DNA of 64,000 nt, taken from the IMG/VR virus record IMGVR_UViG_3300005264_000029, positions 1 to 64,000 of that record, one strand, 5' to 3'. Source of the stretch: a virus. Taxonomy: Duplodnaviria > Heunggongvirae > Uroviricota > Caudoviricetes. This document shows positions 1-64,000 of the stretch, one piece after another (position 1 is the stretch's first letter; every line of letters starts with the position of its first letter). The translations under genes were made by a program, and so were the position numbers. The notes beneath the pieces were generated by a model. That model ran no database searches, had not been told where the DNA came from, and saw only the letters and a list, made by a program, of their open reading frames with translations.

Positions 1-108
1 ATGAAACTGAGGTTGTTGAAGAAACAAATGAAACTGAGGTTGTTGAAGAAACAAATGAAACTGAGGTTGTTGAAGAAACAAATGAAACTGAGGTTGTTGA
101 AGAAGAAG
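1..108. repeat. 27-bp tandem direct repeat x4 ('GAAACTGAGGTTGTTGAAGAAACAAAT'), in-frame inside partial CDS
   Basis: four consecutive identical 27-mers visible at window start. Confidence 0.9.
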
Positions 109-221
109 TAGTTGAAGAAGAAGTAGTTGAAGAAGAAAAGGAAACAAGTACATTAACGATTGTGGCATATACTATTGGTATAGCTATAGGTGGATTAGTA
201 TTATGGGCATTCTTTGCATAA
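3..221 (+). CDS. C-terminal part of a repeat-rich acidic protein (ETEVVEETN x4, then EEVVEEE) with C-terminal TM anchor; 5' end outside window
   Basis: open frame from window edge to TAA at 219-221; hydrophobic tail TLTIVAYTIGIAIGGLVLWAFFA. Confidence 0.55.
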   Translation, partial: ETEVVEETNETEVVEETNETEVVEETNETEVVEEEVVEEEVVEEEKETSTLTIVAYTIGIAIGGLVLWAFFA

Positions 222-228
222 ATAACAA

Positions 229-534
229 ATGGTAGATAATAAATTAAAAACAAAGAAGATATCTAATAAATATTTATTAGATCAAGAAGTATATGTTCTA
301 ACACATAATAAGTTAGTGAATACAGAAGTTGTAGGATTTAAAAAAAATGATAGAAACGGTATTGATTATACATTAAAAGGTTTTGGTGGAATAACTAAAG
401 AATCAAATATATTTGAAACACCAAAAGATTGTTTCAATTATTTAGAAGAAAATATTACAAATCCAGATTCTTTAGGAAATAAGGTAAAAAGTAAATTAGA
501 TTCTGTAAAGAGTATGTTTAGAAATAAATTATAA
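229..534 (+). CDS. hypothetical protein (101 aa)
   Basis: ORF track; compact spacing with neighbours. Confidence 0.5.
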   Translation: MVDNKLKTKKISNKYLLDQEVYVLTHNKLVNTEVVGFKKNDRNGIDYTLKGFGGITKESNIFETPKDCFNYLEENITNPDSLGNKVKSKLDSVKSMFRNKL

Positions 535-535
535 G

Positions 536-790
536 ATGACGTTCGGGGTTTTAGAGATAGCAATGATTGGAATTATTGCTGCAGTATGGTTTGGATATAT
601 CTCTAAAGAACAATGGAATAAAGGAAGGGATAAAATAAAAAATGTTGTTGGTGAAGTTAAAGAATTAGAACATGATTTTCGCAGTGATGTTGAAGATGTT
701 GATAATAAATTAAAAGAAAAAAGAACAAAAAATGAACAAAAAGAAATTAGTGACAAGACTATTGTTGATAATGATAATTTACATAGCTAA
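536..790 (+). CDS. hypothetical small protein with N-terminal TM helix and charged tail
   Basis: ORF track; starts 2 nt after previous stop. Confidence 0.45.
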   Translation: MTFGVLEIAMIGIIAAVWFGYISKEQWNKGRDKIKNVVGEVKELEHDFRSDVEDVDNKLKEKRTKNEQKEISDKTIVDNDNLHS

Positions 791-821
791 TTTTGTATTT
801 GCTAAAGGAGTAGTACAAAAA

Positions 822-1436
822 ATGTTTGAATCTCTTAAAGGTGAATCATATAAAATAGTATCTCTTGAAATAGGCGCAGCTTTTTTTGCTGTGGCACTTT
901 TAGCACTTTATTTTTTGTTCTTACAAACAATACCATATTTTATATATTTATATTTTAAACATTCTGATATATTTTATTCTGAAGAAAAAGAAATAATTAG
1001 GTGGACATTACTAACTATCCCTATGGGAATAGTTGGCTCTACATTTAGTTTTACAATTGTAAAGGATATGATAATTCCATTCTTCTTAGCATTCTCATCA
1101 TTTCTAGGAGTAGAAGAATATATTGGTATTATACAAATAATAAATCTTACAATAACTATGGCAGTGACATTTTTTATTATTTTTCAATTACCTTTAATAA
1201 TAAAGTTTCTAACATCAATTAGAATAATATCAAAGGATAATTTAAAAATGAAAAGTGTTAGATTATCTATGTTATTAATAATAAGTGTAGTTGCTGCATG
1301 GATAACACCAAGTGATATAGTTAGTATGTTATTAGTAGCCGTGCCAATATATACAACATATGAAATAGGTATAATGATTAGTTCGGATAATTCTAATTTT
1401 GTAGAGTGTTCTCTAGATGAAATAATAACTTATTAA
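822..1436 (+). CDS. multi-pass integral membrane protein (about 6 predicted TM segments)
   Basis: ORF 732..1436; start moved to ATG 822 preceded by AGGAG at 805-809; very hydrophobic. Confidence 0.5.
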   Translation: MFESLKGESYKIVSLEIGAAFFAVALLALYFLFLQTIPYFIYLYFKHSDIFYSEEKEIIRWTLLTIPMGIVGSTFSFTIVKDMIIPFFLAFSSFLGVEEYIGIIQIINLTITMAVTFFIIFQLPLIIKFLTSIRIISKDNLKMKSVRLSMLLIISVVAAWITPSDIVSMLLVAVPIYTTYEIGIMISSDNSNFVECSLDEIITY

Positions 1437-1496
1437 AAACTCTTCCTACGCGCAAAGCACTGCGGTCGTAACTTACACACTAAAATCTGTAAAAAC

Positions 1497-1955
1497 ATGG
1501 TTAAACAAAAATTAGAAGGAATATTTACAAAATCAGTAAAGACAAGAGAAGATCTATGGTATATTAAATTACAAGTGCATCCAATGGCTCATACTGTAAG
1601 TCCAGGGGATTTCTTAGTACTTGGAAAAAATAAAAGATATTTAATTGAATGTAAGCAAGTAGACATGCGTAGAAATACAAAGAACACATGGCCGATGAAA
1701 CGTCTTACACAAGAGGAGGATATGAATAAGTTTGATATTAAGTTTAAAGACAACACAGCATACTTACTTATATTGTTCCTGCGTAGCAGACTTGATAAAT
1801 CAGACTTTTATTTAGTTCCTATATCAAAGTATAAAAAACAATTAAAGACCTGGCCTAAGAAGTCTATAAGGTTAGAAGAGTTTCAAGAGTTATTTTATGA
1901 TTGCAGAATACTTTCAGGCAAGAAAGGAATACTTGATTTGAGGACTTTAGAATAA
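1497..1955 (+). CDS. Holliday-junction resolvase (Hjc)-like PD-(D/E)xK nuclease
   Basis: motif 'SPGDFLVLGKNKRYLIECKQV' resembles Hjc 'VDLVAGNGKKYLCIEVK' (D...E-x-K); recognised by eye only. Confidence 0.45.
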   Translation: MVKQKLEGIFTKSVKTREDLWYIKLQVHPMAHTVSPGDFLVLGKNKRYLIECKQVDMRRNTKNTWPMKRLTQEEDMNKFDIKFKDNTAYLLILFLRSRLDKSDFYLVPISKYKKQLKTWPKKSIRLEEFQELFYDCRILSGKKGILDLRTLE

Positions 1956-1966
1956 ATTCACGTCAA

Positions 1967-1995
1967 TAGGTTTATAAACACTTAATCATTTATAT
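1967..1995 (+). promoter_or_regulatory. class-A archaeal-type promoter (BRE/TATA) 'AGGTTTATAAACACTTAA'
   Basis: same motif recurs upstream of genes at 4730, 14045, 15381, 21099, 26676, 32315, 36095. Confidence 0.5.
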
Positions 1996-2023
1996 TATTT
2001 ATAACACCAAATATAGTTATAAA

Positions 2024-2245
2024 ATGAGCGAGATAAAAAATATTAAAATTAATAATAAGATAGGATCTAGTGAGAAGTCATTAGTCTTTGATAGTAAGGA
2101 AGACTTACTAGAAGTATATGACATGTTAGAAAATAATAAAAATTTTGTTTTAACATATAATAATAAATCAACATTAATTATTGCAGATAATTATTACGCA
2201 CAAGTTAAAAATGGAGACATTGTATTGGAGGCAAACGAAAAATGA
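2024..2245 (+). CDS. hypothetical protein (73 aa)
   Basis: ORF track; ATGA overlap with next gene. Confidence 0.45.
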   Translation: MSEIKNIKINNKIGSSEKSLVFDSKEDLLEVYDMLENNKNFVLTYNNKSTLIIADNYYAQVKNGDIVLEANEK

Positions 2246-3621
2246 TAGGATGGATTATTTTAGCAGGATTTATTGGATTGATGGTTATTGTATTAATGTC
2301 ATTACATAGAATTGTTAGACCAAGCGAAGCACATTTAATTGTTAGAGCTTCAGGAGTAACAGGAGTATATTCTGCAACTAAAAAATTTAGAACAGATAAT
2401 GCCGGAACATCATATTTTCTAATTCCTGAATTTATTCCACACTTTGGAATGACTATTACACACCTAGATGTAACAATTAAGGAATTAAACTTTGAACAAA
2501 ACACTGTTGAACAAGACCAAGCAGAATATATTATTTCATCTTCTACTAAATATAGAACTGTTGATGCACAAAAAAATGCAGAGTCAATTCTTAGTGGTGA
2601 GGATTTAGCAGGACAATTAAAAGATATTGTACAAGCAGCTGTTAGACAAGTTACAGGTAAATATGATATTGTAAAAGCGAGATCGGAAAGAGAAGAAATT
2701 GCTACAAAAATTCAAACAGCTATTGGAAAAGATTTTGAAAGTTGGGGAGTGGAATTGGTTAATTTTGTACTTATCGATTTTAAAGATGTTGAAAATAAAA
2801 CAGTTATTCAAGATATTTCTAAGAGAAGAGAAATGGAAATTCATTCTACTACAAGAATTCAAAATGCTGCAAAGGATCAAGCTGCAAGAATGAAAGAAGC
2901 TGAAGCGGATGAAAAAGCTAAAGAGAGAGAAATTGAAAGGGACAAAGTTGTTGAAGAAAGAAAGCAAGAGATGGCCCAAGCAATTGCAGAAAAAGAAAAA
3001 GTAGCTCAAGAGAAAGCATTTGAAGTGATTAAAGTACAAACAATTAAACAAGCAGAGATTACAAAAGATGCTGCAATTGTAAAAGCCGAAGAGGATAAAA
3101 AAGTAGCTATTGTAAAAGCTCAACAACAAAAGGAAGCTGAAACTATTCTTAAAGAACAAAAGAGATTAGAGGGAGAAGGTGATAAACTTAAAGCTGAAGC
3201 TATTGCTAAAGGAGAAGCTGCACCTATTAGAGAAATGGGTAATGCTGAGGCAGAAATCATTTTAAAGAAATTAGTTGCTGAAGCTAAAGGTAAAGAAGAT
3301 TTACAAAAAGCACTTAATAAATTTACACCATCGGCAATCAATGCACTTACAGCAGAGTTACAAATTGAAGCTAATAAAGATGTAGGAATTGCAGGAGCTA
3401 AAGCGTTAGAACAATCAGAGATGAAAGTATTTTCAGGAAGTGATAATGGTGGAGGATTCGATACAGGAAAAGTATTAGCACAAATTGGAGTATCTAATTC
3501 AGGATTAGAAAATGCCATGCTTAATAAAACTGCAAGACCACAAGATTTAGGATTTACAGCACTTCAATTAAAGGATATGTATGATGAACAACAAAAAGTT
3601 GAACAATCATCCAATAAATAA
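2242..3621 (+). CDS. SPFH/band-7 (flotillin-like) membrane protein with long E/K/A-rich coiled coil
   Basis: N-terminal TM helix, SPFH-like core (...IVRASGVTGVYSA...FEQNTVEQDQAEYIISS...), then about 200 aa EA/KE-rich heptads typical of flotillins. Confidence 0.6.
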   Translation: MIGWIILAGFIGLMVIVLMSLHRIVRPSEAHLIVRASGVTGVYSATKKFRTDNAGTSYFLIPEFIPHFGMTITHLDVTIKELNFEQNTVEQDQAEYIISSSTKYRTVDAQKNAESILSGEDLAGQLKDIVQAAVRQVTGKYDIVKARSEREEIATKIQTAIGKDFESWGVELVNFVLIDFKDVENKTVIQDISKRREMEIHSTTRIQNAAKDQAARMKEAEADEKAKEREIERDKVVEERKQEMAQAIAEKEKVAQEKAFEVIKVQTIKQAEITKDAAIVKAEEDKKVAIVKAQQQKEAETILKEQKRLEGEGDKLKAEAIAKGEAAPIREMGNAEAEIILKKLVAEAKGKEDLQKALNKFTPSAINALTAELQIEANKDVGIAGAKALEQSEMKVFSGSDNGGGFDTGKVLAQIGVSNSGLENAMLNKTARPQDLGFTALQLKDMYDEQQKVEQSSNK

Positions 3622-3624
3622 AAG

Positions 3625-3681
3625 ATGAAAATCGAGAACAAAGTTCAAGTTATGAACGGAGCGAAGAGAAGTGAATATTAG
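3625..3681 (+). CDS. 18-aa leader mini-ORF (MKIENKVQVMNGAKRSEY) overlapping GTG start of next gene
   Basis: paralogous to 19176..19232 (MVMKIENEVRVLNGVVAK); conserved at nt level. Confidence 0.25.
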   Translation: MKIENKVQVMNGAKRSEY

Positions 3682-4360
3682 TAAGGTAATATTAATTTAC
3701 TTACTATTATTCTTCGGAGTTGTTGGTGCATTTTATTTTCCATATGATATATTTGAAAGTGACGAATCTACATTGGTTATTGATGATATAAAAATATATG
3801 ATAGAGCATTAACTCCTGAGGAAATTCAAGAAGAATTATATACTACAAATACATCACATAACGATGGAACATTGAACGATAAAGAATTTAATGATGGTTT
3901 AGTATATCATGAATCATTCGAAGAACAATTATTACCAAGTAATTTAACAGGTAGTGAAATATCTATATTATCTGAAGAAGCACGAATAGTGTCGATTATA
4001 AATAGTTGGTTTCCTATATTGTTTGGAATGATGTTCCTTATAGTTTTTGTAAATGCATTGACTAGAACAATTTCACCTAGTGCCAATAGGGATTCAGAAG
4101 ATGATGATAATGAAGAAGATTCCGATGAAGACGAAATTGAATGTTTAGAATGTTTAGAGTGTGGTATAGAGTATGAAAAGGAAGATAGTAATGCTACAAG
4201 ATCTGATAGATTCTGTTCAAGAACTTGCGAGAATGAATCTGAGATAGATCCAGATTATTATAATTGTGAAAGTTGTGATAGAGAGTATTATGTAAATGAT
4301 TCTAATGCAAATGATAAAATATCTTATTGTTGTAGAACTTGTGAGAAAAATGACGAATAA
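3671..4360 (+). CDS. membrane-anchored acidic protein with LamG C-terminal-motif fragment and two FCS-like zinc ribbons
   Basis: GTG start; 'IDDIKIYDRALTPEEIQEELY' matches the LamG repeat end-motif of the giant proteins; 'CLECLECG...FCSRTC' and 'CESC...YCCRTC'. Confidence 0.5.
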   Translation: MNISKVILIYLLLFFGVVGAFYFPYDIFESDESTLVIDDIKIYDRALTPEEIQEELYTTNTSHNDGTLNDKEFNDGLVYHESFEEQLLPSNLTGSEISILSEEARIVSIINSWFPILFGMMFLIVFVNALTRTISPSANRDSEDDDNEEDSDEDEIECLECLECGIEYEKEDSNATRSDRFCSRTCENESEIDPDYYNCESCDREYYVNDSNANDKISYCCRTCEKNDE

Positions 4361-4483
4361 AAGTAGTGAAGAGGTAATACAAGTAAGTACATGTAATCTA
4401 TCGAGTTGGAGAAAAAAAGAACTTATTAAGTTCTTACATCAACATAGATATTCTTGGGAAGAAGTAATAATTGATTAATAAAA

Positions 4484-4723
4484 ATGGCACATAAAACAAC
4501 GATACAATATATAGAAAAGATATCTAAAGATTTTCCTAATGGGCAATATTTTAAAGTTAAAGTTAATCCTCAGACAACTGGAGGATTTTGGAGTATTGAA
4601 ATTGATTGTTCTGAAAGGACACATGTGATAAAAGAAATAGAGCATTTTAGTAGATTTGTCGGACATATGTTTGGGGAGAATGTATGTATGGATGTTAAAA
4701 ATAATATATTAAAAATTTGGTAA
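4484..4723 (+). CDS. hypothetical protein (79 aa)
   Basis: ORF track. Confidence 0.4.
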   Translation: MAHKTTIQYIEKISKDFPNGQYFKVKVNPQTTGGFWSIEIDCSERTHVIKEIEHFSRFVGHMFGENVCMDVKNNILKIW

Positions 4724-4729
4724 AAACAA

Positions 4730-4749
4730 TAAGTTTATAAATACTTAAG
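4730..4749 (+). promoter_or_regulatory. class-A promoter 'AAGTTTATAAATACTTAAGT'
   Basis: 28 nt upstream of ligase ATG; 'GGGTGAAACGAAATG' SD region follows. Confidence 0.5.
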
Positions 4750-4777
4750 TATTAATATAATTAATGGGTGAAACGAA

Positions 4778-6157
4778 ATGGATACTGAGCTATTAGAAAA
4801 AATAAAGAATACTCCTGGAACAAATGATAAGATCTTTTTATCAGTAACAGGATTTAAAGATGATGAACATTTGTACATGACTGAATGTTTTAGTAAGAAA
4901 ATATATGGAATAGCAAAAACAAGTATTGCAAAAGCTATTGGATATGATAAAGAACATTATGGAACATTTGAAGATCTAGGAGAATTCTTAATTACAAGAC
5001 CACTTGGAGGATATGATGTTTTATCTTCTGAAGATTCTGATTATAGCTTAACTGATTTAAATAAGTTCTTAGATGGTCTAGAAAATATATCAGGTGATGA
5101 TCAAATTAATGAATTACAGAATAGATTAATTAAAGTAGACCCTTTATATAGACCTTATTTTGTAAGAGTGTTACTTAAGGATCCTAGGATGGGAATATCA
5201 TTAAAGACATATAATTCTATTAGGATTAAATCTAAGTTGAAACCTATTAAAGTACATATTGTAAAATTAGCTGAGTTACTTGAAACATCTATTCCACCAA
5301 AACCTGATGATTTTGCTAAATTAAGTTTTCCTGTATATGAAGAAAATAAAGAGGATGGAATCAGAATTTTGGTTGAATACAAGAATAAAACCGTTAAGTT
5401 AACTTCAAGAGACGGTAATGATATTACAGTGCAATATCCTGAGATAGTTAAATATACTAAAGGATTATTTGATTATTATAATGATGTAGATTCTATTACT
5501 CTTGATGGTGAAATCGTGTCATCTAGTTTCAATGCTTTACAAAAAAGAATGAACCGACTTGAGGGAAATTTAAATATAGATTTTGATCTTAAATTAGTAA
5601 CATACGATATTACTGAGATCAATGGAAAGGATTTAATTGATTTTCCATTAGCTGATAGAAGGTTACAATTAGAGACAATCAATAAATTAATGCCCGAGTT
5701 TATATTAAGTGAAATGATTGTTTGTAATACTAAGGAAGAAATATATGAACTTTTTAAAAAAGCAATTGATAATAAGGAAGAAGGTATAATGCTTAAATCA
5801 CCAAAATCTAAATGGGCAAAGAAAAAAGATGATAGAAAGGATTGGTGGAAGGTAAAGGATATTCGTGAAAATACATTTGAAATTGTTGATTTAGATTATG
5901 GTAATGGTAAGAACAAAGATGTTTTCACAATTGTATATGTAAAGGATAAAACAGGTAATATTAATTCAAAGGTTAGTGGTGGGTTATCAGATGCTGATAA
6001 AAAAACATTAACCGAAAAAGGAAAAGAATATTGGATTGGTAAATGTGTTGATATTCAATATAATCAAATAACATCTAAGAACTCTCTTAGACATCCTAGA
6101 ATAATTAAATTCCGGTTTGATAAAACTGTTGCAGATACTATAGAAAATGATGATTAG
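4778..6157 (+). CDS. ATP-dependent DNA ligase
   Basis: motif I 'KEDGIRIL' (KxDGxR), III 'LDGEIV', IV 'EGIMLK', V 'WWKVK'. Confidence 0.85.
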   Translation: MDTELLEKIKNTPGTNDKIFLSVTGFKDDEHLYMTECFSKKIYGIAKTSIAKAIGYDKEHYGTFEDLGEFLITRPLGGYDVLSSEDSDYSLTDLNKFLDGLENISGDDQINELQNRLIKVDPLYRPYFVRVLLKDPRMGISLKTYNSIRIKSKLKPIKVHIVKLAELLETSIPPKPDDFAKLSFPVYEENKEDGIRILVEYKNKTVKLTSRDGNDITVQYPEIVKYTKGLFDYYNDVDSITLDGEIVSSSFNALQKRMNRLEGNLNIDFDLKLVTYDITEINGKDLIDFPLADRRLQLETINKLMPEFILSEMIVCNTKEEIYELFKKAIDNKEEGIMLKSPKSKWAKKKDDRKDWWKVKDIRENTFEIVDLDYGNGKNKDVFTIVYVKDKTGNINSKVSGGLSDADKKTLTEKGKEYWIGKCVDIQYNQITSKNSLRHPRIIKFRFDKTVADTIENDD

Positions 6158-6497
6158 TAAAAAGACCAGAAAATATTTAATGTTAGATACTTGGCAGAAT
6201 AAATTATTATTTATTCCAAGAGTTATTTTATATTCATTAGTATTTATAGGTGGAGCTGTAATAGTTTTATGGTTTTGGATAATGAATAAATTATTAGGCG
6301 AAGAATGATGAAATATACAATAAAAATACAAAGGGTTAATTTGAACATACAAAGTAGAATTACTATACACTTGGAGTATAGCAGAGGAATAATCAAACGT
6401 TGTGTTAACATCAACAATACGATAATTAAGCAAGTATTTAGATACTTGAATAGTGAGATAGTACATTATACAAAGAATTAGACTAAGTTAAATAAAA

Positions 6498-6734
6498 ATG
6501 AAAATAGATAAAAAAATTATTGAAAAATCAAAAGAATTTAAAGTTTATTTAAAACAAAAAGAATATTTTATAAACAAATTTAATAATAAAGAATTAACTA
6601 ATTTAGATTTAATTAATTTAATAATTGAAGAAAGAATAATGAGATTCGAAACTTATAGAAAATATGTAGAACAAAGAAAAAAGAGAATAAATTTAAGTAA
6701 AAAATTAAATAAAATTAATGCGACAATTAATTAG
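6498..6734 (+). CDS. mini-gene array member (78 aa)
   Basis: ORF track; ends ...TIN* inside junction motif AATTAGATTAAGACAAATG. Confidence 0.45.
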   Translation: MKIDKKIIEKSKEFKVYLKQKEYFINKFNNKELTNLDLINLIIEERIMRFETYRKYVEQRKKRINLSKKLNKINATIN

Positions 6735-6744
6735 ATTAAGACAA

Positions 6745-6972
6745 ATGGAAAAAATAAATAAATATGAAATAACAAATAATACTAATAATTATGCTCTAGG
6801 TTATGAAGAATCAGAAAATGGAAAATGGTTAAAAGTTGAAGATGTTGAAAAAAGATTATTAGAAATAAAATCAAGAGTTTGTACTTGTGAATTTCCTGAA
6901 TCTATTTGGAATTGTCATGGGTGTAGGATAATTGAAGAATTATTTGGAAAAATCGAAGATACAATCAATTGA
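6745..6972 (+). CDS. array member, CxxC...CxxC zinc ribbon (75 aa)
   Basis: ATG inside junction motif; 'CTCEFPESIWNCHGC'. Confidence 0.45.
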   Translation: MEKINKYEITNNTNNYALGYEESENGKWLKVEDVEKRLLEIKSRVCTCEFPESIWNCHGCRIIEELFGKIEDTIN

Positions 6973-6988
6973 ATTAAGACAAATAAAA

Positions 6989-7195
6989 ATGGTAAAAATA
7001 AATAAAAGAGAATGTGATAAGTGCGAAACATTAGAAAATGTATCAACCTATAGTAAAGATTCAGAGAGTTATGATTTATGTGCTAATTGTTTAAAAGAAA
7101 ATATTTTTTATCAATTAGGAGCTAAAAAAATACTTGAAGATATAAAATATGATTTAAATGAATTAGTTGAAGACTATGAGGATACTTACAATTAG
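6989..7195 (+). CDS. array member, zinc ribbon (68 aa)
   Basis: 'CDKCETL...CANC'; ends ...TYN*. Confidence 0.45.
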   Translation: MVKINKRECDKCETLENVSTYSKDSESYDLCANCLKENIFYQLGAKKILEDIKYDLNELVEDYEDTYN

Positions 7196-7207
7196 ATTAA
7201 GTTAAAT

Positions 7208-7405
7208 ATGGCAGAAAAATATACTAAAACTTGGTGTTGTGTTTGTGGTAAAGAAACAATTCATACATATAAAATAAGGCATGGGCATAATCAACAAGAA
7301 ATGAAAAAAGCTCAAAAAGAATTACTTGAGGAATACTTTAAATTTGAAAGAAAAGATAGAAATTCTTTTATGATTTCAGAATTAAACAAACTTTCAAACA
7401 ATTAG
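7208..7405 (+). CDS. array member, zinc ribbon, C-term ...KLSNN (65 aa)
   Basis: 'CCVCGKE'; 5' 104 bp duplicated at 7794-7897. Confidence 0.45.
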   Translation: MAEKYTKTWCCVCGKETIHTYKIRHGHNQQEMKKAQKELLEEYFKFERKDRNSFMISELNKLSNN

Positions 7406-7408
7406 AAA

Positions 7409-7513
7409 ATGACAAAAGGAAAAAAAGTATATTTAACAGAAGAACAAGCACTTGAATTAATTGAATTAAGGCAAAAATTAAATTTAGAAAAAAATTTAAG
7501 TGGAATAGAATAA
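7409..7513 (+). CDS. array member (34 aa); duplicated at 10644
   Basis: 102 bp identical to 10644-10745. Confidence 0.35.
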   Translation: MTKGKKVYLTEEQALELIELRQKLNLEKNLSGIE

Positions 7514-7663
7514 ATCCTGAAAAGATACAAATATATAATTTAATATATACTAGAGCTCAAAAAGAATTACTTATGTCAATACTTTTACATAAAAAAAACA
7601 ACACTCTTGATAAATTTATAAATAAAAAAATAAAAGAATTAGAGTTAGACAATTAATTAGAAG

Positions 7664-7786
7664 ATGACACAAGAAGAAAAACAACATTTAATAACATTAT
7701 ACGAGGGAGATGCAATTAAAATAAATTGTGAAAAAGAAATTAAAAACTTCTTAGTTCTTAATGGGAGATTAAGAGAAACAAATTAG
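7664..7786 (+). CDS. array member (40 aa)
   Basis: ATG after 'AATTAATTAGAAG'; ends ...ETN*. Confidence 0.3.
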   Translation: MTQEEKQHLITLYEGDAIKINCEKEIKNFLVLNGRLRETN

Positions 7787-7812
7787 TTTCAATCAATTAG
7801 ATTAAGTTAAAT

Positions 7813-7914
7813 ATGGCAGAAAAATATACTAAAACTTGGTGTTGTGTTTGTGGTAAAGAAACAATTCATACATATAAAATAAGGCATGGGCATAATCACA
7901 ATCAATTAGATTAA
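7813..7914 (+). pseudogene. truncated duplicate of gene 7208..7405 (first 28 codons identical)
   Basis: 7794-7897 identical to 7189-7292, then diverges into junction motif. Confidence 0.5.
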
Positions 7915-7925
7915 GTTAAATAAAA

Positions 7926-8156
7926 ATGACAAAAGATAGAGATATAAGTTGGAATAAAGATATGGGAAATACAATGTTAAATTTAGCAGATAATGAATGG
8001 ATAACTTTCACAGTAAAAGGAAAAAATATGATTATAATGAACAATTCCAAATTTAATACTATGAAAGAAGAATTGCCAAATAAAAATAAATTGAAATCAA
8101 GAATTCAAAAACTAGAAAGGGAAATAGTAAGAAAAAAACAAGACGATGTGAGTTAA
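7926..8156 (+). CDS. array member (76 aa)
   Basis: ORF track. Confidence 0.4.
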   Translation: MTKDRDISWNKDMGNTMLNLADNEWITFTVKGKNMIIMNNSKFNTMKEELPNKNKLKSRIQKLEREIVRKKQDDVS

Positions 8157-8183
8157 AAAACTCAGAATACAATTAATTAGACA

Positions 8184-8363
8184 ATGAAAATTAGTAATAC
8201 ATTTAGAAAAAGTATTCAAGAAAGATGTTATGAAAATGAATCTGGAAGAATTATAGTTCCTACAGATATTTTAAATAAGTTCATTAAAGAAACAAACCAA
8301 GAAAATGAACTTAGAGGTCTGGTGAGAGGTCAAATAATAGATATTGCTAGAGGAGACAAATAA
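8184..8363 (+). CDS. array member (59 aa)
   Basis: ATG in 'AATTAGACAATG'; stop in junction motif. Confidence 0.35.
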   Translation: MKISNTFRKSIQERCYENESGRIIVPTDILNKFIKETNQENELRGLVRGQIIDIARGDK

Positions 8364-8377
8364 TTAGATTAAGACAA

Positions 8378-8527
8378 ATGATAGAAACAATAGATACGGT
8401 TGAAACAATAACAACAGACAAAGGAACTTATAAAGTTCATACTGATTGTTATAATCAAATTAGAAAAGAAGCTCAAAAAGAATTACTTGAAGAATTAAAA
8501 AATGGAAAAAGAAATAAAAATAAATAA
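8378..8527 (+). CDS. array member (49 aa), contains 'AQKELLEE' box shared with 7208 gene
   Basis: ATG inside junction motif. Confidence 0.35.
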   Translation: MIETIDTVETITTDKGTYKVHTDCYNQIRKEAQKELLEELKNGKRNKNK

Positions 8528-8615
8528 ATTAAGAGATAAAGGATTCTGTTATTTTGAGATTGCAGGAATTTTAGAATTAACATTAGAAGAAGTTAAAAAA
8601 CTTTCAAACAATTAG
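8502..8615 (+). CDS. array member (37 aa) ending ...VKKLSNN
   Basis: overlaps previous in another frame; conserved C-terminal 'AACTTTCAAACAATTAG'. Confidence 0.3.
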   Translation: MEKEIKINKLRDKGFCYFEIAGILELTLEEVKKLSNN

Positions 8616-8625
8616 ATTAAGACAA

Positions 8626-8802
8626 ATGAAAAATATAAAACTAAATAATCAAGAAATAAAAGATTTAATTTATGCAATAGATAATCAAGATTATTTAATT
8701 AATGATGAATTAGAATTAAATTTTTATTCAGAAAAAGAGGGTACGAGATTAAGTGATAGTTTATTAAATATTCGTACAAAAATCAATGCGACAGATAATT
8801 AG
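8626..8802 (+). CDS. array member (58 aa)
   Basis: ATG inside junction motif; ends ...TDN*. Confidence 0.35.
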   Translation: MKNIKLNNQEIKDLIYAIDNQDYLINDELELNFYSEKEGTRLSDSLLNIRTKINATDN

Positions 8803-8810
8803 ATTAAGAA

Positions 8811-9014
8811 ATGGTAATGAAAGAATATAAACAAAGTGTGGTTGTAATGAATTTTATTTCAGACCAATCAAATGAAGATATTGAAACAATGATTCAAGAG
8901 TTTTATATAAAACATCAAAAAAAAAAAATGATTGGAATGAATGTATTAAATTTAAAAGATAATATAAATAAATTTCCACAAATTAAAAGAATTTGTGAAG
9001 ATACAAGCAATTAG
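8811..9014 (+). CDS. array member (67 aa)
   Basis: ORF track; ends ...TSN*. Confidence 0.4.
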   Translation: MVMKEYKQSVVVMNFISDQSNEDIETMIQEFYIKHQKKKMIGMNVLNLKDNINKFPQIKRICEDTSN

Positions 9015-9215
9015 ATGATGAAACCAAAAAATAAAATATTAAAACATTTGAAAGAATTAACATTATGTTATTGTCCATCTAAAAAAGATAAATGTTATAA
9101 TTGTGGTTCTGAAAATTGTATATTATATAGGAAAGATATGAGAGATAATCCAAGTGTAACTCAATGGTATTTTTGTAATGATTGTACTATTGAATATTTG
9201 GATACTTATAATTAG
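9015..9215 (+). CDS. array member, Cys-rich zinc ribbon (66 aa)
   Basis: 'CYCPSKKDKCYNCGSENC...CNDC'. Confidence 0.4.
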   Translation: MMKPKNKILKHLKELTLCYCPSKKDKCYNCGSENCILYRKDMRDNPSVTQWYFCNDCTIEYLDTYN

Positions 9216-9307
9216 AAAATGGATACAGAAAAAAAAAAGAAAAAATAGATATATTAAAAGGATATATAAACATTGCAAAACTTGATTCTAAATATTATCA
9301 AAAGAAA

Positions 9308-9373
9308 ATGGAATACTGTTTAGAAGAACAAAAAATTTATGAATCTGAATTAAACGAACTTTCAAACAATTAA
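9308..9373 (+). CDS. array member (21 aa) ending ...ELSNN
   Basis: shares C-terminal box; may be remnant. Confidence 0.2.
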   Translation: MEYCLEEQKIYESELNELSNN

Positions 9374-9376
9374 AAA

Positions 9377-9511
9377 GTGGATAGATTAGAAGAAATTATG
9401 TGTATCATTTGTATGTTTAGAAATGATAGAGATTTAAGTAACGAGCAATTCGCAATTAAAATTGATGAATTTGAAAAAGAAATTAGAAAATTAAAACTTT
9501 CAAACAATTAG
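9377..9511 (+). CDS. array member ending ...KLKLSNN (GTG start; alt ATG 9398)
   Basis: 'CIICMF'; conserved C-terminal box. Confidence 0.3.
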   Translation: MDRLEEIMCIICMFRNDRDLSNEQFAIKIDEFEKEIRKLKLSNN

Positions 9512-9514
9512 ACG

Positions 9515-9676
9515 ATGAAACAAGAAATTAAAGGTATATTGAAAACAATAGATATTTTAGATTTAAATTTAAAAAATTTAGAATTAAATCATCGACAAGA
9601 AAGTTATGCTTATTACTACTTTGAAAATTGTAAAGAAGAATGTTTAAATGAAGTAAAAAAATTAGAGGACAATTAA
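9515..9676 (+). CDS. array member (53 aa)
   Basis: ATG in 'ATTAGACGATG'; ends ...EDN*. Confidence 0.35.
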   Translation: MKQEIKGILKTIDILDLNLKNLELNHRQESYAYYYFENCKEECLNEVKKLEDN

Positions 9677-9683
9677 TTAGAAA

Positions 9684-9860
9684 ATGGATAAAAAAGAAAC
9701 GACAACTAAAGAAAAAGAATTATTGGACCACTTAGAATTAGCATGGGGAATTATTGCTAATGCAAATAATGGAAACTGGGAAGAGTTACCTAAAGATTGG
9801 GTAAACGCGGCTGAAAACTGGAGAGATAAATATTATAAAGATATTCTTTCAGATAATTAG
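9684..9860 (+). CDS. array member (58 aa)
   Basis: ATG in 'ATTAGAAAATG'; ends ...SDN*. Confidence 0.35.
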   Translation: MDKKETTTKEKELLDHLELAWGIIANANNGNWEELPKDWVNAAENWRDKYYKDILSDN

Positions 9861-9870
9861 AATTTGACAA

Positions 9871-10020
9871 ATGGAAATAGATAAAGAAGAATTACAATAT
9901 ATGATGATGGAAAATTGGGCATTAGAAAATAATGAAGATTGTCATTTAGCAACAGTACAATTCTGCGATAAATGGGGAATTAATTTAGATGAAATTAATA
10001 TGCGTAGAGAATACATTTAA
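9871..10020 (+). CDS. array member (49 aa)
   Basis: ATG in 'TTGACAAATG'. Confidence 0.35.
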   Translation: MEIDKEELQYMMMENWALENNEDCHLATVQFCDKWGINLDEINMRREYI

Positions 10021-10034
10021 TTAGATTAAGACAA

Positions 10035-10262
10035 ATGATAGATGAAGAAAAAATAAAAATGTATGAATCTGAATTATTCCGAATGTCTGGGATATTTTTT
10101 ATTCAAGGAATATTATGTGCAATTAGTATGTTTGGATTATGTTTAACATTATTAAAAAATATTACTTATTGGTATATTTTTATAATTCCAATATTTATTA
10201 TATTTTTAATATTACAAAATTTAGAAAAAATAATACTAAAAAATGAGAATGCAAATAATTAG
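10035..10262 (+). CDS. array member, two-TM membrane protein (75 aa)
   Basis: ORF track; ends ...ANN*. Confidence 0.4.
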   Translation: MIDEEKIKMYESELFRMSGIFFIQGILCAISMFGLCLTLLKNITYWYIFIIPIFIIFLILQNLEKIILKNENANN

Positions 10263-10265
10263 AAA

Positions 10266-10481
10266 ATGGATTTAGCAAACAAATTAACAGAATTATTTGA
10301 AACAGACCTAGAGAAATTTATTGAATTACATGATAAAAATAAATTGAAATTTATTAAAAATAATGATAAATTAAGAAATGACTATAAACAATTAAAAAGA
10401 AATTTCACTCCTGATATGAATTTAAAGTTTTTAATAAACTTACAAAAACATATTGCAAAAATCAAGACGACAAACAATTAG
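10266..10481 (+). CDS. array member (71 aa)
   Basis: ORF track; ends ...TNN*. Confidence 0.4.
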   Translation: MDLANKLTELFETDLEKFIELHDKNKLKFIKNNDKLRNDYKQLKRNFTPDMNLKFLINLQKHIAKIKTTNN

Positions 10482-10484
10482 AAA

Positions 10485-10631
10485 ATGACAGAATATGAAA
10501 TAAAAATAGAAATAAAAGAAAATGAAATATTTTCAAGAAGTATTGAAGGTACAATTATAATCAATTCAGCATTAGCTAGAAAAGAAGTTGGAAATGTAAT
10601 AGTTGATAGAATTAAAAAAACTTTCAAATAA
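10485..10631 (+). CDS. array member (48 aa)
   Basis: ends ...KKTFK* with 'AACTTTCAAATAATTAA' box variant. Confidence 0.3.
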   Translation: MTEYEIKIEIKENEIFSRSIEGTIIINSALARKEVGNVIVDRIKKTFK

Positions 10632-10643
10632 TTAAATAGAGAA

Positions 10644-10772
10644 ATGACAAAAGGAAAAAAAGTATATTTAACAGAAGAACAAGCACTTGAATTAATTGAA
10701 TTAAGGCAAAAATTAAATTTAGAAAAAAATTTAAGTGGAATAGAAATTATTATCTTCTTGAGGATAAATTAA
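10644..10772 (+). CDS. array member (42 aa), duplicate of 7409 gene with different tail
   Basis: 102-bp identity to 7409-7510. Confidence 0.3.
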   Translation: MTKGKKVYLTEEQALELIELRQKLNLEKNLSGIEIIIFLRIN

Positions 10773-10785
10773 ATGGAATTTAAAA

Positions 10786-10965
10786 ATGCCTGATTTAATA
10801 ATTGAGAAAGCAATGTCGTATCCAATTGATGATGTATTTCATTATGATTTAGAATTAAAATGTAATTTCAAAAAAGATAAGATGACAACAAAAGAGTGGG
10901 ATAAATTTGATGAAATAAGATGGAAAATAATGGAGATCAATAATCTATTTAGGGAGTTAAAATAA
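10786..10965 (+). CDS. hypothetical protein (59 aa)
   Basis: ATG-to-stop frame; adjacent to next gene. Confidence 0.35.
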   Translation: MPDLIIEKAMSYPIDDVFHYDLELKCNFKKDKMTTKEWDKFDEIRWKIMEINNLFRELK

Positions 10966-10966
10966 A

Positions 10967-11092
10967 ATGCCAGTGTTAATATGTAGTAATTGTAGTAGAC
11001 AAGTAAGAGATAGTTTTCATGAAGAACCTATCAAGCACCCTAGATTAAAGGATGGATGGTGTAACTGTAGCGATAAGTTTATAAAGACTTAA
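10967..11092 (+). CDS. small zinc-ribbon protein (41 aa)
   Basis: 'CSNCSRQ...CNCSDKF'. Confidence 0.35.
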   Translation: MPVLICSNCSRQVRDSFHEEPIKHPRLKDGWCNCSDKFIKT

Positions 11093-11113
11093 CTGTTTAT
11101 ATATATTATCAAG

Positions 11114-11314
11114 ATGGAAAAAGAAGTAAGAGAGAAAATTAAAAGTTTTATAGAAACATATCCAGAGGATATGCGATACAATGTTAAATTAGGGAACTGT
11201 GTCGCACTAATGGAATGGTCCTGGTCACAATCACAAAAGGAAATTCTAAAAACGAGTGAAAAATTTGGGTACATTACTTCTGAACAAATCGAGAAGATCA
11301 TAGCTAATAAATGA
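11114..11314 (+). CDS. hypothetical protein (66 aa)
   Basis: ORF track. Confidence 0.4.
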   Translation: MEKEVREKIKSFIETYPEDMRYNVKLGNCVALMEWSWSQSQKEILKTSEKFGYITSEQIEKIIANK

Positions 11315-11469
11315 AAAATAAATTTTATTATTTGAAAGATAAAGATAACAATATAAAAATCTCACCTGTTACAAAAGAGTATCCAATGTTTTGGAATACT
11401 AAAGGTCGTGCTGAAAATTATGCAAAAAAACATGCTAAAGATTATACAGTATTTGAAATACAATTGTGA
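11311..11469 (+). CDS. hypothetical protein (52 aa)
   Basis: ATGA overlap with previous. Confidence 0.35.
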   Translation: MKNKFYYLKDKDNNIKISPVTKEYPMFWNTKGRAENYAKKHAKDYTVFEIQL

Positions 11470-11472
11470 AAA

Positions 11473-11619
11473 ATGGGAATTAAAAATGAATTAAGTATTT
11501 GTGTTATGTGTAAGGAACTTAAGAATCTACCAGTAGGTAGAGTTACATGTGGATCAATGTGTGCTAAGAAATATAGATTATTAAACACAATCGAAAAAAG
11601 AGAATTATTATATAAATAA
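11473..11619 (+). CDS. FCS-like zinc-finger mini-protein (48 aa)
   Basis: 'CVMCKEL...TCGSMCAKKYR' matches family at 23851/27232. Confidence 0.4.
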   Translation: MGIKNELSICVMCKELKNLPVGRVTCGSMCAKKYRLLNTIEKRELLYK

Positions 11620-11621
11620 AC

Positions 11622-11933
11622 ATGGAGCTAAATAAAAAAGATTTACTATCGAACGATTTCAAAGAATATAAGGATAACCATTTCCAAAAAAGAGTATGGG
11701 AAGGGTCTAATACAAAATATTTTATAAATGTTGAATATTATGAGTTCGATGCATCAGGCATTACGTATAAATCGTTCGAGTGTAAGGTACAATTCATGCA
11801 CGCAGTATATAATAAGAAAGACATCTGTTACAATTATGATTTTAACTGTTCTGAATTTACCATTAAAGAAATTGAAGGTATCGTTGAAAAATTATTTATA
11901 GATGCAAATAAACCATATTACAATAAGGAGTGA
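11622..11933 (+). CDS. hypothetical protein (103 aa)
   Basis: ORF track. Confidence 0.45.
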   Translation: MELNKKDLLSNDFKEYKDNHFQKRVWEGSNTKYFINVEYYEFDASGITYKSFECKVQFMHAVYNKKDICYNYDFNCSEFTIKEIEGIVEKLFIDANKPYYNKE

Positions 11934-12172
11934 ATAAAAAAATGAAACAAGAAAAAGATAATGATTATATATCAGAAGCAAAAAGATTAAGATCGCAAAT
12001 AGCGCAGGGACAACTATCAGTTAATGATTTAGTTGGAATGATAGTTGATTCAAAAAAACAAATAGATTTTTATAAAGTTAGATGTGTAGAAATTAAAAAA
12101 GAATTAAATGAATTAGAATGTGATTATCAAGAAATGGTAGATCATCATGATACGGAAAAAAATGAAAGCTAA
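11930..12172 (+). CDS. hypothetical protein (80 aa), coiled-coil
   Basis: ORF track; ATGA coupling. Confidence 0.45.
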   Translation: MNKKMKQEKDNDYISEAKRLRSQIAQGQLSVNDLVGMIVDSKKQIDFYKVRCVEIKKELNELECDYQEMVDHHDTEKNES

Positions 12173-12389
12173 AACAATACTTGATTGTTCAGACCAAAAA
12201 AAGAAGGTCAGGTTTTTAAATTCGTTTAGTAATTTGATATTTAAATATCAGGATGAATTAGGATGTTCATATCGAGATATGCTTGAGTTTACAAAAAAGA
12301 AAATAGAAGCGGATTTATTATTTGCTACAAAAGATGGATCTATTAATTATAATTTGGAAGAAAAAAGAAATGCATGTAAAATGAAATAG
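12162..12389 (+). CDS. hypothetical protein
   Basis: ORF 12147..12389; internal ATG 12162 chosen to reduce overlap. Confidence 0.4.
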   Translation: MKAKTILDCSDQKKKVRFLNSFSNLIFKYQDELGCSYRDMLEFTKKKIEADLLFATKDGSINYNLEEKRNACKMK

Positions 12390-12390
12390 A

Positions 12391-12678
12391 ATGATATTTA
12401 ATAAGAAAGCTGGAATAGTAGGAGATATAACAATTGTAATATTAATATTATTCATTGTAGGATATATATTATTGCCAACTGTAATGTATGAAGATGATGA
12501 TTCTGGATTTACTAAATATGGATGTATTTTTATAAAACCGCAATACAATGAATCGGGGCCGGCTAGAAGTTGCTTTACAAAACATTGGAATTCATACTGT
12601 AGAGAAATAGCGCCAAGTGATTGCCCTGATTATAATGCAAATCAAAGTAAATCATATAATCAATATAATAAAAAATGA
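12391..12678 (+). CDS. membrane-anchored Cys-containing protein (95 aa)
   Basis: ORF track; N-terminal TM helix. Confidence 0.4.
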   Translation: MIFNKKAGIVGDITIVILILFIVGYILLPTVMYEDDDSGFTKYGCIFIKPQYNESGPARSCFTKHWNSYCREIAPSDCPDYNANQSKSYNQYNKK

Positions 12679-12749
12679 ATGTCCGAAAGCAAAGCTTGAG
12701 GTTATGAATGAAGTCCAAATGAAACAACGTGTAGAGAGGAACGAACGAA

Positions 12750-13124
12750 ATGAATGTAACTGATACAATAACAATGCAAGTGTACGATGATGTAAAATCG
12801 TTTTTAGTGGATGCTGGACAAATAGCAGCAGATGGAGCAACTCAGGGATTTGAGATAATGGTCATGAAACATTTCTGGGTTGATGGTGTAGTTACACTAA
12901 TATTATCTATTATAGGAATGATAGCATGGATATTCTTTTTTATTAAATGGATTAAAATATTAAAAGAATCGAGGGAAGATGTATTTATAAGTGCAGCAAT
13001 GTTTGGTGGAATGATATTAGTAATGTCACTTATAGGATTAATATCTGCCTTATATAGTGGAGCAGCAAATGTATTTATTCCTGAGTATTATGCTATCATG
13101 GATATAATTGAAGTTGTCAAATGA
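12750..13124 (+). CDS. two/three-TM membrane protein (124 aa)
   Basis: ORF track; hydrophobic segments. Confidence 0.45.
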   Translation: MNVTDTITMQVYDDVKSFLVDAGQIAADGATQGFEIMVMKHFWVDGVVTLILSIIGMIAWIFFFIKWIKILKESREDVFISAAMFGGMILVMSLIGLISALYSGAANVFIPEYYAIMDIIEVVK

Positions 13125-13318
13125 GACACACTGGAAAGAAACCGGTAATTGATTATATCGAACATGCTATCTATGCTATCTCTAGAGATATGTTAAAAAT
13201 TAAAAAAGGAGTTAGAATAATTGATGGTATTAATGATAGTAAGAAATTGTTTAATATTAAAATGCAATTAAAAAACTGTCGTGATGATTATAATCGAAGT
13301 CGAGAAAAAAAGATTTAA
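13121..13318 (+). CDS. hypothetical basic protein (65 aa)
   Basis: ORF track. Confidence 0.4.
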   Translation: MRHTGKKPVIDYIEHAIYAISRDMLKIKKGVRIIDGINDSKKLFNIKMQLKNCRDDYNRSREKKI

Positions 13319-13334
13319 AAGATTTAAAAAGTAT

Positions 13335-13628
13335 TTATTTAAAAATACTTATAAGTCCAAATGCTGCAAGTACAATAATTCCTACTGCAATTAAAGCAAA
13401 TCCTGCGAACACAGTTGTTTGAGTACTTGCTACTCCGTCAACATATCCTGTATCATCCATTGTTAAGGATGTATTATCTACACATGGAGCAACTACTGGT
13501 CCTCCTAAACATGCATTATCTATTTGTGGAGTTGGTAATGCGTCTTTTACTTTAGCTATAACTAAATATCCGATCATAATTACTATTCCGATTCCTATTG
13601 CCGCGATGGCTATTTCCATAAATACCAT
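13335..13628 (-). CDS. small hydrophobic two-helix protein; candidate spindle-virus-type major capsid protein (VP1/VP3-like), paralog A
   Basis: N-term 'MVFMEIAIAAIGIGIVIMIGYLVIA' and C-term 'FAGFALIAVGIIVLAAFGLISIFK' are nearly identical to 13788..14015; fold class inferred. Confidence 0.45.
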   Translation of the reverse strand: MVFMEIAIAAIGIGIVIMIGYLVIAKVKDALPTPQIDNACLGGPVVAPCVDNTSLTMDDTGYVDGVASTQTTVFAGFALIAVGIIVLAAFGLISIFK

Positions 13629-13662
13629 TTTTATATGATATTAATATTATAGCACTTACTCT

Positions 13663-13710
13663 TTATATATGTAATTATTTATGACCACTAGATAATAATT
13701 ACATATATAA
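13663..13710. promoter_or_regulatory. bidirectional class-B promoter: perfect 18-bp inverted repeat TTTATATATGTAATTATT / AATAATTACATATATAAA
   Basis: lies between divergent paralogs; same motif upstream of minus-strand structural genes at 59940, 60556. Confidence 0.55.
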
Positions 13711-13787
13711 ACCTCCAGCGATATAACTTACTATCCTGAGAGAGGAGATGTAAAAATCTTCGCACTCTATAACGGTATTAAATTAAA

Positions 13788-14015
13788 ATGGTATTCATGG
13801 AAATCGCAATCGCAGCTATTGGAATCGGAGTGGTTCTAATGGTAGGTTACTTAGTTGTAGCTCAAGTTAAAGCAGCATTACCAACAGAAAGTTTGGATAA
13901 TGAAACAATTGATGGAATTAATTCCGCGCAAACAACTGTTTTCGCAGGTTTTGCATTAATCGCAGTTGGAATTATTGTTCTAGCAGCATTCGGTCTAATC
14001 AGTATTTTTAAATAA
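13788..14015 (+). CDS. small hydrophobic two-helix protein; candidate major capsid protein, paralog B
   Basis: 75 aa; shares N- and C-terminal helices with 13335..13628. Confidence 0.45.
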   Translation: MVFMEIAIAAIGIGVVLMVGYLVVAQVKAALPTESLDNETIDGINSAQTTVFAGFALIAVGIIVLAAFGLISIFK

Positions 14016-14029
14016 ATACTCTTTTGGCT

Positions 14030-15400
14030 TTTCACAATTCAAACTAAAGGTTTATAAACACTTAATTATTAATATTTCTTAATGACAAAAACTTCTTTAA
14101 AAGTTAGATTGCGAATCAACAAATATAAATACAATATTCTAAAAACATTATGTTTACATTCTAAAAATCTTTATAATCAAGCGAATTATTTAATACAACA
14201 ATATTATAAATATACTGGAAAATATTTAACTTATTATGATATGTATTATATTATGCGAAATCGTGAAAATTTAGAACATGAAATTAATTTTAAAAAATTA
14301 AAATCTGGTGTATCGCAACAAGTACTAATGATACTAGATACAAATTGGAAAGCATATTTTAGAAGTGTTAACGATTGGAAAAAAAATAAATCAAAATATA
14401 ATGGGTTACCAAAACCGCCTGGATATATAAAAGAATATAATAATTTAGTGTATACATATGTGGTATTTCAAAATAAAAATAAATATATTCAGTTGGAAAA
14501 AAAATTAGGAATAAACATAGATATACCAAAACAATTAATAAATAAAAATATAAAACAAATAGAAATAATTTCACGACGAGAATGTTTTGAAGCTGTGTTT
14601 GTGTATGATGACGCAGTAAAGTATAAACAAATTGAAAAGAATGATAATGTATTAGGAATTGATTTAGGATTAAATAATATAGCTACTTGTGTCAGTAATA
14701 ATATAAAACCGTTTGTAATTAATGGTAAACCGTTAAAATCAATAAATCAATATTCTAATAAAAAAATAGCAAAAACTAAAAGTTGCTTGGAACATAGGAA
14801 TACCGTTAAGACAAGTAAGAAGATTATACAATTATATTATAAACGTAATAATAAAATTAGTGATTATTTGCATAAGGCTAGTAGACTAATAGTTAATAAG
14901 TGCGTGGAGAATAATATCTCCAAAGTAATCGTTGGTGATATAAGTAAATCACTTACCAAGATTAATCTTGGTAAAAGAAACAATCAAAATTTCATAAATA
15001 TCTCATTAGGCCAGTTTGTTGATAAAATAAAATACAAACTTGAGAAGCACAATATTAAAACAATTATAACTAATGAGAGTTATACATCAAAGTGTTCATT
15101 CATTGATAATGATACACTTCCACAGAAATTAGATACCAGTAAGAAATTTGTATTTAGTGGTAAAAGAATTAAACGTGGAATGTATAGAACTAAGAATAAT
15201 ATCTTAATAAATGCTGATGTGAATGGTGCTTATAATATAATTAGAAAAGTAATACCAAAGTTTGATATTAATTTATTAAAGGATGGTATAGAGGGAGACA
15301 CTATGTGTCGTTGGTTACACCCACATAAATTAACTGTATAAGTTTACAGTCTTTATGGTATTCAAATATTATTTAAAACTAAAGGTTTATAAATAATTAA
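14030..15400 (+). mobile_element. IS200/IS605-family TnpB-only (IS1341-like) element or domesticated derivative
   Basis: TnpB ORF flanked by 'AAACTAAAGGTTTATAAA' at 14036 and 15374; no tnpA. Confidence 0.5.
14082..15341 (+). CDS. tnpB: TnpB/OrfB-like RuvC-fold protein; RuvC-II and zinc finger appear degenerate
   Basis: 'GIDLGLNNIATCV' (RuvC-I), 'NFINISLGQFVDKIKYKLEKHNIKTIITNESYTSKCS', 'NADVNGAYNIIRK' (RuvC-III); expected 'xEDL' reads 'VIVGDI' and only one Cys remains in the CxxC...CxxC region. Confidence 0.75.
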   Translation: MTKTSLKVRLRINKYKYNILKTLCLHSKNLYNQANYLIQQYYKYTGKYLTYYDMYYIMRNRENLEHEINFKKLKSGVSQQVLMILDTNWKAYFRSVNDWKKNKSKYNGLPKPPGYIKEYNNLVYTYVVFQNKNKYIQLEKKLGINIDIPKQLINKNIKQIEIISRRECFEAVFVYDDAVKYKQIEKNDNVLGIDLGLNNIATCVSNNIKPFVINGKPLKSINQYSNKKIAKTKSCLEHRNTVKTSKKIIQLYYKRNNKISDYLHKASRLIVNKCVENNISKVIVGDISKSLTKINLGKRNNQNFINISLGQFVDKIKYKLEKHNIKTIITNESYTSKCSFIDNDTLPQKLDTSKKFVFSGKRIKRGMYRTKNNILINADVNGAYNIIRKVIPKFDINLLKDGIEGDTMCRWLHPHKLTV

Positions 15401-15430
15401 CTTCATATATATGTATGGAGGTTAAGTAAC

Positions 15431-15736
15431 TTGATAATAGAAATTTTTATTCTGCTACAGTGTTTTACAATAGTTCTATTTTTACTAGCTTGGTATAGGC
15501 AAGAACCGATGATGTGGGTCTTGGGGTTTATTTTCTCTGCAATAAATATATTTGCATCGTACAATGTTGAATATGTTGTTATGACTTTTAGTAAAGGAGT
15601 TCTCGAACAAAATATGATATCGATGAGCTACCCAGTAGTTTCGTATATAAATATGATTTTTCTCGCAATAAGTATGTTAATGTTTTTTTGGGATATATTT
15701 GATCCTAGGAACGAGCCTCTTCAAAGAAGCGATTAA
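15431..15736 (+). CDS. membrane protein (101 aa)
   Basis: ORF track; three hydrophobic segments. Confidence 0.45.
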   Translation: MIIEIFILLQCFTIVLFLLAWYRQEPMMWVLGFIFSAINIFASYNVEYVVMTFSKGVLEQNMISMSYPVVSYINMIFLAISMLMFFWDIFDPRNEPLQRSD

Positions 15737-15761
15737 ATAATAACATTATAATAAAATAAAT

Positions 15762-16313
15762 ATGGTAGAAAATAACGAAAATAATATAACAGGAGCTAAT
15801 TCTCAAGTAGTTGAAGCTGAGCAACCGCAACAACAATCAGTGTTTCCATCTAATGTACAAAACACTGGATATAATATGTATAGTGGAATGTCTAATGAAA
15901 ACTATCCAGTAGCCGAAGGAGATCAAATGATGAACTCATTGATGTCTGATAAAAATATTCCTAAATCAGTATTGAATAAATATTGGTGGGTATTTGCAAA
16001 AGATGTTGTTTTAACTTTCTTAGATAAAGATAGAAAGAAAGCTAAATTATTAGCATTTGATATTTCTAGAATTAATTATTTACTAACACTTCCTTATTAT
16101 CAATACGATTGGAAGATCGAACAGGAGTTAGATAATATTAGAAATATATACGATATTAAATTAGACAGAGCGTTAGGGACAGATAAGTCTACACAGATTA
16201 ACGAGAGAATAGCACAACGTTCACAGTTTAGTGAACAAAGACAAACAATGTCCGAAGGGGGATCTGGAACCGTTAGAGATGGTTTTTTATCCAGGATGCT
16301 TAGAAGGAAATAA
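15762..16313 (+). CDS. hypothetical protein (183 aa), Q/N-rich N-terminus
   Basis: ORF track. Confidence 0.5.
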   Translation: MVENNENNITGANSQVVEAEQPQQQSVFPSNVQNTGYNMYSGMSNENYPVAEGDQMMNSLMSDKNIPKSVLNKYWWVFAKDVVLTFLDKDRKKAKLLAFDISRINYLLTLPYYQYDWKIEQELDNIRNIYDIKLDRALGTDKSTQINERIAQRSQFSEQRQTMSEGGSGTVRDGFLSRMLRRK

Positions 16314-16353
16314 ATTAAAATAAGCATCACATTAATATAATATAAATATAACA

Positions 16354-18042
16354 ATGGTATTCAAGAAAAAAGTAAAAGAAGAAGTTATTGTAGATCCTAT
16401 GTCAAGTAGTCCATTTGATAATATGAAGGAACCAAATGTTCCAAAGATTAATACTGAGTCTGTAGAAAAACCTATAGAAGAGATTAAAATAAAAGACCCT
16501 GTTGAAACACCAATTGAAAAACCTATAACTATTAAAAAATCTGATGAAGTTATAGAACCAAAAATAACAATTAATTCTGCAGCAAATATTGAGGAATCTC
16601 TTGAAGAGGTTGATGGTGATGAAACTGTCGAGATGTCTGAGGAGGAATTCGAAAAATTGAAAGCCTCAGGTGAACTAGGTGAGATAGAAGAAGATAATGT
16701 TGTTGATGCTTTACAACAAGGAGAGGAAAATATTGAGGAACTTAAAGGTAAATTGGAAAGACAAAAATTAGCAGATGATGTTAATGAAGGAACCTTTAAA
16801 CCTGATAAAATTATTGAACCTAAAACTACTCCTAATGTAGAATCTAATATTCCATCACAAGAAGAACTGATTGATATTATTAAAAAACAAGAAGCGCATA
16901 ATATTCAAATGCAAGAAGCCATGGTTCAGCAACAGCAATCGATGCAAACTATGAGGGCAAAAGAAGTTGGAAAGGTACAACCAGTAAATAATACATACAA
17001 CGGTAGAAATATGCCATCAGCTCCAGATAGAATCGATGATAGTAATGGACCAATGCCAGGAGCTAAACCAAAATCTAAATGGAATATTTTATCCAAATTA
17101 AAAAATGATGGTACTCAAATTCCGAAAGTTATACCTCAAGGACAAAATATAAATAGTTCTGATTTAGTTGGTGGTGGACAAGAGAAAGCAATTAAAGCAA
17201 AGAAAGACTTTGATATTATTTGGAAAATAACTACAGGAGTATTTGGATTTTCCACAGTTGGATTACTTGGTGGAATGTTTATGTTTAATGGATCTATGGT
17301 ATGGATTGGTGGAACATTCACATTTTTTATATTGTTCTTATTGATGTTTGGATTTATTATGTATCTTGGAAAAAAGACTCATGCTATGCTTGAGTTTAAG
17401 GCTATGGTTACAGGTAAACCTATTTCATTATTCTTTACCGACCATAAAAGAATTGATTGGAAAGTTATTGAACCCGAGGGAAACATTTTAGTTGATGAAC
17501 AATATGGAGCTTTCTTAGTAAATGAAAAAGGTGCTTATGTAGATCAGAAAACTAAAAATGTATTCTTAGCATTCAATCCGGCAATTGGATCTAATGCAGC
17601 AGTTGAGTGTTTTAAAATTACTGATGTATTATCGAAAGTACTTAGAGATGAAAAATATCTTGCAGAGATTAGAGAAGCTTTATTACATGGTGAATTAGCT
17701 GGAGAAGATATCGTATTTCAAATTAATGGTAAGGAAGAAAGATTAAAGAGATTTGATAAGCTTAAAGAGAATGTTGATTTCTCACATTTAAAATCAATAC
17801 TTAATACATTAATTCCACATGCAATTAATTCAAAAATTGAAATGACTGTGCAGCAAAGAATGGGTGGAGCTTCAAAAATAAATACAGCACAAATTATACT
17901 TGTGGCGCTATCTATAATTATGGCTGGAGGATTTGTTATCATGATGCTTAACATGTATGGTGGAGGTGGAGGTACAACAACTATAGTTAAAGAAGTTGCA
18001 GCACCAGTAGCAGCTCAAGCAGCATCAACAATAGCAGGATAA
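16354..18042 (+). CDS. large membrane protein: acidic N-terminal region, central TM cluster, C-terminal TM and Gly-rich tail
   Basis: ORF track 562 aa; hydrophobic 'GVFGFSTVGLLGGMFMF...FILFLLMFGFIMYLG'. Confidence 0.55.
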   Translation: MVFKKKVKEEVIVDPMSSSPFDNMKEPNVPKINTESVEKPIEEIKIKDPVETPIEKPITIKKSDEVIEPKITINSAANIEESLEEVDGDETVEMSEEEFEKLKASGELGEIEEDNVVDALQQGEENIEELKGKLERQKLADDVNEGTFKPDKIIEPKTTPNVESNIPSQEELIDIIKKQEAHNIQMQEAMVQQQQSMQTMRAKEVGKVQPVNNTYNGRNMPSAPDRIDDSNGPMPGAKPKSKWNILSKLKNDGTQIPKVIPQGQNINSSDLVGGGQEKAIKAKKDFDIIWKITTGVFGFSTVGLLGGMFMFNGSMVWIGGTFTFFILFLLMFGFIMYLGKKTHAMLEFKAMVTGKPISLFFTDHKRIDWKVIEPEGNILVDEQYGAFLVNEKGAYVDQKTKNVFLAFNPAIGSNAAVECFKITDVLSKVLRDEKYLAEIREALLHGELAGEDIVFQINGKEERLKRFDKLKENVDFSHLKSILNTLIPHAINSKIEMTVQQRMGGASKINTAQIILVALSIIMAGGFVIMMLNMYGGGGGTTTIVKEVAAPVAAQAASTIAG

Positions 18043-18104
18043 ATAAAATGAACGAAGAGAATTTTAATTTACCGACTGAAGTGCAACGAAAGGAGGATAA
18101 ATAA

Positions 18105-18797
18105 ATGGCAGCAACAGGAAATAATAGTTGGAAAAATTACTCGGCAAATTATGCATCGACAGGTCAAGAGATTAAATCTCATTCATCTGTTTTATTTAAT
18201 GAAAGACTTAATGCTTTATTTATGATGTATGATACCGAGGTTATTGATTTAGATATTAAACCAGACGTTAAAAAGATACTTAGAGCTAGATCATTACTTT
18301 CAACCATTTGGAGAAATGTTAGACCTATCATATCTAATAATCCAAAGGCTAGACATATTATGAGTATGAATACTAAACACGATGGAGTGTATACTCCTGA
18401 TATGGGGTTTAGTCATATACAAGAATGTATAGCTGAAATGGTAATTCAAAATGATTATGCATATCCAAAATTAATGTATACTATACAACAGATACAAAAT
18501 ATTGAAACAATAATCAGAGAGGTTATGCAGTTTTTCAGTTACTTCATTAGACAAGACTCATCACAGAAACCTGATATTAATGTGGCATCACAGAAATACC
18601 AGAAGATGGCAGACGAGAAAACGGTTGAAGAATTTAGAGATACACTTGGTGATAGAACACAAATCGCCGATGAATCTCATGAGAAGCCTGTAGGTGATGA
18701 GTTTTTTGATGATATGTCAGATTACTTATTATCTGACAAATCGCAGGATGAAGACGATATAAAATTTGCAAATGATACACACGGTGAAACAAAATGA
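18105..18797 (+). CDS. hypothetical protein (230 aa), acidic C-terminus
   Basis: ORF track; 'AGGAGGATAAATAAATGG' SD. Confidence 0.55.
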   Translation: MAATGNNSWKNYSANYASTGQEIKSHSSVLFNERLNALFMMYDTEVIDLDIKPDVKKILRARSLLSTIWRNVRPIISNNPKARHIMSMNTKHDGVYTPDMGFSHIQECIAEMVIQNDYAYPKLMYTIQQIQNIETIIREVMQFFSYFIRQDSSQKPDINVASQKYQKMADEKTVEEFRDTLGDRTQIADESHEKPVGDEFFDDMSDYLLSDKSQDEDDIKFANDTHGETK

Positions 18798-19174
18798 ATA
18801 ACTCAATATATATTAGTAAGCTTTCAGGCATAACTATACCTGAGAAACAATGGAAACTTATGACAAGTGAAGAGAAAATAGAATATGAAACTAGATATAG
18901 TTTTAATCTGGGAGTTAATCTTGGAATAATAAGTAATTTTATTTTAACAACTGCTGTCGTAATGATGTCGTACGCTGTATTAATATTACAACAACCTGAG
19001 AACTTACAGGATTTAGCAACGATAGGGAACTCTCTTGCCTTATTAATAAAGGCTATTTGGATAGTAGTTTTATCTATGATATCAATTGAATTAGTTACAA
19101 CACTTTGGAGATTTTATAAGTTATTGAATTGGAAAAAGACTCTTAATTTGAAAGATAGAGAGGATGATAAATAA
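18794..19174 (+). CDS. membrane protein (126 aa)
   Basis: ORF track; ATGA overlap. Confidence 0.5.
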   Translation: MNNSIYISKLSGITIPEKQWKLMTSEEKIEYETRYSFNLGVNLGIISNFILTTAVVMMSYAVLILQQPENLQDLATIGNSLALLIKAIWIVVLSMISIELVTTLWRFYKLLNWKKTLNLKDREDDK

Positions 19175-19175
19175 A

Positions 19176-19232
19176 ATGGTAATGAAGATCGAGAATGAAG
19201 TTCGAGTTCTGAATGGAGTGGTAGCGAAATGA
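19176..19232 (+). CDS. 18-aa leader mini-ORF (MVMKIENEVRVLNGVVAK) overlapping next gene start by ATGA
   Basis: paralog of 3625..3681. Confidence 0.25.
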   Translation: MVMKIENEVRVLNGVVAK

Positions 19233-19471
19233 AGACAAAAACAATAACAATTAGAAAAATTAAAAGGTCGTCAAAGCCAGTTAATGTTAATCCTGGAATA
19301 GTAACTATGAAAGCTGAGAAGTCTCCTAAATTACTGCGTAAGAGTAATGCAAAGCCTATAAAGAAAACAACTAAGTTGAAAGTAAAGAAATGTAAGCCGG
19401 CAAAGAAACTTAAAAAATCATTAGTATCTGCAGGTAATAAATTTAAAAAGGCTATACTTTCAAAAATTTAA
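19229..19471 (+). CDS. highly basic Lys-rich small protein (80 aa), probable DNA-binding protein
   Basis: about 35% K/R: 'KPIKKTTKLKVKKCKPAKKLKK'. Confidence 0.5.
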   Translation: MKTKTITIRKIKRSSKPVNVNPGIVTMKAEKSPKLLRKSNAKPIKKTTKLKVKKCKPAKKLKKSLVSAGNKFKKAILSKI

Positions 19472-19473
19472 AA

Positions 19474-19716
19474 ATGGAATCTATAAAAAAATCAAAATCT
19501 GATATGTTAGAAATATCTGTACCAAAGGAATGGATACAATCATTTATTACTGCAGGACAAAACTATCAGAACAGAATTGAGTATTTAGAAAGAGAAGAAA
19601 AAATATCAGCATATAAATTGCAACGTATTAGGGACACTACAATGTACGACCTTGAAGCTGGAATGGAATATTTTAGAACTTTATTAGGAGTTACAAAACA
19701 AGAGGATACCGAATAG
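19474..19716 (+). CDS. hypothetical protein (80 aa)
   Basis: ORF track; abuts integrase start. Confidence 0.45.
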   Translation: MESIKKSKSDMLEISVPKEWIQSFITAGQNYQNRIEYLEREEKISAYKLQRIRDTTMYDLEAGMEYFRTLLGVTKQEDTE

Positions 19717-20661
19717 ATGTCTGCATTTGGAGAGATAGGAGAAGTATCTGTACTTATTGATTATGAGGAATATATGAAACGTCTTGGTCACAAACCATCA
19801 TATATATATCCTTCAATGGTGGCACTGCGATGTTTCGTAAAGGAAGGATATAATTGGGAGAAGTATGAAGACTATAATAGATTCTTAATAAAACACACCG
19901 TTAATAAAAGATCTACTGCTTACTTTGATGTATTAAAGAAATTTGTTAAATGGAAATTTAAGGAAGATAGAGAATTAAAAAATATAGTACTTGAATCTAT
20001 TCAGATGACAGGTAAAAAAGCTAGAGATCCTAAACCAAGAAACTCTATAATTACCGAAGCTGAACAAATGAGAATAATTCAAAACATAAAAACACCAAAA
20101 CATCAATTAATAGCATGGCTTCAAAAAGAATCAGGTGTTCGTGCCGGTGATGTACTTCGTACTTTAAAAGATAATTTTAAAATGGGAATGTATACTGATG
20201 ATGATGGCAGTGTGAGAAAAGTAATGGATATTGTATTTGTTAAGAAAGGTGACAGAGTTGCAAAGATTCCTATTTTTAATCCACATTTAATTCAATACTT
20301 AAAAGTACATTTAGAAAATTTAGATGGTGATGAAGATCTAGCGTTTATTAATAGAGATGTTGTTAGTAAAAAAAATAAAGATAATGAATATGCACTTATT
20401 CGTAGAAACTATAATTTATATCATGCTGATCTGAAACAAGCTTGTGATGATCTTGGATATGACTCAGGACAATTCTCAACTCACGATTGGAGAAGAAATT
20501 TTGCAAATAGAATTTGGGTTGATGTTCTTAAGAAAAATGATATCGTGGCACTCCAACGTGCGATGGGTCATTCACAAGTTGAAACAACGGCAATCTATTT
20601 AAGACAATCAGGATTACAAAGTAGAGATATATACAAACAGTCATATGATTTATCTAAATAA
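19717..20661 (+). CDS. int: tyrosine recombinase/integrase (XerC/D-like)
   Basis: 'GVRAGDVLRTL' (Arg-I), 'THDWRRNFA' (H-x-x-R), 'GHSQVETTAIYLR' (catalytic Tyr). Confidence 0.8.
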   Translation: MSAFGEIGEVSVLIDYEEYMKRLGHKPSYIYPSMVALRCFVKEGYNWEKYEDYNRFLIKHTVNKRSTAYFDVLKKFVKWKFKEDRELKNIVLESIQMTGKKARDPKPRNSIITEAEQMRIIQNIKTPKHQLIAWLQKESGVRAGDVLRTLKDNFKMGMYTDDDGSVRKVMDIVFVKKGDRVAKIPIFNPHLIQYLKVHLENLDGDEDLAFINRDVVSKKNKDNEYALIRRNYNLYHADLKQACDDLGYDSGQFSTHDWRRNFANRIWVDVLKKNDIVALQRAMGHSQVETTAIYLRQSGLQSRDIYKQSYDLSK

Positions 20662-20679
20662 TTATAATTATTTAGATAA
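20650..20679. repeat. 30-bp perfect palindrome TTATCTAAATAATTA|TAATTATTTAGATAA overlapping integrase stop codon
   Basis: checked base by base; 'GATTTATCTAAATAATTA' repeated at 20706-20723. Confidence 0.85.
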
Positions 20680-20746
20680 TCCAAACGAAGTGTTAGCGAA
20701 GTGCAGATTTATCTAAATAATTAATGTAATTAGTACATAATAAAAA

Positions 20747-20929
20747 ATGGGATATAAAAAAGGACATAAAGGATTTACAGGAACAAAGATAAAATCACCT
20801 ATGCAAAAATTGGTTGATGAATTTAATAGCTTGAAACAAAAAAATTCAAGAAAACATGAAATATATTTAGAGATTATGAAACTTGATGCTGAATTACAAA
20901 ATAATAAAAAAACAGTGGCAGCTAATTAA
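20747..20929 (+). CDS. hypothetical protein (60 aa)
   Basis: ORF track. Confidence 0.35.
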   Translation: MGYKKGHKGFTGTKIKSPMQKLVDEFNSLKQKNSRKHEIYLEIMKLDAELQNNKKTVAAN

Positions 20930-21098
20930 TATTTTAGGGTCTTATGATATAACTTTTTAAAAAAGTCTTCTAATATAGGCTCTAATTAATTCTATATATG
21001 TGAATATATTATCATACATTTCTAAACCATTAAATTCGAGTAGTACAAAGGTTTTAGTATAATCTAAATATATTACATTACACCAACAATAGATAACA

Positions 21099-21120
21099 AA
21101 AGGTTTATAAAGTATTAAGT
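21099..21120 (+). promoter_or_regulatory. class-A promoter 'AAAGGTTTATAAAGTATTAAGT'
   Basis: motif match. Confidence 0.45.
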
Positions 21121-21409
21121 GTTTATAATATATAACATGGTAAATACTGTTATAGAAGAAAAGAAAGATTTAATTAAATTTAATAGCGAGAATAAAAAAG
21201 ATCTAATGAGATTTGGATTAGATATGTTTATTGAGAAACAAAAAATTATGAAAGAGAACACTGCATATTTATGGGACCTAAAAAATAAATTTCAAGATAA
21301 GGTACAAAGAGATCAAACTCAAAAAATGCATTTAGCATATCAATTAAAATATGGTAACAAAGATATGATTGGAAGTGAACGTAGTGTTGGAAGACCTAAG
21401 AAGAAATAA
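21119..21409 (+). CDS. hypothetical protein with AT-hook-like C-terminus 'SVGRPKKK'
   Basis: ORF track; GRP core. Confidence 0.45.
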   Translation: MFIIYNMVNTVIEEKKDLIKFNSENKKDLMRFGLDMFIEKQKIMKENTAYLWDLKNKFQDKVQRDQTQKMHLAYQLKYGNKDMIGSERSVGRPKKK

Positions 21410-21415
21410 TTATAA

Positions 21416-21589
21416 ATGGCTCTAGTCAAATGTGATTTATGTAAAGTCAAGCAATCATTTGCTTTCTGTTATATTTTTAAATGTATTAAATGCGAACACC
21501 ACAAATTCGAATACGAAGGAGAAATTTATAGAAGTGGTCATGATGGTGGTAAGCATTATTCAAAAGAATGTGAAAAAGATGAAATTTGA
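21416..21589 (+). CDS. small Cys/His-rich zinc-finger protein (58 aa)
   Basis: 'CDLCKVKQSFAFCYIFKCIKCEHH'; frame differs from track ORF 21432. Confidence 0.3.
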   Translation: MALVKCDLCKVKQSFAFCYIFKCIKCEHHKFEYEGEIYRSGHDGGKHYSKECEKDEI

Positions 21590-21923
21590 TATAACTAAAC
21601 TATTTAGAAAATCTGAATATGAAAAGGAAATCGAAATAGAAAAAAGAATTAAACGTGAGTACTTAAATGTTGCATATAATATTTTAGATAATGATGATTT
21701 TAGAAAAATATACAAACATATTCGAGGGAGTGATGAAATAGAAATTGATAATTTATTATCCACCTCTATAAAAACAATAACTAATAAAGAATTAAGATAT
21801 TGGTATTTTTATATATTATATAATTTAAATGATTTTCAACTTGATGAATTATATGATGCCACAAAATATATAGTTAAAGAGAATAATATAAAAGTCGAAG
21901 ATTCTAATAAGGAAATTAAATAA
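21577..21923 (+). CDS. hypothetical protein starting 'MKFD...' (115 aa)
   Basis: 3' part of track ORF 21432..21923; MKFD start shared with 22877 and 23173 genes. Confidence 0.4.
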
Positions 21924-21930
21924 TATAAAA

Positions 21931-22161
21931 ATGGGAAAAGAAATGATAATTGTAACTCCAGAATTTCTAGAAGAAATATCGATGCATATGACACATGGAA
22001 TATTATGTGATAAAAAAGTACGTAAACCTAATGGAAGTATTGATGGTGAATTAGTTAATAAATATATTTTAGAAAAACTAAAGAAAGTTTATATTTTGAA
22101 AGTTTATATTTTAGGAGCTAAAGATAAGAACATTTCAATTAATAAAAATGAAATCAAATAA
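21931..22161 (+). CDS. hypothetical protein (76 aa)
   Basis: ORF track. Confidence 0.4.
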   Translation: MGKEMIIVTPEFLEEISMHMTHGILCDKKVRKPNGSIDGELVNKYILEKLKKVYILKVYILGAKDKNISINKNEIK

Positions 22162-22531
22162 GATACTAACAATAAAAGATCAGATTGGATATGTAGCAAG
22201 TATATATGGATCTGATGATCATGCTGAGCTAGCAGACATATGTAAATCAAAAGATTGCGAACCTATGACTGTAGTAGAACTTGAGGATCTTCAGGATACA
22301 CTTAATAATTTTCTTATCGATTACTGGAGAGAAAGTCATGAAGGTGATAAGTATAAACAATATATTAGCTGTGATGATTTAGATTACTTGGTTAATAAAC
22401 ATTTTGGAGCAATCATAGATATTAAGACTCTCCAGGAACTTGAAAACCCTTTTCCAGTCCCTGCTGAATGTGATTATAGTAATTTAGATGGTAAATGTAA
22501 AAATTGCCATGATAAAAAAGAAAATGAATAA
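22148..22531 (+). CDS. hypothetical acidic protein (127 aa)
   Basis: ORF track. Confidence 0.45.
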   Translation: MKSNKILTIKDQIGYVASIYGSDDHAELADICKSKDCEPMTVVELEDLQDTLNNFLIDYWRESHEGDKYKQYISCDDLDYLVNKHFGAIIDIKTLQELENPFPVPAECDYSNLDGKCKNCHDKKENE

Positions 22532-22844
22532 TACAAAAGAAGAATTTATAGAAGATACTAAAGGTCTAAAAGTACTATGTGCTCGAATCGTTAAAGGTGA
22601 TAGTACATATCAAGATGAAGACGAATGTAAGACATATATTCTAAAACAAGGGTACACTAAAGAAGAATATAATATCTTTTTAGAATCGCTAAATTTTACA
22701 TATGATGATGGTTATGGTGGACAAGAGCTGTTTGGAATTATATGGTGTGAAGACAGTACTTGGTTATCAAGAGGAGAATACGATGGCTCTGAATGGTGGG
22801 AAGTAAATAAATATCCTGAAATTAGTAATGATATGAAAAGATGA
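22521..22844 (+). CDS. hypothetical protein (107 aa)
   Basis: track ORF 22488; ATG 22521 gives ATGA-style junction. Confidence 0.4.
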   Translation, partial: KMNNTKEEFIEDTKGLKVLCARIVKGDSTYQDEDECKTYILKQGYTKEEYNIFLESLNFTYDDGYGGQELFGIIWCEDSTWLSRGEYDGSEWWEVNKYPEISNDMKR

Positions 22845-22876
22845 AAATGACTTACAACCTAAAGGATATAAGATAA

Positions 22877-23146
22877 ATGAAATTCGATATAAAAAAATTA
22901 AAAAAAGAATACGATAATACAGGTAAGGAATCTATAAATGATGTTATTAATAAAAATGCCAAGCAAATCTTAGAAGATTATGATGAGTATTATGACGATG
23001 TAAAATATGCAATATTAGTTAGAGCTATTCAGATCATGCAAGAGAGCAATACAAGATATGCTGTTTATGATAAGGTAGATAAAGTCTTTAAAGATAATAG
23101 TGAGAATAACTTGAAAAAGGTTTTAGAAATACTTTCAGATAAATGA
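22877..23146 (+). CDS. hypothetical protein (89 aa), paralog pair with next
   Basis: 44-bp leader identical to that of 23173 gene. Confidence 0.45.
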   Translation: MKFDIKKLKKEYDNTGKESINDVINKNAKQILEDYDEYYDDVKYAILVRAIQIMQESNTRYAVYDKVDKVFKDNSENNLKKVLEILSDK

Positions 23147-23172
23147 CTTACAACCTAAAGGATATAAGATAA

Positions 23173-23394
23173 ATGAAATTCGATAAATTACCAATAGAAA
23201 ATCTAGTAGAGATCGATGTATCAGATATGAAAGATAAACTGCTTCATAGTGATAGCTGGGATAAAATAGTATCTATTCGAGATTACTGTGATGAGTTACT
23301 AGAACACTCAGACGATGAATATCCGAGACCTAAAACTATGAACCAGACTATTAACTATATCATAAATAAGCTAGAGGATATGAGAGACGAATGA
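23173..23394 (+). CDS. hypothetical protein (73 aa)
   Basis: duplicated leader 23141-23185. Confidence 0.45.
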   Translation: MKFDKLPIENLVEIDVSDMKDKLLHSDSWDKIVSIRDYCDELLEHSDDEYPRPKTMNQTINYIINKLEDMRDE

Positions 23395-23397
23395 AAT

Positions 23398-23835
23398 ATG
23401 AAGTGTCTAAATTATAAGTGTAATATTGAATTTGAAAAGGAACATAAGAATCATAACTTCTGCTGTATTGGATGTAGACGTAGACAATACTATCAGGATA
23501 ATATAGTTGCTATGAAGGCCCAGCATAAGGCGGATCGTATTAAACATTTAGATAGATTCATGGCTCGTGATAAAAGATATAGAGAATCTAATCGAGAGAA
23601 ACTGCGTCTTAGAAGTCTTGTATATGAAATTGAGAATAGAGAGAAACGAAGATTGAAATCGAAGAAGTATCATAAGACTCATAAAGAGCATGGGAAAGCT
23701 TACGCAGTAGAATACTATCAGAATAATAAAAAGACTCTATGTTTACAGTCTAAACTATTTTCTAGATATAATCTATCTGTACCTATGAAAGAGATAGAAT
23801 CAGATTATTCTAAGTATGAAGCGATGTGTTTATGA
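23398..23835 (+). CDS. FCS-type zinc-finger protein, basic (145 aa)
   Basis: 'CLNYKCN...FCCIGCRRRQYY'. Confidence 0.5.
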   Translation: MKCLNYKCNIEFEKEHKNHNFCCIGCRRRQYYQDNIVAMKAQHKADRIKHLDRFMARDKRYRESNREKLRLRSLVYEIENREKRRLKSKKYHKTHKEHGKAYAVEYYQNNKKTLCLQSKLFSRYNLSVPMKEIESDYSKYEAMCL

Positions 23836-23850
23836 ATTTAGTAATTAAAA

Positions 23851-24588
23851 ATGTATGTTAAGAAAATTAAAAAAAATAAAGTATGTATAGTATGTAATGA
23901 GAAATTCATAGCTGCTAGAAGTGACACAAAAGCATGTTCTAAAAAATGTAGATCTAAAAAATATGTTGATAGTAATAAAGATAAGATTAAACAATATAAT
24001 GCCGATCATAGTATGAAACATAGAAAATATATGAAACAATATAGGATAGATAATCGTGATAAGATTAAACAATATAATATAGATAATTCTGAACATATTA
24101 AAGTATATAGAAAACAATATAGAGCAGATCATATAGAACAAACAAAAGCGTATAAAAAACAATATAATATAGATAATGCCGAGAGTATTAAAGAATATAG
24201 AAAACAATATAGAGCCGAATACGGTGAGTGGCTCAAGGCGCAAAGTAAAATATATTATAGAGAAAACATAGAACAGTTCAAACAGTATGCTATAGATAAT
24301 TCTGAGGGTATTAAAGAATATCAAAAACAATATTATATCAAATATAAATGTATTATTAATAGTAATAGAAATCTATATTATAACTTAAATTCTGATCGTG
24401 AAAGGTTTTATAGTTCATTATATAATAAGACTCATAAACAGGAACGCACTATATATAATAAAAAATGGAATACATTAAATAAAAAATATATATCATTATA
24501 TAATAAGATAAAAAATAAAACAGGTGTATCATTACCTATAGTGATGATTCGTGAAGGATATGAAGAACTATCTTCAATACATATATAA
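23851..24588 (+). CDS. FCS-type zinc-finger protein with about 10 tandem 'K(Q/E)YxxDNxExIK' repeats
   Basis: 'CIVCNEKF...ACSKKCRSKKY' then KQY-repeats; C-term 'LPIVMIREGYEELS' shared with 24591 gene. Confidence 0.55.
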   Translation: MYVKKIKKNKVCIVCNEKFIAARSDTKACSKKCRSKKYVDSNKDKIKQYNADHSMKHRKYMKQYRIDNRDKIKQYNIDNSEHIKVYRKQYRADHIEQTKAYKKQYNIDNAESIKEYRKQYRAEYGEWLKAQSKIYYRENIEQFKQYAIDNSEGIKEYQKQYYIKYKCIINSNRNLYYNLNSDRERFYSSLYNKTHKQERTIYNKKWNTLNKKYISLYNKIKNKTGVSLPIVMIREGYEELSSIHI

Positions 24589-24590
24589 AG

Positions 24591-25112
24591 ATGGAATATA
24601 AAAAGATCGAGAAACACAGCGTAGTAAAGATCTGTGAAATATGTGGTAAAGACTTTATAGATGAAACTAAAAGTCACTGTCAGAGAATCTGTGGATCGAG
24701 AACTGAAAGTTCGAGTTCCGATGGAAGCGAAGTGAAAGGAGGGAATAAAGAATGTCAATTAGAAAGAGATAGAAGACGACAGAGAGCATATTATAAATCT
24801 AATGATTCATATGCTGCAAAAGCTAAAAGAGCTACTAAAATCTATTATAAGAATAATACTAAAAAATGTTTAGCATACCAGCAGCTATATAGAATAGAGA
24901 ATCCAGAGGTTATTAAATATCATAATACGAACTGGAATAAAGATAATAGGTCAGAGTATAGTAGAAAATATAATAGATCCTGGAGATTAAAGAATTTAAA
25001 ATATGAACAGTTAAGTGATAAAATAAAATGGAGAATAAAAACTACTATTCCTATAGAAATTATACGTGAGAAATATTCAGAATTATCAGATACATTTATA
25101 AAATCCGCATAA
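24591..25112 (+). CDS. FCS-type zinc-finger protein paralog (173 aa)
   Basis: 'CEICGKDF...HCQRICGS'; C-term 'IPIEIIREKYSELS'. Confidence 0.5.
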   Translation: MEYKKIEKHSVVKICEICGKDFIDETKSHCQRICGSRTESSSSDGSEVKGGNKECQLERDRRRQRAYYKSNDSYAAKAKRATKIYYKNNTKKCLAYQQLYRIENPEVIKYHNTNWNKDNRSEYSRKYNRSWRLKNLKYEQLSDKIKWRIKTTIPIEIIREKYSELSDTFIKSA

Positions 25113-25134
25113 TACAGTAGCATTATGCGGATTT
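25101..25134 (+). terminator. 13-bp perfect stem-loop followed by T-run
   Basis: AAATCCGCATAAT-acagtagc-ATTATGCGGATTT then TTTT; unusually GC-rich. Confidence 0.5.
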
Positions 25135-25148
25135 TATAATATATAAAG

Positions 25149-25310
25149 ATGGAAACTATAACACTAACTGAACACGAAATATGTGAAAAATTAATAGAAT
25201 ATATAGAGGATATGCTTAATGAAAAGAAAAATGACTTTAAGGTAATGAATAAAAATGATAGAGTTATACTTACTGAAGTATGGGAACTTATGAAAAAAAA
25301 AATAAAATAA
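25149..25310 (+). CDS. hypothetical protein (53 aa)
   Basis: ATG-to-stop frame. Confidence 0.3.
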   Translation: METITLTEHEICEKLIEYIEDMLNEKKNDFKVMNKNDRVILTEVWELMKKKIK

Positions 25311-25313
25311 AAG

Positions 25314-25694
25314 ATGGAAGATAATCACGATAACATAATGTATCCGAAAGCATCGAAGACCGAAGGTCTGAGTTGCGATCGAAACGAAGTGAAGAGAGCA
25401 GTTAATAAAAAAGACTGGAAATTAGGTGATAAATTTATTAATGCTAGAAAATATAAATCTGGAGAGGATACATTTATTTACACTATATATCAGTTTCATA
25501 GTGACTGCACTAACTTTATATGTGCTAGATCAGAAGATGATTCATGTGGAATTTTATTTGAACCTGGAGAGATTATACCTATAAATGGAAAAATGTATAT
25601 AGAACTCATGGATACTAGAATAGCTAGAAAGGAACAGGAAGTAGCTGATCTACGAGCTGAGAGAAATGATATATTATATGGATTTAAAAAATGA
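25314..25694 (+). CDS. hypothetical protein (126 aa)
   Basis: ORF track; contains left arm of 58-bp inverted repeat. Confidence 0.45.
   Translation: MEDNHDNIMYPKASKTEGLSCDRNEVKRAVNKKDWKLGDKFINARKYKSGEDTFIYTIYQFHSDCTNFICARSEDDSCGILFEPGEIIPINGKMYIELMDTRIARKEQEVADLRAERNDILYGFKK
25343..25399. repeat. left arm of about 58-bp inverted repeat (partner 26594-26652)
   Basis: reverse complement matches partner with one indel. Confidence 0.8.
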
Positions 25695-25960
25695 TGAAAA
25701 AAATATCATATACGCAGCAGGAATTAAAAAATCATAAGAAAGCATACATATCCATAGCTCTACTTTTCGGTGGGGGAATATTAATAGTCTTTGAAAGTAT
25801 GTGGACATTTACTATCGGATGGTTCTCTATATGTCTAAGTTGGTTTCTTATTGCAGCTACAGCATACTCGCATGGATGGGAATTAAAAAGAATATCCGAG
25901 CACGAAGTGCGAGATTATGACCGTAGCGAAGTGGAGAGAATAAGTATGGATGATGACTAA
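25691..25960 (+). CDS. membrane protein (89 aa)
   Basis: ORF track; two TM helices. Confidence 0.45.
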   Translation: MMKKISYTQQELKNHKKAYISIALLFGGGILIVFESMWTFTIGWFSICLSWFLIAATAYSHGWELKRISEHEVRDYDRSEVERISMDDD

Positions 25961-26072
25961 TATCTTAATTACATATACTTCTTTCATTTCGCTACGTTGC
26001 ACTACACTCGTGAATATTATTAAAGCTAACGCTTTAATTACATATATAAATTATTAACCATATATAATATAT

Positions 26073-26552
26073 ATGAATGAATTTCTAAAGACATTAATAG
26101 AAGGTCTAGTATTTACATTATTAATTATGATCATTGTGTTCTCAGGGATTTATGGAATGTTATTCGTGTTAGATACTAAATATAACACGCACGTCCTTAC
26201 AGAACCTCTACCAGTTTTTAAACATAATAATATACAGAATTCTCATAGTGAATATAGATCAGGCCTATTACATCATATGGCTAGGGAATTAAACTATACA
26301 GTGAATGTAGTCGCTGGAGCAAGTATGGAGCCTACTATTTTCGACGGTGATAATTTTATATGCGATCCTAAATTAACTCCTCAGATAGGAGATATAGTTC
26401 TAGTTAATAGAATTAATAATACCGAGTATGTACATAGAATACGCGCTATTTATTCAGATCATGTAGTTACTCAAGGTGATGATAATAACTATATAGATCC
26501 AGATATTAATATGTCTGATATAGAATGTGTGGTCGTAGGTGTATACTACTGA
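26073..26552 (+). CDS. type I signal peptidase (S26/Sec11-like; SF clan)
   Basis: N-terminal TM anchor; 'VVAGASMEPTIFDGD' (Ser box), 'GDIVLVNRINNTEYVHRIRA' (His where S24 has Lys), 'GDDNNYIDPD' (GDNN box). Confidence 0.6.
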   Translation: MNEFLKTLIEGLVFTLLIMIIVFSGIYGMLFVLDTKYNTHVLTEPLPVFKHNNIQNSHSEYRSGLLHHMARELNYTVNVVAGASMEPTIFDGDNFICDPKLTPQIGDIVLVNRINNTEYVHRIRAIYSDHVVTQGDDNNYIDPDINMSDIECVVVGVYY

Positions 26553-26593
26553 TACCTCATTACACTTCACTATCAATCGTAACCTCAAGCTTC

Positions 26594-26652
26594 GCTCTCT
26601 TCACTTCGTTTCGATCGTAACCTCAGACCTTCGGTCTTCGATGCTTTCGGAT
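26594..26652. repeat. right arm of about 58-bp inverted repeat
   Basis: see 25343-25399. Confidence 0.8.
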
Positions 26653-26675
26653 TTTCGGATACTACTAAATAGAAA

Positions 26676-26703
26676 CATTTATAAATACTTAAGTACTTAT
26701 ATA
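26676..26703 (+). promoter_or_regulatory. class-A promoter 'CATTTATAAATACTTAAGTACTTATATA'
   Basis: motif match upstream of ATG 26713. Confidence 0.45.
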
Positions 26704-26712
26704 TTTAACAAG

Positions 26713-26976
26713 ATGATGAATGGTAAATTAACAGATAGATTAAAACATTTAGATACATTAAAAGCTAATGATCTAAAGGAGATGGAGGACCATTATCAGC
26801 GATGGTCTCGTAAATGTGGTGAATGTGACTGCTGCGATTTTAATTATTCCTTAGTTCAAATATATAGATTCGAATCAGAATATCACATACAGGATAGGCG
26901 TAAAGGAGATATTCATGATAGAGTAGAATCATATTTAAATAAATTAAATATACATCCAACTGTATATAAGAAATAA
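26713..26976 (+). CDS. hypothetical Cys-containing protein (87 aa)
   Basis: 3' part of track ORF 26539; start after promoter. Confidence 0.4.
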   Translation: MMNGKLTDRLKHLDTLKANDLKEMEDHYQRWSRKCGECDCCDFNYSLVQIYRFESEYHIQDRRKGDIHDRVESYLNKLNIHPTVYKK

Positions 26977-26979
26977 AAA

Positions 26980-27228
26980 ATGCAAAGACAATTACTAAAC
27001 GATACCAAAAGATTAATAGGTAAATACAGAAGAAATTACTGTAATAGAAAATACGAAGCTGAAGATCTAATATGTGATATTCAGAACAGGCAAACTGCGT
27101 GCGCTGTAACTTTCGAAAAACAGATAGCTGATCCTAAGGTACTTAAAATCTTTAGAGAAGTTTATGGTAACTATAGTAAGGAAGGTCTCGCTAGGCCTAT
27201 ACAGCGAGTTATAGGAATAAGTAAATAA
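26980..27228 (+). CDS. hypothetical protein (82 aa)
   Basis: ORF track. Confidence 0.45.
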   Translation: MQRQLLNDTKRLIGKYRRNYCNRKYEAEDLICDIQNRQTACAVTFEKQIADPKVLKIFREVYGNYSKEGLARPIQRVIGISK

Positions 27229-27231
27229 AAG

Positions 27232-27594
27232 ATGGCAAAAGAAATAAAAGTGTGCGCCGCATGCGATAGAGATTTTAAAGTAAATAAAGATAGTCATATA
27301 ATTAGATGTCCTATATGTAGACAAGCTAATAATAATTATAAATATAATTATAGAACTAGGCGTTCAGATTTCATTAAAAAATATAATACTTACTTCGATT
27401 TAAATCGAATTAATAGTACAACCGGATTCTTTAATCTAGGACTTAATAAATGCTCATTAGAATTAGGAACTAAAATAGATAACATACAGGATTATGATAA
27501 ACATATAGAACATATAAGATCGATAATTTCAAGACTGCAAAGTGATATCTTAAAACTTAAAGTATTAAGTCATGAACGGAACGAAGAGAAGTGA
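27232..27594 (+). CDS. FCS-type zinc-finger protein (120 aa)
   Basis: 'CAACDRDF...RCPICRQANNNYKY'. Confidence 0.5.
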   Translation: MAKEIKVCAACDRDFKVNKDSHIIRCPICRQANNNYKYNYRTRRSDFIKKYNTYFDLNRINSTTGFFNLGLNKCSLELGTKIDNIQDYDKHIEHIRSIISRLQSDILKLKVLSHERNEEK

Positions 27595-27627
27595 ATATTA
27601 CTAAACTAGAATCACTAAAAAATAAAA

Positions 27628-28191
27628 ATGAATGAAATCATTATGAATAATATAGTAAAAGAAAATATAGAACTCAATAATAAAATAGAGATTTTATCAA
27701 ATACAATAGAGACTTTAAGGATAAAGATTAAAAATCAAGCAGATCATATTACTAGAGAAAATAAAATTAGGTCAAATGAAAGGCCTAAGATTATAAAGAT
27801 AGTATCTCCTACTAAGGAATCTGAAGGTCATGAGATTAAAAGATTACATAAACTCATACATAACTTAACTGAGAAACATTTAAAATTACAAGAGAAATCT
27901 GTAAAATATATAGCAAGGAATATGCAACTACAAGATGAACTTAAGCGCGCATCTTATTTAGATATTACAGGTAAATTCATATTCGCTAAATGTAAATTAA
28001 AATCCTATACAGGCTATGTACTTAAAGAAACTCTAAGACATATAATTATCGAAACAACAGCAGAAGATCCATATCAATATATATTTCATAAGAATGAAAT
28101 AAGAGGCGTGAAGATCTTTCATGATTTATATACTGAGGATCGAGAGACAAAAACTGAGTTTCGAACGAAACTCCGTGAAGTGAGGAACTAA
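27628..28191 (+). CDS. coiled-coil protein (187 aa)
   Basis: ORF track. Confidence 0.5.
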   Translation: MNEIIMNNIVKENIELNNKIEILSNTIETLRIKIKNQADHITRENKIRSNERPKIIKIVSPTKESEGHEIKRLHKLIHNLTEKHLKLQEKSVKYIARNMQLQDELKRASYLDITGKFIFAKCKLKSYTGYVLKETLRHIIIETTAEDPYQYIFHKNEIRGVKIFHDLYTEDRETKTEFRTKLREVRN

Positions 28192-28196
28192 CAAAT

Positions 28197-28469
28197 ATGA
28201 CAATAGAAAAGAAATTAGAATCATTACTGCATGTGGGAGATCTATGTACTAAGTTACAAGAAAATATGTATTATAAAATACAAGACCATTATAATTTATC
28301 TGATAAAGATATGAAACATAAATGGCTTATGTACCAATTCAAATCAATGCAAGAGGATTCAAGTATTAAATTAAATAAATGTTTAAGCGATATCGAAAAT
28401 ACTGCCATAGATAATTATAACAAAGATCCTAATGCTATGGGATACGTATATAAATTTGACAAGAGGTAA
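28197..28469 (+). CDS. hypothetical protein (90 aa)
   Basis: ORF track. Confidence 0.45.
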   Translation: MTIEKKLESLLHVGDLCTKLQENMYYKIQDHYNLSDKDMKHKWLMYQFKSMQEDSSIKLNKCLSDIENTAIDNYNKDPNAMGYVYKFDKR

Positions 28470-28474
28470 AGATA

Positions 28475-28636
28475 ATGGAAATAAAACAACTAAGAGAAAT
28501 AATTAATAAGAAAGCATTCGATAATATGAATGTAAGAGTTATGGTTGATGGGCATAAAGTAAATGAATTACATATAGGAGTAATTAATAACGAAGAAGGA
28601 TTCTGTAATATCATTCTCAGTTTCTCAGAACTTTAA
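28475..28636 (+). CDS. hypothetical protein (53 aa)
   Basis: ATG-to-stop frame. Confidence 0.3.
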   Translation: MEIKQLREIINKKAFDNMNVRVMVDGHKVNELHIGVINNEEGFCNIILSFSEL

Positions 28637-28645
28637 TATAAAAGC

Positions 28646-29434
28646 ATGGAAGAACTAAAAATAACTAATAAACATGAAAGAGATAGTAGGATAGTTTTCG
28701 ATGAGGAACCTCATATATACTATATAGATAAAGTAGCTTATGATATTTCTGTTACAGGATTTATTCATAAGTTCTTTTCAGAATTTAACCCAAAAGAAAT
28801 CATAGATAAGTATTATGATAAATGGCAACTAGATCAGTCGAGTAAATATAAAGGTATGAGTAAAGAAGATATAGAAAAGTCCTGGACAGATAATGGTAAG
28901 CTGCAGAGCGAACTAGGAACTAAGATGCATCTAGACATCGAGAACTTTTATAATGGAAAAGAAATCGATAATGATTCGATTGAATTCGAATTCTTTTTAC
29001 AATACTTTAGAAAGCATATATACTTAGAAGCATACAGAACCGAGTGGGAAGTTTTCGATGAGAAGCTTAAACTTGCAGGATCTATAGATATGTTATATAA
29101 AAATACTAAGACCAATAAATATGTTATATGTGATTGGAAAAGATCTAAAGAAATAAAGATGCGTAATAACTTTCAGAAGGGATCGAGTCCAGTTAGTCAT
29201 TTAGACGATTGCAATTTCAATCATTACTCATTACAATTAAATGTATATAAACGATTACTAAAAATCAATTATGATATAGATGTAGAAGAAATGTTTCTAG
29301 TAAGATGCCATCCAAACGCTTCAGACTATGAAAAAATTATAGTAAGTAATATGGATAAAGAAGTAGATCTACTTTTCACTTTTAGAGAAATGCAACTGAA
29401 TAAAGAAATTGATTTCAAATTTGATTGTATTTGA
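28646..29434 (+). CDS. RecB-family PD-(D/E)xK nuclease (YqaJ/lambda-exo/Cas4-like, no Cys cluster)
   Basis: 'GSIDMLY' (motif II), 'YVICDWKRSK' (hhDxK), 'YSLQLNVYKRLL' (QxxxY). Confidence 0.55.
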   Translation: MEELKITNKHERDSRIVFDEEPHIYYIDKVAYDISVTGFIHKFFSEFNPKEIIDKYYDKWQLDQSSKYKGMSKEDIEKSWTDNGKLQSELGTKMHLDIENFYNGKEIDNDSIEFEFFLQYFRKHIYLEAYRTEWEVFDEKLKLAGSIDMLYKNTKTNKYVICDWKRSKEIKMRNNFQKGSSPVSHLDDCNFNHYSLQLNVYKRLLKINYDIDVEEMFLVRCHPNASDYEKIIVSNMDKEVDLLFTFREMQLNKEIDFKFDCI

Positions 29435-29473
29435 AATTGAAATCAAAAACATTTTAATTCAAAATAATTTTTA

Positions 29474-29487
29474 CTAGGCATGCCTAG
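29474..29487. promoter_or_regulatory. perfect 14-bp palindrome CTAGGCATGCCTAG; first TGCCTAGA cluster (29474-29545)
   Basis: motif about 20 times in window vs about 6 expected, in four clusters. Confidence 0.5.
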
Positions 29488-29802
29488 ACCAGCACTAGAA
29501 AATCTAGGCATGATCTTGTTCTCTAATTTTTCCTAGGCATGATCTTGATCTCGATTTTTTCAAATTCTTATAAAATCAATTTCGTATTTAATATCAATCG
29601 ATTTCGAATTCAATTAAAATCAATTTCGAATTCAATCGAAATAATAAAACACCCATACGAAATCGATATAATACACTATTGAATAAAACACGAAATAAAC
29701 ATATTTTTCTAAGTAGTAAAAAAGTTTTTATTTTTCACTTTTTAGTTATAAAAATATACTCAAAAAATAAACTTATACTTTACTCTTTTATAGTGGTTAT
29801 AA

Positions 29803-29880
29803 AATGTTATAAACATTTAAGTAGTTATTTTATTATTAAGTGAAAAGATAAAACTTTTTATTTAAACTTTAAAAAATAAA
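29803..29880 (+). promoter_or_regulatory. promoter-leader copy 1 of hyper-AT island
   Basis: 'GGTTATAAAATGTTATAAACATTTAAGTA...AAGTGAAAAGATAAAACTTTTTATTTAAACTTTAAAAAATAAAAATG' similar to 32315-32396 and 36095-36180. Confidence 0.45.
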
Positions 29881-29881
29881 A

Positions 29882-30070
29882 ATGAATAATATAAAAATAA
29901 TAAAAAGTTTTGATTCATATAAAACTTATATTTTAGGAGTTAAAACAAAAATGAATATAAAGCAATTAAGGAGCTTAAAAAAGTTTTTTAATATGAGTAT
30001 TATAAAAAGTAATAATCTTTATAATATGGACTTACTAAGGACTATAAAAAGGAGTTATAAAAATGAATAA
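29882..30070 (+). CDS. hypothetical K/N-rich protein (62 aa)
   Basis: ORF track. Confidence 0.35.
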   Translation: MNNIKIIKSFDSYKTYILGVKTKMNIKQLRSLKKFFNMSIIKSNNLYNMDLLRTIKRSYKNE

Positions 30071-30359
30071 AGAAATAAAAAAATATGAAGTAAGAGAAAT
30101 AAACACAAGTGAAGTAATGTATAAACATTGCTTTAATAATGAAATTATTTATTTAGGTAATGATTTATATTTATTAGATATTGACAGTTTAGGCGATAGA
30201 GATTTTATATTATATGAATTTGAAGAAGATTTTATATTAGAAAATTCTACAAAAATAAATGATTCAGATTTAACAACAGAAGATATAAAAAACGAAATTA
30301 AATATTTAAAAACTAGTTTAGAAAATGATTTAGCAATTATAAAAAGTTTAGAAAAATGA
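30063..30359 (+). CDS. hypothetical protein (98 aa)
   Basis: ORF track. Confidence 0.4.
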   Translation: MNKEIKKYEVREINTSEVMYKHCFNNEIIYLGNDLYLLDIDSLGDRDFILYEFEEDFILENSTKINDSDLTTEDIKNEIKYLKTSLENDLAIIKSLEK

Positions 30360-30535
30360 ATAATTCAAAAATATATAAAGGTTATAAAATTATTTTCGAA
30401 CCAAAATTTAAAGGTTTTAAAGTAAATGTAAGTAAAAATAATTCTTTAGAAAGTGGACAAGAGTTTTTAAGTAGTAATATTGATACTGCTTTTAAACTTT
30501 CTAAAGAGTGGATAAATTTGGAGTTAAAAAAATGA
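30356..30535 (+). CDS. hypothetical protein (59 aa) with 'PKFKGFK' box
   Basis: ATGA overlaps; box shared with 30840 gene. Confidence 0.3.
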   Translation: MNNSKIYKGYKIIFEPKFKGFKVNVSKNNSLESGQEFLSSNIDTAFKLSKEWINLELKK

Positions 30536-30843
30536 ATAAAAAATATTATAGTATTGAAGAGTTTAAAGAATTAAAGGAATACTCAAAAGAGTATAATAAT
30601 ATTAAAAATGATTTAAAGGATTTTAAAAAATCTTATTGTTTTTATATTATAAAAATTAATAAAGAAAATATTGCTTTATTTGTATTTGATAAATATGAAT
30701 ATAATATAAATTTATACTATCAAAACGAAATTATAATTTATAATAATTTTGATAGTTTTGATTATTCAAGTATTGAAAAAAATTTAATAGATGAATATTA
30801 TTTAAAAGATTATATAACTAAAAAACTTGAGGTTTTAAAATGA
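30532..30843 (+). CDS. hypothetical protein (103 aa)
   Basis: track ORF 30508; start at ATGA junction. Confidence 0.4.
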   Translation: MNKKYYSIEEFKELKEYSKEYNNIKNDLKDFKKSYCFYIIKINKENIALFVFDKYEYNINLYYQNEIIIYNNFDSFDYSSIEKNLIDEYYLKDYITKKLEVLK

Positions 30844-31067
30844 ATAACCTATTCAAAAAAGATTTATTAAAACCTAAATTTAAAGGTTTTAAATTGTCTA
30901 ATAAAACAAAAGTTAAATTAAAATTTATTATTAAACATATTATATTTAATAAATTTTTTAATCATTTATTTAGTAGAAAAGAAAATTTAAATTTATATAA
31001 TGTTTTAACAAGTAAATTAAACCACAGAAAAATAAATATAAAAAAACATTATATTATTATAAACTAA
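30840..31067 (+). CDS. hypothetical basic protein (75 aa)
   Basis: ORF track. Confidence 0.35.
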   Translation: MNNLFKKDLLKPKFKGFKLSNKTKVKLKFIIKHIIFNKFFNHLFSRKENLNLYNVLTSKLNHRKINIKKHYIIIN

Positions 31068-31071
31068 AAAA

Positions 31072-31167
31072 ATGAATATACCAAATATATTAAAAAATAA
31101 AAGAAACGGCGACTTTATAGAAATTGAGTATAAAGAAAATTTAAATAATATGGAGTTAAGAAAATGA
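31072..31167 (+). CDS. hypothetical peptide (31 aa)
   Basis: ATGA coupling into RadC gene. Confidence 0.2.
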   Translation: MNIPNILKNKRNGDFIEIEYKENLNNMELRK

Positions 31168-31544
31168 AAAAAATAAAAATTTCAAATAGTGACGCAGTTT
31201 TTAAGAATATTAAAAAACATTTTGATTTATACCAAGAAAATTTTATATTAATTGGTATAAATTCAAATAGTGAAATATTATTAAATGAAGTAATTTTTAA
31301 AGGGGGTGTAAATAATTGTAACATTGATTTAAAGATTATATTTAAAAAATTATTATTAAATAATTGTACTAGTTTTTTTATTGCACACAATCACCCAAGT
31401 AAAAATTTAAATCCAAGTCAATCAGATTTAACAATAAATAATAAAATAAAAAAAGCTAGTGAAATATTAGATTTAAAATTATTAGATAGTTTAATATTTA
31501 GTGATAATAATTTTTATTCGTGTTTTGATAATGAGGTTTTATAA
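31164..31544 (+). CDS. radC: RadC-like JAB/MPN domain protein
   Basis: 'FIAHNHPSKNLNPSQSDL' matches JAB H-x-H-x(7)-S-x(2)-D. Confidence 0.65.
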   Translation: MKKIKISNSDAVFKNIKKHFDLYQENFILIGINSNSEILLNEVIFKGGVNNCNIDLKIIFKKLLLNNCTSFFIAHNHPSKNLNPSQSDLTINNKIKKASEILDLKLLDSLIFSDNNFYSCFDNEVL

Positions 31545-31968
31545 AGTGGTTAAATCAAAAATTATATTTATCAAAACTAAAGAAAATTGTTTTAAACAAA
31601 TTGGGAGTTTAAAATCTTTACATTTGGTTAAATGTAAAGTCATAAATGAATATATTACTTTAAATAATATTGTAAATAGACATAATCAAATTAAAGAAAA
31701 TACTACTTTAATAATTTTACATAATAAAAAAGAAGTGGAATTTAAATATAAAAAATCTAAGGAATTTAAATATATAAATTATGATAAATTACAAAACTTT
31801 TATTTTAATTTTTTACACGGATTTTTAAACAACTTTGAAAATATTTATATTATATATTTGAAGAGAAATAAACAATATTTAAAAGTTACACCTTTTAGTA
31901 ATATAAATAAAAATAGAGATAATTTTAAAGACATAATCACACCACTTTTAAAATTATATAATGATTAA
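31531..31968 (+). CDS. hypothetical protein (145 aa)
   Basis: track ORF 31501; ATG 31531 follows 'GAGGTTTTA' SD. Confidence 0.4.
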   Translation: MRFYKVVKSKIIFIKTKENCFKQIGSLKSLHLVKCKVINEYITLNNIVNRHNQIKENTTLIILHNKKEVEFKYKKSKEFKYINYDKLQNFYFNFLHGFLNNFENIYIIYLKRNKQYLKVTPFSNINKNRDNFKDIITPLLKLYND

Positions 31969-32047
31969 AAATAAAGAACGATATTAAAAATTTAATTTAA
32001 ATTAAAATATCTATTTGAATTAAAACGAAATTAAAGAACACAAACCG

Positions 32048-32110
32048 TGCCTAGATCTCGATGCCTAGATTTTAAAGAACAAACTGTGCCTAGATTTTTT
32101 TCTAGGCATT
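32048..32110. promoter_or_regulatory. second TGCCTAGA motif cluster (4 copies)
   Basis: GTGCCTAGATCTCGATGCCTAGATT...TGTGCCTAGATTTTTTTCTAGGCA. Confidence 0.45.
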
Positions 32111-32314
32111 TAGATAATCATTATTTTTTAACTATCTTAAAACATACCTTAAACTATAATATACTTATACTTAGAATATATAAAAGCATATAAGAAGACT
32201 TTTTTAAAAAGTAATGTTATGACATAACTTAAAACCTTTATACTTAAAATTTAAAATAAATATTATAGTGTCACTTGTCATTATATAAAAGTGTGTGTAA
32301 AATACACCACCTTA

Positions 32315-32396
32315 ACGAAAGGTTTATAAATACTTAAGTACTTATATAATTATCAAGTGAAGAGATAAAAACTTTTTACTTAAACCTTAAAAAATG
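32315..32396 (+). promoter_or_regulatory. promoter-leader copy 2; 32270-32347 near-identical to 36050-36127
   Basis: 'CGAAAGGTTTATAAATACTTAAGTACTTATATA' plus leader. Confidence 0.5.
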
Positions 32397-33368
32397 AAAA
32401 AAGAAATAAATAAAAAAACTTATGATTTAAAAAAATCACAAGATAATAAAAATAGTGAAGAAGTTATAAAAGCTAATATAAAAAATGTTAGTAAATTTAA
32501 TTTTAAAAAAAGTAATGAAATAATTAAAACTAATAATAATAAATTAACAACTTCAAGAGTTGCAATAAATAAAAAAGTTGAAGAGTTTAAATTTAATTTG
32601 GAACAAAAGACAAAAGAAGAAAATAAAAAACTAAGAGAAGAAACAAAAGAAGAAGAAGAAAACCAAGAGATTATAAACAAAACTAGAAGAGAGTTAAATT
32701 ATAGATTTAATTCTTTTTATAATTTTAAACCAAGTGTTTTAAACAATATGGATAAAATTAAAAACTTTGAATTTTATGAAAAAGGCGAAATTTTAAAAAC
32801 TTTTAAAGACGATAAAAAAGAGGGTTTAGTTTATTATCAAACTAATAATAATAATGTTAATTGTTATAGTTTAGGTTTTAGCTTTTGGAGTATTTACGAC
32901 ACTTTAAATTTATTAAATAATAGGTCAAGTGTTTTTTATCAAAATAAAATATACTTTTCAAATAGAGTTAGATTTAATTATAAAAATGAAAAAGATTCTT
33001 TTAATTTTCATACCGATTATTTAATAAAAAACTTTTCAAGTATTACAGAATTAAAAGAATATTACGAAAAGAACAAAAATAAAATCGAAAACAATATAAA
33101 TAAAAAACTTGAAATTGTAGAAAAAGAATTAAACCTTTATAATAAATTGTTTAAATCAAATTCAGATTTTAAAAAACATTTCCAAGAAGAAAAACTATAT
33201 TATATTATAAATAATTTTGGTTCAAGTATAAGAGATAACACTTTAAAAGATTGGGATAAAAAAAATAAATCAAATTACAATAATGAATTAATCGAAATAC
33301 TAAAAGATTTAAATTTAAAATTAGACTTTTCAAATAGATTTGATATTAAAGTTAAAGAGGTTTTATAA
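32394..33368 (+). CDS. large K/N/E-rich hypothetical protein (324 aa)
   Basis: ORF track; ends ...KEVL*. Confidence 0.5.
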   Translation: MKKEINKKTYDLKKSQDNKNSEEVIKANIKNVSKFNFKKSNEIIKTNNNKLTTSRVAINKKVEEFKFNLEQKTKEENKKLREETKEEEENQEIINKTRRELNYRFNSFYNFKPSVLNNMDKIKNFEFYEKGEILKTFKDDKKEGLVYYQTNNNNVNCYSLGFSFWSIYDTLNLLNNRSSVFYQNKIYFSNRVRFNYKNEKDSFNFHTDYLIKNFSSITELKEYYEKNKNKIENNINKKLEIVEKELNLYNKLFKSNSDFKKHFQEEKLYYIINNFGSSIRDNTLKDWDKKNKSNYNNELIEILKDLNLKLDFSNRFDIKVKEVL

Positions 33369-33369
33369 A

Positions 33370-33594
33370 ATGGTTTCTATGCAATATATAAAAGAATTAG
33401 AATTACAAGACGGAATAAGTTTAAACGCTTATTTTGAATATATTTATTTATCTTTAATTAATGGACAACGAACACAAGTAAAAGAATTAATTAATAAATT
33501 AAATAAACCACAGAAATTAAATTTTCACGATTATTTAAATATGGTTTATCAAAACACAGAATATAAAAACGAATTAATAAGAGGTTTAATTTAA
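33370..33594 (+). CDS. hypothetical protein (74 aa)
   Basis: ATG after 'GAGGTTTTATAAA'. Confidence 0.4.
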   Translation: MVSMQYIKELELQDGISLNAYFEYIYLSLINGQRTQVKELINKLNKPQKLNFHDYLNMVYQNTEYKNELIRGLI

Positions 33595-33595
33595 A

Positions 33596-33997
33596 ATGGA
33601 AAATATAGAAAAATTAAAAAACAAAGTTAAAGAATTAAACAATATTATTTATAATATGGAACAAGAAAAATTTTTAACTAAGGTTGAATGTGTAAAATTT
33701 AAAAATAATAATAATGGTGATGTTATTAATTTATTAAGAATATTAGATAAAGAATTAAAAAATAAATTAGAAATTAGAAATTTATATAGTTGTAAATTAA
33801 AAACTAAAAACTTTCTAGTGTCTTTTAATTATTGTAATAGAAAAAATAAAATATTATTTACTTTTGAAAAAGGTTATTTTTCTCATTGTGAATATATAGA
33901 CATAACAACAATAATTAAAAGATTTAAAACTTTAAGATTTGAATTATATTATAATATAGAATATAAAGAAATTAGCTTAAATATAAATATTAAATAA
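33596..33997 (+). CDS. hypothetical protein (133 aa)
   Basis: ORF track. Confidence 0.45.
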   Translation: MENIEKLKNKVKELNNIIYNMEQEKFLTKVECVKFKNNNNGDVINLLRILDKELKNKLEIRNLYSCKLKTKNFLVSFNYCNRKNKILFTFEKGYFSHCEYIDITTIIKRFKTLRFELYYNIEYKEISLNINIK

Positions 33998-33999
33998 AA

Positions 34000-34161
34000 A
34001 TGGAACGAAAAGAATATTTATTAAAAATAAAACAAACTAAAGAAGATATAAAAAACGCAGAAACTAAATATAAAGATTATTCAAATAAAAACGATATTAT
34101 ACATAATCTTAAAATAAGTTTAGATATACAAGAATTTAATTTAAAAGAGGGCAGATTTTAA
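34000..34161 (+). CDS. hypothetical protein (53 aa)
   Basis: ATG-to-stop frame. Confidence 0.3.
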   Translation: MERKEYLLKIKQTKEDIKNAETKYKDYSNKNDIIHNLKISLDIQEFNLKEGRF

Positions 34162-34163
34162 AA

Positions 34164-34409
34164 ATGGAATATTTGAAAACTAAAGATAATTTAAATTTAA
34201 TAGGAAAGAGAGCAAGAATAAAAAACAATGTTTTAGGATATTGTAGTTTTTTATATAATTGTGAAGGAATTATAAAAAATGTTAATGATAAAATTTATCT
34301 CGAATTTAATAAAATTGCATATAGAGATGAAACAGACAAAATAAATAAATCTCCTTTTGGTATGAATGGGGTTTATATTTGTTATGGAGTTATAGAGGTT
34401 TTAAATTAA
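34164..34409 (+). CDS. hypothetical protein (81 aa)
   Basis: ORF track; ends ...IEVLN*. Confidence 0.4.
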   Translation: MEYLKTKDNLNLIGKRARIKNNVLGYCSFLYNCEGIIKNVNDKIYLEFNKIAYRDETDKINKSPFGMNGVYICYGVIEVLN

Positions 34410-34410
34410 A

Positions 34411-34650
34411 ATGAGTCAATATAAAAAAGATTTAATAAAAGAAATGAAAAGTTTTAATATTGAAATTAATAAAAAAGGTATTATGAGCAAAGCACATATA
34501 TTATTAATATTAAATACTATTGATTCAATAAACGATTTAAATACTTTATATATTATAGGTCATAGCTTTTTTGAACAATTAGTATTTTTAAAAATTGATT
34601 CAAGAGATTATTTAAAAGTTTTACAAAGTAGATACAATATTAAAAAATGA
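34411..34650 (+). CDS. hypothetical protein (79 aa)
   Basis: ORF track. Confidence 0.4.
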   Translation: MSQYKKDLIKEMKSFNIEINKKGIMSKAHILLILNTIDSINDLNTLYIIGHSFFEQLVFLKIDSRDYLKVLQSRYNIKK

Positions 34651-34859
34651 AACAGAAAACAGAAATTAAAATAAAAACTAAAAGAGAAAATAAAGACTTT
34701 TCAAATAAGGATATAAAAGAAATAAGAAAAGAAATAAGAAAGAGCGTTAATAATTCACAGACTACCGAAGAAGATTTAAATTTAAAGCTTAATGAAATTG
34801 ATAATGTTTTAAAGAACAAGAAGAAAACACATAATAAATATTATATGAGAGAATTATAA
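34647..34859 (+). CDS. hypothetical basic protein (70 aa)
   Basis: ORF track. Confidence 0.4.
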   Translation: MKQKTEIKIKTKRENKDFSNKDIKEIRKEIRKSVNNSQTTEEDLNLKLNEIDNVLKNKKKTHNKYYMREL

Positions 34860-34912
34860 AACCTATTGGTTTTATATATCGACTAAATAAAATGAAAGGA
34901 GAATTATAAAAA

Positions 34913-35149
34913 ATGAATGAGGAACAAAGCGAAGAATTAATAAAAGTTTTAATTGATGTAAAAGAAGAATTAAAAAATATTGTAAAGGTCTTAAAACCTA
35001 AGCAAGAAATAAAAACCGAAATAGTTAAAAAACATTTATTATCTATGCAAGAGCAAAGACTTATAAGATTTAAAAATTATGTTACTTCAAATAATTTTTA
35101 TAATACATTAACAGAAAAACAAAAAGAAGAGTTATTAAATTTAAAATGA
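34913..35149 (+). CDS. hypothetical protein (78 aa)
   Basis: ORF track. Confidence 0.4.
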   Translation: MNEEQSEELIKVLIDVKEELKNIVKVLKPKQEIKTEIVKKHLLSMQEQRLIRFKNYVTSNNFYNTLTEKQKEELLNLK

Positions 35150-35418
35150 TGAAACAATATAAATATAAAATACAATGGTTAATTGATGTTAATAAGGACT
35201 ATAAATTTAATAATGAAATTAAACAATTATTAAATATTATAGGAGTAAGAAGTTTAGATAAAATTGTTTTAAGAGATAATGATTATAAAATTATTGATAC
35301 ATATAATAGTTTTATTTGTTTTCCTTATGGCTTAGCAGAAAAAGAAACTTTAAAATATATTAAAAAACAAGTTAAGAAAAATAATAAAATTGTTTATGTT
35401 GATTTTGTGAGGACTTAA
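35146..35418 (+). CDS. hypothetical protein (90 aa)
   Basis: ORF track. Confidence 0.4.
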   Translation: MMKQYKYKIQWLIDVNKDYKFNNEIKQLLNIIGVRSLDKIVLRDNDYKIIDTYNSFICFPYGLAEKETLKYIKKQVKKNNKIVYVDFVRT

Positions 35419-35422
35419 AAAA

Positions 35423-35593
35423 ATGAGTTGTAAATATAAATTAAAATCTAATAAACATAATTTAAATTGTTTATCTTTATTTGAAGTTGTAGAATATATA
35501 AAACTTTATGATAAGGATAATACTATAAATAAAATTGAAATAACAAAAGACACAATAAACAAAGAACAAATAAAACAATACTATAATATTTAA
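35423..35593 (+). CDS. hypothetical protein (56 aa)
   Basis: ATG-to-stop frame. Confidence 0.3.
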   Translation: MSCKYKLKSNKHNLNCLSLFEVVEYIKLYDKDNTINKIEITKDTINKEQIKQYYNI

Positions 35594-35767
35594 ACTTATT
35601 ATTACTTTTATATATTGTTTATTAAAGTCTTATTAGCTTTGATAAACTCATTTTTTAAAAGTTTAAGTATTAGTACAATTTTAAAATAAAGGTCTTAAAT
35701 AAACCTTTATATAATTCTATTAAATAAAACAAATTAGATATATAATAAAAAATATTTTTATACAGAT

Positions 35768-35935
35768 CATGCCTAGATTGAAAGTATGCCTAGATTTTTA
35801 AACTTACTTAGATGCCTAGAGTGAAATAATATTCACTACTTTAATATATTATATTGTTCTTAAAATAATTAAAAAATTAATGAAATTATATTATAATTTA
35901 AATTTAAATCAAGTGACATAAGTCTAGGCATCTAC
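35768..35935. promoter_or_regulatory. third TGCCTAGA motif cluster (4 copies)
   Basis: CATGCCTAGATTG...TATGCCTAGATTT...GATGCCTAGAGTG...GTCTAGGCATC. Confidence 0.45.
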
Positions 35936-36094
35936 TTTAAAGTTGTGTATAGAGTGTTTTAATACTTGTTAGTATCTTATATTAAATATTAGAAGAGATA
36001 ATAAAAAAGTAATGTTATGACACCCTAAAAATTAAAATACTCTATACACTCATATATTTAATTATATAAAGTGTGTGTAAAATACACCACCTTA

Positions 36095-36180
36095 ACGAAA
36101 GGTTTATAAATACTTAAGTACTTATATATTTATCAAGTGAGAGAGTCACAACATAGACACTTTTACTTAAACTAAAAATG
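36095..36180 (+). promoter_or_regulatory. promoter-leader copy 3
   Basis: near-identical to 32315-32396. Confidence 0.5.
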
Positions 36181-36324
36181 GATAACGAAAATAATAAACA
36201 AAACAAAAAAACAGAATTTAAGGATTTAACAATTATGTTAAAAGTTGGTTGTGTTGGTGGAGTAATTACAATTATAAGTTTTACTATTAATTTCTTTATA
36301 GGATTCTTTGGAGCTTTAATTTAA
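36178..36324 (+). CDS. small membrane protein (48 aa)
   Basis: ATG after leader; C-terminal TM. Confidence 0.35.
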   Translation: MDNENNKQNKKTEFKDLTIMLKVGCVGGVITIISFTINFFIGFFGALI

Positions 36325-36325
36325 A

Positions 36326-37120
36326 ATGAAAAATATAAAAGAAACTACTATTAAGAAATATATATGGAACTATATTAGAGATAACTATTCTAGTGAAATT
36401 GAAGAGTATAAAAAACACCTTAAAGAATTTGAAATTAAATTGAATTTGAAAGAAGAAATAATTGAAACTGTTTTACAAGGATATGATGAAAACCATTATG
36501 GAACAGAATTATTAAATGGTAGTGATGAAAACGATATGGATATGTGGGATAGAGTAACTAGATTTAGAGATGAAGTTGAAGACCAAGATTTAGATGACTT
36601 AATTAAGTATATGGATAAAGAAGAAGAAATATTTTGGGATAGGCAGTATATAGATAGCGATTGGATTATGGAAGATATTATGCATGAATTCAAATGGGAT
36701 AAAAAAGATTATGATAAATATACTAATTATTGTGATAGTTATCAAGGTAGTTTACATTTAACAAATAAATACTTCGAGGGTATTAATTCATTTAATCAAG
36801 AGTATAGAAATAAAAATGATATTGAAGAACACTTAGCTTATAATTTCGATTTAATAGAAACTATGAATATGATTTTAATTGAAAACTATAAAGGGTATGA
36901 TGTAGATTATAAAGAATTTAGAAAAGAAATATCAAATACAAAAACTAAAGTTAAAGAGGAATTAGAAAAAAGATTAAAAGAATTTAATAAAGAGAAAAAT
37001 ACAATTCTAAAAGAATTAAAATTAGTTGATTGTAATAATATTTATTTAGTTGGATTAATTGAAAGTGATTTAGCAAGTAAAAATATAGAGATTAAAAGTA
37101 TTATAGAGGTTTTAAAATAA
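36326..37120 (+). CDS. acidic D/E-rich protein (264 aa)
   Basis: ORF track; ends ...IIEVLK*. Confidence 0.5.
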   Translation: MKNIKETTIKKYIWNYIRDNYSSEIEEYKKHLKEFEIKLNLKEEIIETVLQGYDENHYGTELLNGSDENDMDMWDRVTRFRDEVEDQDLDDLIKYMDKEEEIFWDRQYIDSDWIMEDIMHEFKWDKKDYDKYTNYCDSYQGSLHLTNKYFEGINSFNQEYRNKNDIEEHLAYNFDLIETMNMILIENYKGYDVDYKEFRKEISNTKTKVKEELEKRLKEFNKEKNTILKELKLVDCNNIYLVGLIESDLASKNIEIKSIIEVLK

Positions 37121-37268
37121 AAATGGTAAAAATTAATGAAGAATATATTATAGAACAAGGTCAAGAAGTTTATGGGGATATTAGAAATACAATAGATGAA
37201 GTTTTATTTAATGAGGATTATTAAAATGAGTGTAACGAATTTTAATAAACTGAACGAAACGAAGTGTA

Positions 37269-37451
37269 GTGAGGAATACTAAAATGAATGTAAAAGAATT
37301 AAAACAATTACTTACTAAGTTTGATGATAATATTGAAGTGTTAATATCTATGGATAGTGAGGGAAATATGTATCATAATTTAGATGATATTTATCATAAT
37401 AAAACTCAATTGGTTTTATATCCAAATGATGAAGATATAGAGGTAGATTAA
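37269..37451 (+). CDS. hypothetical 'MNVKEL' protein (60 aa); paralog of 41404 gene
   Basis: ORF track; CGAAACGAAGTG leader upstream. Confidence 0.4.
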   Translation: MRNTKMNVKELKQLLTKFDDNIEVLISMDSEGNMYHNLDDIYHNKTQLVLYPNDEDIEVD

Positions 37452-37453
37452 AA

Positions 37454-37633
37454 ATGGAAATTAATACAAGACTTGAAATGAGCGAATTAATACTTGATTT
37501 AATTGTAAAGAAAAGAAACACAGATTTAACACCAATTGAAAATAGAAGTTTAGAAATATTACAAAGAGTAAGAGAAGAGGATTTGAGCGATAGTGAAATA
37601 CCGAATGAAGTAAAACGAAATGATGATAATTAA
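37454..37633 (+). CDS. hypothetical protein (59 aa) ending 'LSDSEIPNEVK...'
   Basis: C-terminal box repeated at end of 37779 gene. Confidence 0.35.
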   Translation: MEINTRLEMSELILDLIVKKRNTDLTPIENRSLEILQRVREEDLSDSEIPNEVKRNDDN

Positions 37634-37635
37634 AA

Positions 37636-37776
37636 ATGGAAAAAGAATTAAAAGAATATTATGTAGATTTTGAAAGTATTATTGTTATGGCTAGAGATAT
37701 AGAACACGCTAGGGAATTAGGATTTGAGCATATAAATAAATGTGATGTAGAAGTTACAAATATAGAATTAAATTAA
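37636..37776 (+). CDS. hypothetical protein (46 aa)
   Basis: tight spacing. Confidence 0.3.
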   Translation: MEKELKEYYVDFESIIVMARDIEHARELGFEHINKCDVEVTNIELN

Positions 37777-37778
37777 AA

Positions 37779-38351
37779 ATGGAAAATAGATATAATTTAA
37801 GAATTGGAAACGATAGTAAGATTTACATTAATGGTGAAGTTATTAATGATGAAATATTCACACAAGAAAAATGTGGGTATGTTGTTGAAGAAAGAGATGA
37901 AACTATTAATAATCTAATTAATTGGATTAGTGAAAATTCAAGTAATCACGAAAGAGAATTAATGAAAGATGATTTAAAATATTTAATGAGTTGTACCGAT
38001 AAATATTTATTTAGTGATGTATCTACAAATAGTTATATTTTAGAAGAAACTGATATTTGTGTATTTGATAATATTTGTGAGGACATTTTAAATTTAAATC
38101 GAAATGGTAATAAAGTTATGAAAAGATATAATGTATCTTTTTTAGTATATGAAAGAGTTTGTCAATACATTGAAACTGATGAAACTGATGAAGATAAAAT
38201 ATTTGAAATGGCAGTAGATAAAGCGACAAAAGAACAAGAAAAAGTATATTGGCAAGTTGATAATCATATGATTGGAACTGATGTAGAAATTGAGAATTTG
38301 AGCGATAGCGAAATACCGAATGAAACGAAGTGTAATAAGGGGTTAGATTAA
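37779..38351 (+). CDS. acidic hypothetical protein (190 aa)
   Basis: ORF track. Confidence 0.5.
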   Translation: MENRYNLRIGNDSKIYINGEVINDEIFTQEKCGYVVEERDETINNLINWISENSSNHERELMKDDLKYLMSCTDKYLFSDVSTNSYILEETDICVFDNICEDILNLNRNGNKVMKRYNVSFLVYERVCQYIETDETDEDKIFEMAVDKATKEQEKVYWQVDNHMIGTDVEIENLSDSEIPNETKCNKGLD

Positions 38352-38352
38352 A

Positions 38353-38739
38353 ATGGGAAGATTCGTGACAGGAGAAGGCTTTGAATGGAAATTTGCTTTT
38401 GGAACTCAAGATAGTAGTTTTGGAGAAGTACTTGAAGAGATATTAAATGATGATGATGATAATTATGTAAATAGATTTGTTGGAACACAAAATCAAGGAG
38501 AACAATTAGAATTGTATATTGATGATATTAAAGATTTAATCAATATAATTAAATCCTATATTGGAGAAGACTTTAAAATTATTGAGTGGGATAAAAAAGA
38601 CACTTATTCAAGTGAAGAAGAAACACGAAAAGGAGCAGATAAAAAATATTGGGATAAATTAATGATGTTAAAATTTCAAAAATATTTAGAAAAAGAAAAC
38701 TTTTGTGAAGAATATTTAAACTTTTATGTGGAGTATTAA
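38353..38739 (+). CDS. acidic hypothetical protein (128 aa)
   Basis: ORF track. Confidence 0.5.
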   Translation: MGRFVTGEGFEWKFAFGTQDSSFGEVLEEILNDDDDNYVNRFVGTQNQGEQLELYIDDIKDLINIIKSYIGEDFKIIEWDKKDTYSSEEETRKGADKKYWDKLMMLKFQKYLEKENFCEEYLNFYVEY

Positions 38740-38742
38740 AAA

Positions 38743-39054
38743 ATGGTAAGAGATGTAAATACAAATATATATTTAAGAGCTTATTATAATAAGTTTAACT
38801 ATTATAATACTCGAAAAGAAATTGAAAGCTTATCAAGATTTTCAGATAATGATTTAAAATATGGTTTGAAAGTAATGCAAGATAATTCATTTATTAAACT
38901 TAAAAGTGATAGACTCCTTTATATTTTTAGTGAAATTGTTGATGTACTTGAAAACCTTAATACTTACAAATGTGAGAAATGCAATACAATATATTATACT
39001 AAAGAAGATTTAAAAGAATGTGAATGTTTTATATATGAGGAATTAGAAAAATGA
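38743..39054 (+). CDS. hypothetical protein with C-terminal CxxC...CxC (103 aa)
   Basis: ORF track. Confidence 0.45.
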   Translation: MVRDVNTNIYLRAYYNKFNYYNTRKEIESLSRFSDNDLKYGLKVMQDNSFIKLKSDRLLYIFSEIVDVLENLNTYKCEKCNTIYYTKEDLKECECFIYEELEK

Positions 39055-39254
39055 AACAGATTAAAAAACAATTATTATATATAGAAAATTATGATACCGA
39101 AAATGAAAAAGATATCATAAAGGAATTTGATACTTTAAAAGAAGTGTTTGAATTTATTGATAAAGAACAATTAGAAATATATACTATTTATGTTGAAATT
39201 GATAACAAGTGTTATAATATATGTACCGAAGAAGAGGGGTTAGAATTTAATTAA
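39051..39254 (+). CDS. hypothetical protein (67 aa)
   Basis: ORF track. Confidence 0.4.
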   Translation: MKQIKKQLLYIENYDTENEKDIIKEFDTLKEVFEFIDKEQLEIYTIYVEIDNKCYNICTEEEGLEFN

Positions 39255-39256
39255 AA

Positions 39257-39706
39257 ATGAGCTTTGAACATAACGAAATAATTGAGAAAAAAGATTTTTA
39301 TTGTAGAACTTGTAGTGAATGTGGGAAAGGAATGAATGAGGGTTTTTTAGTTGGTGGTGGAATGGAATACTATTGTACTGATGAATGCTTACATAAACAT
39401 TACACTAAAGAAGAATGGGAAAATGAAATGTATAGTGATGATAGTGATGAAAATTATTGGACAGAATGGGATATTGATGAAGAGTATGAACAATATTTAG
39501 AAGATAATAATTTCGAATTAAAACAGAATTACATTACAAATAATCAAGATATTAGAATGATAGAAAAACATATTTATAATCGTGATTATGATGACCTAAG
39601 CGATTATGGAAAAGGTATAAGAGATTTACTTAACTATCTAAATAAGAGTGAAGAAATAGAACAAAAAGATTTAATATATTGTGAACTAAAAGCGAGGAAT
39701 AAATAA
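39257..39706 (+). CDS. zinc-ribbon acidic protein (149 aa)
   Basis: 'CRTCSECG...YYCTDEC'. Confidence 0.5.
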   Translation: MSFEHNEIIEKKDFYCRTCSECGKGMNEGFLVGGGMEYYCTDECLHKHYTKEEWENEMYSDDSDENYWTEWDIDEEYEQYLEDNNFELKQNYITNNQDIRMIEKHIYNRDYDDLSDYGKGIRDLLNYLNKSEEIEQKDLIYCELKARNK

Positions 39707-39709
39707 GAA

Positions 39710-40009
39710 ATGGTAAATAAAAAATTAAAAAATTATAGAGTTTTTATGGTTAGAGTTTTTAGAAATGTAAAGTCATATGAAGTAAAAGCAACAAGTGAAA
39801 AAGAAGCTGAAAAATTGGCTGAAAAGGTAGCATACAAAACTAATAATCAATATGAATTATTATACAATAGTGTAGATAATGGATTTTGTGAAATAAATTC
39901 AGTAGAAATTAAAAAACTAGGATATCATATTAGCGATGAAACAAAACCTTTTAAAGTTAAAAAAATATTTGAAAACGATATTGGGAAAGTATATATTAGC
40001 AATGAATAA
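39710..40009 (+). CDS. hypothetical protein (99 aa)
   Basis: ORF track. Confidence 0.45.
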   Translation: MVNKKLKNYRVFMVRVFRNVKSYEVKATSEKEAEKLAEKVAYKTNNQYELLYNSVDNGFCEINSVEIKKLGYHISDETKPFKVKKIFENDIGKVYISNE

Positions 40010-40023
40010 AAAATGAATAAAAA

Positions 40024-40206
40024 ATGAATAAAGAAAATGTACTTGTAAAACCAATGAGTGATATAGATTATTTACAATTTAGAATTACTGATTTAATCAA
40101 TTCTAAATATAATATAGAAACAACAATTATTAATGTAAATAGATTATTTGAAGATTATAAAACTAAAGAGAGTACCGATAAAAAACTAAGAGGAATTGGA
40201 TTATAA
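40024..40206 (+). CDS. hypothetical protein (60 aa)
   Basis: ORF track. Confidence 0.35.
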   Translation: MNKENVLVKPMSDIDYLQFRITDLINSKYNIETTIINVNRLFEDYKTKESTDKKLRGIGL

Positions 40207-40210
40207 AAAA

Positions 40211-40477
40211 ATGGTGAAATTAATAAATATAGATAATTGTGTAAGTGCGTGGAGTGTTTTTGAAATTTCAAAAGAATTAGGATTGACTAATGAATTTGAA
40301 GAATGGAAAAATCAATTAGATAACACCTTTGAATGTTATGGAACTTATGAAGATGAAACATTTAATTGTGAGGATACAGAACTACTACATAACTTCTTAG
40401 TATTTTGTGGTGGTAATTATCAAATGATTATAGGTAAGGTATTCGATGATGATTTATTTAGAGTGATGAGGGTATAA
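40211..40477 (+). CDS. hypothetical protein (88 aa)
   Basis: track ORF 40196; internal ATG 40211 avoids overlap. Confidence 0.4.
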   Translation: MVKLINIDNCVSAWSVFEISKELGLTNEFEEWKNQLDNTFECYGTYEDETFNCEDTELLHNFLVFCGGNYQMIIGKVFDDDLFRVMRV

Positions 40478-40483
40478 ATAAAA

Positions 40484-40648
40484 ATGGTTAGATGTATAAA
40501 AGTTATTCAAGAATATACTATTGGTATATTTGAAAGAGAAGTTAATAAGGTTAATAATGAAATTACTAAACTATATGGGATAAAATATAATACTATAGTA
40601 TTACAAGATAATAGAATTGTGTATATTGCATATATAGATTATGAATAA
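40484..40648 (+). CDS. hypothetical protein (54 aa)
   Basis: ATG-to-stop frame. Confidence 0.3.
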   Translation: MVRCIKVIQEYTIGIFEREVNKVNNEITKLYGIKYNTIVLQDNRIVYIAYIDYE

Positions 40649-40658
40649 AAAAAAGAAA

Positions 40659-41195
40659 ATGGTAGAAATGATAGAATTAAAATTAGATGAAATTGAACAG
40701 ATGTTTTGTGAAGATGAGGGAATACTCTCTAAGTATAGTGAAGTAACAAAAGATACTATACTTGATTGGTTAGTTGAAAAAGGATATTATCACGATATAC
40801 AAAAATTATATATGGTAGAATATTATTCAGATGAAACCGATTTATCACATACAACTTTTGAATTATTTAAATCGTATGAAAATGCTAAAGGATTTACTAA
40901 AGGATTAGGAGAAAATGCTATACATATTGCTAGTGCAGATTTTGATATGAGATGTGTTTGGATAGAAGATAATCATTTACAATATAATGATGTTAGTGAA
41001 TTATATGATTTAAATTCTATGGAAATCTTAAAAGAATTTAAATTAAAAATCATTTCTGATAGAGAAGATTTTATAGAAGAATTACTAGGAACATTTAGAG
41101 AAGATGTTGTAAGAGAATATGCTACTGAACATTTTGAAAACTTATTATCAATAGAAGAGAATATAGATAAATTTCAGGAGTGGATTGTAAAATGA
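40659..41195 (+). CDS. acidic hypothetical protein (about 178 aa)
   Basis: track ORF 40641; start trimmed. Confidence 0.45.
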   Translation: MVEMIELKLDEIEQMFCEDEGILSKYSEVTKDTILDWLVEKGYYHDIQKLYMVEYYSDETDLSHTTFELFKSYENAKGFTKGLGENAIHIASADFDMRCVWIEDNHLQYNDVSELYDLNSMEILKEFKLKIISDREDFIEELLGTFREDVVREYATEHFENLLSIEENIDKFQEWIVK

Positions 41196-41401
41196 AAATT
41201 ACAGAAAAAACTATTAGAAAACAAATTGTAGAACAAGTTGATTTTTTGTTTAATACCTATTGTGATTATATAGAAAAAGAAAACTATTCACAAGAAGAAA
41301 ATGATGAAATTGAAAGTATATTTATGTCTTACAGAAATGTAATTGCAGGTACAGAGTGGATAGGAGAAAAACAAGAATATGAAAAATATGAGGTTCGATA
41401 A
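41192..41401 (+). CDS. hypothetical protein (69 aa)
   Basis: track ORF 41180; ATGA junction. Confidence 0.4.
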   Translation: MKITEKTIRKQIVEQVDFLFNTYCDYIEKENYSQEENDEIESIFMSYRNVIAGTEWIGEKQEYEKYEVR

Positions 41402-41403
41402 AA

Positions 41404-41553
41404 ATGAATGTAAAAGAATTAATTAAAGAATTAGAAAAAGTGGATAATAAGGAAAAAGAAGTATATGTTTATGATGATTGTGAAATATTTGAAATTGCTT
41501 TAGTTGATTTATCTATTAGTGATAGAGTCGATATTAATATAGGTGGATTGTAA
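41404..41553 (+). CDS. hypothetical 'MNVKEL' protein (49 aa)
   Basis: N-terminus matches 37269 gene. Confidence 0.35.
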   Translation: MNVKELIKELEKVDNKEKEVYVYDDCEIFEIALVDLSISDRVDINIGGL

Positions 41554-41554
41554 A

Positions 41555-41677
41555 ATGAGTTATTATATAGTTAAAGTAAAAGGAAACAGCGAAGAGTTTA
41601 TAGTTAATGGAAATAGTGCAGAACATAGTATTGAACTATTTAATAAGGCTTATGTAAATGTGGAGTTTGTAAAATGA
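41555..41677 (+). CDS. hypothetical protein (40 aa)
   Basis: ATGA coupling. Confidence 0.25.
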   Translation: MSYYIVKVKGNSEEFIVNGNSAEHSIELFNKAYVNVEFVK

Positions 41678-41874
41678 GCTATAATTGGAATGGTATGATA
41701 AAAATAAACTATGAAGATTGTTTAACTTTGTTTGATAATGAAATTGAAACATTTTTACTTTATGATGATAATACGGAAGCCGTAACAACTTCAAGACAAG
41801 AAATTTATAAACACTATAATTTAAGTGGAGAATTTGGAATCGAAAATGTAGAAGACATTGAAGTAGAACAATGA
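41674..41874 (+). CDS. hypothetical acidic protein (66 aa)
   Basis: ORF track. Confidence 0.4.
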   Translation: MSYNWNGMIKINYEDCLTLFDNEIETFLLYDDNTEAVTTSRQEIYKHYNLSGEFGIENVEDIEVEQ

Positions 41875-42212
41875 TTGAAGATTTAGATATAAAAACAATT
41901 ATACCATATTATGAAGTAAAGGGGTGTTTTGGATATGAAACAAAATCTAGTATGAGATTACTTAAACCTATTATTAATTTCTCTTCTAGGTTTGAAGAAG
42001 TTACAACTCATATTAGTAAAGTACTCAAAGCTTATGATATTAAACATAACATAATGTTTAGAGGTAATGCTTATCATTTAAGAATGTCACATATAACAAA
42101 TTGTCATAGATTTACTAAGTTGCTTGTAGATGGTGGAATGAGAGTGAGATTAAAAGAAGTTGAAGAAATGTATAACTATTGTAATAAAAATGATAAACGA
42201 AATAAAACTTAA
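41871..42212 (+). CDS. hypothetical protein (113 aa)
   Basis: ORF track. Confidence 0.45.
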   Translation: MIEDLDIKTIIPYYEVKGCFGYETKSSMRLLKPIINFSSRFEEVTTHISKVLKAYDIKHNIMFRGNAYHLRMSHITNCHRFTKLLVDGGMRVRLKEVEEMYNYCNKNDKRNKT

Positions 42213-42498
42213 ATTCAGAACAGAAGAAACTACAACAACTATAAATGCTAATATTAAACCTATGAGTCTTGAAGAGTATAAACAATATTTAACCAATAAT
42301 AAATATTATCTTTTCTATTTGATGTATAAAGGATATACAGACCAAGTTAATAAATACTCAAAGTTGCACGATACATTTATGATTTTGTTTGAAACTGAAA
42401 ACCAAAAGATATTTATTAATCATACTGATACTTGTATCACCGAAATATTTGAAATGTGGTATAAAGAAGAAACTAAATTAATTAATATTTTTGATTGA
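42190..42498 (+). CDS. hypothetical protein (102 aa)
   Basis: track ORF 42160 trimmed to ATG 42190. Confidence 0.4.
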   Translation: MINEIKLKFRTEETTTTINANIKPMSLEEYKQYLTNNKYYLFYLMYKGYTDQVNKYSKLHDTFMILFETENQKIFINHTDTCITEIFEMWYKEETKLINIFD

Positions 42499-42611
42499 TT
42501 ATGAAAGTACTTTGTGATGTTTATATATTTCATCATTAAATAAAATATAGTATCCTTAAAACTTAGTTTTTAGGTCACGACCGAAACGAAGTGCAGGGAA
42601 TAAAATTAAAA

Positions 42612-42737
42612 ATGAGCGAAGAATATTACGAAGAAGAAAATAGACAAAGTTGGTATGATAGATATAACTCTAGGACTTCAAATTCATTAGAAGAAAAAAG
42701 ACTTAATGTTATTGATGTAATTAATGGATATAATTAA
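42612..42737 (+). CDS. hypothetical acidic peptide (41 aa)
   Basis: preceded by CGAAACGAAGTGCAGGGAATA leader. Confidence 0.3.
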   Translation: MSEEYYEEENRQSWYDRYNSRTSNSLEEKRLNVIDVINGYN

Positions 42738-42738
42738 A

Positions 42739-42996
42739 ATGAAACATAAAACCTTTTTAATTATATTTTTATCTTTAATAATTATTCTATGTTTTGTATA
42801 TTTAGGATTTATAATATATGAATCTAATAATGATAATAATAATAATAATGATACAGAAAAGGAAATTACTGATTGTTATGATAGATATGGAAATAAAATT
42901 ATAGGACAACAATGTGAAGTATCTGATAGAAACTTTCCTATACATTTAGTATTTTTAGCAATGATTATTATATTTATAGGATTTATGCATATTTAA
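42739..42996 (+). CDS. two-TM membrane protein (85 aa)
   Basis: track ORF 42724 trimmed. Confidence 0.4.
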   Translation: MKHKTFLIIFLSLIIILCFVYLGFIIYESNNDNNNNNDTEKEITDCYDRYGNKIIGQQCEVSDRNFPIHLVFLAMIIIFIGFMHI

Positions 42997-42997
42997 A

Positions 42998-43222
42998 ATG
43001 AATTTAGAAAATAATACAGACGGAAAAAGTACAATGACAATTCAATTGAGTAATATCATTGAAGAATTACATAAAGATAATAAATCAATTATCTTCGATG
43101 AGGCTATGAGTTCTATGGTTAAATTTGATAGAACAAAAGAAGACGAATTATTTAATATTGAACTTGAAAGAATATTACATAGAACAGAAAAAATAATTGA
43201 TAAACTAAATAATCGATTATAA
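42998..43222 (+). CDS. hypothetical protein (74 aa); last plus-strand gene
   Basis: ORF track. Confidence 0.4.
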   Translation: MNLENNTDGKSTMTIQLSNIIEELHKDNKSIIFDEAMSSMVKFDRTKEDELFNIELERILHRTEKIIDKLNNRL

Positions 43223-43367
43223 GCATACTTTTTATTTAATTTGATTTATGTATAATAAAACATATAATCTCTTTAAGATACTCGTTTCGTTACACTTCAA
43301 TCGTGACTTAATGTTCATTAAGATCAAGTGCCTAGACTTATACAAATTTATATTAATTCTTCCCACA

Positions 43368-43471
43368 CATATAACTTATATTCTTATTACATTCGAGAAT
43401 AAGTTTATTTCATATAACTTATATTCTTATTACATTCGAGAATAAGTTTATTTCATATAACTTATATTCTT
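43368..43471. repeat. 43-bp tandem repeat x2.4 with internal short hairpin, at convergent strand switch
   Basis: CATATAACTTATATTCTTATTACATTCGAGAATAAGTTTATTT twice plus partial. Confidence 0.85.
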
Positions 43472-43695
43472 TTAATATAAATATTATATCCTACAATGCA
43501 TTCATCATTAATATATTCTTCTGATTTGTTTAATACAGATTTATTAACTAATGATTTTATGCAACATATTAATCCTTTTTCTTTTGATAATATATCTAAA
43601 AAATCTGTTCCACTATTACCTAGATAATCTCGTGAATCATTATTCGCTTCTTTAATTTCTGTTCTCGGATAAACTTCAATTAATTTAGAATCCAT
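43462..43695 (-). CDS. hypothetical protein (77 aa), last gene of minus-strand block
   Basis: ORF track. Confidence 0.4.
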   Translation of the reverse strand: MDSKLIEVYPRTEIKEANNDSRDYLGNSGTDFLDILSKEKGLICCIKSLVNKSVLNKSEEYINDECIVGYNIYIKRI

Positions 43696-43803
43696 TATGC
43701 CTAGTTATGAATTTCAAAATTTATAAACCTTTGTTTATATATCTACTATAAATTTATACTTGCCTAGAATGTGAATTGTTTTCGATTGAATTCGAAATTA
43801 AAA

Positions 43804-43983
43804 ACGATTTTAATTATTAAGGCATGCCTATGCCTAGATGCCTATGCCTAGATAACATTTAATGAAGAATTCAATTGAAAATAAAAACTATTTTAATTAT
43901 TAAGGCATGCCTATGCCTAGATAACATTTAATGAAGAATTCAATTGAAAATAAAAACTATTTTAATTATTAAGGCATGTCTTA
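43804..43983. repeat. about 69-bp tandem repeat x2.5 containing GGCATGCCTATGCCTAGA iterons; fourth TGCCTAGA cluster 43690-43990
   Basis: copies at 43804-43887 (with 14-bp internal duplication), 43888-43956, partial 43957-43983. Confidence 0.85.
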
Positions 43984-43992
43984 ATAGAAGAA

Positions 43993-44232
43993 TTATTTAA
44001 TTTTTGTAAAATAGATGTTAAAATCAAAAGGTTTTTTCTTTGTAATCACAAGTGTATTATTAGGACCATTTAGAATCATTACATTATCAGTGTATCGATT
44101 TAAATTGTTTATGATTCTAGTAATATACGTTTCATTAATAGTCTTTTTGTCAAAGACTATTTGATTTTGTACTTTTAAATTACTGAACTTATTATATACA
44201 TCGAATTTTTGTGTTATTATTTTTATAGCCAT
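43993..44232 (-). CDS. hypothetical protein (79 aa)
   Basis: ORF track. Confidence 0.4.
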   Translation of the reverse strand: MAIKIITQKFDVYNKFSNLKVQNQIVFDKKTINETYITRIINNLNRYTDNVMILNGPNNTLVITKKKPFDFNIYFTKIK

Positions 44233-44234
44233 AT

Positions 44235-44528
44235 TTATTTTTTGAATGATATCTTATATAGTATTGCTGCCATTTCTAATACAAGTACTGAAACTAATGT
44301 ATATCTAAGTATTGGATCTACTTCATCTATAAATACTGATGCGAAAAACAATGTTGTCGTAAATGACAAATTCAAAGATTTTGTACCCATATAAAGCATT
44401 GTTTTAAATGCGAAAAATATCAATGTGATAAACCAGCCTTCAAACGATCCATTAAACATTATTGTGGCTGCACTAAAAATACTCCCATTAATTAATTCAT
44501 TCCATCCTGTTACGTTACCTATTACCAT
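44235..44528 (-). CDS. membrane protein (97 aa)
   Basis: ORF track; hydrophobic. Confidence 0.45.
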   Translation of the reverse strand: MVIGNVTGWNELINGSIFSAATIMFNGSFEGWFITLIFFAFKTMLYMGTKSLNLSFTTTLFFASVFIDEVDPILRYTLVSVLVLEMAAILYKISFKK

Positions 44529-44563
44529 TTTATTTTTAATTATACCCTAAAGGGTATAATATC

Positions 44564-44983
44564 TTAGCCCTCCTTATTTAGTTCTTTACCAGTGAACAAT
44601 GCAAATAGACTTAAACTATACATTATAGATATTAACCCATTTAAATACATTTCAAATGCTTGTGCTTCTGATGGTAGTATTCCAAGTATTATCTTTGGCG
44701 CAGCATATAAATAATCTGTCATAAAATCCATTGCATCAACTATAAATCCAAGTCCTAATAATCCTAATAAATTATCAGCCCAATTAGTTTCTGTTTGAAC
44801 AGGAACTTGATCAAACACTGTTGTATTAGTATTTTGCGAATCATAAATATCCATTTTTGCAAATTGTTCCTCATCAAATGATATTTGTTGTCCTACATAA
44901 TCCATCTCAAGTGCGTTGATTGTTATTCCTGATGCTATATTTATCATCAAAGTATATATTACTAATTTCCAAGCTAAATTCAT
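44564..44983 (-). CDS. membrane protein (139 aa), translationally coupled to giant gene
   Basis: start overlaps stop of 44980..50232 by ATGA. Confidence 0.5.
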   Translation of the reverse strand: MNLAWKLVIYTLMINIASGITINALEMDYVGQQISFDEEQFAKMDIYDSQNTNTTVFDQVPVQTETNWADNLLGLLGLGFIVDAMDFMTDYLYAAPKIILGILPSEAQAFEMYLNGLISIMYSLSLFALFTGKELNKEG

Positions 44984-47900
44984 TGTTTTTCACCCTCTCT
45001 TAACATACTTAGTATCGCAAGCAAAATTGCTGCAGATATTGCTACCCATGATAATGCGAACCATCCAAAGTATACCATCATTGCTGCAACAACGGATAAT
45101 ACCAATGATCCAGCAGTTGCAGATTTTGCTGTAAGTGTTAATGCCAAGAACCCTAAAAAGATTGTGATAATCCAATTCATGTCCATATTGAAGTTAACTA
45201 ACCCTAAACTTATTTCTCCATTTTCTCTCATTGAATCTCTATCAGAAACTATTCCATAATCTGTTATACCTTCAACCAATACATCAAGAGTTCTATTAAT
45301 ATATTCTGCAGGTGTCAAATAAACTAATTCAACACTACTTTGTCCAACCACTGTATTAGTATATACTAACTCACCATGTGGTCCATCTAATCTTACTTCC
45401 ATCTTAACCTCTTGAGTTGTACCTGAAATATCTTCCCACTTACCATACACAGTACCATTTATTTGATCTGAATATACAGACACTTTATCAGATATTACAG
45501 TTTGAGAAACTGAGAATGCAAGATCAAACAATGCTAAAGTTTCTACAACTGATTGTGTTGCTGTATAAAAACCTATACTTCTAATTGGTTGATTAGCAGA
45601 TTCAACTTCTAATATATACTGTTCGTTTTGAATTAAAAATGCAGTAACCTTTCCAGCTGCATCTGTTTTATCCCATGTAATTTCTTGAGATGTACCTTCA
45701 ATATTTCTCTTAAACGATAATGACAAATCGTCATAATCATTTAATAAATCAAACATATTAAACACTGCTGTAACTGCACTTGTTGTAAGTACATCAATTA
45801 AATATACTTTTTGATTAAGTACATCTTCATCAACTCTTACAGTTCTAAAGTAACTTGAATCTGAATATTGTAAATCAAATTTAAGTTTCTCCACTTCACA
45901 ATTAATCGGTACTACGAAATTGTCTTCAGTAATTGTTATTTGTGATACAGATGAATCTTCACAAATTGTTTGAAGTGTAATTATTATAGCACCTGATATA
46001 TTAAATGCTCCGAAATCTTTTTCATCAAGTAATGAAAAATTAAATACTGGCCCAAGTGTAATAGGTAATGTTTCAAACACTGTCGAATTTGATTTATTAA
46101 ACAATGTATATTTTGAACCATATTGTGATTTGGACGATCCAAAGTTATAATTACCAGGATTGATATATGTTAAATAATATGAAGTGTTTCCTGTACTTCC
46201 AATGTTACCTATTGTAGATTCATTAATAGTTACATAATCAATATCATTACCTGTCATTGCTGATGAATATGTAAAGTTAATTCTATACAAATCAACATTT
46301 ACGGTATTGTTATCTTCTACATTATTACTAACACTATCATAAATTGAAATATCTACTGTAGCATTACCTAAATTACTAAATATAAAACTTGCATTATAAC
46401 AACTTCCTAGATTCTGTACTACTTGTCCGTCTTCTGTAATCTGAGCGTTACATGTAACAGGAGTTAAATCTGTAATTGATATATAATCTGTTAAGTTAAG
46501 CGTTCTATCATTTAAATTAATAGTATCTGGAAATGATATATTTAATGTAGGTGCTGTATTATCTACATAAAATACATGGTTATTCTTATTGCTCGAAGTT
46601 CCATCTAAATACCAATTAGTATAAATACCCTCACTGAAATTCTGTACATAAAATCTAGGAGTAACTAATTCATGTCTTTGGTTATCGATTACATCAAGTA
46701 CTTCAGTATTTGAATGTTTATTAAAATCGTAATTAGCAACTAAGTTATCAGTTGAAACTTTGAAATATTCTTCATTATACAAATCAGTAACTTCTTGTTG
46801 CGATAAAGATTTATTATAGATTCTAATTTCATCAAGGTCTCCATTATATAACGCGTCACCCATTGAAATTGTAAAATCATTATCAGTTAGTACACTTCCA
46901 GATGCTATACTATTTATAGTAGTTACTAATTCGTTATTTACATACAAATGCATAGCTGTATCATTTCTAATAGCTACTATGTGATTCCATGTATTTAAAT
47001 TTGTAGCAGGACCTGAGACACTATGTTGTGTACCACTATACCAATCGTAAAATTCTGCTCTATTGTTTGCACCACATCTTATTAGCATCTTATTACTTGT
47101 ACTTCTCTGTTTAATAAGAGTGTCTATATTACATGCTGATTCAGGATTATACCATAATGAAATAGCATATTCATTAGTTAAAGATAAATCTAACCCTTCT
47201 GCACTACCAACACTAATATAATCATCTACACCATCGAAATGTACTCCTCTATCTTCTCTTTCAAATATAGGTTCCCCTGTAATAAATTCAAGATCTGGGT
47301 TTTCTAAATCAACTGTTGTTCCCCTGTAATCATATAGGTTCTCATAATCTAAAGTACCAGTTTCATATAATTCTAAAACTTCTGTTGCATTAAGTGCTTG
47401 ATTAAGTATTACTATATCATCAAGTTTACCCTGATACCAATAATTGATCTTATCATAATATGTTCCTATAACTGTATGTGAATCAGCTTCACTAATTTCA
47501 CCAGAGCAATATCCTGTATGGGCCGAATCTAAAACACCGTCAACATAAATATATACATTTGTATCTGATCTTGTAATAGTTACAGTATGTTCATTATTAT
47601 CATTATATAATCCAGTTGAATATTTTGATAATGCTGTACCATCTGAATTACAAAATGCTCTAATTTTACCATTTTGTATACCAATCATATTTCTATCAGT
47701 ATATCCTTGACTTCCACCGTATTTATCCATTACTACAGTATCAGCATTTTGTGTTGTAATAAATTTAAATCCTATTGTAAAATCATTTCCTGGCATTGGA
47801 ATATCGAGATCTACATAATCATCAACTCCATCGAATCCAAGAACCTCTTTTGGCTCGTAATTATTAATAGCTTCTCCAAGAGTCATAATGTTATCCCCTT

Positions 47901-50232
47901 CAAAGTTAAACTCGTATCCATTAGCTAGTTCATCATATTCAATATGTTTGTCATTATATAGATCTGTAATTTCTGTTTGATTTAAAGCATAATCTAGGAT
48001 TACTACATTATCCATTTGACCTTTAAAATACGATGTTGATCCAATAGTTGATCCTAATTTATTAAAATATCTAGGTTCTCCTAAAGTCGCATCACCAGAA
48101 TAATCTAAAACACCATTTAAATAATATTTTACTGCTATATCATCTAATGTATAACATAAATGATTCCAATCCCCATCAAACACTGTTGAAGAAGATATTG
48201 CGAAATCTACGGCATTTAATGAATCATATAATATCAAATACATTTTATTGTTTGCTAATTGAATTCTAGTTTTTGGTGTAACAGTTCCTTCAATTAACAT
48301 ATTACTCGGTGATACTTCTGTACTTACCCATACACATGCCGTAAAATCATCTACTGCCATTGGGTCAAATAGAACATAATCATCTACACCATCAAACACT
48401 AATGACTTACCTAATACTCCAGATACTCCTTTACCTAATGTTGATGTACCTGCTCCTTCATCCATCTTGAATTCATATCCTTGCACATGATCTATAGCTG
48501 TATAATCTATTTCTCCTGTACTATATAGACTTGAAACCTCAGCAGGTGTAAGGGCGTGATCTAATATTATTACATCATCGATTTGTCCATTAAACCAAGA
48601 TTCAGGTCCACTTCTATATTTACCAATTAAGTATGAATGTACTGCATCTGGGTCGTATGTACCATCAGTTGTAGCACCAGCACCATCAGCTGCACCGTTA
48701 ATATAAGTTTTCATTGAATTATCGGTTGCATCATAAGTTGCAACTACATGTGTCCATCCTGATGCCGCAAGAATTGTACTTGTACTAGATGCTGTTACGG
48801 TTGTTCCTACAACTGTATATGTCAACTTGAATGTATTATCAGAAGACATATATATACCTGGATGAAGGAAATCTTTTGTAACAATAGCCATTGTAGTTCC
48901 GTCCACATCTTTATTTACCCATGCGGCTAATGTAAATGATTTATCAGCTTGTTCTTCATAAATACCTGTGTCAATATAATCTGCTGTACCATCGAAGTCT
49001 ATACCTCTAGTCGCATCCCATAGAGGACCATTAACTAAAGTACCTATTGTATCAGTTGCATATTGCTCGGCTCCACCATTAATAGTTGCAGGAAGATCTT
49101 CTGTACCACTTACAATATAGTTATCATCAACAACTGTTACATTATCATATCCCTCAAAAGAATATGATGCTTTCAGATTTGCCGATCTTACAGGTTTAGC
49201 TGAATGCATTTCTTTAAATATTTCATCTTGAGTAAGTGCAGCATCCCAAACTCTAAATTCATCAAATGATCCTTCAATAGTTCCATAAGAATTTGTTTGT
49301 ACTGGTCTATCAAAATTTAACCATAATGCTTGTGATGTTGGTGGAGATATTTGATATAATACACCAACTTCTGTTTGTTCTACACCGTTAATATATAGAG
49401 TTTTAACACCTGCAGTAGATACTGCAGCTATATGCACTTGTTCTCCTTTATCAAAATATCCAAGTTTTCCATTATACACACCATTATAACTTTGATATGC
49501 TACCTTCCATTGATCACCATAATCATTAATCAGTAATGCATTCCTATTATTTCCACCATTACCATTAACCCAAACATTTCCATATGCAGATCCAGGTCCT
49601 AAATTTTCTACATCAATCCATATAGATGTTGTATATGTTCCGGCCTCTGTAACAAACTCAAGTACATCATTTTCTATAGCTACATAATCATCCATTCCAT
49701 CAAATTCTAAATATTTCCCGAATTTACCACCAACAGCCTTACCTGTTGTTTCTACTCCTAGATCCTCGAAGTCGAAATCATATCCCTTAACGAACTTTTC
49801 AGTATTATATGTACTAGTTTCATAAAGTGTTCTGATCTCGTTTGCATCAAGTGCATGATCTAGGATTAATACGTCATCAATTTGTCCTTCCCAATAACTA
49901 TCTGCTGTAGTATCTCTTCTACCTAAAACATAACTTCTATCTGTACTTGCAATACTACCATTAGCATCTATATTATTTGATACTGAAAAACCATTATCAC
50001 CATTGTAATATCCTTTTAATTTTTCACCATCATACACCATTGTAATAAATAACCATTCATCATTAGAAAATAAATTGGAATCTAATTGAATAATAAATGA
50101 CCCTTCTGTTGTAGTTATATATCCTCTAATATCTCCACCACTTGATCCTCTTTGATGAAATACTATATCTCTATTATCATCATAAATATATCCATTACCA
50201 TTAATATCTCCCATCGATAACCACATAGACAA
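44980..50232 (-). CDS. giant secreted/anchored protein of LamG/ConA-like lectin domains with C-terminal TM anchor (1750 aa as called; first domain truncated)
   Basis: at least 8 'FDGVDDYV ... IDDVxILDxALxxxEIxxLY' units; called start is TTG, and the LamG motif 'VDDYVEIDN' continues upstream to 50292. Confidence 0.7.
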   Translation of the reverse strand: MSMWLSMGDINGNGYIYDDNRDIVFHQRGSSGGDIRGYITTTEGSFIIQLDSNLFSNDEWLFITMVYDGEKLKGYYNGDNGFSVSNNIDANGSIASTDRSYVLGRRDTTADSYWEGQIDDVLILDHALDANEIRTLYETSTYNTEKFVKGYDFDFEDLGVETTGKAVGGKFGKYLEFDGMDDYVAIENDVLEFVTEAGTYTTSIWIDVENLGPGSAYGNVWVNGNGGNNRNALLINDYGDQWKVAYQSYNGVYNGKLGYFDKGEQVHIAAVSTAGVKTLYINGVEQTEVGVLYQISPPTSQALWLNFDRPVQTNSYGTIEGSFDEFRVWDAALTQDEIFKEMHSAKPVRSANLKASYSFEGYDNVTVVDDNYIVSGTEDLPATINGGAEQYATDTIGTLVNGPLWDATRGIDFDGTADYIDTGIYEEQADKSFTLAAWVNKDVDGTTMAIVTKDFLHPGIYMSSDNTFKLTYTVVGTTVTASSTSTILAASGWTHVVATYDATDNSMKTYINGAADGAGATTDGTYDPDAVHSYLIGKYRSGPESWFNGQIDDVIILDHALTPAEVSSLYSTGEIDYTAIDHVQGYEFKMDEGAGTSTLGKGVSGVLGKSLVFDGVDDYVLFDPMAVDDFTACVWVSTEVSPSNMLIEGTVTPKTRIQLANNKMYLILYDSLNAVDFAISSSTVFDGDWNHLCYTLDDIAVKYYLNGVLDYSGDATLGEPRYFNKLGSTIGSTSYFKGQMDNVVILDYALNQTEITDLYNDKHIEYDELANGYEFNFEGDNIMTLGEAINNYEPKEVLGFDGVDDYVDLDIPMPGNDFTIGFKFITTQNADTVVMDKYGGSQGYTDRNMIGIQNGKIRAFCNSDGTALSKYSTGLYNDNNEHTVTITRSDTNVYIYVDGVLDSAHTGYCSGEISEADSHTVIGTYYDKINYWYQGKLDDIVILNQALNATEVLELYETGTLDYENLYDYRGTTVDLENPDLEFITGEPIFEREDRGVHFDGVDDYISVGSAEGLDLSLTNEYAISLWYNPESACNIDTLIKQRSTSNKMLIRCGANNRAEFYDWYSGTQHSVSGPATNLNTWNHIVAIRNDTAMHLYVNNELVTTINSIASGSVLTDNDFTISMGDALYNGDLDEIRIYNKSLSQQEVTDLYNEEYFKVSTDNLVANYDFNKHSNTEVLDVIDNQRHELVTPRFYVQNFSEGIYTNWYLDGTSSNKNNHVFYVDNTAPTLNISFPDTINLNDRTLNLTDYISITDLTPVTCNAQITEDGQVVQNLGSCYNASFIFSNLGNATVDISIYDSVSNNVEDNNTVNVDLYRINFTYSSAMTGNDIDYVTINESTIGNIGSTGNTSYYLTYINPGNYNFGSSKSQYGSKYTLFNKSNSTVFETLPITLGPVFNFSLLDEKDFGAFNISGAIIITLQTICEDSSVSQITITEDNFVVPINCEVEKLKFDLQYSDSSYFRTVRVDEDVLNQKVYLIDVLTTSAVTAVFNMFDLLNDYDDLSLSFKRNIEGTSQEITWDKTDAAGKVTAFLIQNEQYILEVESANQPIRSIGFYTATQSVVETLALFDLAFSVSQTVISDKVSVYSDQINGTVYGKWEDISGTTQEVKMEVRLDGPHGELVYTNTVVGQSSVELVYLTPAEYINRTLDVLVEGITDYGIVSDRDSMRENGEISLGLVNFNMDMNWIITIFLGFLALTLTAKSATAGSLVLSVVAAMMVYFGWFALSWVAISAAILLAILSMLREGEKQ

Positions 50233-50288
50233 TGTAAAAGTATCACTTCCAGAAATTTGATGTAAATTATCAATTTCTACATAATCAT

Positions 50289-53200
50289 CTACTCATAGTT
50301 TTCATAGTTTACTTTTCCTGTATTATATAGTTCAGTAATTTCTGCTTGTGTTAAAGCTACATCTAAGATCTTTACATCATCGATTTCTCCATCAAAAAAT
50401 TCACTAGTTCCTCCATAACTTCCAAAATATATTTCGTCAGGAATATTAGGTATATTAATATTTGCAGAAGTTCTTTGATTTTGTAAAACACCATCTAAAT
50501 ATGTTTTAAATCCATTAACAGTGTTTTTTTCCCAAGTTAATGTTATCATATGCCAATTATCATCATAATAATTTCCAAAAGATACTCCACCACCTACTCC
50601 ACCATCGAAAGATAATATTGCTTCATCATTGTATGGTAATACGATATAATCACCAGATTGTATTCTAAATGCACTTCTAGTTGTAGCGTCATCTGTTTTT
50701 ATAAATAAATTAATTGTTAATTTAGATCCAGATAAATCTATATTTTTATTATATTGAACATAATCATCAACACCATCAAAACTTACTCCCCTATCTGTAC
50801 TCCAAGTTACTCCATTTTCTAGACTTCCTTGAACTGCTGAATGAACACCTACTCCATTTGTTAGAGTTCCTGTAATATCTTGATCTCTTGTTATAGATCC
50901 TAGATCATAATTAAAACCATATAATTCATTTCCGGCATCTGCTGTACCTGTAATTAAATATACTTTATCATTATATTCAAATTGTGATGGTGTATTATAT
51001 AATCCTACATCTCCAATAGAATTAATTATTTCTAAATCCATTTGCCATGCTGAATCTTTCCATACATAACCATATACAACACCGTTATATTCACCAGCAA
51101 TTAAATATCTTTCTCCATTAACCTCAAATACATCAGGTGAAGCTCGCTGTCCAATATCTCCAAGTCCAGAAATATATGATGAATCTGATACCCAAGCATT
51201 TGTTACCCATTTAAAAGATTCAAATGTTCCATCTTCCATTCCAGATATTAATATCCAATCAGTACCATCATGATAAACTTCAGGAGAAGAATAAATTAAT
51301 CCTCTAGAATCTCCTGGTTCATCAATTATTCCGTTAGTTATTGCTGTGTTTACCGACCACGCAGATCCAGTCCATTCATATCCTCTATTCTGATCATTCA
51401 TACTTCCCATGATTAAATACCATGTACTATCCTTATAGAATACTGTAGATTGTAAATAATCAATTCCTTCAGTAATTCCAGCCTCTATTGGAGCGTTAGG
51501 TTTCCAAGATACACCATTCCATTCATAACCAGTACATTGCCCAGATGAAATACATTGAATATTGTAAAGATTACCGTCCATTGTAAATACTTCAGGTTGT
51601 ACTCCTGAACTTGATCCTGGTAATCCATTAAGTAAATTTGTATCAGCAAACCATTTCTGATCTGTTTCTAAATTATATCCGTCGAATGTTCCGTCTTGAT
51701 CACCAGTTATAGTGTACCATGTATTTAACATATAAAATGTTGAAGCTGTAGAATAAGTGCCAACATCAGAAAGTCCACTAATCACTTCGGCATTTACACT
51801 CCATGAAGATCCTCCCCATATATACCCATCGAAATCTCCTACAGAATTTCCAATAACTAAATATAAATTCCCATCTTTTTCAAATGTTTTTGGTTTAGAT
51901 CGGCTGCCTACATCTGGAAGTCCACTAATTATACCTGCATCAGATGACCATGAAGATCCTCCCCATATATACCCATTGAAAACACCGTCATGTTCACCAG
52001 ATATTAAATACCAATTATCATTCAGATAAAATATAGTAGGTGCAGAATGCGATCCTACATCTGGAAGTCCACTAATTATACCTGCATCAGATGACCATGA
52101 GGATCCTCCCCATATATACCCATCGAAATCTCCATCGAAATTTCCATTAATTAAATATAAATTTCCATCTTTTTCAAATGTTGTAGGTGAAATGTAAGAT
52201 CCAGAAAGTCCACTAATTATACCTGCATCAGATGACCATGATGATCCTCCCCATATATGACCATTTGCTGAACTTCCAGATATTAAATACCATTCATTAT
52301 CAACTTCGAAAACTACTAAATCAGCATATGATCCAACATCTCCTAAACCTGAAATGATTTGTGTATTTGACAACCATGGGAAATCGTTACCTGTAACAGT
52401 ATCCATTATACTTCCATCATTAGTTGTTTTACCATTTACACTTCCATATAATTCGGCTTGTGTACCTGCAACTTGATTCATATCATAAGCAGTTATACCT
52501 TCTGTTTCTTCGAACGAAAATGATGAAACTAGGTTTTCATTCCTTCTTGGAATAGATGACTCCATTTCAGCCTTAATTTCTTCTTGTGATAAGGCAGCAT
52601 CCCAAATTCTTACTTCATCAAGTGACCCGTTGAAATGTTGTATATCTAATGGGTGCGCTCCTAATGTATCAACTAAAGAATAATCAAGTGCGTGATTGGC
52701 TTCATTTTGTTGATCTATTAATATTCCATCTATATATAACTGTTGAACAGATGTAGCTCCAGTTTCCCAATAATTTCCACAGTAATAATGCCAATCTTTA
52801 TATTCATCATACGTGATTGGTGATTGAATTGTTCGTGCACCTGAATTATCAAACCGCCATACTATATCTGTATATGTTGTAAAATCTCTAAATCCTAAAG
52901 TATGTGTTTCACCTACAACCATATTAAATGATGTTACTGTACCTAACATATCAGAATTGTGTTTAGCCCATGTACAATATGTTAATGCCGTTGCTGTAGC
53001 GTCTGGAGTCATCATATCCATTGATATTTTATCGTCTACACCATCGAATTCTAATGCTTTCCCATATTTACCTGTAGCTGTTTCACCTACTGTAATTGTA
53101 CCTGTCCCTTCTGAGAAATCGAAGAAATATCCTTCCGTTCTATCTATTTCACTTAATGCAGATCTACCATTTTTATATAATTCTTGTACTTCAGTATTTG

Positions 53201-56200
53201 TTAGAGCTCTATCTAGAATTAATACATCATCGATTTGCCCGAATATAAATCTATTAGTATATGCTCTTCCTATACCCTCAATTATAAAATTATCTTGTAA
53301 AACAATATCTACATCAGTTAATACTCCATTAGTATATGTAGATATTAACTGATGTGTTAAATTATAAGTTTCAAAATTTAATGATATATGTCTTAAATCT
53401 GTTCTTAATCCAGAAAGCTCTAATAGATGATTTGTACCTGTTGATCCTAGTTCTAAAGTTATATCTTCTCCTCCAGAAATAATAAAGTTTCTAGTTAGCC
53501 CTATTTCACCCATATATCCTTGATTAATTAATGAATCTGTTTGCACTATAAAATTTATAGAATATTCATCTCCTGCATTAAATGATATAGTTGGTACACT
53601 TACATAATCATCTACTCCATCAAACTCCAGACCACGTGAAGTCCATGTAGGTCCATTAATTAAGCTCCCAACTATATTGTCATTCCTTGTTACGCCACCA
53701 ATCATATTACCATCAGAGAAAGCGTAGTTTTCATATACACCATCATTTACATCTGTGGACTTAAATAATGCTTGCAGATCAAAAACTTTAGAATTAGAAT
53801 CCTTATAGGTTGTACATCCCACACATAATTGTTCATTTCTATCATGAATTACAGAATTCTCTAATTCCTCAAATGAAGCATGATATACAAGATTAGTTGT
53901 ATCAAAATATTCATTATTATATAATTGTTCAATATATTTACTAGGATTACCACATGTTATAGTTTCTATATGTTGCATTTGAGCACTTTCAATTGTCCAA
54001 CTTCCTGAATATTGATATTTTTGATGTCCAAACCCCATACCAGAATCAGTATAACTAACATGTTTTTCATAACCATTTTCTACACAATACTGATCTGCTG
54101 TAGCAGTATCTCTATATAAAGGTAGTCCAGCATGAGTTGGATTATTAATTATAACATCATCAGCTGTATTCATTAAAGATGTATTATAAATTCTTACATC
54201 ATCAAGAGAACCGTTATATCTAGTTGAACTATATCCAATACCTAAATATTGTAAACTTATATTTTTATTAGATGTTCCAGTATGATAAATATACTCACCA
54301 TTTTTATAGAAAGTTATTAAAGCGCTATCATAAACATAACATATATGTTGATAAACATTATAATCTAAAAAACCTACTGGAGAAGCAATAGAAGTTCCAT
54401 CTTTAAATTCCATAAAATATACATTAGTTCCAATATTAAATCCAAGAAAATTATCATTAGATGGAGAAGTATCTCCAATTAGTGATATTCTATTTGTTGA
54501 TGAAGCTTGAATAGAAGAAGGATTAAACCAATTACACACTGCAAACTCTGTTAAGTCCCCTGTATCTGTAAATGATACATAATCATCAACACCATCGAAG
54601 TACATAGCACTTTCTCCAATAATTCCCGAATTTAGATGATTTAGATCTTCAGTTGTTGTCCCACCTGTTTCTTCAAATGAATATGATGCAACTAATCCTT
54701 CTGATTTTATAGGTTTATTAGAATTCATCTCTTTCTGGATTTCTTCAGATGTTAATGTAATATCCCAAATTCTTACTTCATCAATTTGACCATCATAATA
54801 ATTAGATGCACTAGCTACATATAAAGCTCCTAACTCAAAATCTGCCATACTAGTAAGTAATGTATATGTAAAACTTCCAGCATTATAACCATTATTAAAT
54901 ATCTCAGCATTACCATTATCGTATCTTACACATCTATAATTCCATTCATTTAAATTATCTGTTACTGCATAACTTAATGTTTCTCCGTTACCAAATACCC
55001 ATTCAAATCTGTTTGCTGTAGTACCGGCCTGTAAATAAATCCTACTTCCAGAATTATAATGTCCAAATACTTTATCAAATGATGTTGTTGTGGATTCTGA
55101 ATTATGCCATAAGCATATGGTACCTTCTGTAGATGATAGCGCCGTACCACTAATACTTACATAATCATCTACACCATCGAATTCTAATGCTTTTCCGTAT
55201 TTACCATTAATTGTACTTGAAGTTGTTGTAGTATCATCAAGGATATTCTCGAAATTGAATTCATATCCTTCTAGGTGTTCATGTAATCCATATGAAGTAG
55301 ATCCAGTTTCATATAATTCAAGTACTTCCTCTGCTGATAATCTTGTATTTAATATAGTTATATCATCTATTTTACCACCCATTGGATGTCCACTTCCTGC
55401 TGCATAATCAAGACCATATACTTTATCACTAGTAGTTGCTTGATCTCCTCTAATTCTAAAATTTCCTTGATCAAAAAATAAATTCCATTTTGTATTAACT
55501 GTACCTTGAGAAATAACCCAATCATATTCACCTACGCCTATAGCATCTGGTTTAACCCAAAAACACACTGATAAATCTCCTTGTTTTAAATTAGGATTAG
55601 GAACTAGCACATAATCATCACTACCATCAAAGCTCATAGAATGTCCTTTTAGTCCGTTATGGTATTCTCCAGTTATAGTATTATCTAAAAAATGTTCAAA
55701 AACCATAGGTACTGAGTTAGATCCCACACTAGGTAATCCTGAAATTATTCCTCCATCAGATATCCATTGAGATCCATTCCAATTCCAACCATTGAAAGTT
55801 CCACCTATAAGTCCAGATATTAAATAAAGTTCATCATCAATATAGAATATTGTAGGTGAAGAATAATCTCCCACATCTGTTAATCCTGTAACAATAGAAG
55901 AATTAGAAACCCATGTAGATTCTACCCATTTATAACCATCGAATTGTCCATCATTACTTCCAGCTATTAAATAAAACTCTCCATCTTTTTCAAATACTTC
56001 TGAATCAAATGAAACAAAACTTGTTACAAGTCCGTTCATAATTGCCGTATCGGCAACCCATTGAGATCCGTTCCATTTATTTCCTGTAGCTGTTCCAGAA
56101 CCACTTCCACCACTAATTAAATACATACTACCATTCATCTTAAAAACATCAGGTTTAGACCATGTTCCTACTTCACCTATACCAATTACTATATCAGAAT

Positions 56201-57821
56201 CTGTTACCCATGTAACACCATTCCATTGATATCCATTATAACCAGCACCAGATTTTCCAGAAATTAAATAATAACTTCCATCATAAGTAAATGTCGTTGG
56301 TGCTGAATAATCACCTAAATCAGTTAATCCTGAAAATATATCTGTATCATATGTCCATGAACTTCCAGTATTTTCATACCCATAAAATTCACCATTTGCT
56401 GCACCTGATATTAAATATGTAGATGATTCCTTATCTAGATCAAACTCATACGCATTTACATAATCTATTTGATTATAATTAATTTGTTCAGATTCATATA
56501 CTTCCCTTACTTGTGTAGCTGTAAGTGCAATATCTAAGATCTTTACATCATCGATTGATTGATGTGCATAATTAAGATTTTGAAAACTTGATATTAATTT
56601 ATATAATCCATCATCTGTTGTTAAGGTACCTAAAGCATTATTTACACTTGTAGCAACAAGTTCTCCATCAATATATATTTTAGAATTTAATCCATCATAT
56701 GTGGCAGTTAATTCATAATATTTATCTATATTAGGAATCCAAGCATGTGATAAAGACAATACTGTTGCTCCATTACCTATCTGTAAAACTAATTCATTAT
56801 TTGTGGGATAATAATAAAATTGAGTAGCATAATTATATCCCGCTGTACCTCTTTCTTGAATTATTGCAGAATTTACTATAGGAATAGATAAATATTTAAT
56901 ATCTGCACTAATTGTAAATTCAGATATCCCATCAAATAATTGTTTATTATAAGTAGCATAATCATCTACTCCGTCAAATGCTAACCCTCTTTCATCATCA
57001 AGTATTACTCCATTAGTTAGAGTTCCTGTTACATCATTAGGCATAGTGATTCCACCATTAAGAGTACCTGTTAATTCTGAATGTCTTGTTACTCCACCAG
57101 AAGTTGTTCCATCATTAAATGTTTTACCTACTATATTTCCATCATTTCTTACTGGATATGTTTCTTCATCACCAGTAAATAAATATTTTAGAAAAGATGA
57201 CTCGTAATCATAATTTGATACAAACGTAGATGTTAAAGAATTACTAAAATATTGAATTTCATCAACTATTTCTATTGGTTGATATTCTAAAGTATTAATT
57301 TCATAGGAATGTGCAATATTTCCCCCTATAATATTATTTTCTAATTTAAGTCTAATACCTTGAACATTTTTATTTAAAGTATATGTTCCTAAATCTACTG
57401 CACCTCCACCATTAGAATTAGTAATATCACTAAGTGTAGCTTCAAAAGACCATGTACTACCATCATATGTTTCTAAAGATCCCCTTCTTTGTCTACCAGT
57501 ACCGGATGCACCATTAATAATAGTATATCTATATGTTATTGTTGATATATTAGTTTCTTTAAATATTTTTTGAACATATACATAAGTAGAACCAGTAGAA
57601 CCAGTAGAAGCTGATGCATATGTTCCATCATTATGATCGAATGTATTTTCAACATTTGACACTGTTAAAGATCCTCCAGACCCAGATGTTCCAAAAGCTG
57701 ATACATCCTCTCCTACAAAAAATAAATCTAAATCTACCTCTGATGTTGTAGCACTCGCCACACTAACTAATGTTAGACTCATTAAAAAAAATATTAGAAA
57801 TTTTGAAAAAATCTTATTCAT
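50289..57821 (-). CDS. giant secreted protein (2510 aa): signal peptide, multiple LamG/ConA-like domains, about 20 repeats of a roughly 50-aa 'YLISG...GYxWxGSxWxxDxxIxxGLxDVGxxSxPTxF' unit
   Basis: signal peptide 'MNKIFSKFLIFFLMSLTLVSVASA'; near-identical repeats 'GYIWGGSSWSSDAGIISGLPDVGS' x3; LamG boxes throughout. Confidence 0.75.
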   Translation of the reverse strand: MNKIFSKFLIFFLMSLTLVSVASATTSEVDLDLFFVGEDVSAFGTSGSGGSLTVSNVENTFDHNDGTYASASTGSTGSTYVYVQKIFKETNISTITYRYTIINGASGTGRQRRGSLETYDGSTWSFEATLSDITNSNGGGAVDLGTYTLNKNVQGIRLKLENNIIGGNIAHSYEINTLEYQPIEIVDEIQYFSNSLTSTFVSNYDYESSFLKYLFTGDEETYPVRNDGNIVGKTFNDGTTSGGVTRHSELTGTLNGGITMPNDVTGTLTNGVILDDERGLAFDGVDDYATYNKQLFDGISEFTISADIKYLSIPIVNSAIIQERGTAGYNYATQFYYYPTNNELVLQIGNGATVLSLSHAWIPNIDKYYELTATYDGLNSKIYIDGELVATSVNNALGTLTTDDGLYKLISSFQNLNYAHQSIDDVKILDIALTATQVREVYESEQINYNQIDYVNAYEFDLDKESSTYLISGAANGEFYGYENTGSSWTYDTDIFSGLTDLGDYSAPTTFTYDGSYYLISGKSGAGYNGYQWNGVTWVTDSDIVIGIGEVGTWSKPDVFKMNGSMYLISGGSGSGTATGNKWNGSQWVADTAIMNGLVTSFVSFDSEVFEKDGEFYLIAGSNDGQFDGYKWVESTWVSNSSIVTGLTDVGDYSSPTIFYIDDELYLISGLIGGTFNGWNWNGSQWISDGGIISGLPSVGSNSVPMVFEHFLDNTITGEYHNGLKGHSMSFDGSDDYVLVPNPNLKQGDLSVCFWVKPDAIGVGEYDWVISQGTVNTKWNLFFDQGNFRIRGDQATTSDKVYGLDYAAGSGHPMGGKIDDITILNTRLSAEEVLELYETGSTSYGLHEHLEGYEFNFENILDDTTTTSSTINGKYGKALEFDGVDDYVSISGTALSSTEGTICLWHNSESTTTSFDKVFGHYNSGSRIYLQAGTTANRFEWVFGNGETLSYAVTDNLNEWNYRCVRYDNGNAEIFNNGYNAGSFTYTLLTSMADFELGALYVASASNYYDGQIDEVRIWDITLTSEEIQKEMNSNKPIKSEGLVASYSFEETGGTTTEDLNHLNSGIIGESAMYFDGVDDYVSFTDTGDLTEFAVCNWFNPSSIQASSTNRISLIGDTSPSNDNFLGFNIGTNVYFMEFKDGTSIASPVGFLDYNVYQHICYVYDSALITFYKNGEYIYHTGTSNKNISLQYLGIGYSSTRYNGSLDDVRIYNTSLMNTADDVIINNPTHAGLPLYRDTATADQYCVENGYEKHVSYTDSGMGFGHQKYQYSGSWTIESAQMQHIETITCGNPSKYIEQLYNNEYFDTTNLVYHASFEELENSVIHDRNEQLCVGCTTYKDSNSKVFDLQALFKSTDVNDGVYENYAFSDGNMIGGVTRNDNIVGSLINGPTWTSRGLEFDGVDDYVSVPTISFNAGDEYSINFIVQTDSLINQGYMGEIGLTRNFIISGGEDITLELGSTGTNHLLELSGLRTDLRHISLNFETYNLTHQLISTYTNGVLTDVDIVLQDNFIIEGIGRAYTNRFIFGQIDDVLILDRALTNTEVQELYKNGRSALSEIDRTEGYFFDFSEGTGTITVGETATGKYGKALEFDGVDDKISMDMMTPDATATALTYCTWAKHNSDMLGTVTSFNMVVGETHTLGFRDFTTYTDIVWRFDNSGARTIQSPITYDEYKDWHYYCGNYWETGATSVQQLYIDGILIDQQNEANHALDYSLVDTLGAHPLDIQHFNGSLDEVRIWDAALSQEEIKAEMESSIPRRNENLVSSFSFEETEGITAYDMNQVAGTQAELYGSVNGKTTNDGSIMDTVTGNDFPWLSNTQIISGLGDVGSYADLVVFEVDNEWYLISGSSANGHIWGGSSWSSDAGIISGLSGSYISPTTFEKDGNLYLINGNFDGDFDGYIWGGSSWSSDAGIISGLPDVGSHSAPTIFYLNDNWYLISGEHDGVFNGYIWGGSSWSSDAGIISGLPDVGSRSKPKTFEKDGNLYLVIGNSVGDFDGYIWGGSSWSVNAEVISGLSDVGTYSTASTFYMLNTWYTITGDQDGTFDGYNLETDQKWFADTNLLNGLPGSSSGVQPEVFTMDGNLYNIQCISSGQCTGYEWNGVSWKPNAPIEAGITEGIDYLQSTVFYKDSTWYLIMGSMNDQNRGYEWTGSAWSVNTAITNGIIDEPGDSRGLIYSSPEVYHDGTDWILISGMEDGTFESFKWVTNAWVSDSSYISGLGDIGQRASPDVFEVNGERYLIAGEYNGVVYGYVWKDSAWQMDLEIINSIGDVGLYNTPSQFEYNDKVYLITGTADAGNELYGFNYDLGSITRDQDITGTLTNGVGVHSAVQGSLENGVTWSTDRGVSFDGVDDYVQYNKNIDLSGSKLTINLFIKTDDATTRSAFRIQSGDYIVLPYNDEAILSFDGGVGGGVSFGNYYDDNWHMITLTWEKNTVNGFKTYLDGVLQNQRTSANINIPNIPDEIYFGSYGGTSEFFDGEIDDVKILDVALTQAEITELYNTGKVNYENYE

Positions 57822-57840
57822 ATACTATTTAGAATTTTGT

Positions 57841-57866
57841 AGGTTTATATATGTATTTAGAAGAAT
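57841..57866 (-). promoter_or_regulatory. class-B promoter variant upstream of giant gene
   Basis: +strand 'AGGTTTATATATGTATTTAGAAG' = minus-strand TATATAAACCT TATA about 20 nt before start. Confidence 0.4.
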
Positions 57867-57872
57867 ATGTAT

Positions 57873-58364
57873 TTAGAGATTCCGAAGAATTCTATCAGAC
57901 ATTGATAATGGTTGTTGATTAGTATTTTTCTTACATTTCTTTTTTGACTTTGTAGTTGCTTGTGTTGCTTTTTGACCAAGTGCCCTAGAGACATCAAAGT
58001 TCATCCCACCGAATGAAGATTTTGCCCCTTGTCCCATTTGTTTACCTGCAGAATGACCTTGAGTGCCAACTTTTTTAGCCATATTACCTAATTTTTTCAT
58101 ACCGCCTTTAAACTTATCACCTGTTGTTCTTGTATCTCTAAGTTGATCTCTTTGTTTATCATATTTAGCAGATTCTTGAGATACCATTTCCTTTCTTCTT
58201 TCATCGAGAATTATCTTTCTATCTTCAAGGAAATCTGATCTTGCCTGTTTTCTTGCTTCTTCTCTATAAACTCTATCCCTTTCAGCAATATCTCTTTCAA
58301 ATTCTCTTTCTTCTTGTTTCCTATTTTGTCTATCGTGATAAGCTTTTTTTATTCCCTCAAACAT
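57873..58364 (-). CDS. charged R/E/K-rich coiled-coil protein (163 aa)
   Basis: ORF track. Confidence 0.5.
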   Translation of the reverse strand: MFEGIKKAYHDRQNRKQEEREFERDIAERDRVYREEARKQARSDFLEDRKIILDERRKEMVSQESAKYDKQRDQLRDTRTTGDKFKGGMKKLGNMAKKVGTQGHSAGKQMGQGAKSSFGGMNFDVSRALGQKATQATTKSKKKCKKNTNQQPLSMSDRILRNL

Positions 58365-58367
58365 TTT

Positions 58368-59906
58368 TTATAAGAACCTCATAACATCCATTTTCTTCTT
58401 AGGAACTCCTTTAGGTGCTGCAAATTTTCCACCTAATTTAGACATATCAAATCCTCCTGTTTTCTTTCCTCTACCAAGTAATCGCATATCAAATCCTTTA
58501 CTTTGAACTTGACCAGCTCCTGTGAATTGATGAATACTATCTACTCCTCTATTACCTTGACCAGCTCCTGTGAATTGATGAATACTATCTACTCCTCTAT
58601 TACCTTGAGAACCTCCTGTGAATTGCATGATTGACTCAGGTCCACTTCTTTGTTGCGACTGACCTCCTGTGAATTGTAATAATCTATCAGCTCCGCCAGA
58701 TTGTCCACCACCAAGTGCAGACCTTACATCTCCACCACGTCCTCCTGTGAATTGTAATATAGATGCAGCTCCTGCAGTTTGTCCTGCACCTCCTGTAAAA
58801 TCACTAACACTAGATTGAAATCCTAAAGATCCACCAGATTGACTACCGCCCATTGGAGCTTGTCCAGGACTTGCGCCTATCTGAGAGTATGAAACTGGAG
58901 CTTTTCCTTTAGTCATAGCTTCTAATGTCATTAATCTTTTAAATCCTGCTTTAGAACCACCAATCGCTAATAATTTCTTTTCATGAATAACAACTTTTGC
59001 TTTAGTTCTTCCAGCATGTTTCATTTTAATTCTATTACCATCAGCATCTAACACATATTCACCTTGTTTATTTTTCTTATAATAAACCCTTTCAGGTAAA
59101 CCCGGTAAATTATCTATAGAAATTCCTGAACCTTCATTTACAGCCATTGCACCTACTGAACTTACTGCTCCAGTAGTTTGATTTCCACCAAGTGCATTTC
59201 GTACACCATTTGAAGTTCCTCCACTTCCCTTAAGTAATGCTTTTAATCCTTCTTGTCCACTTCCACCAAGTGCTACTTTTTGTTGTACACTTCCTTGTCT
59301 ATACCCTGCAAGAGAATTAAGTACATCATTTTTTCTAATTCCTGTCATATCACCCATAGACGATAATACTCCTGATACTTTCGATTCTTGTTTTGTCTGT
59401 TCTTGTTTAGCTTGTGGTTCAGACTTAGGTGGTTCTTCTATTTTATTTTTTTGTATTTCTATATTATCAGCATCTGTTTTCATTCTAGCAAAGAAATCAT
59501 TTTCTGGTGGATTTGGAGCAGATGATGGAGCTACGTTATTTTGATATTGCATTACTTCTGCATCATTTTTCATTTTATTGAAAAAATTATCAGGTGAATT
59601 AACCCTTTCACCGGCAGATTTCATCTTTTCACTAAAACTATTATCGTTTTTTAATTTGTCAGCTGCAATATCCATTGCATTATTTCCAGATTTCAATTCC
59701 GGTTCTTGAGGAACATCTACATATTGTTCTCCTCTAGAATTCACTTGTGGTGTATTCATCATATTAGTATTACTTGACATACCAATTCCTGGATTACCTG
59801 TACCTGGAGTATTTAATACTGATCTATTAGGTTCATTTAACATAGTTTCCCCACCATATAATATACTAGGTTCTTCTTTAGTTTTAGAAATACTTTCTCT
59901 ATTCAT
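58368..59906 (-). CDS. Gly/Ser/Gln-rich protein with C-terminal tandem 16-aa 'VDSIHQFTGAGQGNRG / LQFTGG' repeats (512 aa)
   Basis: 48-bp nucleotide tandem repeat at 58513-58640 encodes the repeats. Confidence 0.55.
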   Translation of the reverse strand: MNRESISKTKEEPSILYGGETMLNEPNRSVLNTPGTGNPGIGMSSNTNMMNTPQVNSRGEQYVDVPQEPELKSGNNAMDIAADKLKNDNSFSEKMKSAGERVNSPDNFFNKMKNDAEVMQYQNNVAPSSAPNPPENDFFARMKTDADNIEIQKNKIEEPPKSEPQAKQEQTKQESKVSGVLSSMGDMTGIRKNDVLNSLAGYRQGSVQQKVALGGSGQEGLKALLKGSGGTSNGVRNALGGNQTTGAVSSVGAMAVNEGSGISIDNLPGLPERVYYKKNKQGEYVLDADGNRIKMKHAGRTKAKVVIHEKKLLAIGGSKAGFKRLMTLEAMTKGKAPVSYSQIGASPGQAPMGGSQSGGSLGFQSSVSDFTGGAGQTAGAASILQFTGGRGGDVRSALGGGQSGGADRLLQFTGGQSQQRSGPESIMQFTGGSQGNRGVDSIHQFTGAGQGNRGVDSIHQFTGAGQVQSKGFDMRLLGRGKKTGGFDMSKLGGKFAAPKGVPKKKMDVMRFL

Positions 59907-59939
59907 AATTATATCTTGATGACTAAAGTTTATATATGT

Positions 59940-59964
59940 AATTATTATCTAGAATTATATGTGT
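59940..59964 (-). promoter_or_regulatory. class-B promoter (+strand GTTTATATATGTAATTATTATCTAG)
   Basis: identical to 60556-60581 and to arms of 13663-13710. Confidence 0.5.
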
Positions 59965-59984
59965 GTTGTTAAAAAAGGTAAAAA

Positions 59985-60329
59985 TTATTTAATATTTTTA
60001 ATTTGTTCAAGTTTTGAATTAATGAACTGTGTTGATTGAGGACTAACAAATCTATCAGCTGTTATTTCTCTTTTAATGCCATTAACATCTGCAATGATTG
60101 CCATTCTGTTTTTAGCAAATGGTGATGATGCTCCAGAACCTAACATATTATTTAATACATTCGGAAATCTATTTGATCCACCAACAGTTCTACCTTGTAA
60201 TTGATTTAATCCAGCAATAACTTCATTTGAGATTTTCATACATTTAGATGTAGCAGACTGACTATAGTCTGGGGATTTACTTATATCTGATTTTAGTGTA
60301 GTTATTCTACTAATTAATTTTTCTATCAT
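59985..60329 (-). CDS. hypothetical protein (114 aa)
   Basis: ORF track. Confidence 0.45.
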   Translation of the reverse strand: MIEKLISRITTLKSDISKSPDYSQSATSKCMKISNEVIAGLNQLQGRTVGGSNRFPNVLNNMLGSGASSPFAKNRMAIIADVNGIKREITADRFVSPQSTQFINSKLEQIKNIK

Positions 60330-60337
60330 TTTTTTAT

Positions 60338-60532
60338 TTATTGAAAGAAGTTAGCTAGGTTTACTCTCATTACCTTACTTCCAGGATTAGCCTGCTCTAA
60401 TTGTTTACCTTTATGGATTGCTTCAAGTACTGAATTAGCATTTACATACTCTGTTCTATACTTTAAAGCTCCTGGTACTTTTATGTCAACCTTAAAAGGT
60501 CTTTCATGTGGTGTTCCGTGCATTCTTACCAT
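60338..60532 (-). CDS. small basic protein (64 aa), possible DNA-binding
   Basis: ORF track; class-B promoter directly upstream. Confidence 0.4.
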   Translation of the reverse strand: MVRMHGTPHERPFKVDIKVPGALKYRTEYVNANSVLEAIHKGKQLEQANPGSKVMRVNLANFFQ

Positions 60533-60555
60533 AATAATAATATAATCATATCATA

Positions 60556-60581
60556 GGTTTATATATGTAATTATTATCTAG
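60556..60581 (-). promoter_or_regulatory. class-B promoter
   Basis: GGTTTATATATGTAATTATTATCTAG on + strand. Confidence 0.5.
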
Positions 60582-60611
60582 TACTCTACGAATGAAATGA
60601 ATAGATAATAA

Positions 60612-60884
60612 TTACTGTTGCATTATACCAGAAACGAAGAAATATAACATTACGGTAAGTACTAATAGAATAGGTATTATTTCCCAATAGGATATCCATT
60701 CAGAATTCATTTGTTCAATCATTGCTTTATTTGGTGATTCATCATCAATCATTCCTTCAATTGTTGGTTGATAGTCTACTTGTATTACTTGGTTAAATAC
60801 AATATAAAGTATTCCAAGGCCGAATAGAAATCCTAATCCATATATAAAATTAAAGGCTAACGAACCTTTTTTATTAAACGTCAT
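60612..60884 (-). CDS. two-TM small membrane protein (90 aa)
   Basis: paralogous in topology to 60887..61183. Confidence 0.45.
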   Translation of the reverse strand: MTFNKKGSLAFNFIYGLGFLFGLGILYIVFNQVIQVDYQPTIEGMIDDESPNKAMIEQMNSEWISYWEIIPILLVLTVMLYFFVSGIMQQ

Positions 60885-60886
60885 TT

Positions 60887-61183
60887 TTAGAATTGCCTCT
60901 CAATTGGTTCTTTCTTGATTGATATAACAAACAAGAACACCATAATCATACCTAGTATAATATAAGGTAGAAATTTCCAAATATCTAAGAAATTATTAAT
61001 TCCTGCCTCAGCCTGAACTCCTACCTCTCCTTCAGGTAATGCATCAATTAGAACTGGGGCTAAATCTTCAAAGAATACCACGTTAAATGTGAGTACAAGT
61101 ACTGTAAGTCCAAACATTGTTGCTAGTGCGAAAATCCATTCTTGTCCTATTCCACCTTTTTTGTTATTATATAATTGTTTCAT
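60887..61183 (-). CDS. two-TM small membrane protein (98 aa)
   Basis: ORF track. Confidence 0.45.
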   Translation of the reverse strand: MKQLYNNKKGGIGQEWIFALATMFGLTVLVLTFNVVFFEDLAPVLIDALPEGEVGVQAEAGINNFLDIWKFLPYIILGMIMVFLFVISIKKEPIERQF

Positions 61184-62037
61184 CTTGTAAGAAACCTCTG
61201 AAAATTAGTATGTGATGTTGTCTTATGCGGAGTTTCTGCAAATGCTGGTTTAATTCTATTCATAAATGAAACAAATCTATTTTGTTTTTTAGGTTTTGTA
61301 TGATATGGGTTAATATTTGTATTTCCTCTATGTTGAGTTATGTCGCCAACAAATATTCTTTCTGGTGGTATAACATGTTTATCAAAATTATATTTCATCT
61401 TTTTCTTTATTACCGGTTCTGGATATGTTTTATAATTAGTATTTGTAATGGTTGTAAATATTGTATCTGAAAGTACTGGCATTTCTCCAGTATAATCTAA
61501 GTTTTTAAATTTCTTTCTAGGATTAGGAGGCGATAATTTAACACCTGCTTGTACTTTAATATTAGAAAGTGATGACTTTTCTTCTACTTGCATCTTAGCT
61601 ATCATTGCTATAGGAGATACTTTTGTCACCTCTTTAAGAGGTTTTATGATCTTTGTTTCTTTAGGAATTGTTATACTTAATTTAGGAAGTTCTTTTAATT
61701 GTTCAATATCATCTTTTTCAAAATTATTAAGTGTTATTTTTCCATCAAATTCTTTATATTTACAAAAGAACCCACCATCTTTTTCTATTACAAAATTATT
61801 TAATCTATATCTATCCTGAATATCTTTTAACTTTTTCTTAAGTGCTTTTTTCTCTCTTGGATTTGTAAGAAAATTAGTCTCATCCTCAAGATTGTTTATT
61901 TGTTTTAGAATATTATTTTCTTTTAACTTAGTATTTTCAAATTCTATTATGTGTCTTAAAATTACTGCATCTGTATCTTGCTCCTTAATTTCAGGAAATA
62001 CAAAACCATTAGAATTATCATTATTGTCATTAATCAT
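61180..62037 (-). CDS. hypothetical protein (285 aa)
   Basis: ORF track; ATGA coupling. Confidence 0.5.
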   Translation of the reverse strand: MINDNNDNSNGFVFPEIKEQDTDAVILRHIIEFENTKLKENNILKQINNLEDETNFLTNPREKKALKKKLKDIQDRYRLNNFVIEKDGGFFCKYKEFDGKITLNNFEKDDIEQLKELPKLSITIPKETKIIKPLKEVTKVSPIAMIAKMQVEEKSSLSNIKVQAGVKLSPPNPRKKFKNLDYTGEMPVLSDTIFTTITNTNYKTYPEPVIKKKMKYNFDKHVIPPERIFVGDITQHRGNTNINPYHTKPKKQNRFVSFMNRIKPAFAETPHKTTSHTNFQRFLTR

Positions 62038-62087
62038 ATGTATAATTAGAAACTTTGATACTTATATATGTATTTAAAAAATAATTA

Positions 62088-64000
62088 TTATAATTTAGAA
62101 AGAACATTGAATTTCTTTCTATTAACTTTTTTGTTTAATGATTGAATTGGGTTTACCTTAAACCCTCTTTGACTTCTACTACTATTACCCCATCCCATTC
62201 CTGTACCTTTAAATCCTGGAGGCATAACCATTGCTCCACTAAGAGGAGTAAATACAGGAATTGATGTTTGTGCTGCAGTTGAGGATTTTGCTTGCATATC
62301 TGTTAATGTTTGAACTCCTACTACCGGAGATATAGTCTCAGTGATTGTGGGCGTTGATACAATTGTAGGTGTTGTTGCAAATGTTGGTACTCCTGTAATC
62401 GATGGTACATTTGTTCTTGCACCTATAGGTAATTGTGATCTTGTTGATGTTAATGATTTTCTACTAGATGTTAATGCTTGTAGTTTAGACTTCATATTAC
62501 CTATTAATGATTTTTGTCCATTTGTTGTAGTTGATGATTGACCAATTGTTGTAGTTTTAAATCCACTTTTTAATTTTGATACGCCAACAGTTGGTCCTCT
62601 AAACGGTTTTTTTCTTCCTATCTTTTCTAGAATATCTCCTACTCCTTCATATGGGTCTAATACATATCCAGTAACTTCTGCAGTTTTTCTTGTAAGTTGT
62701 TTACCTGATTCCTTAACACCTAAGCCTTTAGTCAATCTATGTTTAGTAACCATTCCACCTAATACCCCAGCAGATATACCTCCTATAGTTCCAGAAGTAA
62801 GCAATTGTTTACCTGATACATCTTCACCACGTGATCCTGCAGTTGTTAATTCCGAAGCCATTCCTTCACTAATTCCAAGAGATGCTGTAGTTCTAGATGC
62901 TTGGCCTGTTAATGCAGTAATTCCTTCTCTTTTAGAACCTTCTTTAAAGACCTGTCCTGCACCAAATTTAGTTTTAAAATATTGAGATCCTATTCTTTCA
63001 GTTGTTGCCGCTCCTGCACCAAGTCCTGCAATCTCTCCATATTGTCTTGTTTTGAATTCTGCATATATTAAGTCTTTAGCTACTTGTCTATCCCTTGGAT
63101 TAGTTATTCCTTTAGAATCTAAATATCTATTAATAGAATCATCACCTAATTCTTTAACTTCACTAAATAATGCAGCTCCACCCATTGGTGATATTCCTGC
63201 AATAAAACCTTTTCCAGTACTATCAGTTGATGCTATACCTCTATTATATGCGGCCTGTCCAGCACTAGCACTAAATCCATATTTATTCTTTAGATTTTGT
63301 TTATTACGTTTATCTTCTTCAGTTGTTGTTACTTTTCTATATCCTTCAGTAACACCTAATTGAGCTGTACCTGATACAGCTGTAACTTTAGGTAATGCTG
63401 AACCTGCAACTTCTACTCTTTTACCAACATAACCAAATCCTGTACCAGCCTTTCCTTTAGTTTGCCATGCCATTTGTTGACCTACCCCTTTAATTCCAGC
63501 ACCAGTTGCTCGCAATCCGACTCCACCAGTTAATCCCATTGCAGTATATGAACCTATTTTTGATATTACTTTTGATGAATCAGCACCAACTCCTGCTTTT
63601 TGAAGTGCCGATGCACCAACATCGATACTTTGTTTTTGACCTGATAAATATCCCCCACCAAGTATTACTGAACCTACGGCAGCTCCACTCATTCTAGCTA
63701 ATACATTTGTATCTGCAGTTTTTGGTGAAACTTTAGTTTGAAGTGCAACTTCTTTTACACCCTTCATAAAATCACTTTTAGGTATTGCTTGACGATGCAT
63801 TGTATCTTTTGAAACAAATGTGTCACTTCCTCTTGTAGCTTCAGTAGTACTATAAAGTGTAGATACAGGTGTCTGAAAAGTATATTGTCCGGAATCACCA
63901 GATACATACGGATTAGATTTAAAACTTTTATCAATTTCTGCTTGTCTTGATTCAAATATATCTATTTTATCCTGTGTTTGATCTTCAGGTTTAGTTAAAT
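62088..64000 (-). CDS. Gly/Ser/Thr-rich large protein (at least 637 aa), N-terminus beyond window edge
   Basis: track ORF 62088..63800; frame stays open upstream of the called Met to position 64000. Confidence 0.55.
   Translation of the reverse strand, partial: LTKPEDQTQDKIDIFESRQAEIDKSFKSNPYVSGDSGQYTFQTPVSTLYSTTEATRGSDTFVSKDTMHRQAIPKSDFMKGVKEVALQTKVSPKTADTNVLARMSGAAVGSVILGGGYLSGQKQSIDVGASALQKAGVGADSSKVISKIGSYTAMGLTGGVGLRATGAGIKGVGQQMAWQTKGKAGTGFGYVGKRVEVAGSALPKVTAVSGTAQLGVTEGYRKVTTTEEDKRNKQNLKNKYGFSASAGQAAYNRGIASTDSTGKGFIAGISPMGGAALFSEVKELGDDSINRYLDSKGITNPRDRQVAKDLIYAEFKTRQYGEIAGLGAGAATTERIGSQYFKTKFGAGQVFKEGSKREGITALTGQASRTTASLGISEGMASELTTAGSRGEDVSGKQLLTSGTIGGISAGVLGGMVTKHRLTKGLGVKESGKQLTRKTAEVTGYVLDPYEGVGDILEKIGRKKPFRGPTVGVSKLKSGFKTTTIGQSSTTTNGQKSLIGNMKSKLQALTSSRKSLTSTRSQLPIGARTNVPSITGVPTFATTPTIVSTPTITETISPVVGVQTLTDMQAKSSTAAQTSIPVFTPLSGAMVMPPGFKGTGMGWGNSSRSQRGFKVNPIQSLNKKVNRKKFNVLSKL

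Follow-up and report, generated by a model that had tools for sequence, protein, structure and literature searches.

The element analysed here is an uncultivated groundwater virus-like element, of which the window, the whole stretch of DNA under study, covers 64 kb of a 126-kb contig. On its plus strand, an SPFH gene stops at 3621 and is followed by a mini-ORF of 18 codons (3625-3681, MKIENKVQVMNGAKRSEY*), whose ATG lies 3 nt past the upstream stop (TAA-AAG-ATG, an ordinary junction style in this genome) and whose own stop lies 8 nt beyond the start of the next gene, encoding 229 aa. A second plus-strand mini-ORF, also of 18 codons (19176-19232, MVMKIENEVRVLNGVVAK*), begins 1 nt after the stop upstream and ends in an ATGA shared with the next start. 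Both had been called in the first-pass annotation, which took each to overlap the following start codon and put their nucleotide identity at about 70%. The ORFs and the overlaps hold, mini-ORF 1 running over GTG 3671 and the stop of mini-ORF 2 over ATG 19229, and in a gapped alignment 41 of 63 columns are identical, with about 82% identity across the common part ATGAA.ATCGAGAA...GGAG. The orthologue in the relative L120 begins MKLSKV, compared with MNISKV here, and so supports GTG 3671 as the true start. A 22-mer related to the mini-ORFs does recur, as had been reported, at 27579-27600. The window also contains a third short ORF on the plus strand (37196-37282), of 28 codons, or 18 when counted from an inner ATG at 37226.

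A 12-mer, CGAAACGAAGTG, had been described upstream of many start codons. With up to two mismatches it occurs 12 times in the window, against 1.52 +/- 1.21 expected from 100 dinucleotide shuffles, among which the largest count was 6; the motif therefore withstands the comparison with a shuffled background that had been named beforehand. A PWM scan returned 19 hits (1.1 expected), a profile search gave 11 at E<0.05, all but one on the plus strand, and a covariance model built from other organisms' sequences only recovered 8 window copies at E<0.05. The sites listed for the 12-mer proved to be of unequal quality: those at 20685, 25380, 26600 (minus strand), 37250, 38330 and 42580 are good, the one at 28165 is a variant, CGAAACTCCGTGAAGTG, the one at 4770 has 2 mismatches and its ATG is the start codon of a ligase gene, and those at 12735, 18080 and 43290 (minus strand) are weak or rearranged. 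The 12-mer is the apical half of the hairpin of a folded repeat, here called HP2, rather than a free-standing word, and the 'AGGGAA' that had been read as part of the leader motif is the 3' arm or closing stem of this hairpin together with the Shine-Dalgarno (SD) sequence.

The repeat family comprises at least 10-12 copies in the window, at gene junctions; nearly all lie on the sense strand at cistron junctions of the non-structural gene block. The whole unit measures about 55-75 nt and has a GC content of 41% in a genome of 27%. It usually opens with HP1, a small variable hairpin preceded by ATC, mostly with a stem of 4-5 bp and a GAA triloop. HP2 is an irregular hairpin of 37-41 nt that contains the 12-mer and is built from a closing stem, tandem G.A, two covarying Watson-Crick pairs, a purine-rich loop and a GAA triloop. 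Its 21-nt core, which includes the 12-mer, reads G-A-N-C-GAAAC-GAA-GUG-N-A-G-N'-G-A. An ATG usually stands 12-15 nt further 3', and the purine-rich 3' arm of HP2 either is the SD sequence of the downstream gene or contains its start codon.

Covariation among the copies, a check that the first-pass annotation had proposed, supports the fold. Across 10 window copies, 79% of cells in the HP2 alignment are paired, compared with 66% after shuffling, and the HP2 covariation score of 0.464 (0.247 shuffled) was reached by none of 500 shuffles, while slid controls gave 0.07-0.17. Pair 3-19, for example, is A-U in five copies and U-A in two, and also occurs as C-G and U-G. This covariation argues that the fold is maintained by selection among copies. 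The loop keeps its sequence, inside the window and outside it, while the stem varies. Predicted RNA stability is modest, single-sequence folding of HP1 was not significant against shuffles, and RNAalifold on a MAFFT alignment returned nothing convincing because the hairpin region was misaligned.

Read along the window, and on the plus strand unless stated otherwise, the copies begin with that traversed by mini-ORF 1 (3631..3682, 30.1 bits), between the SPFH stop and the 229-aa gene. Its HP1 is GAAC-AAA-GTTC, its HP2 core spans 3654-3674, and HP2 holds GGAG in the 5' arm and the GTG start in the 3' arm. A divergent copy at 19188..19238 (19.6 bits), with HP1 GAAT-GAA-GTTC and an irregular HP2 carrying TAGCGAAATG, lies in a variable segment between genes for 126 and 80 aa, and the last ATG of the element is ATG 19229. 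Another divergent copy (20652..20703), directly 3' of a tyrosine-recombinase gene, consists of a 12-bp AT hairpin followed by CCAAACGAAGTG and TTAGCGAAGTG; an arm of that hairpin recurs at 20712-20728. The copy at 24695..24748 (core 24720-24740, 14.8 bits) is internal to a 173-aa Zn-ribbon ORF and is translated in frame (GSRTESSSSDGSEVKGGNK); its AGGAGGG and the ATG at +12 (24752-24754) open only a 6-codon out-of-frame ORF. The copy at 25352..25405 (40.3 bits, E 7.5e-10) has HP1 AGACC-GAA-GGTCT, core 25377-25397 and closing stem TGAGTTGC/GCAGTTAA, lies within the first 30 codons of a 126-aa ORF, and forms a near-identical inverted pair with a full copy at 26588-26642. That partner (core 26616-26596) is one of two tandem minus-strand copies (26545..26642, 37.7 bits; the partial one at 26545-26591) in the gap between an S24/S26 peptidase-like gene and a promoter-like motif at 26678. 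Between the members of the pair, the copy at 25894..25947 (HP1 GCAC-GAA-GTGC, core 25919-25939, closing stem TTAT/ATAA, 24.8 bits) makes up the final ~20 codons of an 88-aa ORF, and its SD-like GGAGAGA with the ATG immediately 3' opens only a 4-codon ORF. A weak partial inverted copy on the minus strand (25975..26003, ..CAACGTAGCGAAATG, 5.4 bits) pairs with 25930-25940 as a long-range inverted repeat.

Further along, the copy at 27547..27602 (HP1 CTTAAAAC...GTATTAAG, core 27574-27594, 26.5 bits) contains the end of the upstream 120-aa ORF, whose TGA (27592-27594) falls within HP2. Halves appear exchanged among copies: the 3' 35 nt of this copy are common to the one at 3631, and its HP1 type is common to the one at 42552. 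The copy at 28139..28191 (core 28163-28183, TCC loop, 21.7 bits) lacks HP1 and has a closing stem of 8 bp, TGAGTTTC/GGAACTAA; a 187-aa ORF stops at 28189-28191, ahead of a start at 28197 whose SD, GAGGAA, belongs to the 3' arm. The third short ORF spans a copy consisting of HP2 only (core 37252-37272, 30.8 bits), has the SD GAGGAA in the 3' flank, and stops 1 nt ahead of ATG 37284. A weak, decayed copy (37580..37625) in the tail of a 59-aa ORF (EDLSDSEIPNEVKRNDDN*) is paralogous to that at 38290..38346 (core 38318-38338, 21.4 bits), in which pair 4-18 has become U-A and the SD AAGGGG is paired with CC; the latter copy falls within the last 19 codons of a 190-aa ORF that stops at 38349-38351, ahead of a start at 38353. 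Placed in a true intergenic leader, the copy at 42552..42607 (HP1 CCTTAAAAC-TTA-GTTTTTAGG, core 42579-42599, 39.2 bits) begins ~25 nt past a TATA-like box at 42520, with the next ATG at 42613. A weak rearranged copy occupies a convergent intergenic region on the minus strand with no gene downstream (43270..43326, 11.6 bits). Two marginal copies lie at 18064..18104 (CTGAAGTGCAACGAAAGGAGG, 13 nt ahead of ATG 18105; 7.4 bits in the profile, 9 bits and E 2.5 in the covariance model) and, decayed, at 12693..12752 (TCCGAAAGCAAAGCTTGAGGTTATGAATGAAGT...GAACGAACGAAATG, ending at ATG 12750; 8.4 bits). The word at 4769..4780 (TGAAACGAAATG), which ends in the ligase start codon within a short leader after a promoter-like motif at 4734, has no hairpin and is probably not a member of the family.

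The annotation had proposed a shared cis element just 5' of starts, and the placement bears this out: a gene start falls within -25..+20 nt of the core end at 7 of 12 copies, compared with 12.5% of random positions, and an ATG stands +12..+15 nt after the core at 7 of 12 (10% at random). The upstream frame overlaps the next start by 11 nt at the 3631 copy and by 4 nt at the 19188 copy, and is separated from it by 5, 1 and 1 nt at 28189, 37280 and 38349. Genes in this genome adjoin tightly at junctions without the repeat too, so this abutment of stop and start is partly background. Three to four copies have no downstream gene to regulate, namely the internal one at 24695, the one at 25894 with none near, and the two on the minus strand. 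An AT-rich motif, GGTTTATAAA-N11-TTATATA, differs from the repeat, is present in relatives too, marks operon starts and is likely the basal promoter; a scan for sigma-70 promoters and terminators found sites no more numerous than in shuffles. The repeat does not correspond to TnpB omega-RNA or IS605 ends, as the flanks of tnpB (14082-15341) hold the promoter-like motif and no repeat. Nor does it behave as stoperator-like repressor sites: the S24 protein encoded between the inverted copies has an N-terminal membrane helix and matches signal peptidase S26, and no HTH was seen in it.

The core of HP2 also occurs well outside this element, where it tops covarying hairpins in 32 independent contexts. 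These are unrelated to one another and include cyanobacterial MITEs, Treponema intercistronic sites, the ssoT apex of rolling-circle plasmids and CPR/DPANN MAGs. In contigs of termite-gut Treponema the core lies 9 nt past the upstream stop and 10 nt ahead of the starts of unrelated genes (aroA-like, map-like and others), to which it supplies AGGGAGG. In 101 small rolling-circle plasmids of Bacillales, stem-loop I of the ssoT-type origin is capped by the identical 21-mer, and the sso of pTA1060 has a short variant, GACCGTAGGGA. Other cores were found at contig ends, nested in cyanobacterial MITEs and inside a HIP1-like site. At loci of Calothrix, Nostoc and Rivularia the core takes the form GCG-[24 nt]-ATCG/C and so lies within a HIP1-like octamer; grouped by 3' flank, the cyanobacterial copies read GCG-[24 nt]-ATCG (about 29), ATCC (33) or ATCT (15). 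HIP1 itself (GCGATCGC) does not occur in the window.

No Rfam family accounts for the repeat. Rfam 15 covariance models at gathering score gave nothing on it in the window, and at E up to 10 it was unmatched in the 24.6-28.3 kb region and at 24 external loci. A literature search with raw sequence words of the repeat returned primers only. By eye, a hammerhead was rejected (CGAAAC is present, CUGAUGA absent), as were twister, pistol, hatchet and hairpin ribozymes, and Rfam agrees in each case; the layout does not fit an N4-type hairpin promoter or nut/boxB either. The HP2 core is uncatalogued, with no Rfam family matched, and recurs in many unrelated bacteria, archaea and plasmids. One could go further and regard it (GAYCGAAACGAAGUGNAGRGA, 21-24 nt) as an unrecognised cross-domain module, either the smallest widely mobile element or a universal start-masking hairpin, recruited here as a portable ribosome-binding cassette that wires non-structural operons; this wider proposal we regard as speculative, with the odds clearly against it. 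If mobile, the core would insert into hairpin tips and gene junctions; in either case bacteria, archaea, plasmids and viruses would all be carriers.

Among closer relatives, at about 50% protein identity, the repeat is absent. We found no copies in 44.6 kb from four of them; at the L120 junction orthologous to the 3631 site the genes overlap and there is no repeat, and L122 has other gene content and no repeat in the region of the 19188 copy. The window matched no known phage at the DNA or protein level, and querying IMG/VR with two of its proteins gave no relatives. In GenBank phages the core occurs only marginally, and a 15-mer scan of viral contigs gave mostly single matches; strong HP2 hairpins in viral contigs amounted to four loci, one of them with an additional weaker copy.

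Starting from the repeat family as observed, its fold, its placement and its relatives elsewhere, the reading we favour, with a probability of about 0.4, is that the copies are lineage-specific small dispersed structured repeats with a ribosome-binding site, acting by start masking and coupling. HP2 probably keeps the start region hidden and imposes translational coupling, the coupling being read solely from geometry. Lying at plus-strand junctions of non-structural cistrons, the repeats would be co-transcribed with the gene block. In the mRNA, HP2 would base-pair the SD. At least two copies, those at 3631 and 19188, even include the start codon; with SD or start held in the element, free ribosomes are therefore proposed to initiate poorly. 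A ribosome completing the upstream frame, whether the tail of a gene or a mini-ORF, would then melt HP2. The hairpins might also be barriers that stabilise the mRNA. The family presumably spread as DNA, via insertion or recombination, and HP2 may be one of a class of very small hairpin modules dispersed in bacterial and archaeal genomes and plasmids. When a GAA triloop is closed by C-G and accompanied by tandem sheared G.A pairs, it shows textbook features of single-stranded DNA hairpins; given these features and the presence of the same core in a single-strand origin of plasmids, a role at the DNA level is possible.

Control by upstream ORFs, as the first-pass annotation had suggested, would have the 18-residue peptide or its codons sense a signal. 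Three short ORFs (18-28 codons) do span copies, each terminating at the next start, and two of the three peptides resemble each other, but a separate short ORF accompanies only 3 of about 12 copies (3625, 19176 and 37196); the rest fall at either end of real ORFs, within them, or in untranslated leaders. Because the repeat is translated in all three frames, its conservation must be at the level of nucleotides and structure, and neither the encoded peptide nor the reading frame is conserved among copies, whereas a leader-peptide attenuator would have a conserved short ORF at every copy. The compensatory changes in the hairpin are non-synonymous, and both a terminator/antiterminator alternative and a regulatory codon run are absent. 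Frame analysis thus largely refutes peptide control, which is left with a very small chance as a general mechanism, and the mini-ORFs are three instances of a wider pattern in which an upstream frame crosses the repeat and ends at the next start. Scarcely more probable is a promoter of middle or late class, read by an RNA polymerase or sigma factor specific to the element, with transcripts beginning within GAAGTG or immediately past it. The ~20-nt conserved block immediately 5' of the SD is what T7-type promoters also present, and sense-oriented copies do sit inside long operons. The covariation, however, points to a single-strand fold and not a duplex site, operon starts are marked by the other, AT-rich two-box motif common to relatives, some copies lie within ORFs and two face no gene, the core is widespread in cellular genomes, and neither an RNA polymerase nor a sigma factor was found in the window. 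T4 RegA regulates translation at many early start regions, and HP2 or its loop could likewise be the operator for a trans-acting protein or small RNA, of the element or its host, controlling translation of non-structural genes. The conserved loop on a variable stem, in the window and elsewhere, favours this, and the single-orientation placement at start regions of the non-structural block resembles the start-associated sequences (SAS/ESAS) of Cluster K mycobacteriophages, for which control by a trans-acting factor has been proposed (PMC3203893). We nevertheless think an operator improbable: no protein emerged as a candidate partner, the S24-like one flanked by copies resembling a signal peptidase and not a repressor, complementary RNA in the window is limited to the inverted copies, and the core occurs in many phyla that would not have a virus-encoded factor in common.

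A more serious competitor, though one we still doubt, is that the repeat is a selfish small mobile element (SDR- or REP/MITE-like) without function for its carrier, inserted or recombined at random, of which the harmless copies survive: sense copies at junctions, each equipped with an SD and ATG, and copies in non-coding gaps whichever way they point. Consistent with this, both minus-strand copies lie in non-coding gaps, some copies are within ORFs and translated in three frames, the SD and ATG at 24695 and 25894 open merely the 6- and 4-codon ORFs, the unit departs from the genome in GC content, and the core is scattered over many unrelated genomes, contig ends, cyanobacterial MITEs and a HIP1-like site. 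Neither the four relatives nor two junctions that are orthologous or syntenic have the repeat, an absence that fits a selfish and a regulatory repeat equally. On the other side, the window copies show neither a transposase nor a target-site signature, no HUH/Y1 transposase is present among about 65 window ORFs scanned, and the covariation indicates a fold under selection among copies. Several downstream genes now rely on the SD or start of the element, so that it has at least been co-opted. The strict strand bias of the copies could instead reflect a single-stranded DNA signal, an sso/ssi-like site where the complementary strand is primed or initiated on a displaced plus strand, the element replicating or being transferred as ssDNA. 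Strand bias here equals gene orientation, however, so it does not discriminate between RNA and DNA readings. The C-GAA-G triloops with tandem G.A pairs are a hallmark of stable DNA mini-hairpins such as d(GCGAAGC), reportedly described by Hirao and co-workers. A RadC-like gene lies at 31164-31544, and the same 21-mer caps stem-loop I of ssoT in the 101 plasmids, where ssoT functions as a single-strand origin (PMC4595007). Yet only this apex is common with ssoT, the rest of which is unmatched in the window, and the apex differs among functional ssoT origins (pTA1060, pMA67, L282), which suggests a tolerated insertion and not an active part. With no rolling-circle Rep or relaxase in the window, and with the fixed ATG spacing and SD content unaccounted for by a DNA role, a single-stranded DNA signal seems unlikely.

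The repeats matter for annotation in any case: they create three mini-ORFs, add 17-20 codons to at least five genes and supply one GTG start, and gene callers therefore mis-describe proteins. If the hairpin does mask the start region, one portable cassette would control a dozen non-structural cistrons, and start masking would offer a testable model for the unexplained mycobacteriophage start-associated sequences. That cyanobacterial mini-repeats, Treponema sites and a plasmid origin have the tip in common would extend very small repeats far beyond the Nostocaceae, and its wide spread renews the question of how units of ~20 nt move. Such repeats could also help tie uncultivated groundwater elements to hosts.

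Among known systems, the PeSL cassettes (promoter-early stem-loops) of T4-type phages, said to have been described by Arbiol et al. in 2010, reportedly combine a stem-loop with expression signals between small genes of a plastic non-structural region and take part in gene shuffling, as the repeat may; unlike PeSLs, with their sigma-70 early promoter, the window unit has no promoter-like boxes and carries SD and ATG, and the sequences are presumably unrelated. REP-type repeats affect mRNA stability and downstream expression. Like REP, BIME and REPIN sequences (PMC3116915), the copies are short dispersed hairpin repeats in transcription units, often intercistronic, with lineage-specific expansion, but the window repeat carries an SD, unlike REPs, which lie outside genes and supply no ribosome-binding sites. 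The conserved GTAG head and regular doublets of REP/REPIN are absent (the sole inverted pair is 25352/26642), as is a RAYT (Y1) transposase among the scanned window ORFs. CRISPR repeats or solitary units were rejected, since the copies are diverged, irregularly spaced by hundreds to thousands of nt and placed at gene junctions, and no array was found in the window. Integron attC sites were set aside by inspection, the arms being 4-5 bp with no fit to RYYYAAC/GTTRRRY.

The HP2 core resembles the tips of ssoT and ICEBs1 sso1 (PMC4595007), in which the core or GACCGTAGGGA caps stem-loop I and the hairpins are orientation-specific. The match to ssoT covers 22 of 23 nt of the tip of stem-loop I (window 42579-42601), a tip that varies among functional origins, and the rest of the ~200-nt region of three stem-loops is absent. 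In layout the closest parallel is with SAS/ESAS (Pope et al. 2011, PMC3203893), whose function is still a proposal (PMC12699233). Both systems have ~11-19 asymmetric copies per genome confined to the non-structural half, nearly all in one orientation with an occasional inverted copy lacking a linked gene; both place them a few bases 5' of start codons with the SD included, put an inverted repeat in front of about half or a subset at variable spacing, and tie them to unrelated gene families in a single lineage. Their 13-bp consensus, GGGATAGGAGCCC, is absent from both strands of the window at up to 3 mismatches. Whereas both hairpins covary here, the ESAS arms have no RNA covariation and were judged DNA-binding sites, and the core here reaches far beyond one lineage, with several copies within ORFs. 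The resemblance to SAS/ESAS is an analogy of layout, not homology.

The SDRs of Nostocaceae, repeats of 21-27 nt (Elhai et al. 2008, Genome Res 18:1484, as relayed in PMC4390886, PMC5861425 and bioRxiv 10.64898/2026.06.24.733823), are alike, as far as these descriptions go, in being modules of 21-24 nt with a hairpin backed by compensatory changes and in having a core embedded in mini-transposons and other hairpins. One of them, SDR5, is reported to be 21 nt long and to have its insertion point inside HIP1, exactly between nucleotides 3 and 4 (PMC4390886; bioRxiv 10.64898/2026.06.24.733823). The cyanobacterial cores, in a HIP1-like octamer, may occupy a comparable site, a likeness drawn from the description of the site and not from its sequence. 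Unlike SDRs, which these sources report from the Nostocaceae only, the core found here extends to many phyla, to plasmids and to a virus-like element, and the unit in the window is larger than the SDRs they describe, joining HP1 and HP2 to an SD and an ATG.

The first-pass annotation had singled out two 18-codon mini-ORFs (3625-3681 and 19176-19232) and a recurrent 12-mer as parts of a shared leader element. Both mini-ORFs are indeed present, the word GAACGAAGAGAAGTGAATATTA recurs (at 27579-27600), and the 12-mer occurs 12 times at up to two mismatches, against 1.52 ± 1.21 in shuffled sequence. A 20-nt weight matrix agrees (19 matches versus 1.1 expected), as does a profile search that returned 11 matches at E<0.05, 10 of them on the plus strand. 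Thus, the repeat is genuinely enriched over a shuffled background, and the refuting condition named in that annotation does not hold. Alignment of the copies, named here by their start coordinates, defines a unit of ~55-75 nt that opens with ATC and a variable 5' hairpin (HP1), continues through a GAGTT linker into a conserved block, and closes with a purine-rich tail and, often, an ATG; its mean GC content is 41% in a genome of 27% GC. The two halves of the unit assort independently: copies 3631 and 27547 have a 3' half in common, copies 27547, 42552 and 43326 (minus strand) an HP1 type, and copies 25352 and 26642 (minus strand) are near-identical across ~60 nt. The copy-rich region also holds three paralogous Zn-ribbon proteins (23851-25112 and 27232-27594; 245, 173 and 120 aa) in which K-x-Y-x-x-x-N/R motifs recur; two of the three contain a repeat copy.

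HP1 keeps its pairing while its sequence varies among copies (stems GAAC/GTTC, AACT/AGTT, AGACC/GGTCT, GCAC/GTGC, CTTAAAAC/GTATTAAG and CCTTAAAAC/GTTTTTAGG); five copies have a GAA loop, and the stem reaches 12 bp at 20652. The conserved block folds on itself into an irregular 3' hairpin (HP2), whose closing stem of 2-8 pairs is drawn from the flanks. In its 21-nt core, tandem G.A pairs (1.21 and 2.20) precede the Watson-Crick pairs 3-19 and 4-18; beyond an internal loop rich in purines, A8-U14 and C9-G13 carry a GAA triloop at the tip. The 12-mer corresponds to core positions 4-15. Across the ten regular copies, 79% of HP2 cells are paired versus 66% after shuffling, and the covariation score is 0.464 versus 0.247 (reached by none of 500 shuffles), with slid-register controls at 0.07-0.17. 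Pair 3-19 appears in the window as A-U, U-A, C-G or U-G, and pair 4-18 as C-G or U-A.

The copies are concentrated at gene junctions. A putative gene start lies within -25 to +20 nt of the core end in 7 of 12 copies, versus 12.5% of random positions, and an ATG follows the core by 12-15 nt in 7 of 12, versus 10% expected. HP2 contains, in its 3' arm or closing stem, the Shine-Dalgarno sequence (SD) of the next gene (GAGGAA at 28185 and 37273, AAGGGG at 38339, AGGGA at 42595, AGGAGGG at 24737). In copy 3631, GGAG lies in the HP2 5' arm and the GTG start codon (3671) in the 3' arm, and the orthologue of this gene in L120, a contig of a relative, has its start at the corresponding codon. In five cases (3631, 19188, 28139, 37244 and 38290), an upstream frame crosses the repeat and ends at or beside the next start; this frame is a separate short ORF in three (3625-3681, 19176-19232 and 37196-37282) and the tail of a real gene in the other two. 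The two mini-ORFs start 1-3 nt past the preceding stop, in a TAA-AAG-ATG junction style also used by ordinary genes of this genome. Of the other copies, 24695 is inside an ORF, 25352 is at an ORF head, 25894 and 27547 are at ORF tails without a close downstream gene, and 42552 is in an untranslated leader ~25 nt after a TATA-like box; those at 26545-26642 and 43270-43326 occupy non-coding gaps on the minus strand. Copies 24695 and 25894 retain SD and ATG despite opening ORFs of just 6 and 4 codons, respectively, which suggests that the unit spreads along with its ribosome-binding site.

Genes run on the plus strand from 1 to 43 kb and on the minus strand from 44 to 64 kb. We found no tRNA gene, no Rfam family at gathering score and no match to GenBank phages for the window, which its proteins place on ENA metagenome contig ERZ23491059 scaffold_45 (126,202 bp). 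Recognisable genes encode TatC, SPFH, DNA ligase, TnpB, a tyrosine recombinase, an S24/S26 peptidase with a membrane helix, a PD-(D/E)XK nuclease, a RadC-like protein and two giant laminin-G proteins. Since these include no recognisable hallmark virion gene, RNA polymerase or sigma factor, we regard the window as a virus-like or plasmid-like element. The ENA contig encoding the same proteins (L119) is not identical in sequence: it has segments of 149, 113, 37 and 166 nt missing from the small-gene region of the window (7294, 7510, 7898 and 10745-10749), while the window has an additional 15-nt tandem copy at 22098-22112. Such differences represent variation between strains or assemblies. A divergent gene pair (13335-13628, minus; 13788-14015, plus) encodes small two-helix hydrophobic proteins of 97 and 75 aa. 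They match proteins of relatives at 79-93% identity, against ~50-60% for the other proteins of these relatives, which encode several paralogues; the pair may represent a major structural or membrane protein. A small protein (60612-60884) gave a weak, non-significant match to a His1-type capsid. The convergent intergenic region holds two perfect tandem repeats (43368-43471, 43-nt unit, 2.4 copies; 43824-44001, 69-nt unit, 2.0-2.4 copies) where GC skew switches sign; these repeats may mark an origin (as iterons) or a terminus. A second repeated word, (A)TCTAGGCAT / AGGCATGCCT, forms intergenic clusters (29476-29561, 32070-32098, 35778-35798 and 43820-43922), is conserved 3' of the recombinase gene in the relative L122 (12672-12955), and may be att- or iteron-like. 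At the window edge (1-137), a perfect 27-nt tandem repeat (3.9 copies) and then a 15-nt repeat lie in frame within a truncated coding region.

Searching with the ATP-dependent DNA ligase brought up relatives (ligases 44-55% identical) in the same and in comparable samples, one labelled groundwater. Four of these contigs, partly syntenic with the window, contain no repeat copy by word search, profile or covariance model, and the repeat is extra at two junctions open to comparison. Between the SPFH and 229-aa genes, L120 simply has overlapping genes; ahead of the recombinase, where L122 has a 150-aa gene, the window carries a 126-aa gene, the repeat and an additional 80-aa gene. By this comparison, the family is recent or private to this lineage.

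The HP2 core itself occurs far more widely. A scan for GAYCGAAACGAAGTGNAGRGA, for which ~4 chance matches are expected in 596 Gb on both strands (calculated with 19 effective positions), found 71 loci in species-representative genomes and, among the matches listed, more than 120 in metagenomes. The 21-mer forms the tip of a hairpin at nearly all of them, on stems unrelated from case to case. Across 32 independent contexts the closing stem covaries (0.274 versus 0.137, reached by none of 500 shuffles; slid controls ~0.1), a score informed only by the flanks and positions 3, 16 and 19, the search pattern having fixed the rest. GAUC cores always carry AGAGA, preserving pair 3-19, and the shorter loop variants GACCGNAGGGA and GAGCGACAGCGAC fill the same hairpins. 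The core is found in MITE-like elements of Calothrix, Nostoc and Rivularia (numerous copies in each genome, frequently at contig ends; read as GCG-[24 nt]-ATCG/C) and in tandem and intercistronic hairpins of termite-gut Treponema contigs, where it sits 9 nt past a stop and 10 nt ahead of the start codons of unrelated genes, providing their AGGGAGG. It is also the tip of stem-loop I in ssoT-type single-strand origins of small rolling-circle plasmids of Bacillales (101 plasmid matches), and occurs in Acidobacteria, Bacteroidota, Ignavibacteriota, Poribacteria, Thermoplasmatota and a few IMG/VR viral contigs. Several CPR and DPANN MAGs carry it inside a nearly identical ~130-nt element. This element (6700-6830 of locus L249; also L254, L258, L265, L284 and L285) is ~95% identical between MAGs classified as Nomurabacteria, Parcubacteria, Shapirobacteria, Woesearchaeota and Methanosarcinales, and adjoins a truncated aminotransferase gene in L249; it could reflect transfer across domains, a mobile element common to these MAGs or contamination during binning. 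Neither the 24 external loci compared nor the window repeat matches any Rfam family. A covariance model built from the external set alone recovers eight window copies (E 7.5e-10 to 0.04), and the window repeat is one member of a wide class of tiny hairpin modules.

What emerges is a structured, dispersed, sense-biased repeat that lies at cistron junctions and includes the ribosome-binding site of the following cistron. On a polycistronic mRNA, HP2 would mask the SD or start codon until ribosomes arriving from the upstream frame opened it, which would enforce translational coupling; an effect on mRNA stability might be added. The chief alternative is a purely selfish repeat of which only insertions at junctions, in sense orientation and with their own SD and ATG, were tolerated; this would yield the observed placement. 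The data are compatible with both start masking and selfish spread, and under co-option both would be true. A role in single-stranded DNA deserves mention, given the GAA-triloop and G.A architecture of HP2 and the identity of its core with the ssoT tip, but the likeness to ssoT is limited to that tip, which differs among functional origins (a short form, GACCGTAGGGA, in pTA1060; a diverged form in pMA67).

Two other explanations are poorly supported. The repeat unit is read in all three frames, so the peptide likeness of the mini-ORFs is a by-product of nucleotide conservation, which leaves little support for leader-peptide control, the uORF option among those first proposed. A promoter role for the GC-richer repeat is unlikely because a different, strong two-box motif, aaaGGTTTATAAA-tACTTAAGTAc-TTATATA, marks operon starts 5-20 nt 5' of start codons (1971, 4734, 11078, 14051, 15386, 21104, 26678, 32323 and 36103, plus; 43727, minus) and recurs in relatives (L120:7561, L122:3464 and L124:3926). 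Likely a basal promoter giving rise to mRNAs with almost no leader, this motif is as similar to an archaeal BRE/TATA box as to a bacterial -35/-10 pair. It is also the 18-nt direct repeat AAACTAAAGGTTTATAAA (14040-14058 and 15375-15393) flanking the TnpB (IS605 OrfB) gene at 14082-15341, an IS that either inserted into a promoter-like site or brought a copy along. A partly palindromic variant, aggTTTATATAtgtaattattatctag (13662-13711, 57844, 59929 and 60558), recurs around 13.7 kb and on the plus strand inside the minus-strand structural block. Between the 173-aa and 53-aa genes, a bidirectional hairpin resembling a classical intrinsic terminator (25095-25146; AAAATCCGCATAAT...ATTATGCGGATTTTAT) is a bacterial-style trait that bears on the host domain.

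The system nearest in layout is SAS/ESAS of Cluster K mycobacteriophages (PMC3203893), to which we found no sequence relation in the window; REP/REPIN elements and the T4 PeSL cassettes are looser analogues. Closest in nature are the small dispersed repeats of Nostocaceae, among which SDR5 is described as a unit of 21 nt whose insertion point follows the third HIP1 base (PMC4390886; bioRxiv 10.64898/2026.06.24.733823). The cyanobacterial copies of the core appear to fit that description. The cross-phylum distribution of the HP2 core appears not to have been catalogued; the window repeat is a start-associated, two-hairpin version of such small dispersed repeats, residing in a virus-like element.

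Follow-up and report, generated by a model that had tools for sequence, protein, structure and literature searches.

A ligase-led locus of mini-genes

The window analysed here, 64,000 nt of DNA from an uncultured, virus-like and very AT-rich (22–30% G+C) element, carries on its + strand a head-to-tail array of mini-genes. The first-pass annotation had recognised this tandem array and counted about 23 genes; the array stands but the count does not, as the intact array comprises 26 mini-genes in L019, an independent assembly from the same biosample. Upstream lie the gene for an ATP-dependent DNA ligase (4778–6157; Pfam and NCBIfam ligase domains), with an SD-like GGGTGA ahead of it, and two mini-genes, u1 (6147–6308), whose start overlaps the ligase stop and which encodes a 53-aa membrane mini-protein (Kyte-Doolittle 19-residue maximum 2.35), and u2 (6305–6481, 58 aa), which shares an ATGA overlap with u1 and ends within linker 1. 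Downstream, x27 (59 aa) and x28 (41 aa, four Cys) occupy 10786–11092; their junctions are ordinary, one being SD-like (GGGAG).

Two copies of a 34-nt promoter-like motif bracket the array, at 4731–4764 (AAGTTTATAAATACTTAAGTATTAATATAATTAA) and 11075–11108, with none between 4765 and 11074. This motif occurs 7–9 times in the window, always on the + strand, against 0.03 copies expected by chance. The 4731 copy, which is the best TTTATA-16-TATAAT match, is the proposed start of the array's transcription unit, with the ligase as first cistron and x27 and x28 as the last; the next copy, which stops 5 nt short of the ATG at 11114, is the proposed end. No terminators were found within the unit, and sigma-70-like sites are depleted in the array region (45 versus 73 expected), none of them coinciding with a linker. 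Because the linker that joins the mini-genes differs from the genome's own promoter-like motif on either side, the array appears to form a single operon headed by the ligase gene.

The array opens with linker 1 (CAAAGAATTAGACTAAG, 6471–6487) and g01 (6498–6734, 78 aa), followed by linker 2 (CAATTAATTAGATTAAG, 6724–6740; the long form, then ACAA-ATG), g02 (6745–6972, 75 aa, four Cys), linker 3 (CAATCAATTGAATTAAG, 6962–6978; a core variant with TGA), g03 (6989–7195, 68 aa, zinc-ribbon-like, weakly matching a Lar-like PHROG) and linker 4 (CTTACAATTAGATTAAG, 7185–7201). The stretch that holds cassettes A and C and genes B and D has linkers at 7395–7411 (CAAACAATTAGAAAATG; the short form, in which the 17-mer includes the ATG) and 7650–7666 (CAATTAATTAGAAGATG), then gene E (7664–7786, 40 aa) and two copies of CAATCAATTAGATTAAG (7790–7806 and 7899–7915). 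The stop of g10 (7926–8156, 76 aa, a weak match to a transcription-regulator PHROG) is followed 13 nt later by a fully non-coding linker (CAATTAATTAGACAATG, 8170–8186), g11 (8184–8363, 59 aa) and a linker in which the upstream stop is TAA, then TTAG (CAAATAATTAGATTAAG, 8357–8373). Next, g12 (8378–8527, 49 aa) overlaps g13 (8502–8615, 37 aa, HTH-like), the sole junction without a linker.

Linkers CAAACAATTAGATTAAG (8605–8621), CAGATAATTAGATTAAG (8792–8808) and CAAGCAATTAGATGATG (9004–9020; TAG directly adjoining ATG) precede g14 (8626–8802, 58 aa), g15 (8811–9014, 67 aa) and g16 (9015–9215, 66 aa, seven Cys, zinc-ribbon-like), respectively. After CTTATAATTAGAAAATG (9205–9221) comes g17 (9219–9372), which ends in ELSNN* and whose frame is broken in an A10-G-A6 run (9229–9245), the sequence being identical in L019. 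There follow the variant CAAACAATTAAAAAGTG (9363–9379), g18 (9377–9511; 44 aa with a GTG start, or 37 aa), CAAACAATTAGACGATG (9501–9517), g19 (9515–9676, 53 aa), CAATTAATTAGAAAATG (9670–9686), g20 (9684–9860, 58 aa), the variant CAGATAATTAGAATTTG (9850–9866), g21 (9871–10020, 49 aa), CATTTAATTAGATTAAG (10014–10030), g22 (10035–10262, 75 aa), CAAATAATTAGAAAATG (10252–10268), g23 (10266–10481, 71 aa), CAAACAATTAGAAAATG again (10471–10487), g24 (10485–10631, 48 aa) and a degenerate linker (CAAATAATTAAATAGAG, 10625–10641).

When gene bodies are compared, the mini-proteins are mostly orphans, without mutual relation apart from a few cases; the only homologue of g20 found among 5.8 billion clusters was g20 itself. 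Five ORFs, four of them distinct, have four Cys and a CxxC, in agreement with the at least five zinc ribbons originally listed. The same list gave two membrane proteins for 6498–10772: g22 is a clear one (Kyte-Doolittle 19-residue maximum 2.25) and the only one in that range, the second, u1, lying upstream of it.

The junction linker

The linker consensus, CAAnYAATTAGAwwAwG, is a 17-nt, asymmetric, single-strand motif of about 19 bits, found at 22 gene junctions between 6471 and 10641 and absent from the rest of the 64 kb. By junction, 22–23 of 25 carry it, always on the coding strand, and AATTAG, AATTGA or AATTAA is present at 23 of the 25, which bears out the conserved stop/start motif first proposed. 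The 19-mer AATTAGATTAAGACAAATG has four exact copies and five with up to three mismatches, all on the + strand from 6729 to 10037 (0.29 expected by chance). Likewise, the + strand of the array holds 24 copies of AATTAGA (3.1 expected) and the opposite strand only two of AATTAG; ACA-N3-AATTAG is found 11 times in the array and nowhere else in the window on either strand.

Alignment anchored on the core shows AATTA at all 25 junctions, C(-5), A(+6) and G(+11) at 24 each and G(+5) at 21. C(-5) is kept against a background of 7.5% C, G(+5) in a region of 23% GC where TAA would terminate as well, and G(+11) also in the long form, where it lies outside any ATG; these kept G/C positions point to selection against the AT bias. 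What is conserved in the linker is its nucleotide sequence: one stretch of bases serves two frames, ACA ATT AAT TAG (TIN*) and GAC AAT TAA (DN*), and sometimes lies wholly behind a TAA stop or in a non-coding spacer. The linker core is fixed relative to the upstream stop, whereas the ATG lies anywhere from 0 to 16 nt away. TAG terminates 14 of 26 array genes versus 5 of 111 outside (p = 1.5e-8), and the shared KLSNN* C-termini already noted correspond to AAACTTTCAAACAATTAG in four genes, plus two variants.

The first-pass annotation had suggested aligning all junctions, and conservation extends far past an SD-like signal. No Shine-Dalgarno sequence, hairpin or sigma-70 hexamers are found in the linker, nor any inverted core. 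SD-like sequences stand ahead of 1 of 22 array genes versus 40 of 112 genes elsewhere (p = 0.002), and junction windows are less folded than gene interiors (mean MFE -3.1 versus -4.3 kcal/mol). Stop-to-start spacing is 0–10 nt at 14 junctions, 12–16 nt at eight and 26–27 nt at two. A second mini-gene block, at 30–42 kb, has classical GAGG-N-TAA-AA-ATG junctions. Both the array and the motif at its junctions are real and unusual, and none of the other genomes or contigs searched carries them.

Cassette duplication and probable assembly defects

L019 matches the window at 100% identity, apart from short stretches, located at repeats, that the window lacks; at the points where array genes are truncated or fused, L019 has 149, 113, 37 and 166 extra bases. 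The first gap (L019 12518–12666, after window 7293/7294) creates a window-only chimeric ORF (7208–7405) in which the N-terminal part of cassette A (copy 1) runs into the C-terminal part of gene B; L019 instead has both genes intact, at 44 and 65 aa, with a normal linker between them; no entry for the chimeric protein was found on record. The second (12885–12997, after 7510) leaves 34 of the 51 aa of cassette C copy 1 (7409–7513) and the 3' part of gene D (7514–7656), which is intact at 64 aa in L019. With the third (13386–13422, at 7898), cassette A copy 2 (7813–7914) has 33 aa instead of 44, and at the fourth (16275–16440, at 10745–10749) another window-only ORF (10644–10772) joins cassette C copy 2 to the tail of g26, the L019 genes being intact at 51 and 46 aa.

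These breakpoints lie inside genes, not at linkers. Overall, the differences between the two assemblies comprise at least seven indels, all at repeats, and almost no substitutions; one of the indels, a loss of 101 nt, breaks a gene of 4353 aa in two. Such a pattern is the signature of assembly error. The fragment, truncated and chimeric array ORFs of the window are probably assembly defects, not genomic. The "decayed fragments" described at 7514–7660 are thus probably such a defect, gene D being intact in L019, and the claim of ongoing unequal recombination falls with them, since the window-specific truncations break inside genes, away from the motif, and look like assembly error.

The reported internal duplicates are nevertheless real in both cases (7189–7294 = 7794–7898; 7407–7510 = 10642–10745). 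They correspond to cassettes A (44 aa) and C (51 aa), and identity between A1 and A2, and between C1 and C2, starts and stops at linkers. Linker left halves of the KLSNN, EDTxN and NATxN types are freely paired with distinct right halves, and genes with no other relation end in identical 18-mers that are followed by either long or short right halves; this free assortment suggests that exchange has taken place in the past at the AATTAG core or close to it. The only homologue outside the array of any array gene, a 47-aa relative of g10 (P0031), has an ordinary SD junction, suggesting that the linker belongs to the array rather than to its genes.

What the linker may do

Based on the above data, we tentatively favor, at somewhat under even confidence, a linker that is a per-cistron translational stop/restart signal and also supplies homology for cassette duplication. 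The array would form the body of a long transcription unit running from the 4731 motif through the ligase, the two overlapping mini-genes and the 26 mini-genes to the 11075 motif, and the linker would most likely act on the mRNA, once per cistron. It would close the upstream ORF, the long form offering a TAG and, in a different frame, a TAA, and set the next ATG 0–16 nt downstream in an unstructured, A-rich context with no Shine-Dalgarno sequence, so that ribosomes finishing one mini-ORF would restart on the next (termination-reinitiation). Reinitiation has been measured to work, or partly work, over spacings of 0–10 and 12–16 nt (PMC10666635). However, it is inefficient at 12–16 and 26–27 nt in E. 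coli and Haloferax (PMC10666635), the distances of eight and two of our spacers, respectively, and in its plain form should get by without a particular 17-mer that carries about 19 bits. That C(-5), G(+5) and G(+11) are kept suggests a sequence-specific reader of the linker, and a core fixed to the stop and 0–16 nt from the ATG is unlike a ribosome-binding element. The linker may be read directly by the ribosome, or the 17-mer recognised by a factor, although none that reads it was identified.

A dedicated trans-acting factor that binds the 17-mer and controls the array genes as a set is a less likely alternative. Such a factor could be an RNA, or else an HTH, AbrB-like or zinc-ribbon mini-protein encoded by the array or its surroundings; its site could be a translational operator on each cistron of the mRNA, as with T4 RegA, or a roadblock to transcription on the DNA, as with mycobacteriophage stoperators. 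The motif's asymmetry, single orientation, information content, retained rare G/C bases and anchoring to the stop rather than the start codon would all suit a binding site, and the array encodes candidate nucleic-acid binders in g10, g13 and several zinc ribbons; yet no regulator scored above threshold. In size and asymmetry the linker resembles 13-bp stoperators and SAS elements (PMC6550527, PMC3203893), but stoperator systems have sites genome-wide and a true operator, whereas linker sites are confined to one operon and absent from the promoter-like motifs, and a single operon would have no need of about 25 DNA roadblocks in 4.3 kb. The likeness to mycobacteriophage SAS elements and to T4 PeSLs also fails their defining tests. 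On sequence alone, an RNA-level operator and the stop/restart signal are indistinguishable.

We consider it improbable that the linkers are functionless remnants of serial small-gene duplication, kept alike by short-tract gene conversion, with stop and start codons as the sole functional parts. Gene conversion (concerted evolution) could keep the copies alike without function, A1/A2 and C1/C2 are recent duplicates, several genes form subfamilies with identical 3' ends, B, D and g12 share an AQKELLEE segment, and relatives do without the motif. However, gene bodies are otherwise mutually unrelated, the g10 homologue outside the array lacks a linker, G and C are kept against the AT bias, including the G of TAG and the non-ATG G(+11), and the motif persists even in the non-coding spacer at 8170–8186.

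Lower again in our estimation stands an integron-like system, in which a site-specific recombinase crosses over at AATTAG and mini-gene cassettes are inserted, excised and reordered. The earlier view of a cassette array shuffling at the junction motif survives in that the A and C copies are cassette-precise and linker-bounded and linker halves are reassorted; the cassettes are also co-oriented orphan genes, none with its own promoter, and a tyrosine recombinase gene lies 9 kb downstream. Dedicated shuffling is not supported: neither an attC-like structure nor a recombinase associated with the array was found. The core is not inverted and forms no hairpin, junctions being less structured than gene interiors, and the tyrosine recombinase is not adjacent, belongs to another transcription unit, reaches 26 bits where the cut-off for integron integrases is 265, and best matches archaeal XerA (52 of 220 bits). 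Moreover, assembly differences fall inside genes and never at the core, and the site occurs in no other genome or contig searched. The placement of one linker per cistron, in what seems to be a single operon, suits a translational signal no less than a dedicated shuffling site.

That each linker is a host or virus-specific promoter, making every mini-gene its own transcription unit (like a PeSL/T7-type promoter), is very improbable: a conserved, oriented 17–20-nt motif just before each ATG matches the promoters of single-subunit RNA polymerases in size and TAGATT loosely resembles a -10 element, but a transcript from the short form (AATTAGAAAATG), if started at the usual 5–9 nt past TAGAAA, would begin beyond the ATG, the core-to-ATG distance varies from 0 to 16 nt, sigma-70-like matches are depleted in the region and lie off the linkers, and another promoter-like motif, well conserved, is present at nine other sites in the genome and brackets the array.

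We therefore return to the stop/restart signal. The sequence itself shows the motif with its strand, position and statistics, the lack of an SD, a hairpin or promoter features, operon boundaries drawn by motifs, and duplications with their ends at linkers; polycistronic transcription, reinitiation and the recombination mechanism are what we infer. About 25 direct linker copies would offer 20–45 nt of homology as a by-product, and ordinary homologous recombination may have used it to copy whole cassettes (A and C) and to swap 3' gene ends. In this array, the linker would stand in for the usual ribosome-binding site.

The mini-gene array and its junction motif

The array region (6498-10772, + strand) is 23% G+C and ~95% coding. 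The per-codon stop probability in this region is 0.11, which leaves a chance of only ~0.009 for an ORF of at least 40 codons, so that ORFs of 37-78 codons following one another without a break must be truly coding. Read from L019, an independent assembly of the same biosample, the intact array comprises 26 genes with a median of 58 aa and 25 junctions.

The first-pass annotation had described a conserved motif joining the stop of almost every gene to the start of the next, and the counts bear this out. The 19-mer AATTAGATTAAGACAAATG is present in four exact copies and five more with up to three mismatches, against 0.29 expected, all between 6729 and 10037 on the + strand; the + strand of the array has 24 copies of AATTAGA (3.1 expected), and all 11 copies of ACA-N3-AATTAG in the 64 kb, both strands being searched, fall inside the array. 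When the junctions of the intact version are aligned on the AATTAG core, as that annotation had suggested, they yield a 17-nt motif devoid of any Shine-Dalgarno (SD) sequence. This linker has the consensus CAAnYAATTAGAwwAwG, is asymmetric and contains ~19 bits. AATTAG, AATTGA or AATTAA is present at 23 of the 25 junctions; numbered from the core, C(-5) is found in 24 of them (C background, 7.5%) and G(+11) also in 24, and the conserved stretch runs from C(-5) through AATTAGA to G(+11). Every linker site lies within 6471-10641.

The linker exists in two forms. In the short form (AATTAGAAAATG), the start codon is made of its final three bases, and in the long form (AATTAGATTAAG) there follows ACAA-ATG, TTAAAT-ATG, or either of these plus ATAAAA; the long form keeps G(+11) even though this base is outside any start codon. 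The distance from core to ATG is variable (0, 3, 8, 10, 12 or 16 nt), and the stop-start spacers of the 25 junctions measure 0-10 nt (n = 14), 12-16 nt (n = 8) or 26-27 nt (n = 2), with a 26-nt overlap at the remaining one. The sequence GACAATTAATTAG is read as ACA ATT AAT TAG (TIN*) in gene g01 and as GAC AAT TAA (DN*) in genes D and g19; g11 and g21 stop at a TAA with TTAG after it, and at 8170-8186 the whole motif falls inside a non-coding spacer. Judged by these reading frames, the linker is conserved as nucleotides and not as protein. The TAG that forms part of it closes 14 of the 26 array genes vs 5 of 111 genes elsewhere (p = 1.5e-8). Identical 12-18-nt 3' ends are common to several otherwise unrelated genes, namely AAACTTTCAAAC (KLSNN*), GAxGATACxxxC (EDTxN*) and AATGyGACAxxx (NATxN*), and the left linker halves pair freely with short or long right halves.

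The array is not a tandem family of diverged paralogues, since its members are not homologous along their length and self-matches lie mainly at the junctions. All-against-all BLASTP identifies only the two copies of cassette A and the two of cassette C (A1 = A2 and C1 = C2, each with 100% protein identity), a short AQKELLEE segment common to B, D and g12, and a weak similarity of the zinc-ribbon proteins g03 and g16. Other nucleotide self-similarity is restricted to 20-60 nt at junctions, and TRF detects no array-scale or long-period tandem repeat. Five ORFs, four of them distinct, carry at least four Cys with a CxxC, in agreement with the at least five CxxC genes counted earlier from the sequence; of the two membrane proteins that had been placed in the array, g22 does belong to it and the other, u1, lies just upstream. 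The mini-proteins match PHROGs and Pfam only weakly: g03 resembles a Lar-like family and g10 a transcription-regulator PHROG (phrog_36, E = 2.9e-4), and g13 is HTH-like. No g20 homologue is found among 5.8 billion clusters. An exhaustive search with g10 retrieves one homologue (47 aa, 50% identity), the sole homologue of an array gene outside the array, at 6001-6144 of an unrelated, phage-like 44-kb contig (L266), where its neighbours are endonuclease VII, HNH and methylase genes. The two proteins share the pattern DISWN...MLNLxDxE...GKxMxIMNxSK. This homologue sits behind an ordinary SD junction without a linker, which argues that the linker is a property of the array and not of its genes.

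Two assemblies, related elements and the setting of the array

Look-up of the ligase protein led to L019. This 126-kb scaffold belongs to an ENA assembly made independently from biosample SAMN06288063 and is 100% identical to window positions 23-15684 except for four extra segments of 149, 113, 37 and 166 nt. Each segment missing from the window starts at the same relative position within a copy of cassette A or C, and the window breakpoints fall inside genes, not at linkers. In L019 the frames of A (44 aa, two copies), B (65), C (51, two copies), D (64) and g26 (46 aa) are intact; in the window, these genes appear as the chimeric (7208-7405 and 10644-10772) and truncated (7409-7513 and 7813-7914) ORFs and as the fragment at 7514-7660. 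The window also lacks 156 nt at 55406/55407 that are present in the ENA scaffold, and 101 nt at 50293/50294, where the ENA scaffold encodes a single 4353-aa Laminin_G_3 protein; the 101-nt loss results in window ORFs of 2510 and 1750 aa. A zone of 69-nt tandem repeats at 43.4-43.9 kb (43370-43912) likewise differs between assemblies (records L263 and L265 compared). Over the ~45 kb aligned, there are at least seven indels, all beside repeats, and one substitution; because the indels cluster at repeats with a single substitution, we attribute them to assembly error and not to divergence. The fragments and truncated duplicates, which had been taken as signs of ongoing unequal recombination, are thus probably assembly defects of the window, with breakpoints within genes, and it is the intact-gene version that is credible. 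Assembly readily corrupts repeat-rich arrays of this kind, and where genes in them look decayed, a second assembly should be consulted.

Coordinate bookkeeping indicates that ~200 nt are missing from the window between 15.7 and 51.3 kb, most of which may be explained by the 101-nt loss together with a ~176-nt length difference at 43370-43472. The chimeric window ORF at 7208-7405 is not on record. A third assembly of the array was sought and none was found, and gene E is present in one assembly only; a Logan contig (L020) stops within cassette A, the behavior expected at a repeat. In g17 (9219-9372), the frame is broken in an A10-G-A6 run (9229-9245) in both assemblies, and a one-base shift gives a ~52-aa protein ending in ELSNN*; a homopolymer error, pseudogene formation or slippage could lie behind this break.

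The A copies are identical from CAATTAGATTAAGTTAAAT-ATG to the next linker, with one synonymous difference inside, and diverge just past the following ATG; the C copies are 100% identical over the ORF, and their flanking linkers differ by indels. On this comparison of copies, both duplications are cassette-precise and bounded by linkers. Outside the array, the same 25 nt (ttacaacctaaaggatataagataaATG) stand upstream of each of two adjacent genes at 22877-23146 and 23173-23394 (89 and 73 aa) which, going by these upstream sequences alone, may have arisen by tandem duplication. At the left edge of the window (1-131), a 27-nt unit is perfectly repeated in tandem and is coding (EETNETEVV-like), and 69-nt tandem repeats at 43755-43975 lie within a 500-nt zone where + and - strand gene blocks converge. 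The GC skew changes sign in this zone, which could be a terminus or origin-like region.

Five related elements (46-69% identity) were reached through homologues of the ligase (on L021, L023 and L025) and of TatC (on L261 and L262), and one comes from the same sample. They are locally syntenic with the window for the Hjc-like gene, SPFH and the ligase, and carry at the matching places different, non-homologous mini-genes joined by overlaps or SD junctions, which indicates that the region downstream of the ligase is variable and hyperplastic in this virus group. None of the five contains a homologue of an array gene, and the AATTAG motif is never found at their junctions. The array DNA has no match among 50,697 phage records. 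The exact 19-mer has no match in IMG/VR; in JGI metagenomes it matches 18 contigs once each, with no second approximate copy, and these matches were dismissed as chance. The 16-mer matches 114 loci in IMG/VR, all singly and none enriched for the relaxed motif, and at least 120 loci in GTDB genomes, again singly and with no enrichment among the matches listed. So far, within the IMG/VR, JGI metagenome and GTDB scans, the linker array is known from a single genome.

Encoded in the window are TatC, SPFH, an Hjc-like resolvase, an ATP-dependent ligase, TnpB, a tyrosine recombinase, a Cas4-like nuclease and the giant Laminin_G_3 protein, and relatives carry a family B polymerase; tentatively, we favor an archaeal (DPANN-like) virus or plasmid. 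The TatC translocase subunit and the SPFH/Band-7 protein (732-1436 and 2242-3621) are unusual cargo for a virus-like element and are conserved in relatives (L025, L261 and L262). Inverted paralogues at 13335-13620 (-) and 13788-14015 (+), just upstream of the TnpB gene (14082-15341), encode a small two-helix membrane protein ending in ...GLISIFK*. This C-terminus is kept in L021, L023 and L025, and the protein may have a conserved structural or membrane role in the virus group. Copies of the promoter-like motif described below lie on both sides of the TnpB gene; a search for TnpB in GTDB genomes found nothing. On the same scaffold, ~7.6-9.7 kb past window position 64000, two adjacent genes carry intein-splicing domains (L263, 253-2392).

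Proposed transcription unit and candidate roles of the linker

A 34-nt promoter-like motif, AGGTTTATAAAtACTTAAGTAnTTATATAAT, has nine sites in the window, all on the + strand (1968, 4731, 11075, 14048, 15383, 21101, 26675, 32320 and 36100; 0.03 expected), located 0-45 nt ahead of the ATG that opens a gene block. None of the nine has a linker site. Because the copies at 4731 and 11075 bracket the array with none between them, the array is best read, from these promoter-like motifs, as the body of one transcription unit carried on a single transcript. This unit would run from the ligase (4778-6157) through u1 and u2, two mini-genes with overlapping starts, to the array mini-genes and the last cistrons x27 and x28. 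A TTTATAAA box is located ~27 nt before the ATGs that abut the promoter-like motif (14082, 21137 and 11114), and in these three cases the ATG is within 0-5 nt of the motif, which suggests a leaderless mRNA. The TTTATAAA geometry fits archaeal TATA-box promoters and leaderless mRNAs, and also a bacterial -35/-10 reading. It is worth noting that TTTATAAA...TATAA(A)T-like elements also precede the ligase in relatives L021 and L025.

Based on the above data, we tentatively propose, with a confidence that stays short of even, that the linker acts as a stop/restart coupler and that cassette duplication is a by-product of the repeats. A translation-level role fits better than a transcription-level one because there is one linker per cistron, all of them in one apparent operon, and each points in the direction of the genes and is fixed to the stop codon. 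In such a mechanism, the linker would end the upstream ORF, the long form providing TAG in one frame, TAA in another and the next ATG in the third, and this ATG would be offered 0-16 nt downstream in an unstructured, A-rich context. Reinitiation in E. coli and Haloferax is efficient to ~+10, down by 40-80% near +13/14 and lost beyond ~20-38 nt, and the upstream gene's last 15 nt form a signal sufficient for it (PMC10666635). As in termination-reinitiation coupling (PMC6728339, PMC10666635), the array genes are co-directional, with stop-start distances of 0-16 nt, a signal in the final ~15 nt of the upstream gene and no need for an independent SD, and 14 of the 25 junctions fall at 0-10 nt, compared with the ~-8 to +10 nt on one transcript that is expected of coupled genes. 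However, ordinary coupled pairs overlap as ATGA or TAATG and have no conserved 17-mer, whereas the array junctions are mostly at +3 to +16 with a specific common sequence.

The linker is not an SD sequence: GGAG, GAGG and AGGA are absent from it, and an SD-like tetramer precedes only 1 of 22 array genes vs 40 of 112 genes elsewhere (p = 0.002). In contrast to the SD-free array, a second mini-gene block at ~29900-42500 (~45 co-oriented genes, DNA of 16-24% G+C) has stereotyped junctions of the classical type, GAGG/GGAG-N5-9-TAA-AA-ATG. A conserved RNA structure is likewise rejected, since the junctions fold less well than gene interiors (mean MFE in 60-nt windows, -3.1 vs -4.3 kcal/mol); no hairpin is shared over the junction windows, no terminator-like site was found in the array and no Rfam family matched. 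Reassignment of TAG or read-through fusion fails because the long form meets an in-frame TAA, the frame relations of neighboring genes are inconsistent with it and large genes are intact under the standard code. A link to the guide or target of TnpB is also rejected, as the flanks of tnpB carry the promoter-like motif and not the linker.

Because the 17-mer is more specific than plain reinitiation needs, two further explanations are considered. That a dedicated factor reads the site, on RNA or DNA, is conceivable and rather doubtful, and a sequence-specific stop/restart element read by a dedicated factor of virus or host or through rRNA contact, a new viral translation element serving SD-free translation of 26 cistrons, we consider unlikely. 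Neutral concerted evolution would also keep the linkers alike and appears quite improbable; since a G-to-A change keeps the stop and suits the AT bias, the G retained in TAG speaks for selection acting on the linker sequence as such.

A dedicated system for recombining cassettes ranks lower. Together, the linker-bounded duplications and the freely assorting linker halves show past exchange at or near the core. They do not show it to be catalyzed, and no hairpin, inverse core or adjacent recombinase was found at the array. The nearest, and only, tyrosine recombinase (19717-20661) is 9 kb away in another transcription unit; with 26 bits against TIGR02249 it stays far under the integron-integrase cut-off of 265, and it matches archaeal XerA best (52 of 220 bits). 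For the exchange, homologous recombination between repeats of 20-45 nt suffices, as likewise proposed for PeSLs (PMC2839356). The linker can hardly be a promoter, whether of sigma-70 type, as sigma-70-like matches are depleted at 4-13 kb (45 vs 73 in shuffles), 0 of these 45 fall on the common linker forms (the sole overlap being with a variant linker at 9850-9866, with TTGACA at 9864) and a short-form transcript begun at the usual distance after TAGAAA would start beyond the ATG, or of the genome's own type, which is the different 34-nt motif.

Relation to known repeats and implications

In its behavior, the array is nearest to PeSLs, SAS and stoperators, without the defining features of each. 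Like the PeSLs of T4-type phages (PMC2839356, PMC4122927), the linker is a short conserved motif that recurs among small orphan genes within a hyperplastic, non-structural region and, as we propose, would provide homology for the duplication, deletion and swap of single-gene cassettes and combine a regulatory with a recombination role. However, PeSLs consist of a sigma-70 consensus promoter and a G/C-rich stem-loop terminator in true intergenic spacers (PMC2839356, PMC4122927), whereas the linker has neither promoter nor stem-loop, overlaps the stop codon and lies inside an apparent single operon. As for the indel endpoints seen with PeSLs, the array duplicates end at linkers, the differences between the two assemblies do not, and no close relative has the array. 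The SAS/ESAS elements of Cluster K mycobacteriophages (PMC3203893) are similarly asymmetric, in one orientation, among non-structural genes of unrelated families and a few bases from the start codon, sometimes including the upstream stop, and a role in translation is suspected (PMC3203893). The SAS, GGGATAGGAGCCC, contains an SD core (AGGAG) at a fixed 3-7 bp from the start and occurs in 11-19 copies over half a genome, conserved throughout the phage cluster (PMC3203893); the linker, in contrast, is SD-free, stop-anchored, at variable distance from the ATG and confined to one 4.3-kb array of one genome.

Stoperators of Cluster A mycobacteriophages (PMC6550527, PMC9283540) share with the linker an asymmetric 13-17-bp sequence oriented with transcription, a position in tiny intergenic gaps by stop/start codons and a number of 20-30 copies. 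They lie along both genome arms, include true operators at promoters, one of them at the early lytic promoter, and are bound by a known repressor that blocks elongation (PMC6550527, PMC9283540), whereas the linkers are all in one operon and none is at the promoter-like motif; no cognate repressor was found for them, the weak matches of g10 and g13 being the only regulator-like ones. In integrons, too, small and mostly orphan genes that lack promoters are arrayed in one orientation, each with a conserved core at its boundary, but the array lacks an imperfect-palindrome attC, an inverse core and an adjacent IntI/attI/Pc; on its opposite strand AATTAG occurs only twice. The array belongs with the repeat-linked orphan-gene regions of viruses and is a member of no named family.

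The few linker systems known (PeSLs, SAS and stoperators) have each revealed a short repeat by which regulation can be tied to genome plasticity. Small orphan genes are abundant in phage and archaeal-virus genomes, and their expression, insulation and turnover are poorly understood; the array is an unusually clean case, in which almost all junctions of a 26-gene block bear one specific motif, distinct from SD sequences, promoters and hairpins, while the genome relies on SD elsewhere. Should the linker prove to be a sequence-specific restart signal, it would offer a compact natural building block for long SD-free polycistrons and an entry to translation in an uncultured, possibly archaeal, host. 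On the unlikely reading of a new viral translation element, this gene set would have a translational regime of its own, with, for example, immunity to SD-targeting shut-off, and the repeat would also turn the operon into a self-contained nursery into which new mini-genes could be slotted in a frame-safe manner.

What the first reader, a model, noticed from the sequence alone, without database searches (positions are those of the whole stretch)
13335..14015. Divergent pair of paralogous 75-97-aa two-helix hydrophobic proteins driven by a perfect inverted-repeat promoter
The two genes share almost identical N-terminal ('MVFMEIAIAAIGIG..') and C-terminal ('FAGFALIAVGIIVLAAFGLISIFK') helices and diverge in the middle and at the nucleotide level. 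They are transcribed outward from an 18-bp perfect inverted repeat (13663-13680 / 13693-13710) that carries the class-B TATA motif. The size and two-helix layout match major capsid proteins of spindle-shaped archaeal viruses (SSV1 VP1/VP3, His1 VP21 class). A virus-encoded type I signal peptidase (26073..26552) could process such precursors.
Basis: partly seen in the sequence, partly recalled or inferred. Interest (0 to 1): 0.65.

Follow-up and report, generated by a model that had tools for sequence, protein, structure and literature searches.

The report
Capsid-like hairpin gene pair, archaeal virus
Two back-to-back genes encode tiny, very hydrophobic two-helix proteins of a large, undescribed and highly conserved family that is most likely the shell protein of big spindle-virus-like archaeal viruses, although no direct sequence link to known spindle-virus capsid proteins could be shown.

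Summary
ORFs 13335..13628(-) (97 aa) and 13788..14015(+) (75 aa) are real paralogs. Helix 2 shows 11 synonymous and 0 non-synonymous differences.

The inverted repeat is not a special palindrome. It is two copies of a TATA-type box that also sits 22-25 nt before the ATG of five other genes.

The proteins belong to a family of at least 889 clusters with no Pfam, PHROG or PDB match. In 102 loci the copies lie in a conserved module: giant lectin-domain protein, small membrane proteins, 1-4 hairpin genes, then an integrase. Of 104 adjacent pairs, 102 are tandem; only this window and one close relative are divergent.

In 159 of 162 members the loop carries an N-glycosylation sequon. Long forms carry paired cysteines.

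Profile and fold comparisons with SSV1 VP1/VP3 and His1 VP21 are uninformative. However, the same contigs encode an ATPase homologous to His1 ORF16 (hhalign 94.5%, E 8e-8). The window's contig also has a DUF5658 protein, as SSV1 does.

Best reading: VP1/VP3-like major virion proteins of a new group of large archaeal viruses. The signal-peptidase link is not supported.

The parts
13335..13628 (-). Long paralog (97 aa). Two hydrophobic helices (about residues 1-31 and 66-97). The loop has a 22-residue insertion with 2 Cys and an N-T-S sequon.
   Evidence: It is 65% identical to the 96-aa long form of L001.
13788..14015 (+). Short paralog (75 aa). Helices at 2-30 and 38-74. The loop carries an N-E-T sequon.
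13662..13679 (-). TATA-type promoter box AATAATTACATATATAAA for the long paralog. It ends 33 nt before the ATG at 13628.
13694..13711 (+). Identical box for the short paralog, 76 nt before the ATG at 13788. Relatives have about the same spacing.
13680..13693 (.). 14-nt spacer between the two boxes. It is not conserved in L028.
14016..14040 (+). T-runs directly after the stop codon of the short paralog (CTCTTTTGGCTTTTC). Inferred to be an oligo-T terminator.
   Evidence: read from the sequence; inference
13300..13334 (-). T-runs after the stop codon of the long paralog on the minus strand. Inferred terminator. The inverted duplication extends 9 nt past both stop codons.
   Evidence: inference
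14038..15400 (+). TnpB-only IS element (TnpB gene 14082..15341) inserted between the hairpin gene and the next core gene. It is bounded by 28-nt direct repeats at 14038-14065 and 15373-15400.
   Evidence: It is absent at this site in relatives.
15431..20661 (+). Conserved downstream core: 101-aa membrane protein, 183-aa, 562-aa and 230-aa proteins of unknown function, then a tyrosine integrase at 19717..20661.
43993..57821 (-). Conserved upstream core, which lies directly before the hairpin genes in most relatives. It comprises giant Laminin_G_3 proteins (50289..57821 and 44980..50232), then 139-aa, 97-aa and 79-aa membrane proteins.
57844..57861 (-). Near copy of the box, 22 nt before the ATG of the 2510-aa lectin-domain gene.
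59929..59946 (-). Perfect copy of the box, 22 nt before the ATG of the 512-aa Gly/Ser/Gln-rich protein.
60558..60575 (-). Perfect copy of the box, 25 nt before the ATG of a 64-aa ORF (60338..60532).
62061..62072 (-). Core of the box with 1 mismatch, 23 nt before the ATG of the 285-aa gene.
26033..26050 (+). Box with 2 mismatches, 22 nt before the ATG of the peptidase gene.
26073..26552 (+). Membrane-anchored S24/S26-fold peptidase with an N-terminal TM segment and a GASMEPT motif. A link to the hairpin proteins is not shown.

Best explanation
The two genes encode the short (VP1-like) and long (VP3-like) forms of the main structural hairpin protein of a large archaeal virus.

Proposed mechanism. 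Each protein inserts into the host membrane as an alpha-helical hairpin with both ends inside. The loop faces outward and is N-glycosylated; in the long form it is also disulfide-bonded. The invariant helices of the two forms pack side by side into a hydrophobic, membrane-like shell around the DNA. This is the known mode of assembly of spindle-shaped and related archaeal viruses.

Each gene is a separate transcription unit. An 18-bp TATA-type box also heads the other presumed virion genes, including the giant lectin-domain fibre or adhesin proteins, so all of them would be switched on together. The divergent orientation is a lineage-specific rearrangement of an ancestrally tandem, co-transcribed cluster.

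Shown: paralogy, purifying selection, hairpin architecture, sequon and cysteine patterns, conserved synteny, recurrence of the box, and co-occurrence with a His1 ORF16-like ATPase.

Inferred: presence in the virion, lattice formation, glycosylation, promoter activity and virion shape.
For: 1. Family. There are 889 clusters at E <= 0.01, 72-96% identical, nearly all 72-75 aa. At 50% clustering there are 56 representatives at E <= 1e-10.

2. Selection. Helix 2 has 0 non-synonymous and 11 synonymous differences between the two copies.

3. Architecture. The AF2 model is a hairpin with pLDDT 88. Hydrophobicity equals or exceeds that of SSV1 VP1/VP3 and His1 VP21.

4. Loop features. 159 of 162 distinct members have N-x-S/T in the loop, against 61 expected. 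None has a sequon in the helices. In 38 of 41 long forms the loop has 2 or 4 Cys.

5. Pair structure. Short plus long forms with the same C-terminal helix mirror SSV1 VP1 and VP3. Some relatives carry 65-90-residue N-terminal extensions like the VP1 precursor.

6. Synteny. In 13 or more loci the order is giant Laminin_G_3 protein, three small membrane proteins, 1-4 hairpin genes, a membrane protein, three unknown proteins, then an integrase.

7. Expression signals. The first copy in relatives has the TATA-like box, and every copy there has a strong GGAGG ribosome-binding site.

8. Mobile, non-cellular distribution. Only 6 loci occur in 185,579 species genomes, all on short contigs binned to unrelated bacteria. 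IMG/VR holds 82.6-kb and 116-kb viral contigs with the family.

9. No conventional capsid, portal or terminase hit in the ORFs scanned, which were most of those of 90 aa or more.

10. ATPase. A roughly 350-aa ATPase family lies on the same contigs. This was confirmed for the window's contig and for Ga0310129_0000167. For five further contigs it is inferred from matching contig lengths. It aligns to His1 ORF16 at 94.5% probability, E 8e-8, over 171 columns. The reversed control gives P = 0.39, and other P-loop proteins give P >= 0.002.

11. A DUF5658 protein scores above the Pfam cut-off on the window's contig, and SSV1 carries one too.

12. Circularly permuted relatives (ectodomain, then helix 2, then helix 1) keep the same topology. 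One is encoded directly after three hairpin genes.
Against: No sequence or profile similarity to known MCPs could be shown. hhalign probabilities are 1.2-2.6%. The phmmer best score is 15.0 bits against 15.4 bits for reversed controls. The PDB profile search gives 0 hits.

The ATPase is not adjacent to the hairpin genes. It lies about 56 kb away here and about 24 kb away in Ga0310129_0000167.

The contigs are 50-126 kb. From my own recollection, this is larger than any known spindle-shaped virus. About 48 kb of this contig was not seen and could hold other capsid genes.

A related contig carries family A DNA polymerase and 7-deazaguanine genes. From my own knowledge, these are more usual in tailed phages.

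No virion, transcript or glycan data exist.
Confidence: 0.6

Rival explanations
1. They are viral membrane proteins but not the capsid lattice. Examples would be components of a lipid envelope or of a host-membrane assembly or egress site, while the true capsid protein is one of the many unannotated genes.
For: The hairpin topology with an external glycosylated loop fits any integral membrane protein. The element also encodes TatC, an SPFH protein and a signal-peptidase-like enzyme, which together form a membrane toolkit. Most ORFs have no annotation, and about 48 kb of the contig is unseen.
Against: Conservation of both helices is extreme. The genes occur as 1-4 tandem copies, each with a strong ribosome-binding site. 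They sit at a fixed place in a structural-looking module. The genomes co-occur with a spindle-virus-type ATPase. No other capsid candidate was found.
Confidence: 0.2
2. They are small two-TM lysis or exclusion proteins, such as class II holin-like or superinfection-exclusion proteins.
For: The size and two transmembrane segments fit class II holins (this comparison is from my own knowledge). The neighbouring 124-aa ORF at 12750..13124 matches phrog_1486 'membrane protein'.
Against: There is no charged C-terminal tail; the protein ends in ...SIFK. No lysin gene lies nearby. Holins are poorly conserved (from my own knowledge), whereas this family is 72-96% identical across environments. The conserved glycosylation sequons, the cysteine-rich long forms and the permuted ectodomain fusions have no holin parallel.
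Confidence: 0.06
3. They are cell-surface or membrane proteins of an integrated or plasmid-like non-viral element of DPANN archaea. They would anchor or accompany the giant adhesins.
For: Some copies sit in a 'Candidatus Pacearchaeota' MAG. Giant Laminin_G_3 proteins with C-terminal TM anchors are adjacent. An integrase is conserved.
Against: The family is almost absent from 185,579 species genomes and is binned inconsistently. IMG/VR classes relatives as viral. The window shows a dense early-gene-like block of tiny CxxC ORFs, a ligase, a resolvase, an exonuclease and a His1-type ATPase, and no ribosomal, tRNA or metabolic housekeeping genes in the roughly 78 kb seen.
Confidence: 0.1
4. They are a degenerate ATP-synthase c-subunit-like proteolipid.
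For: The protein is a two-helix hairpin of about 75 aa with a Gly/Ala-rich helix 1 (AIAAIGIG). Foldseek lists a c-ring subunit at E = 3.4.
Against: There is no Pfam or NCBIfam hit. Helix 2 has no carboxylate. No ATPase operon is present.
Confidence: 0.01

Closest known systems
Fuselloviridae VP1/VP3 (SSV1; SSV19 VP1, PDB 7XDI as cited in PMC10866085)
   Same: Both are proteins of about 73-97 aa with two very hydrophobic helices. The loops carry sequons. There is a short and a long paralog that share the C-terminal helix and differ by a loop insertion. Conservation within the family is very high. Some relatives have VP1-like N-terminal precursor extensions. An integrase and a DUF5658 gene occur in the same genome.
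   Different: No detectable sequence similarity. The Pro-containing LVPLFY motif of helix 2 is absent. The host contigs are 50-126 kb, against 15-24 kb for the fusellovirus records fetched here. The genes here are divergent rather than tandem.
Halspiviridae (His1): VP21 and the ORF16 ATPase
   Same: VP21 is a 73-aa hairpin with an LPT...N-x-S motif after helix 1, comparable to ALPT..DNET here. The ATPase on the same contigs is homologous to His1 ORF16 at hhalign 94.5%, E 8e-8.
   Different: The similarity to VP21 itself is not significant. His1 is a 14.5-kb linear genome with a protein-primed polymerase. No polymerase was identified among the ORFs scanned in the window.
Putative marine spindle viruses: Thaspiviridae (NSV1) and the proposed 'Nipumfusiviridae' (PMC8491892, PMC10866085)
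   Same: These are mesophilic, metagenome-derived elements. Their MCP was assigned from a hydrophobic hairpin, loop sequons and an accompanying ATPase, which is the same style of inference as used here.
   Different: Their genomes are 27-38 kb. tblastn of the 75-aa, 183-aa and 230-aa proteins against GenBank phage and archaeal-virus records found nothing. NSV1 (MK570053) is not in that collection. Identity with those families could not be tested directly.
Archaeal TATA/BRE promoters with leaderless mRNAs
   Same: An A/T-rich box ends 22-25 nt before the ATG of five genes. From general knowledge, this fits a TATA box centred near -26 with transcription starting at the ATG.
   Different: At the two hairpin genes the box is 33 nt and 76 nt upstream, which implies leaders. 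No transcript data exist.

Membership tests
Alpha-helical hairpin major capsid proteins of spindle-shaped archaeal viruses | Small protein (about 70-100 aa mature) made of two long hydrophobic alpha-helices joined by a short loop | tested here: met
   The AF2 model has helices 2-30 and 38-74 with pLDDT 87.9. Hydrophobic segments are 1-33/46-75 and 1-31/66-97. GRAVY is 1.46 and 1.23.
Alpha-helical hairpin major capsid proteins of spindle-shaped archaeal viruses | Exposed loop with N-glycosylation sequon(s) | tested here: met
   159 of 162 members have a sequon in the loop, against 61 expected, and none has one in the helices. Actual glycosylation is not testable here.
Alpha-helical hairpin major capsid proteins of spindle-shaped archaeal viruses | Sequence or profile similarity to VP1/VP3/VP21 | tested here: not met
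   hhalign probabilities are 1.2-2.6%. phmmer gives 15.0 bits against 15.4 bits for reversed controls. The PDB profile search gives 0 hits. Caveat: the accepted pair fusellovirus-His1 reached only 6% in the same setup.
Alpha-helical hairpin major capsid proteins of spindle-shaped archaeal viruses | Specific structural match to solved MCPs (SSV19 VP1, SMV1 MCP) | tested here: inconclusive
Alpha-helical hairpin major capsid proteins of spindle-shaped archaeal viruses | Same genome encodes the signature AAA+ ATPase (SSV1 B251 / His1 ORF16 type; stated as the signature in bioRxiv 10.1101/2025.02.15.638363) | tested here: met
   The ATPase on the window's contig is intein-split and lies about 5.6-7.8 kb beyond the window's right end. 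The family profile against His1 ORF16 gives 94.5%, E 8e-8. Against SSV1 B251 it gives only 31.7%, E 5e-4. Controls give P >= 0.002. The ATPase is on the same contig as the hairpin genes in Ga0310129_0000167.
Alpha-helical hairpin major capsid proteins of spindle-shaped archaeal viruses | Dominant protein of purified virions | not testable with these tools
   No isolate or proteome is available.
Class II holins | Two TM segments plus a charged cytoplasmic C-terminus, encoded next to a lysin | tested here: not met
   The C-terminus is ...GLISIFK, with a single charge. The neighbours are a 65-aa ORF and TnpB, not a lysin.
ATP synthase c subunit | Essential Asp/Glu in helix 2 and a match to ATP-synt_C | tested here: not met
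   Helix 2 is TVFAGFALIAVGIIVLAAFGLISIFK, with no carboxylate. There is no Pfam or NCBIfam hit.
Archaeal type IV pilins / archaellins | Class III signal peptide (basic N-terminus, then a [KR]G cleavage site before the hydrophobic stretch) | tested here: not met
   The N-terminus is MVFMEIAIAAIG, with no basic segment. There is no family hit.
Type I signal peptidase (S26), for ORF 26073..26552 | N-terminal membrane anchor, a catalytic Ser in an SMxPT-like motif, and a score above the family cut-offs | tested here: inconclusive
   A TM segment and a GASMEPT motif are present. Peptidase_S24 scores 35.8, above its 23.3 cut-off. Peptidase_S26 scores 22.3, below 22.9. sigpep_I_arch scores 31.9, below 51.85.
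Archaeal TATA-box promoter, for the 18-bp box | Recurrent A/T-rich box at a fixed distance upstream of gene starts | tested here: met
   There are 4 perfect copies and 3 near copies. Five of them end 22-25 nt before an ATG. There are 13 hits against 3.3 expected. Transcription starts were not mapped.

The most novel reading that the evidence does not exclude
The family is the shell protein of an unrecognised, environmentally widespread lineage of very large (about 50 to over 120 kb) spindle-virus-related archaeal viruses, possibly infecting DPANN archaea. From my own recollection, that is well above the genome size known for this capsid type.

The hairpin module has also been circularly permuted to plug glycoprotein ectodomains into the same lattice. 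In addition, the virus brings its own membrane-insertion and processing genes: TatC, an SPFH protein and an S26-like peptidase.
Probability: 0.35. Interest if true: 0.8.

Novelty: new variant of a known kind. Interest (0 to 1): 0.62.

Why it matters
Hairpin capsid proteins are too short and too hydrophobic for routine annotation, so viruses built from them go unnoticed in metagenomes. This family has hundreds of clusters from marine, sediment, saline-lake and sludge samples.

The family comes with a conserved gene module and a His1-type ATPase. Together these would give a practical marker for a whole group of large archaeal viruses that has no cultured member. If spindle or lattice-shell capsids can hold more than 100 kb, that would also extend the size range considered possible for this architecture.

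The short/long pairs and the circularly permuted ectodomain fusions suggest how such shells are decorated.

I could not read Wu et al., Nat Microbiol 2024, on DPANN viruses (cited in PMC13573593). That paper may already name this group.

Tried and rejected
**Family libraries.** Pfam, PHROGs and NCBIfam scans of both proteins gave only sub-threshold noise.

**GenBank virus records.** tblastn of the 75-aa, 183-aa and 230-aa proteins against GenBank phage and archaeal-virus records gave no match. The low-complexity filter weakens this test for the hairpin protein.

**PDB profile search.** A search with the family profile gave 0 hits at E <= 10.

**Profile comparison.** hhalign against a fusellovirus VP1/VP3 profile and against His1 VP21 was not significant. 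The known-positive control was also weak.

**Sequence search with known MCPs.** phmmer of known MCPs against 140 family representatives gave apparent hits at E about 1e-4, but reversed queries scored the same, so I rejected them.

**Other core proteins.** Profiles of the 183-aa, 220-aa and 230-aa core proteins against PDB gave nothing.

**Walker A search.** No motif was found in any plausible ORF of the window. The ATPase was found only outside the window.

**Host inference from TatC.** This failed because the gene is too divergent.

**Genome ends.** No terminal direct or inverted repeats were found in any locus of 6 kb or more, including the seven that span a whole contig.

**IMG/VR.** The window's contig is not in IMG/VR.

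**Stop-codon recoding.** I considered this for the giant gene and rejected it: all three stop codons are in normal use, and the two ORFs differ in frame.

**Bacterial sigma-70 reading of the box.** The number of matches is not above shuffled expectation.

**RNA families.** The Rfam scan of 13-16 kb found nothing.

Full report
**1. What is in the sequence**

BLASTP gives 62% identity, E = 6e-37. The only gap is a 22-residue insertion in the loop of the long form. tblastn finds no third copy in the window.

The first 14 and the last 29 residues are identical, yet the DNA is diverged. Overall dS is about 1.07 and omega is 0.145. In helix 2 there are 11 synonymous and 0 non-synonymous differences over 28 codons. 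These are two old, strongly constrained genes.

**2. The inverted repeat**

The perfect arms are 13662-13679 and 13694-13711, with a 14-nt spacer. The whole span 13326-14024 is an imperfect inverted duplication.

The 18-mer AATAATTACATATATAAA is not private to this locus:
- Perfect copies lie at 59929-59946 and 60558-60575.
- Near copies lie at 26033-26050, 57844-57861 and 62061-62072.
- There are 13 hits with up to 3 mismatches against 3.3 expected.
- At those five other sites the box ends 22-25 nt before an ATG. The genes are the 2510-aa lectin-domain protein, a 512-aa Gly/Ser/Gln-rich protein, a 64-aa ORF, a 285-aa protein and the S24/S26 peptidase.

This is the geometry of an archaeal TATA box driving leaderless mRNAs. 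That reading rests on general knowledge; no transcript data exist.

At the hairpin genes the spacing is 33 nt for the long form and 76 nt for the short form. T-runs follow both stop codons. The 'inverted-repeat promoter' is therefore best read as two back-to-back copies of the element's shared, probably late, promoter.

**3. The family**

The 75-aa protein has 889 cluster-level relatives at E <= 0.01. Nearly all are 72-75 aa and 72-96% identical, from many metagenomes. A full HMM scan of 1.84 billion representatives gives 140 at E <= 1e-3 and 56 at E <= 1e-10. None has a Pfam domain.

In helix 1 the invariant positions are A7, A10, I11, G12, G14, V16, M18, G20, Y21, L22 and V23. Most of helix 2 is also invariant.

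AlphaFold gives a confident hairpin.

Across 162 distinct members:
- 159 have an N-x-S/T sequon in the loop, against 61 expected from shuffling the loop.
- None has a sequon in the helices.
- In 38 of 41 long forms the loop has 2 or 4 cysteines.

The loop is therefore almost certainly extracytoplasmic.

Some relatives carry 65-90-residue N-terminal extensions, as the SSV1 VP1 precursor does. Others are circular permutations: a glycosylated ectodomain, then helix 2, then helix 1. These preserve the topology. One such gene directly follows three hairpin genes in L043.

**4. Context**

In 102 loci the family sits in a conserved module, in this order:
- a giant Laminin_G_3 protein;
- three small membrane proteins (about 140, 100 and 77 aa);
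- 1-4 hairpin genes;
- a membrane protein of about 100 aa;
- sometimes large variable proteins;
- three unknown proteins (about 190, 220 and 220 aa);
- a tyrosine integrase.

Sixty-seven loci have two or more copies, typically one long and one to three short. Of 104 adjacent pairs, 102 are tandem. The two divergent cases are this window and L028, a relative with 84% nucleotide identity that keeps both TATA cores but not the flanks or the spacer.

In relatives the box precedes only the first copy, and each copy has a strong GGAGG ribosome-binding site.

In the window lineage the giant-protein block lies on the other strand (43993-57821). The same is true in L020. A TnpB-only IS with 28-nt direct repeats has inserted just after the short gene. 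The divergent layout is thus a derived rearrangement, not a design feature of the family.

**5. What kind of element**

The window is part of a 126,202-bp metagenome contig. In the roughly 78 kb seen there are no tRNA genes and no housekeeping genes were identified. The region instead contains:
- about 35 tiny ORFs, many with CxxC motifs;
- a Holliday-junction resolvase, an ATP-dependent ligase, an exonuclease, a repair protein and an integrase;
- a divergent TatC, an SPFH protein and a membrane-anchored S24/S26-fold peptidase.

None of the scanned ORFs, which covered most of those of 90 aa or more, hit a known capsid, portal or terminase family.

The family is nearly absent from 185,579 species genomes: 6 loci, all on short contigs binned to unrelated bacteria. 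It does occur on IMG/VR contigs of 82.6 and 116 kb.

The best family matches have an archaeal flavour: XerA_Arch, TatC-Arch and sigpep_I_arch. One MAG label is Pacearchaeota.

**6. Testing the capsid idea**

Direct tests are uninformative.
- Profile comparisons with fusellovirus VP1/VP3 and His1 VP21 give 1-3% probability. The accepted fusellovirus-His1 pair reaches only 6% in the same setup.
- phmmer scores equal those of reversed controls.
- The PDB profile search is empty.
- The fold matches thousands of unrelated hairpins.

Homology of the hairpin protein itself is therefore unproven and, with these tools, unprovable.

Indirect tests are positive. Just beyond the window's right end, at about 69.6-71.8 kb in window coordinates, the same contig encodes a P-loop ATPase. 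Its Walker B motif is interrupted by an intein. The spliced protein defines a conserved family of about 350 aa. This family lies on the same contig as the hairpin genes in Ga0310129_0000167. For five further contigs the same is inferred from matching contig lengths.

The ATPase profile aligns to His1 ORF16 at 94.5% probability, E 8e-8, over 171 columns. The controls are P = 0.39 for the reversed sequence and P >= 0.002 for other P-loop proteins. The match to SSV1 B251 is weak: 31.7%, E 5e-4.

A hydrophobic hairpin MCP plus this ATPase is the stated signature of spindle-shaped viruses (bioRxiv 10.1101/2025.02.15.638363).

A DUF5658 protein scoring above the Pfam cut-off sits at the head of the late block. 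SSV1 carries one as well.

**7. Verdict**

The most likely reading (about 0.6) is that these are the VP1-like and VP3-like major virion proteins of a new group of large archaeal viruses related in morphogenesis to spindle-shaped viruses.

The main rival (about 0.2) is a viral membrane protein that is not the shell subunit.

The signal-peptidase idea is not supported. The two proteins have no removable extension, and the peptidase has no homolog in related loci, although it does share the promoter box.

Caveats:
- About 48 kb of the contig is unseen.
- A related contig carries family A polymerase and 7-deazaguanine genes.
- The DPANN virus paper of Wu et al. 2024 could not be read.

Noticed in passing
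window 14038-15400: A TnpB-only IS element (TnpB gene 14082..15341; OrfB_IS605 plus the Cas12f-like TNB domain). It is bounded by 28-nt direct repeats (89% identical) that include a promoter-like AAACTAAAGGTTTATAAA. The element is absent at this site in relatives.
   Followed up: partly
window 44980-57821 (minus strand): The 2510-aa and 1750-aa Laminin_G_3 ORFs abut in different reading frames. The ENA record calls one gene of 4353 aa, and relatives have single genes of up to 4044 aa. This could be a frameshift, a sequencing error or programmed frameshifting. Stop-codon recoding is excluded.
   Followed up: partly
window 732-6157: Genes on the virus-like contig encode a divergent TatC (33% identity or less to cellular TatC, with only two close relatives known), a Holliday-junction resolvase, an SPFH/Band 7 protein and an ATP-dependent DNA ligase. 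A homologous ligase also lies next to the module in L020.
   Followed up: partly
window 6498-12700: About 35 closely packed plus-strand ORFs of 40-100 aa. Many have CxxC pairs, and a striking number end in Asn (...TIN, ...TYN, ...SNN, ...TDN) with starts abutting the previous stop codon. This looks like a viral early-gene block.
   Followed up: no
window 58368-59906 and 60338-60532 (minus strand): Two further genes stand behind perfect copies of the 18-bp box. One is a 512-aa Gly/Ser/Gln-rich protein with six QFTGG-type repeats and a basic C-terminus. The other is a 64-aa ORF. They may be internal or DNA-associated virion proteins.
   Followed up: no
window 30001-36000: A stretch with only 16-18.5% G+C, against 27% for the whole window.
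   Followed up: no
whole window: No Walker A motif ([AG]xxxxGK[ST]) occurs in any ORF of 45 aa or more. No convincing GK[ST] context occurs in any plausible ORF. This is unusual for 64 kb of a large virus.
   Followed up: yes
L110 253-2392 (about 69.6-71.8 kb in window coordinates, outside the window): A P-loop ATPase with an intein plus an HNH endonuclease inserted exactly in the Walker B motif (..PIL|C...HN|CDEA..). Many relatives lack the intein and several carry one. The family is homologous to His1 ORF16.
   Followed up: yes
L110 6599-6901 (about 65.1-65.4 kb in window coordinates, outside the window): A 100-aa DUF5658 membrane protein (27.6 bits against a 25.2 cut-off) directly upstream of the 998-aa gene. 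The window truncates that gene to a 570-aa ORF. SSV1 ORF 7122..7430 is annotated as DUF5658 and shares the D..T..GL..G...NP motif.
   Followed up: partly
L043 9555-10250; also P0170, P0173, P0175, P0181, P0184, P0188, P0190: Circularly permuted relatives: a signal peptide and a sequon-rich ectodomain, then helix 2, a short turn, and helix 1 at the C-terminus. One of these is encoded right after three hairpin genes.
   Followed up: partly
L111 and L112 (contigs carrying the ATPase family): The ATPase is preceded by an XPB-like SF2 helicase. L112 also carries an RFC-like AAA+ protein, the QueC / GTP cyclohydrolase I / TGT genes (7-deazaguanine pathway), a pyrimidine-dimer glycosylase and a family A DNA polymerase.
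   Followed up: no
window 13675-13646 (minus strand): The long paralog's upstream region also reads as ATTACA, 18 nt, TGnTATAAT, which scores 10 of 12 as a bacterial-type promoter. The number of such matches in the region is not above shuffled expectation.
   Followed up: yes
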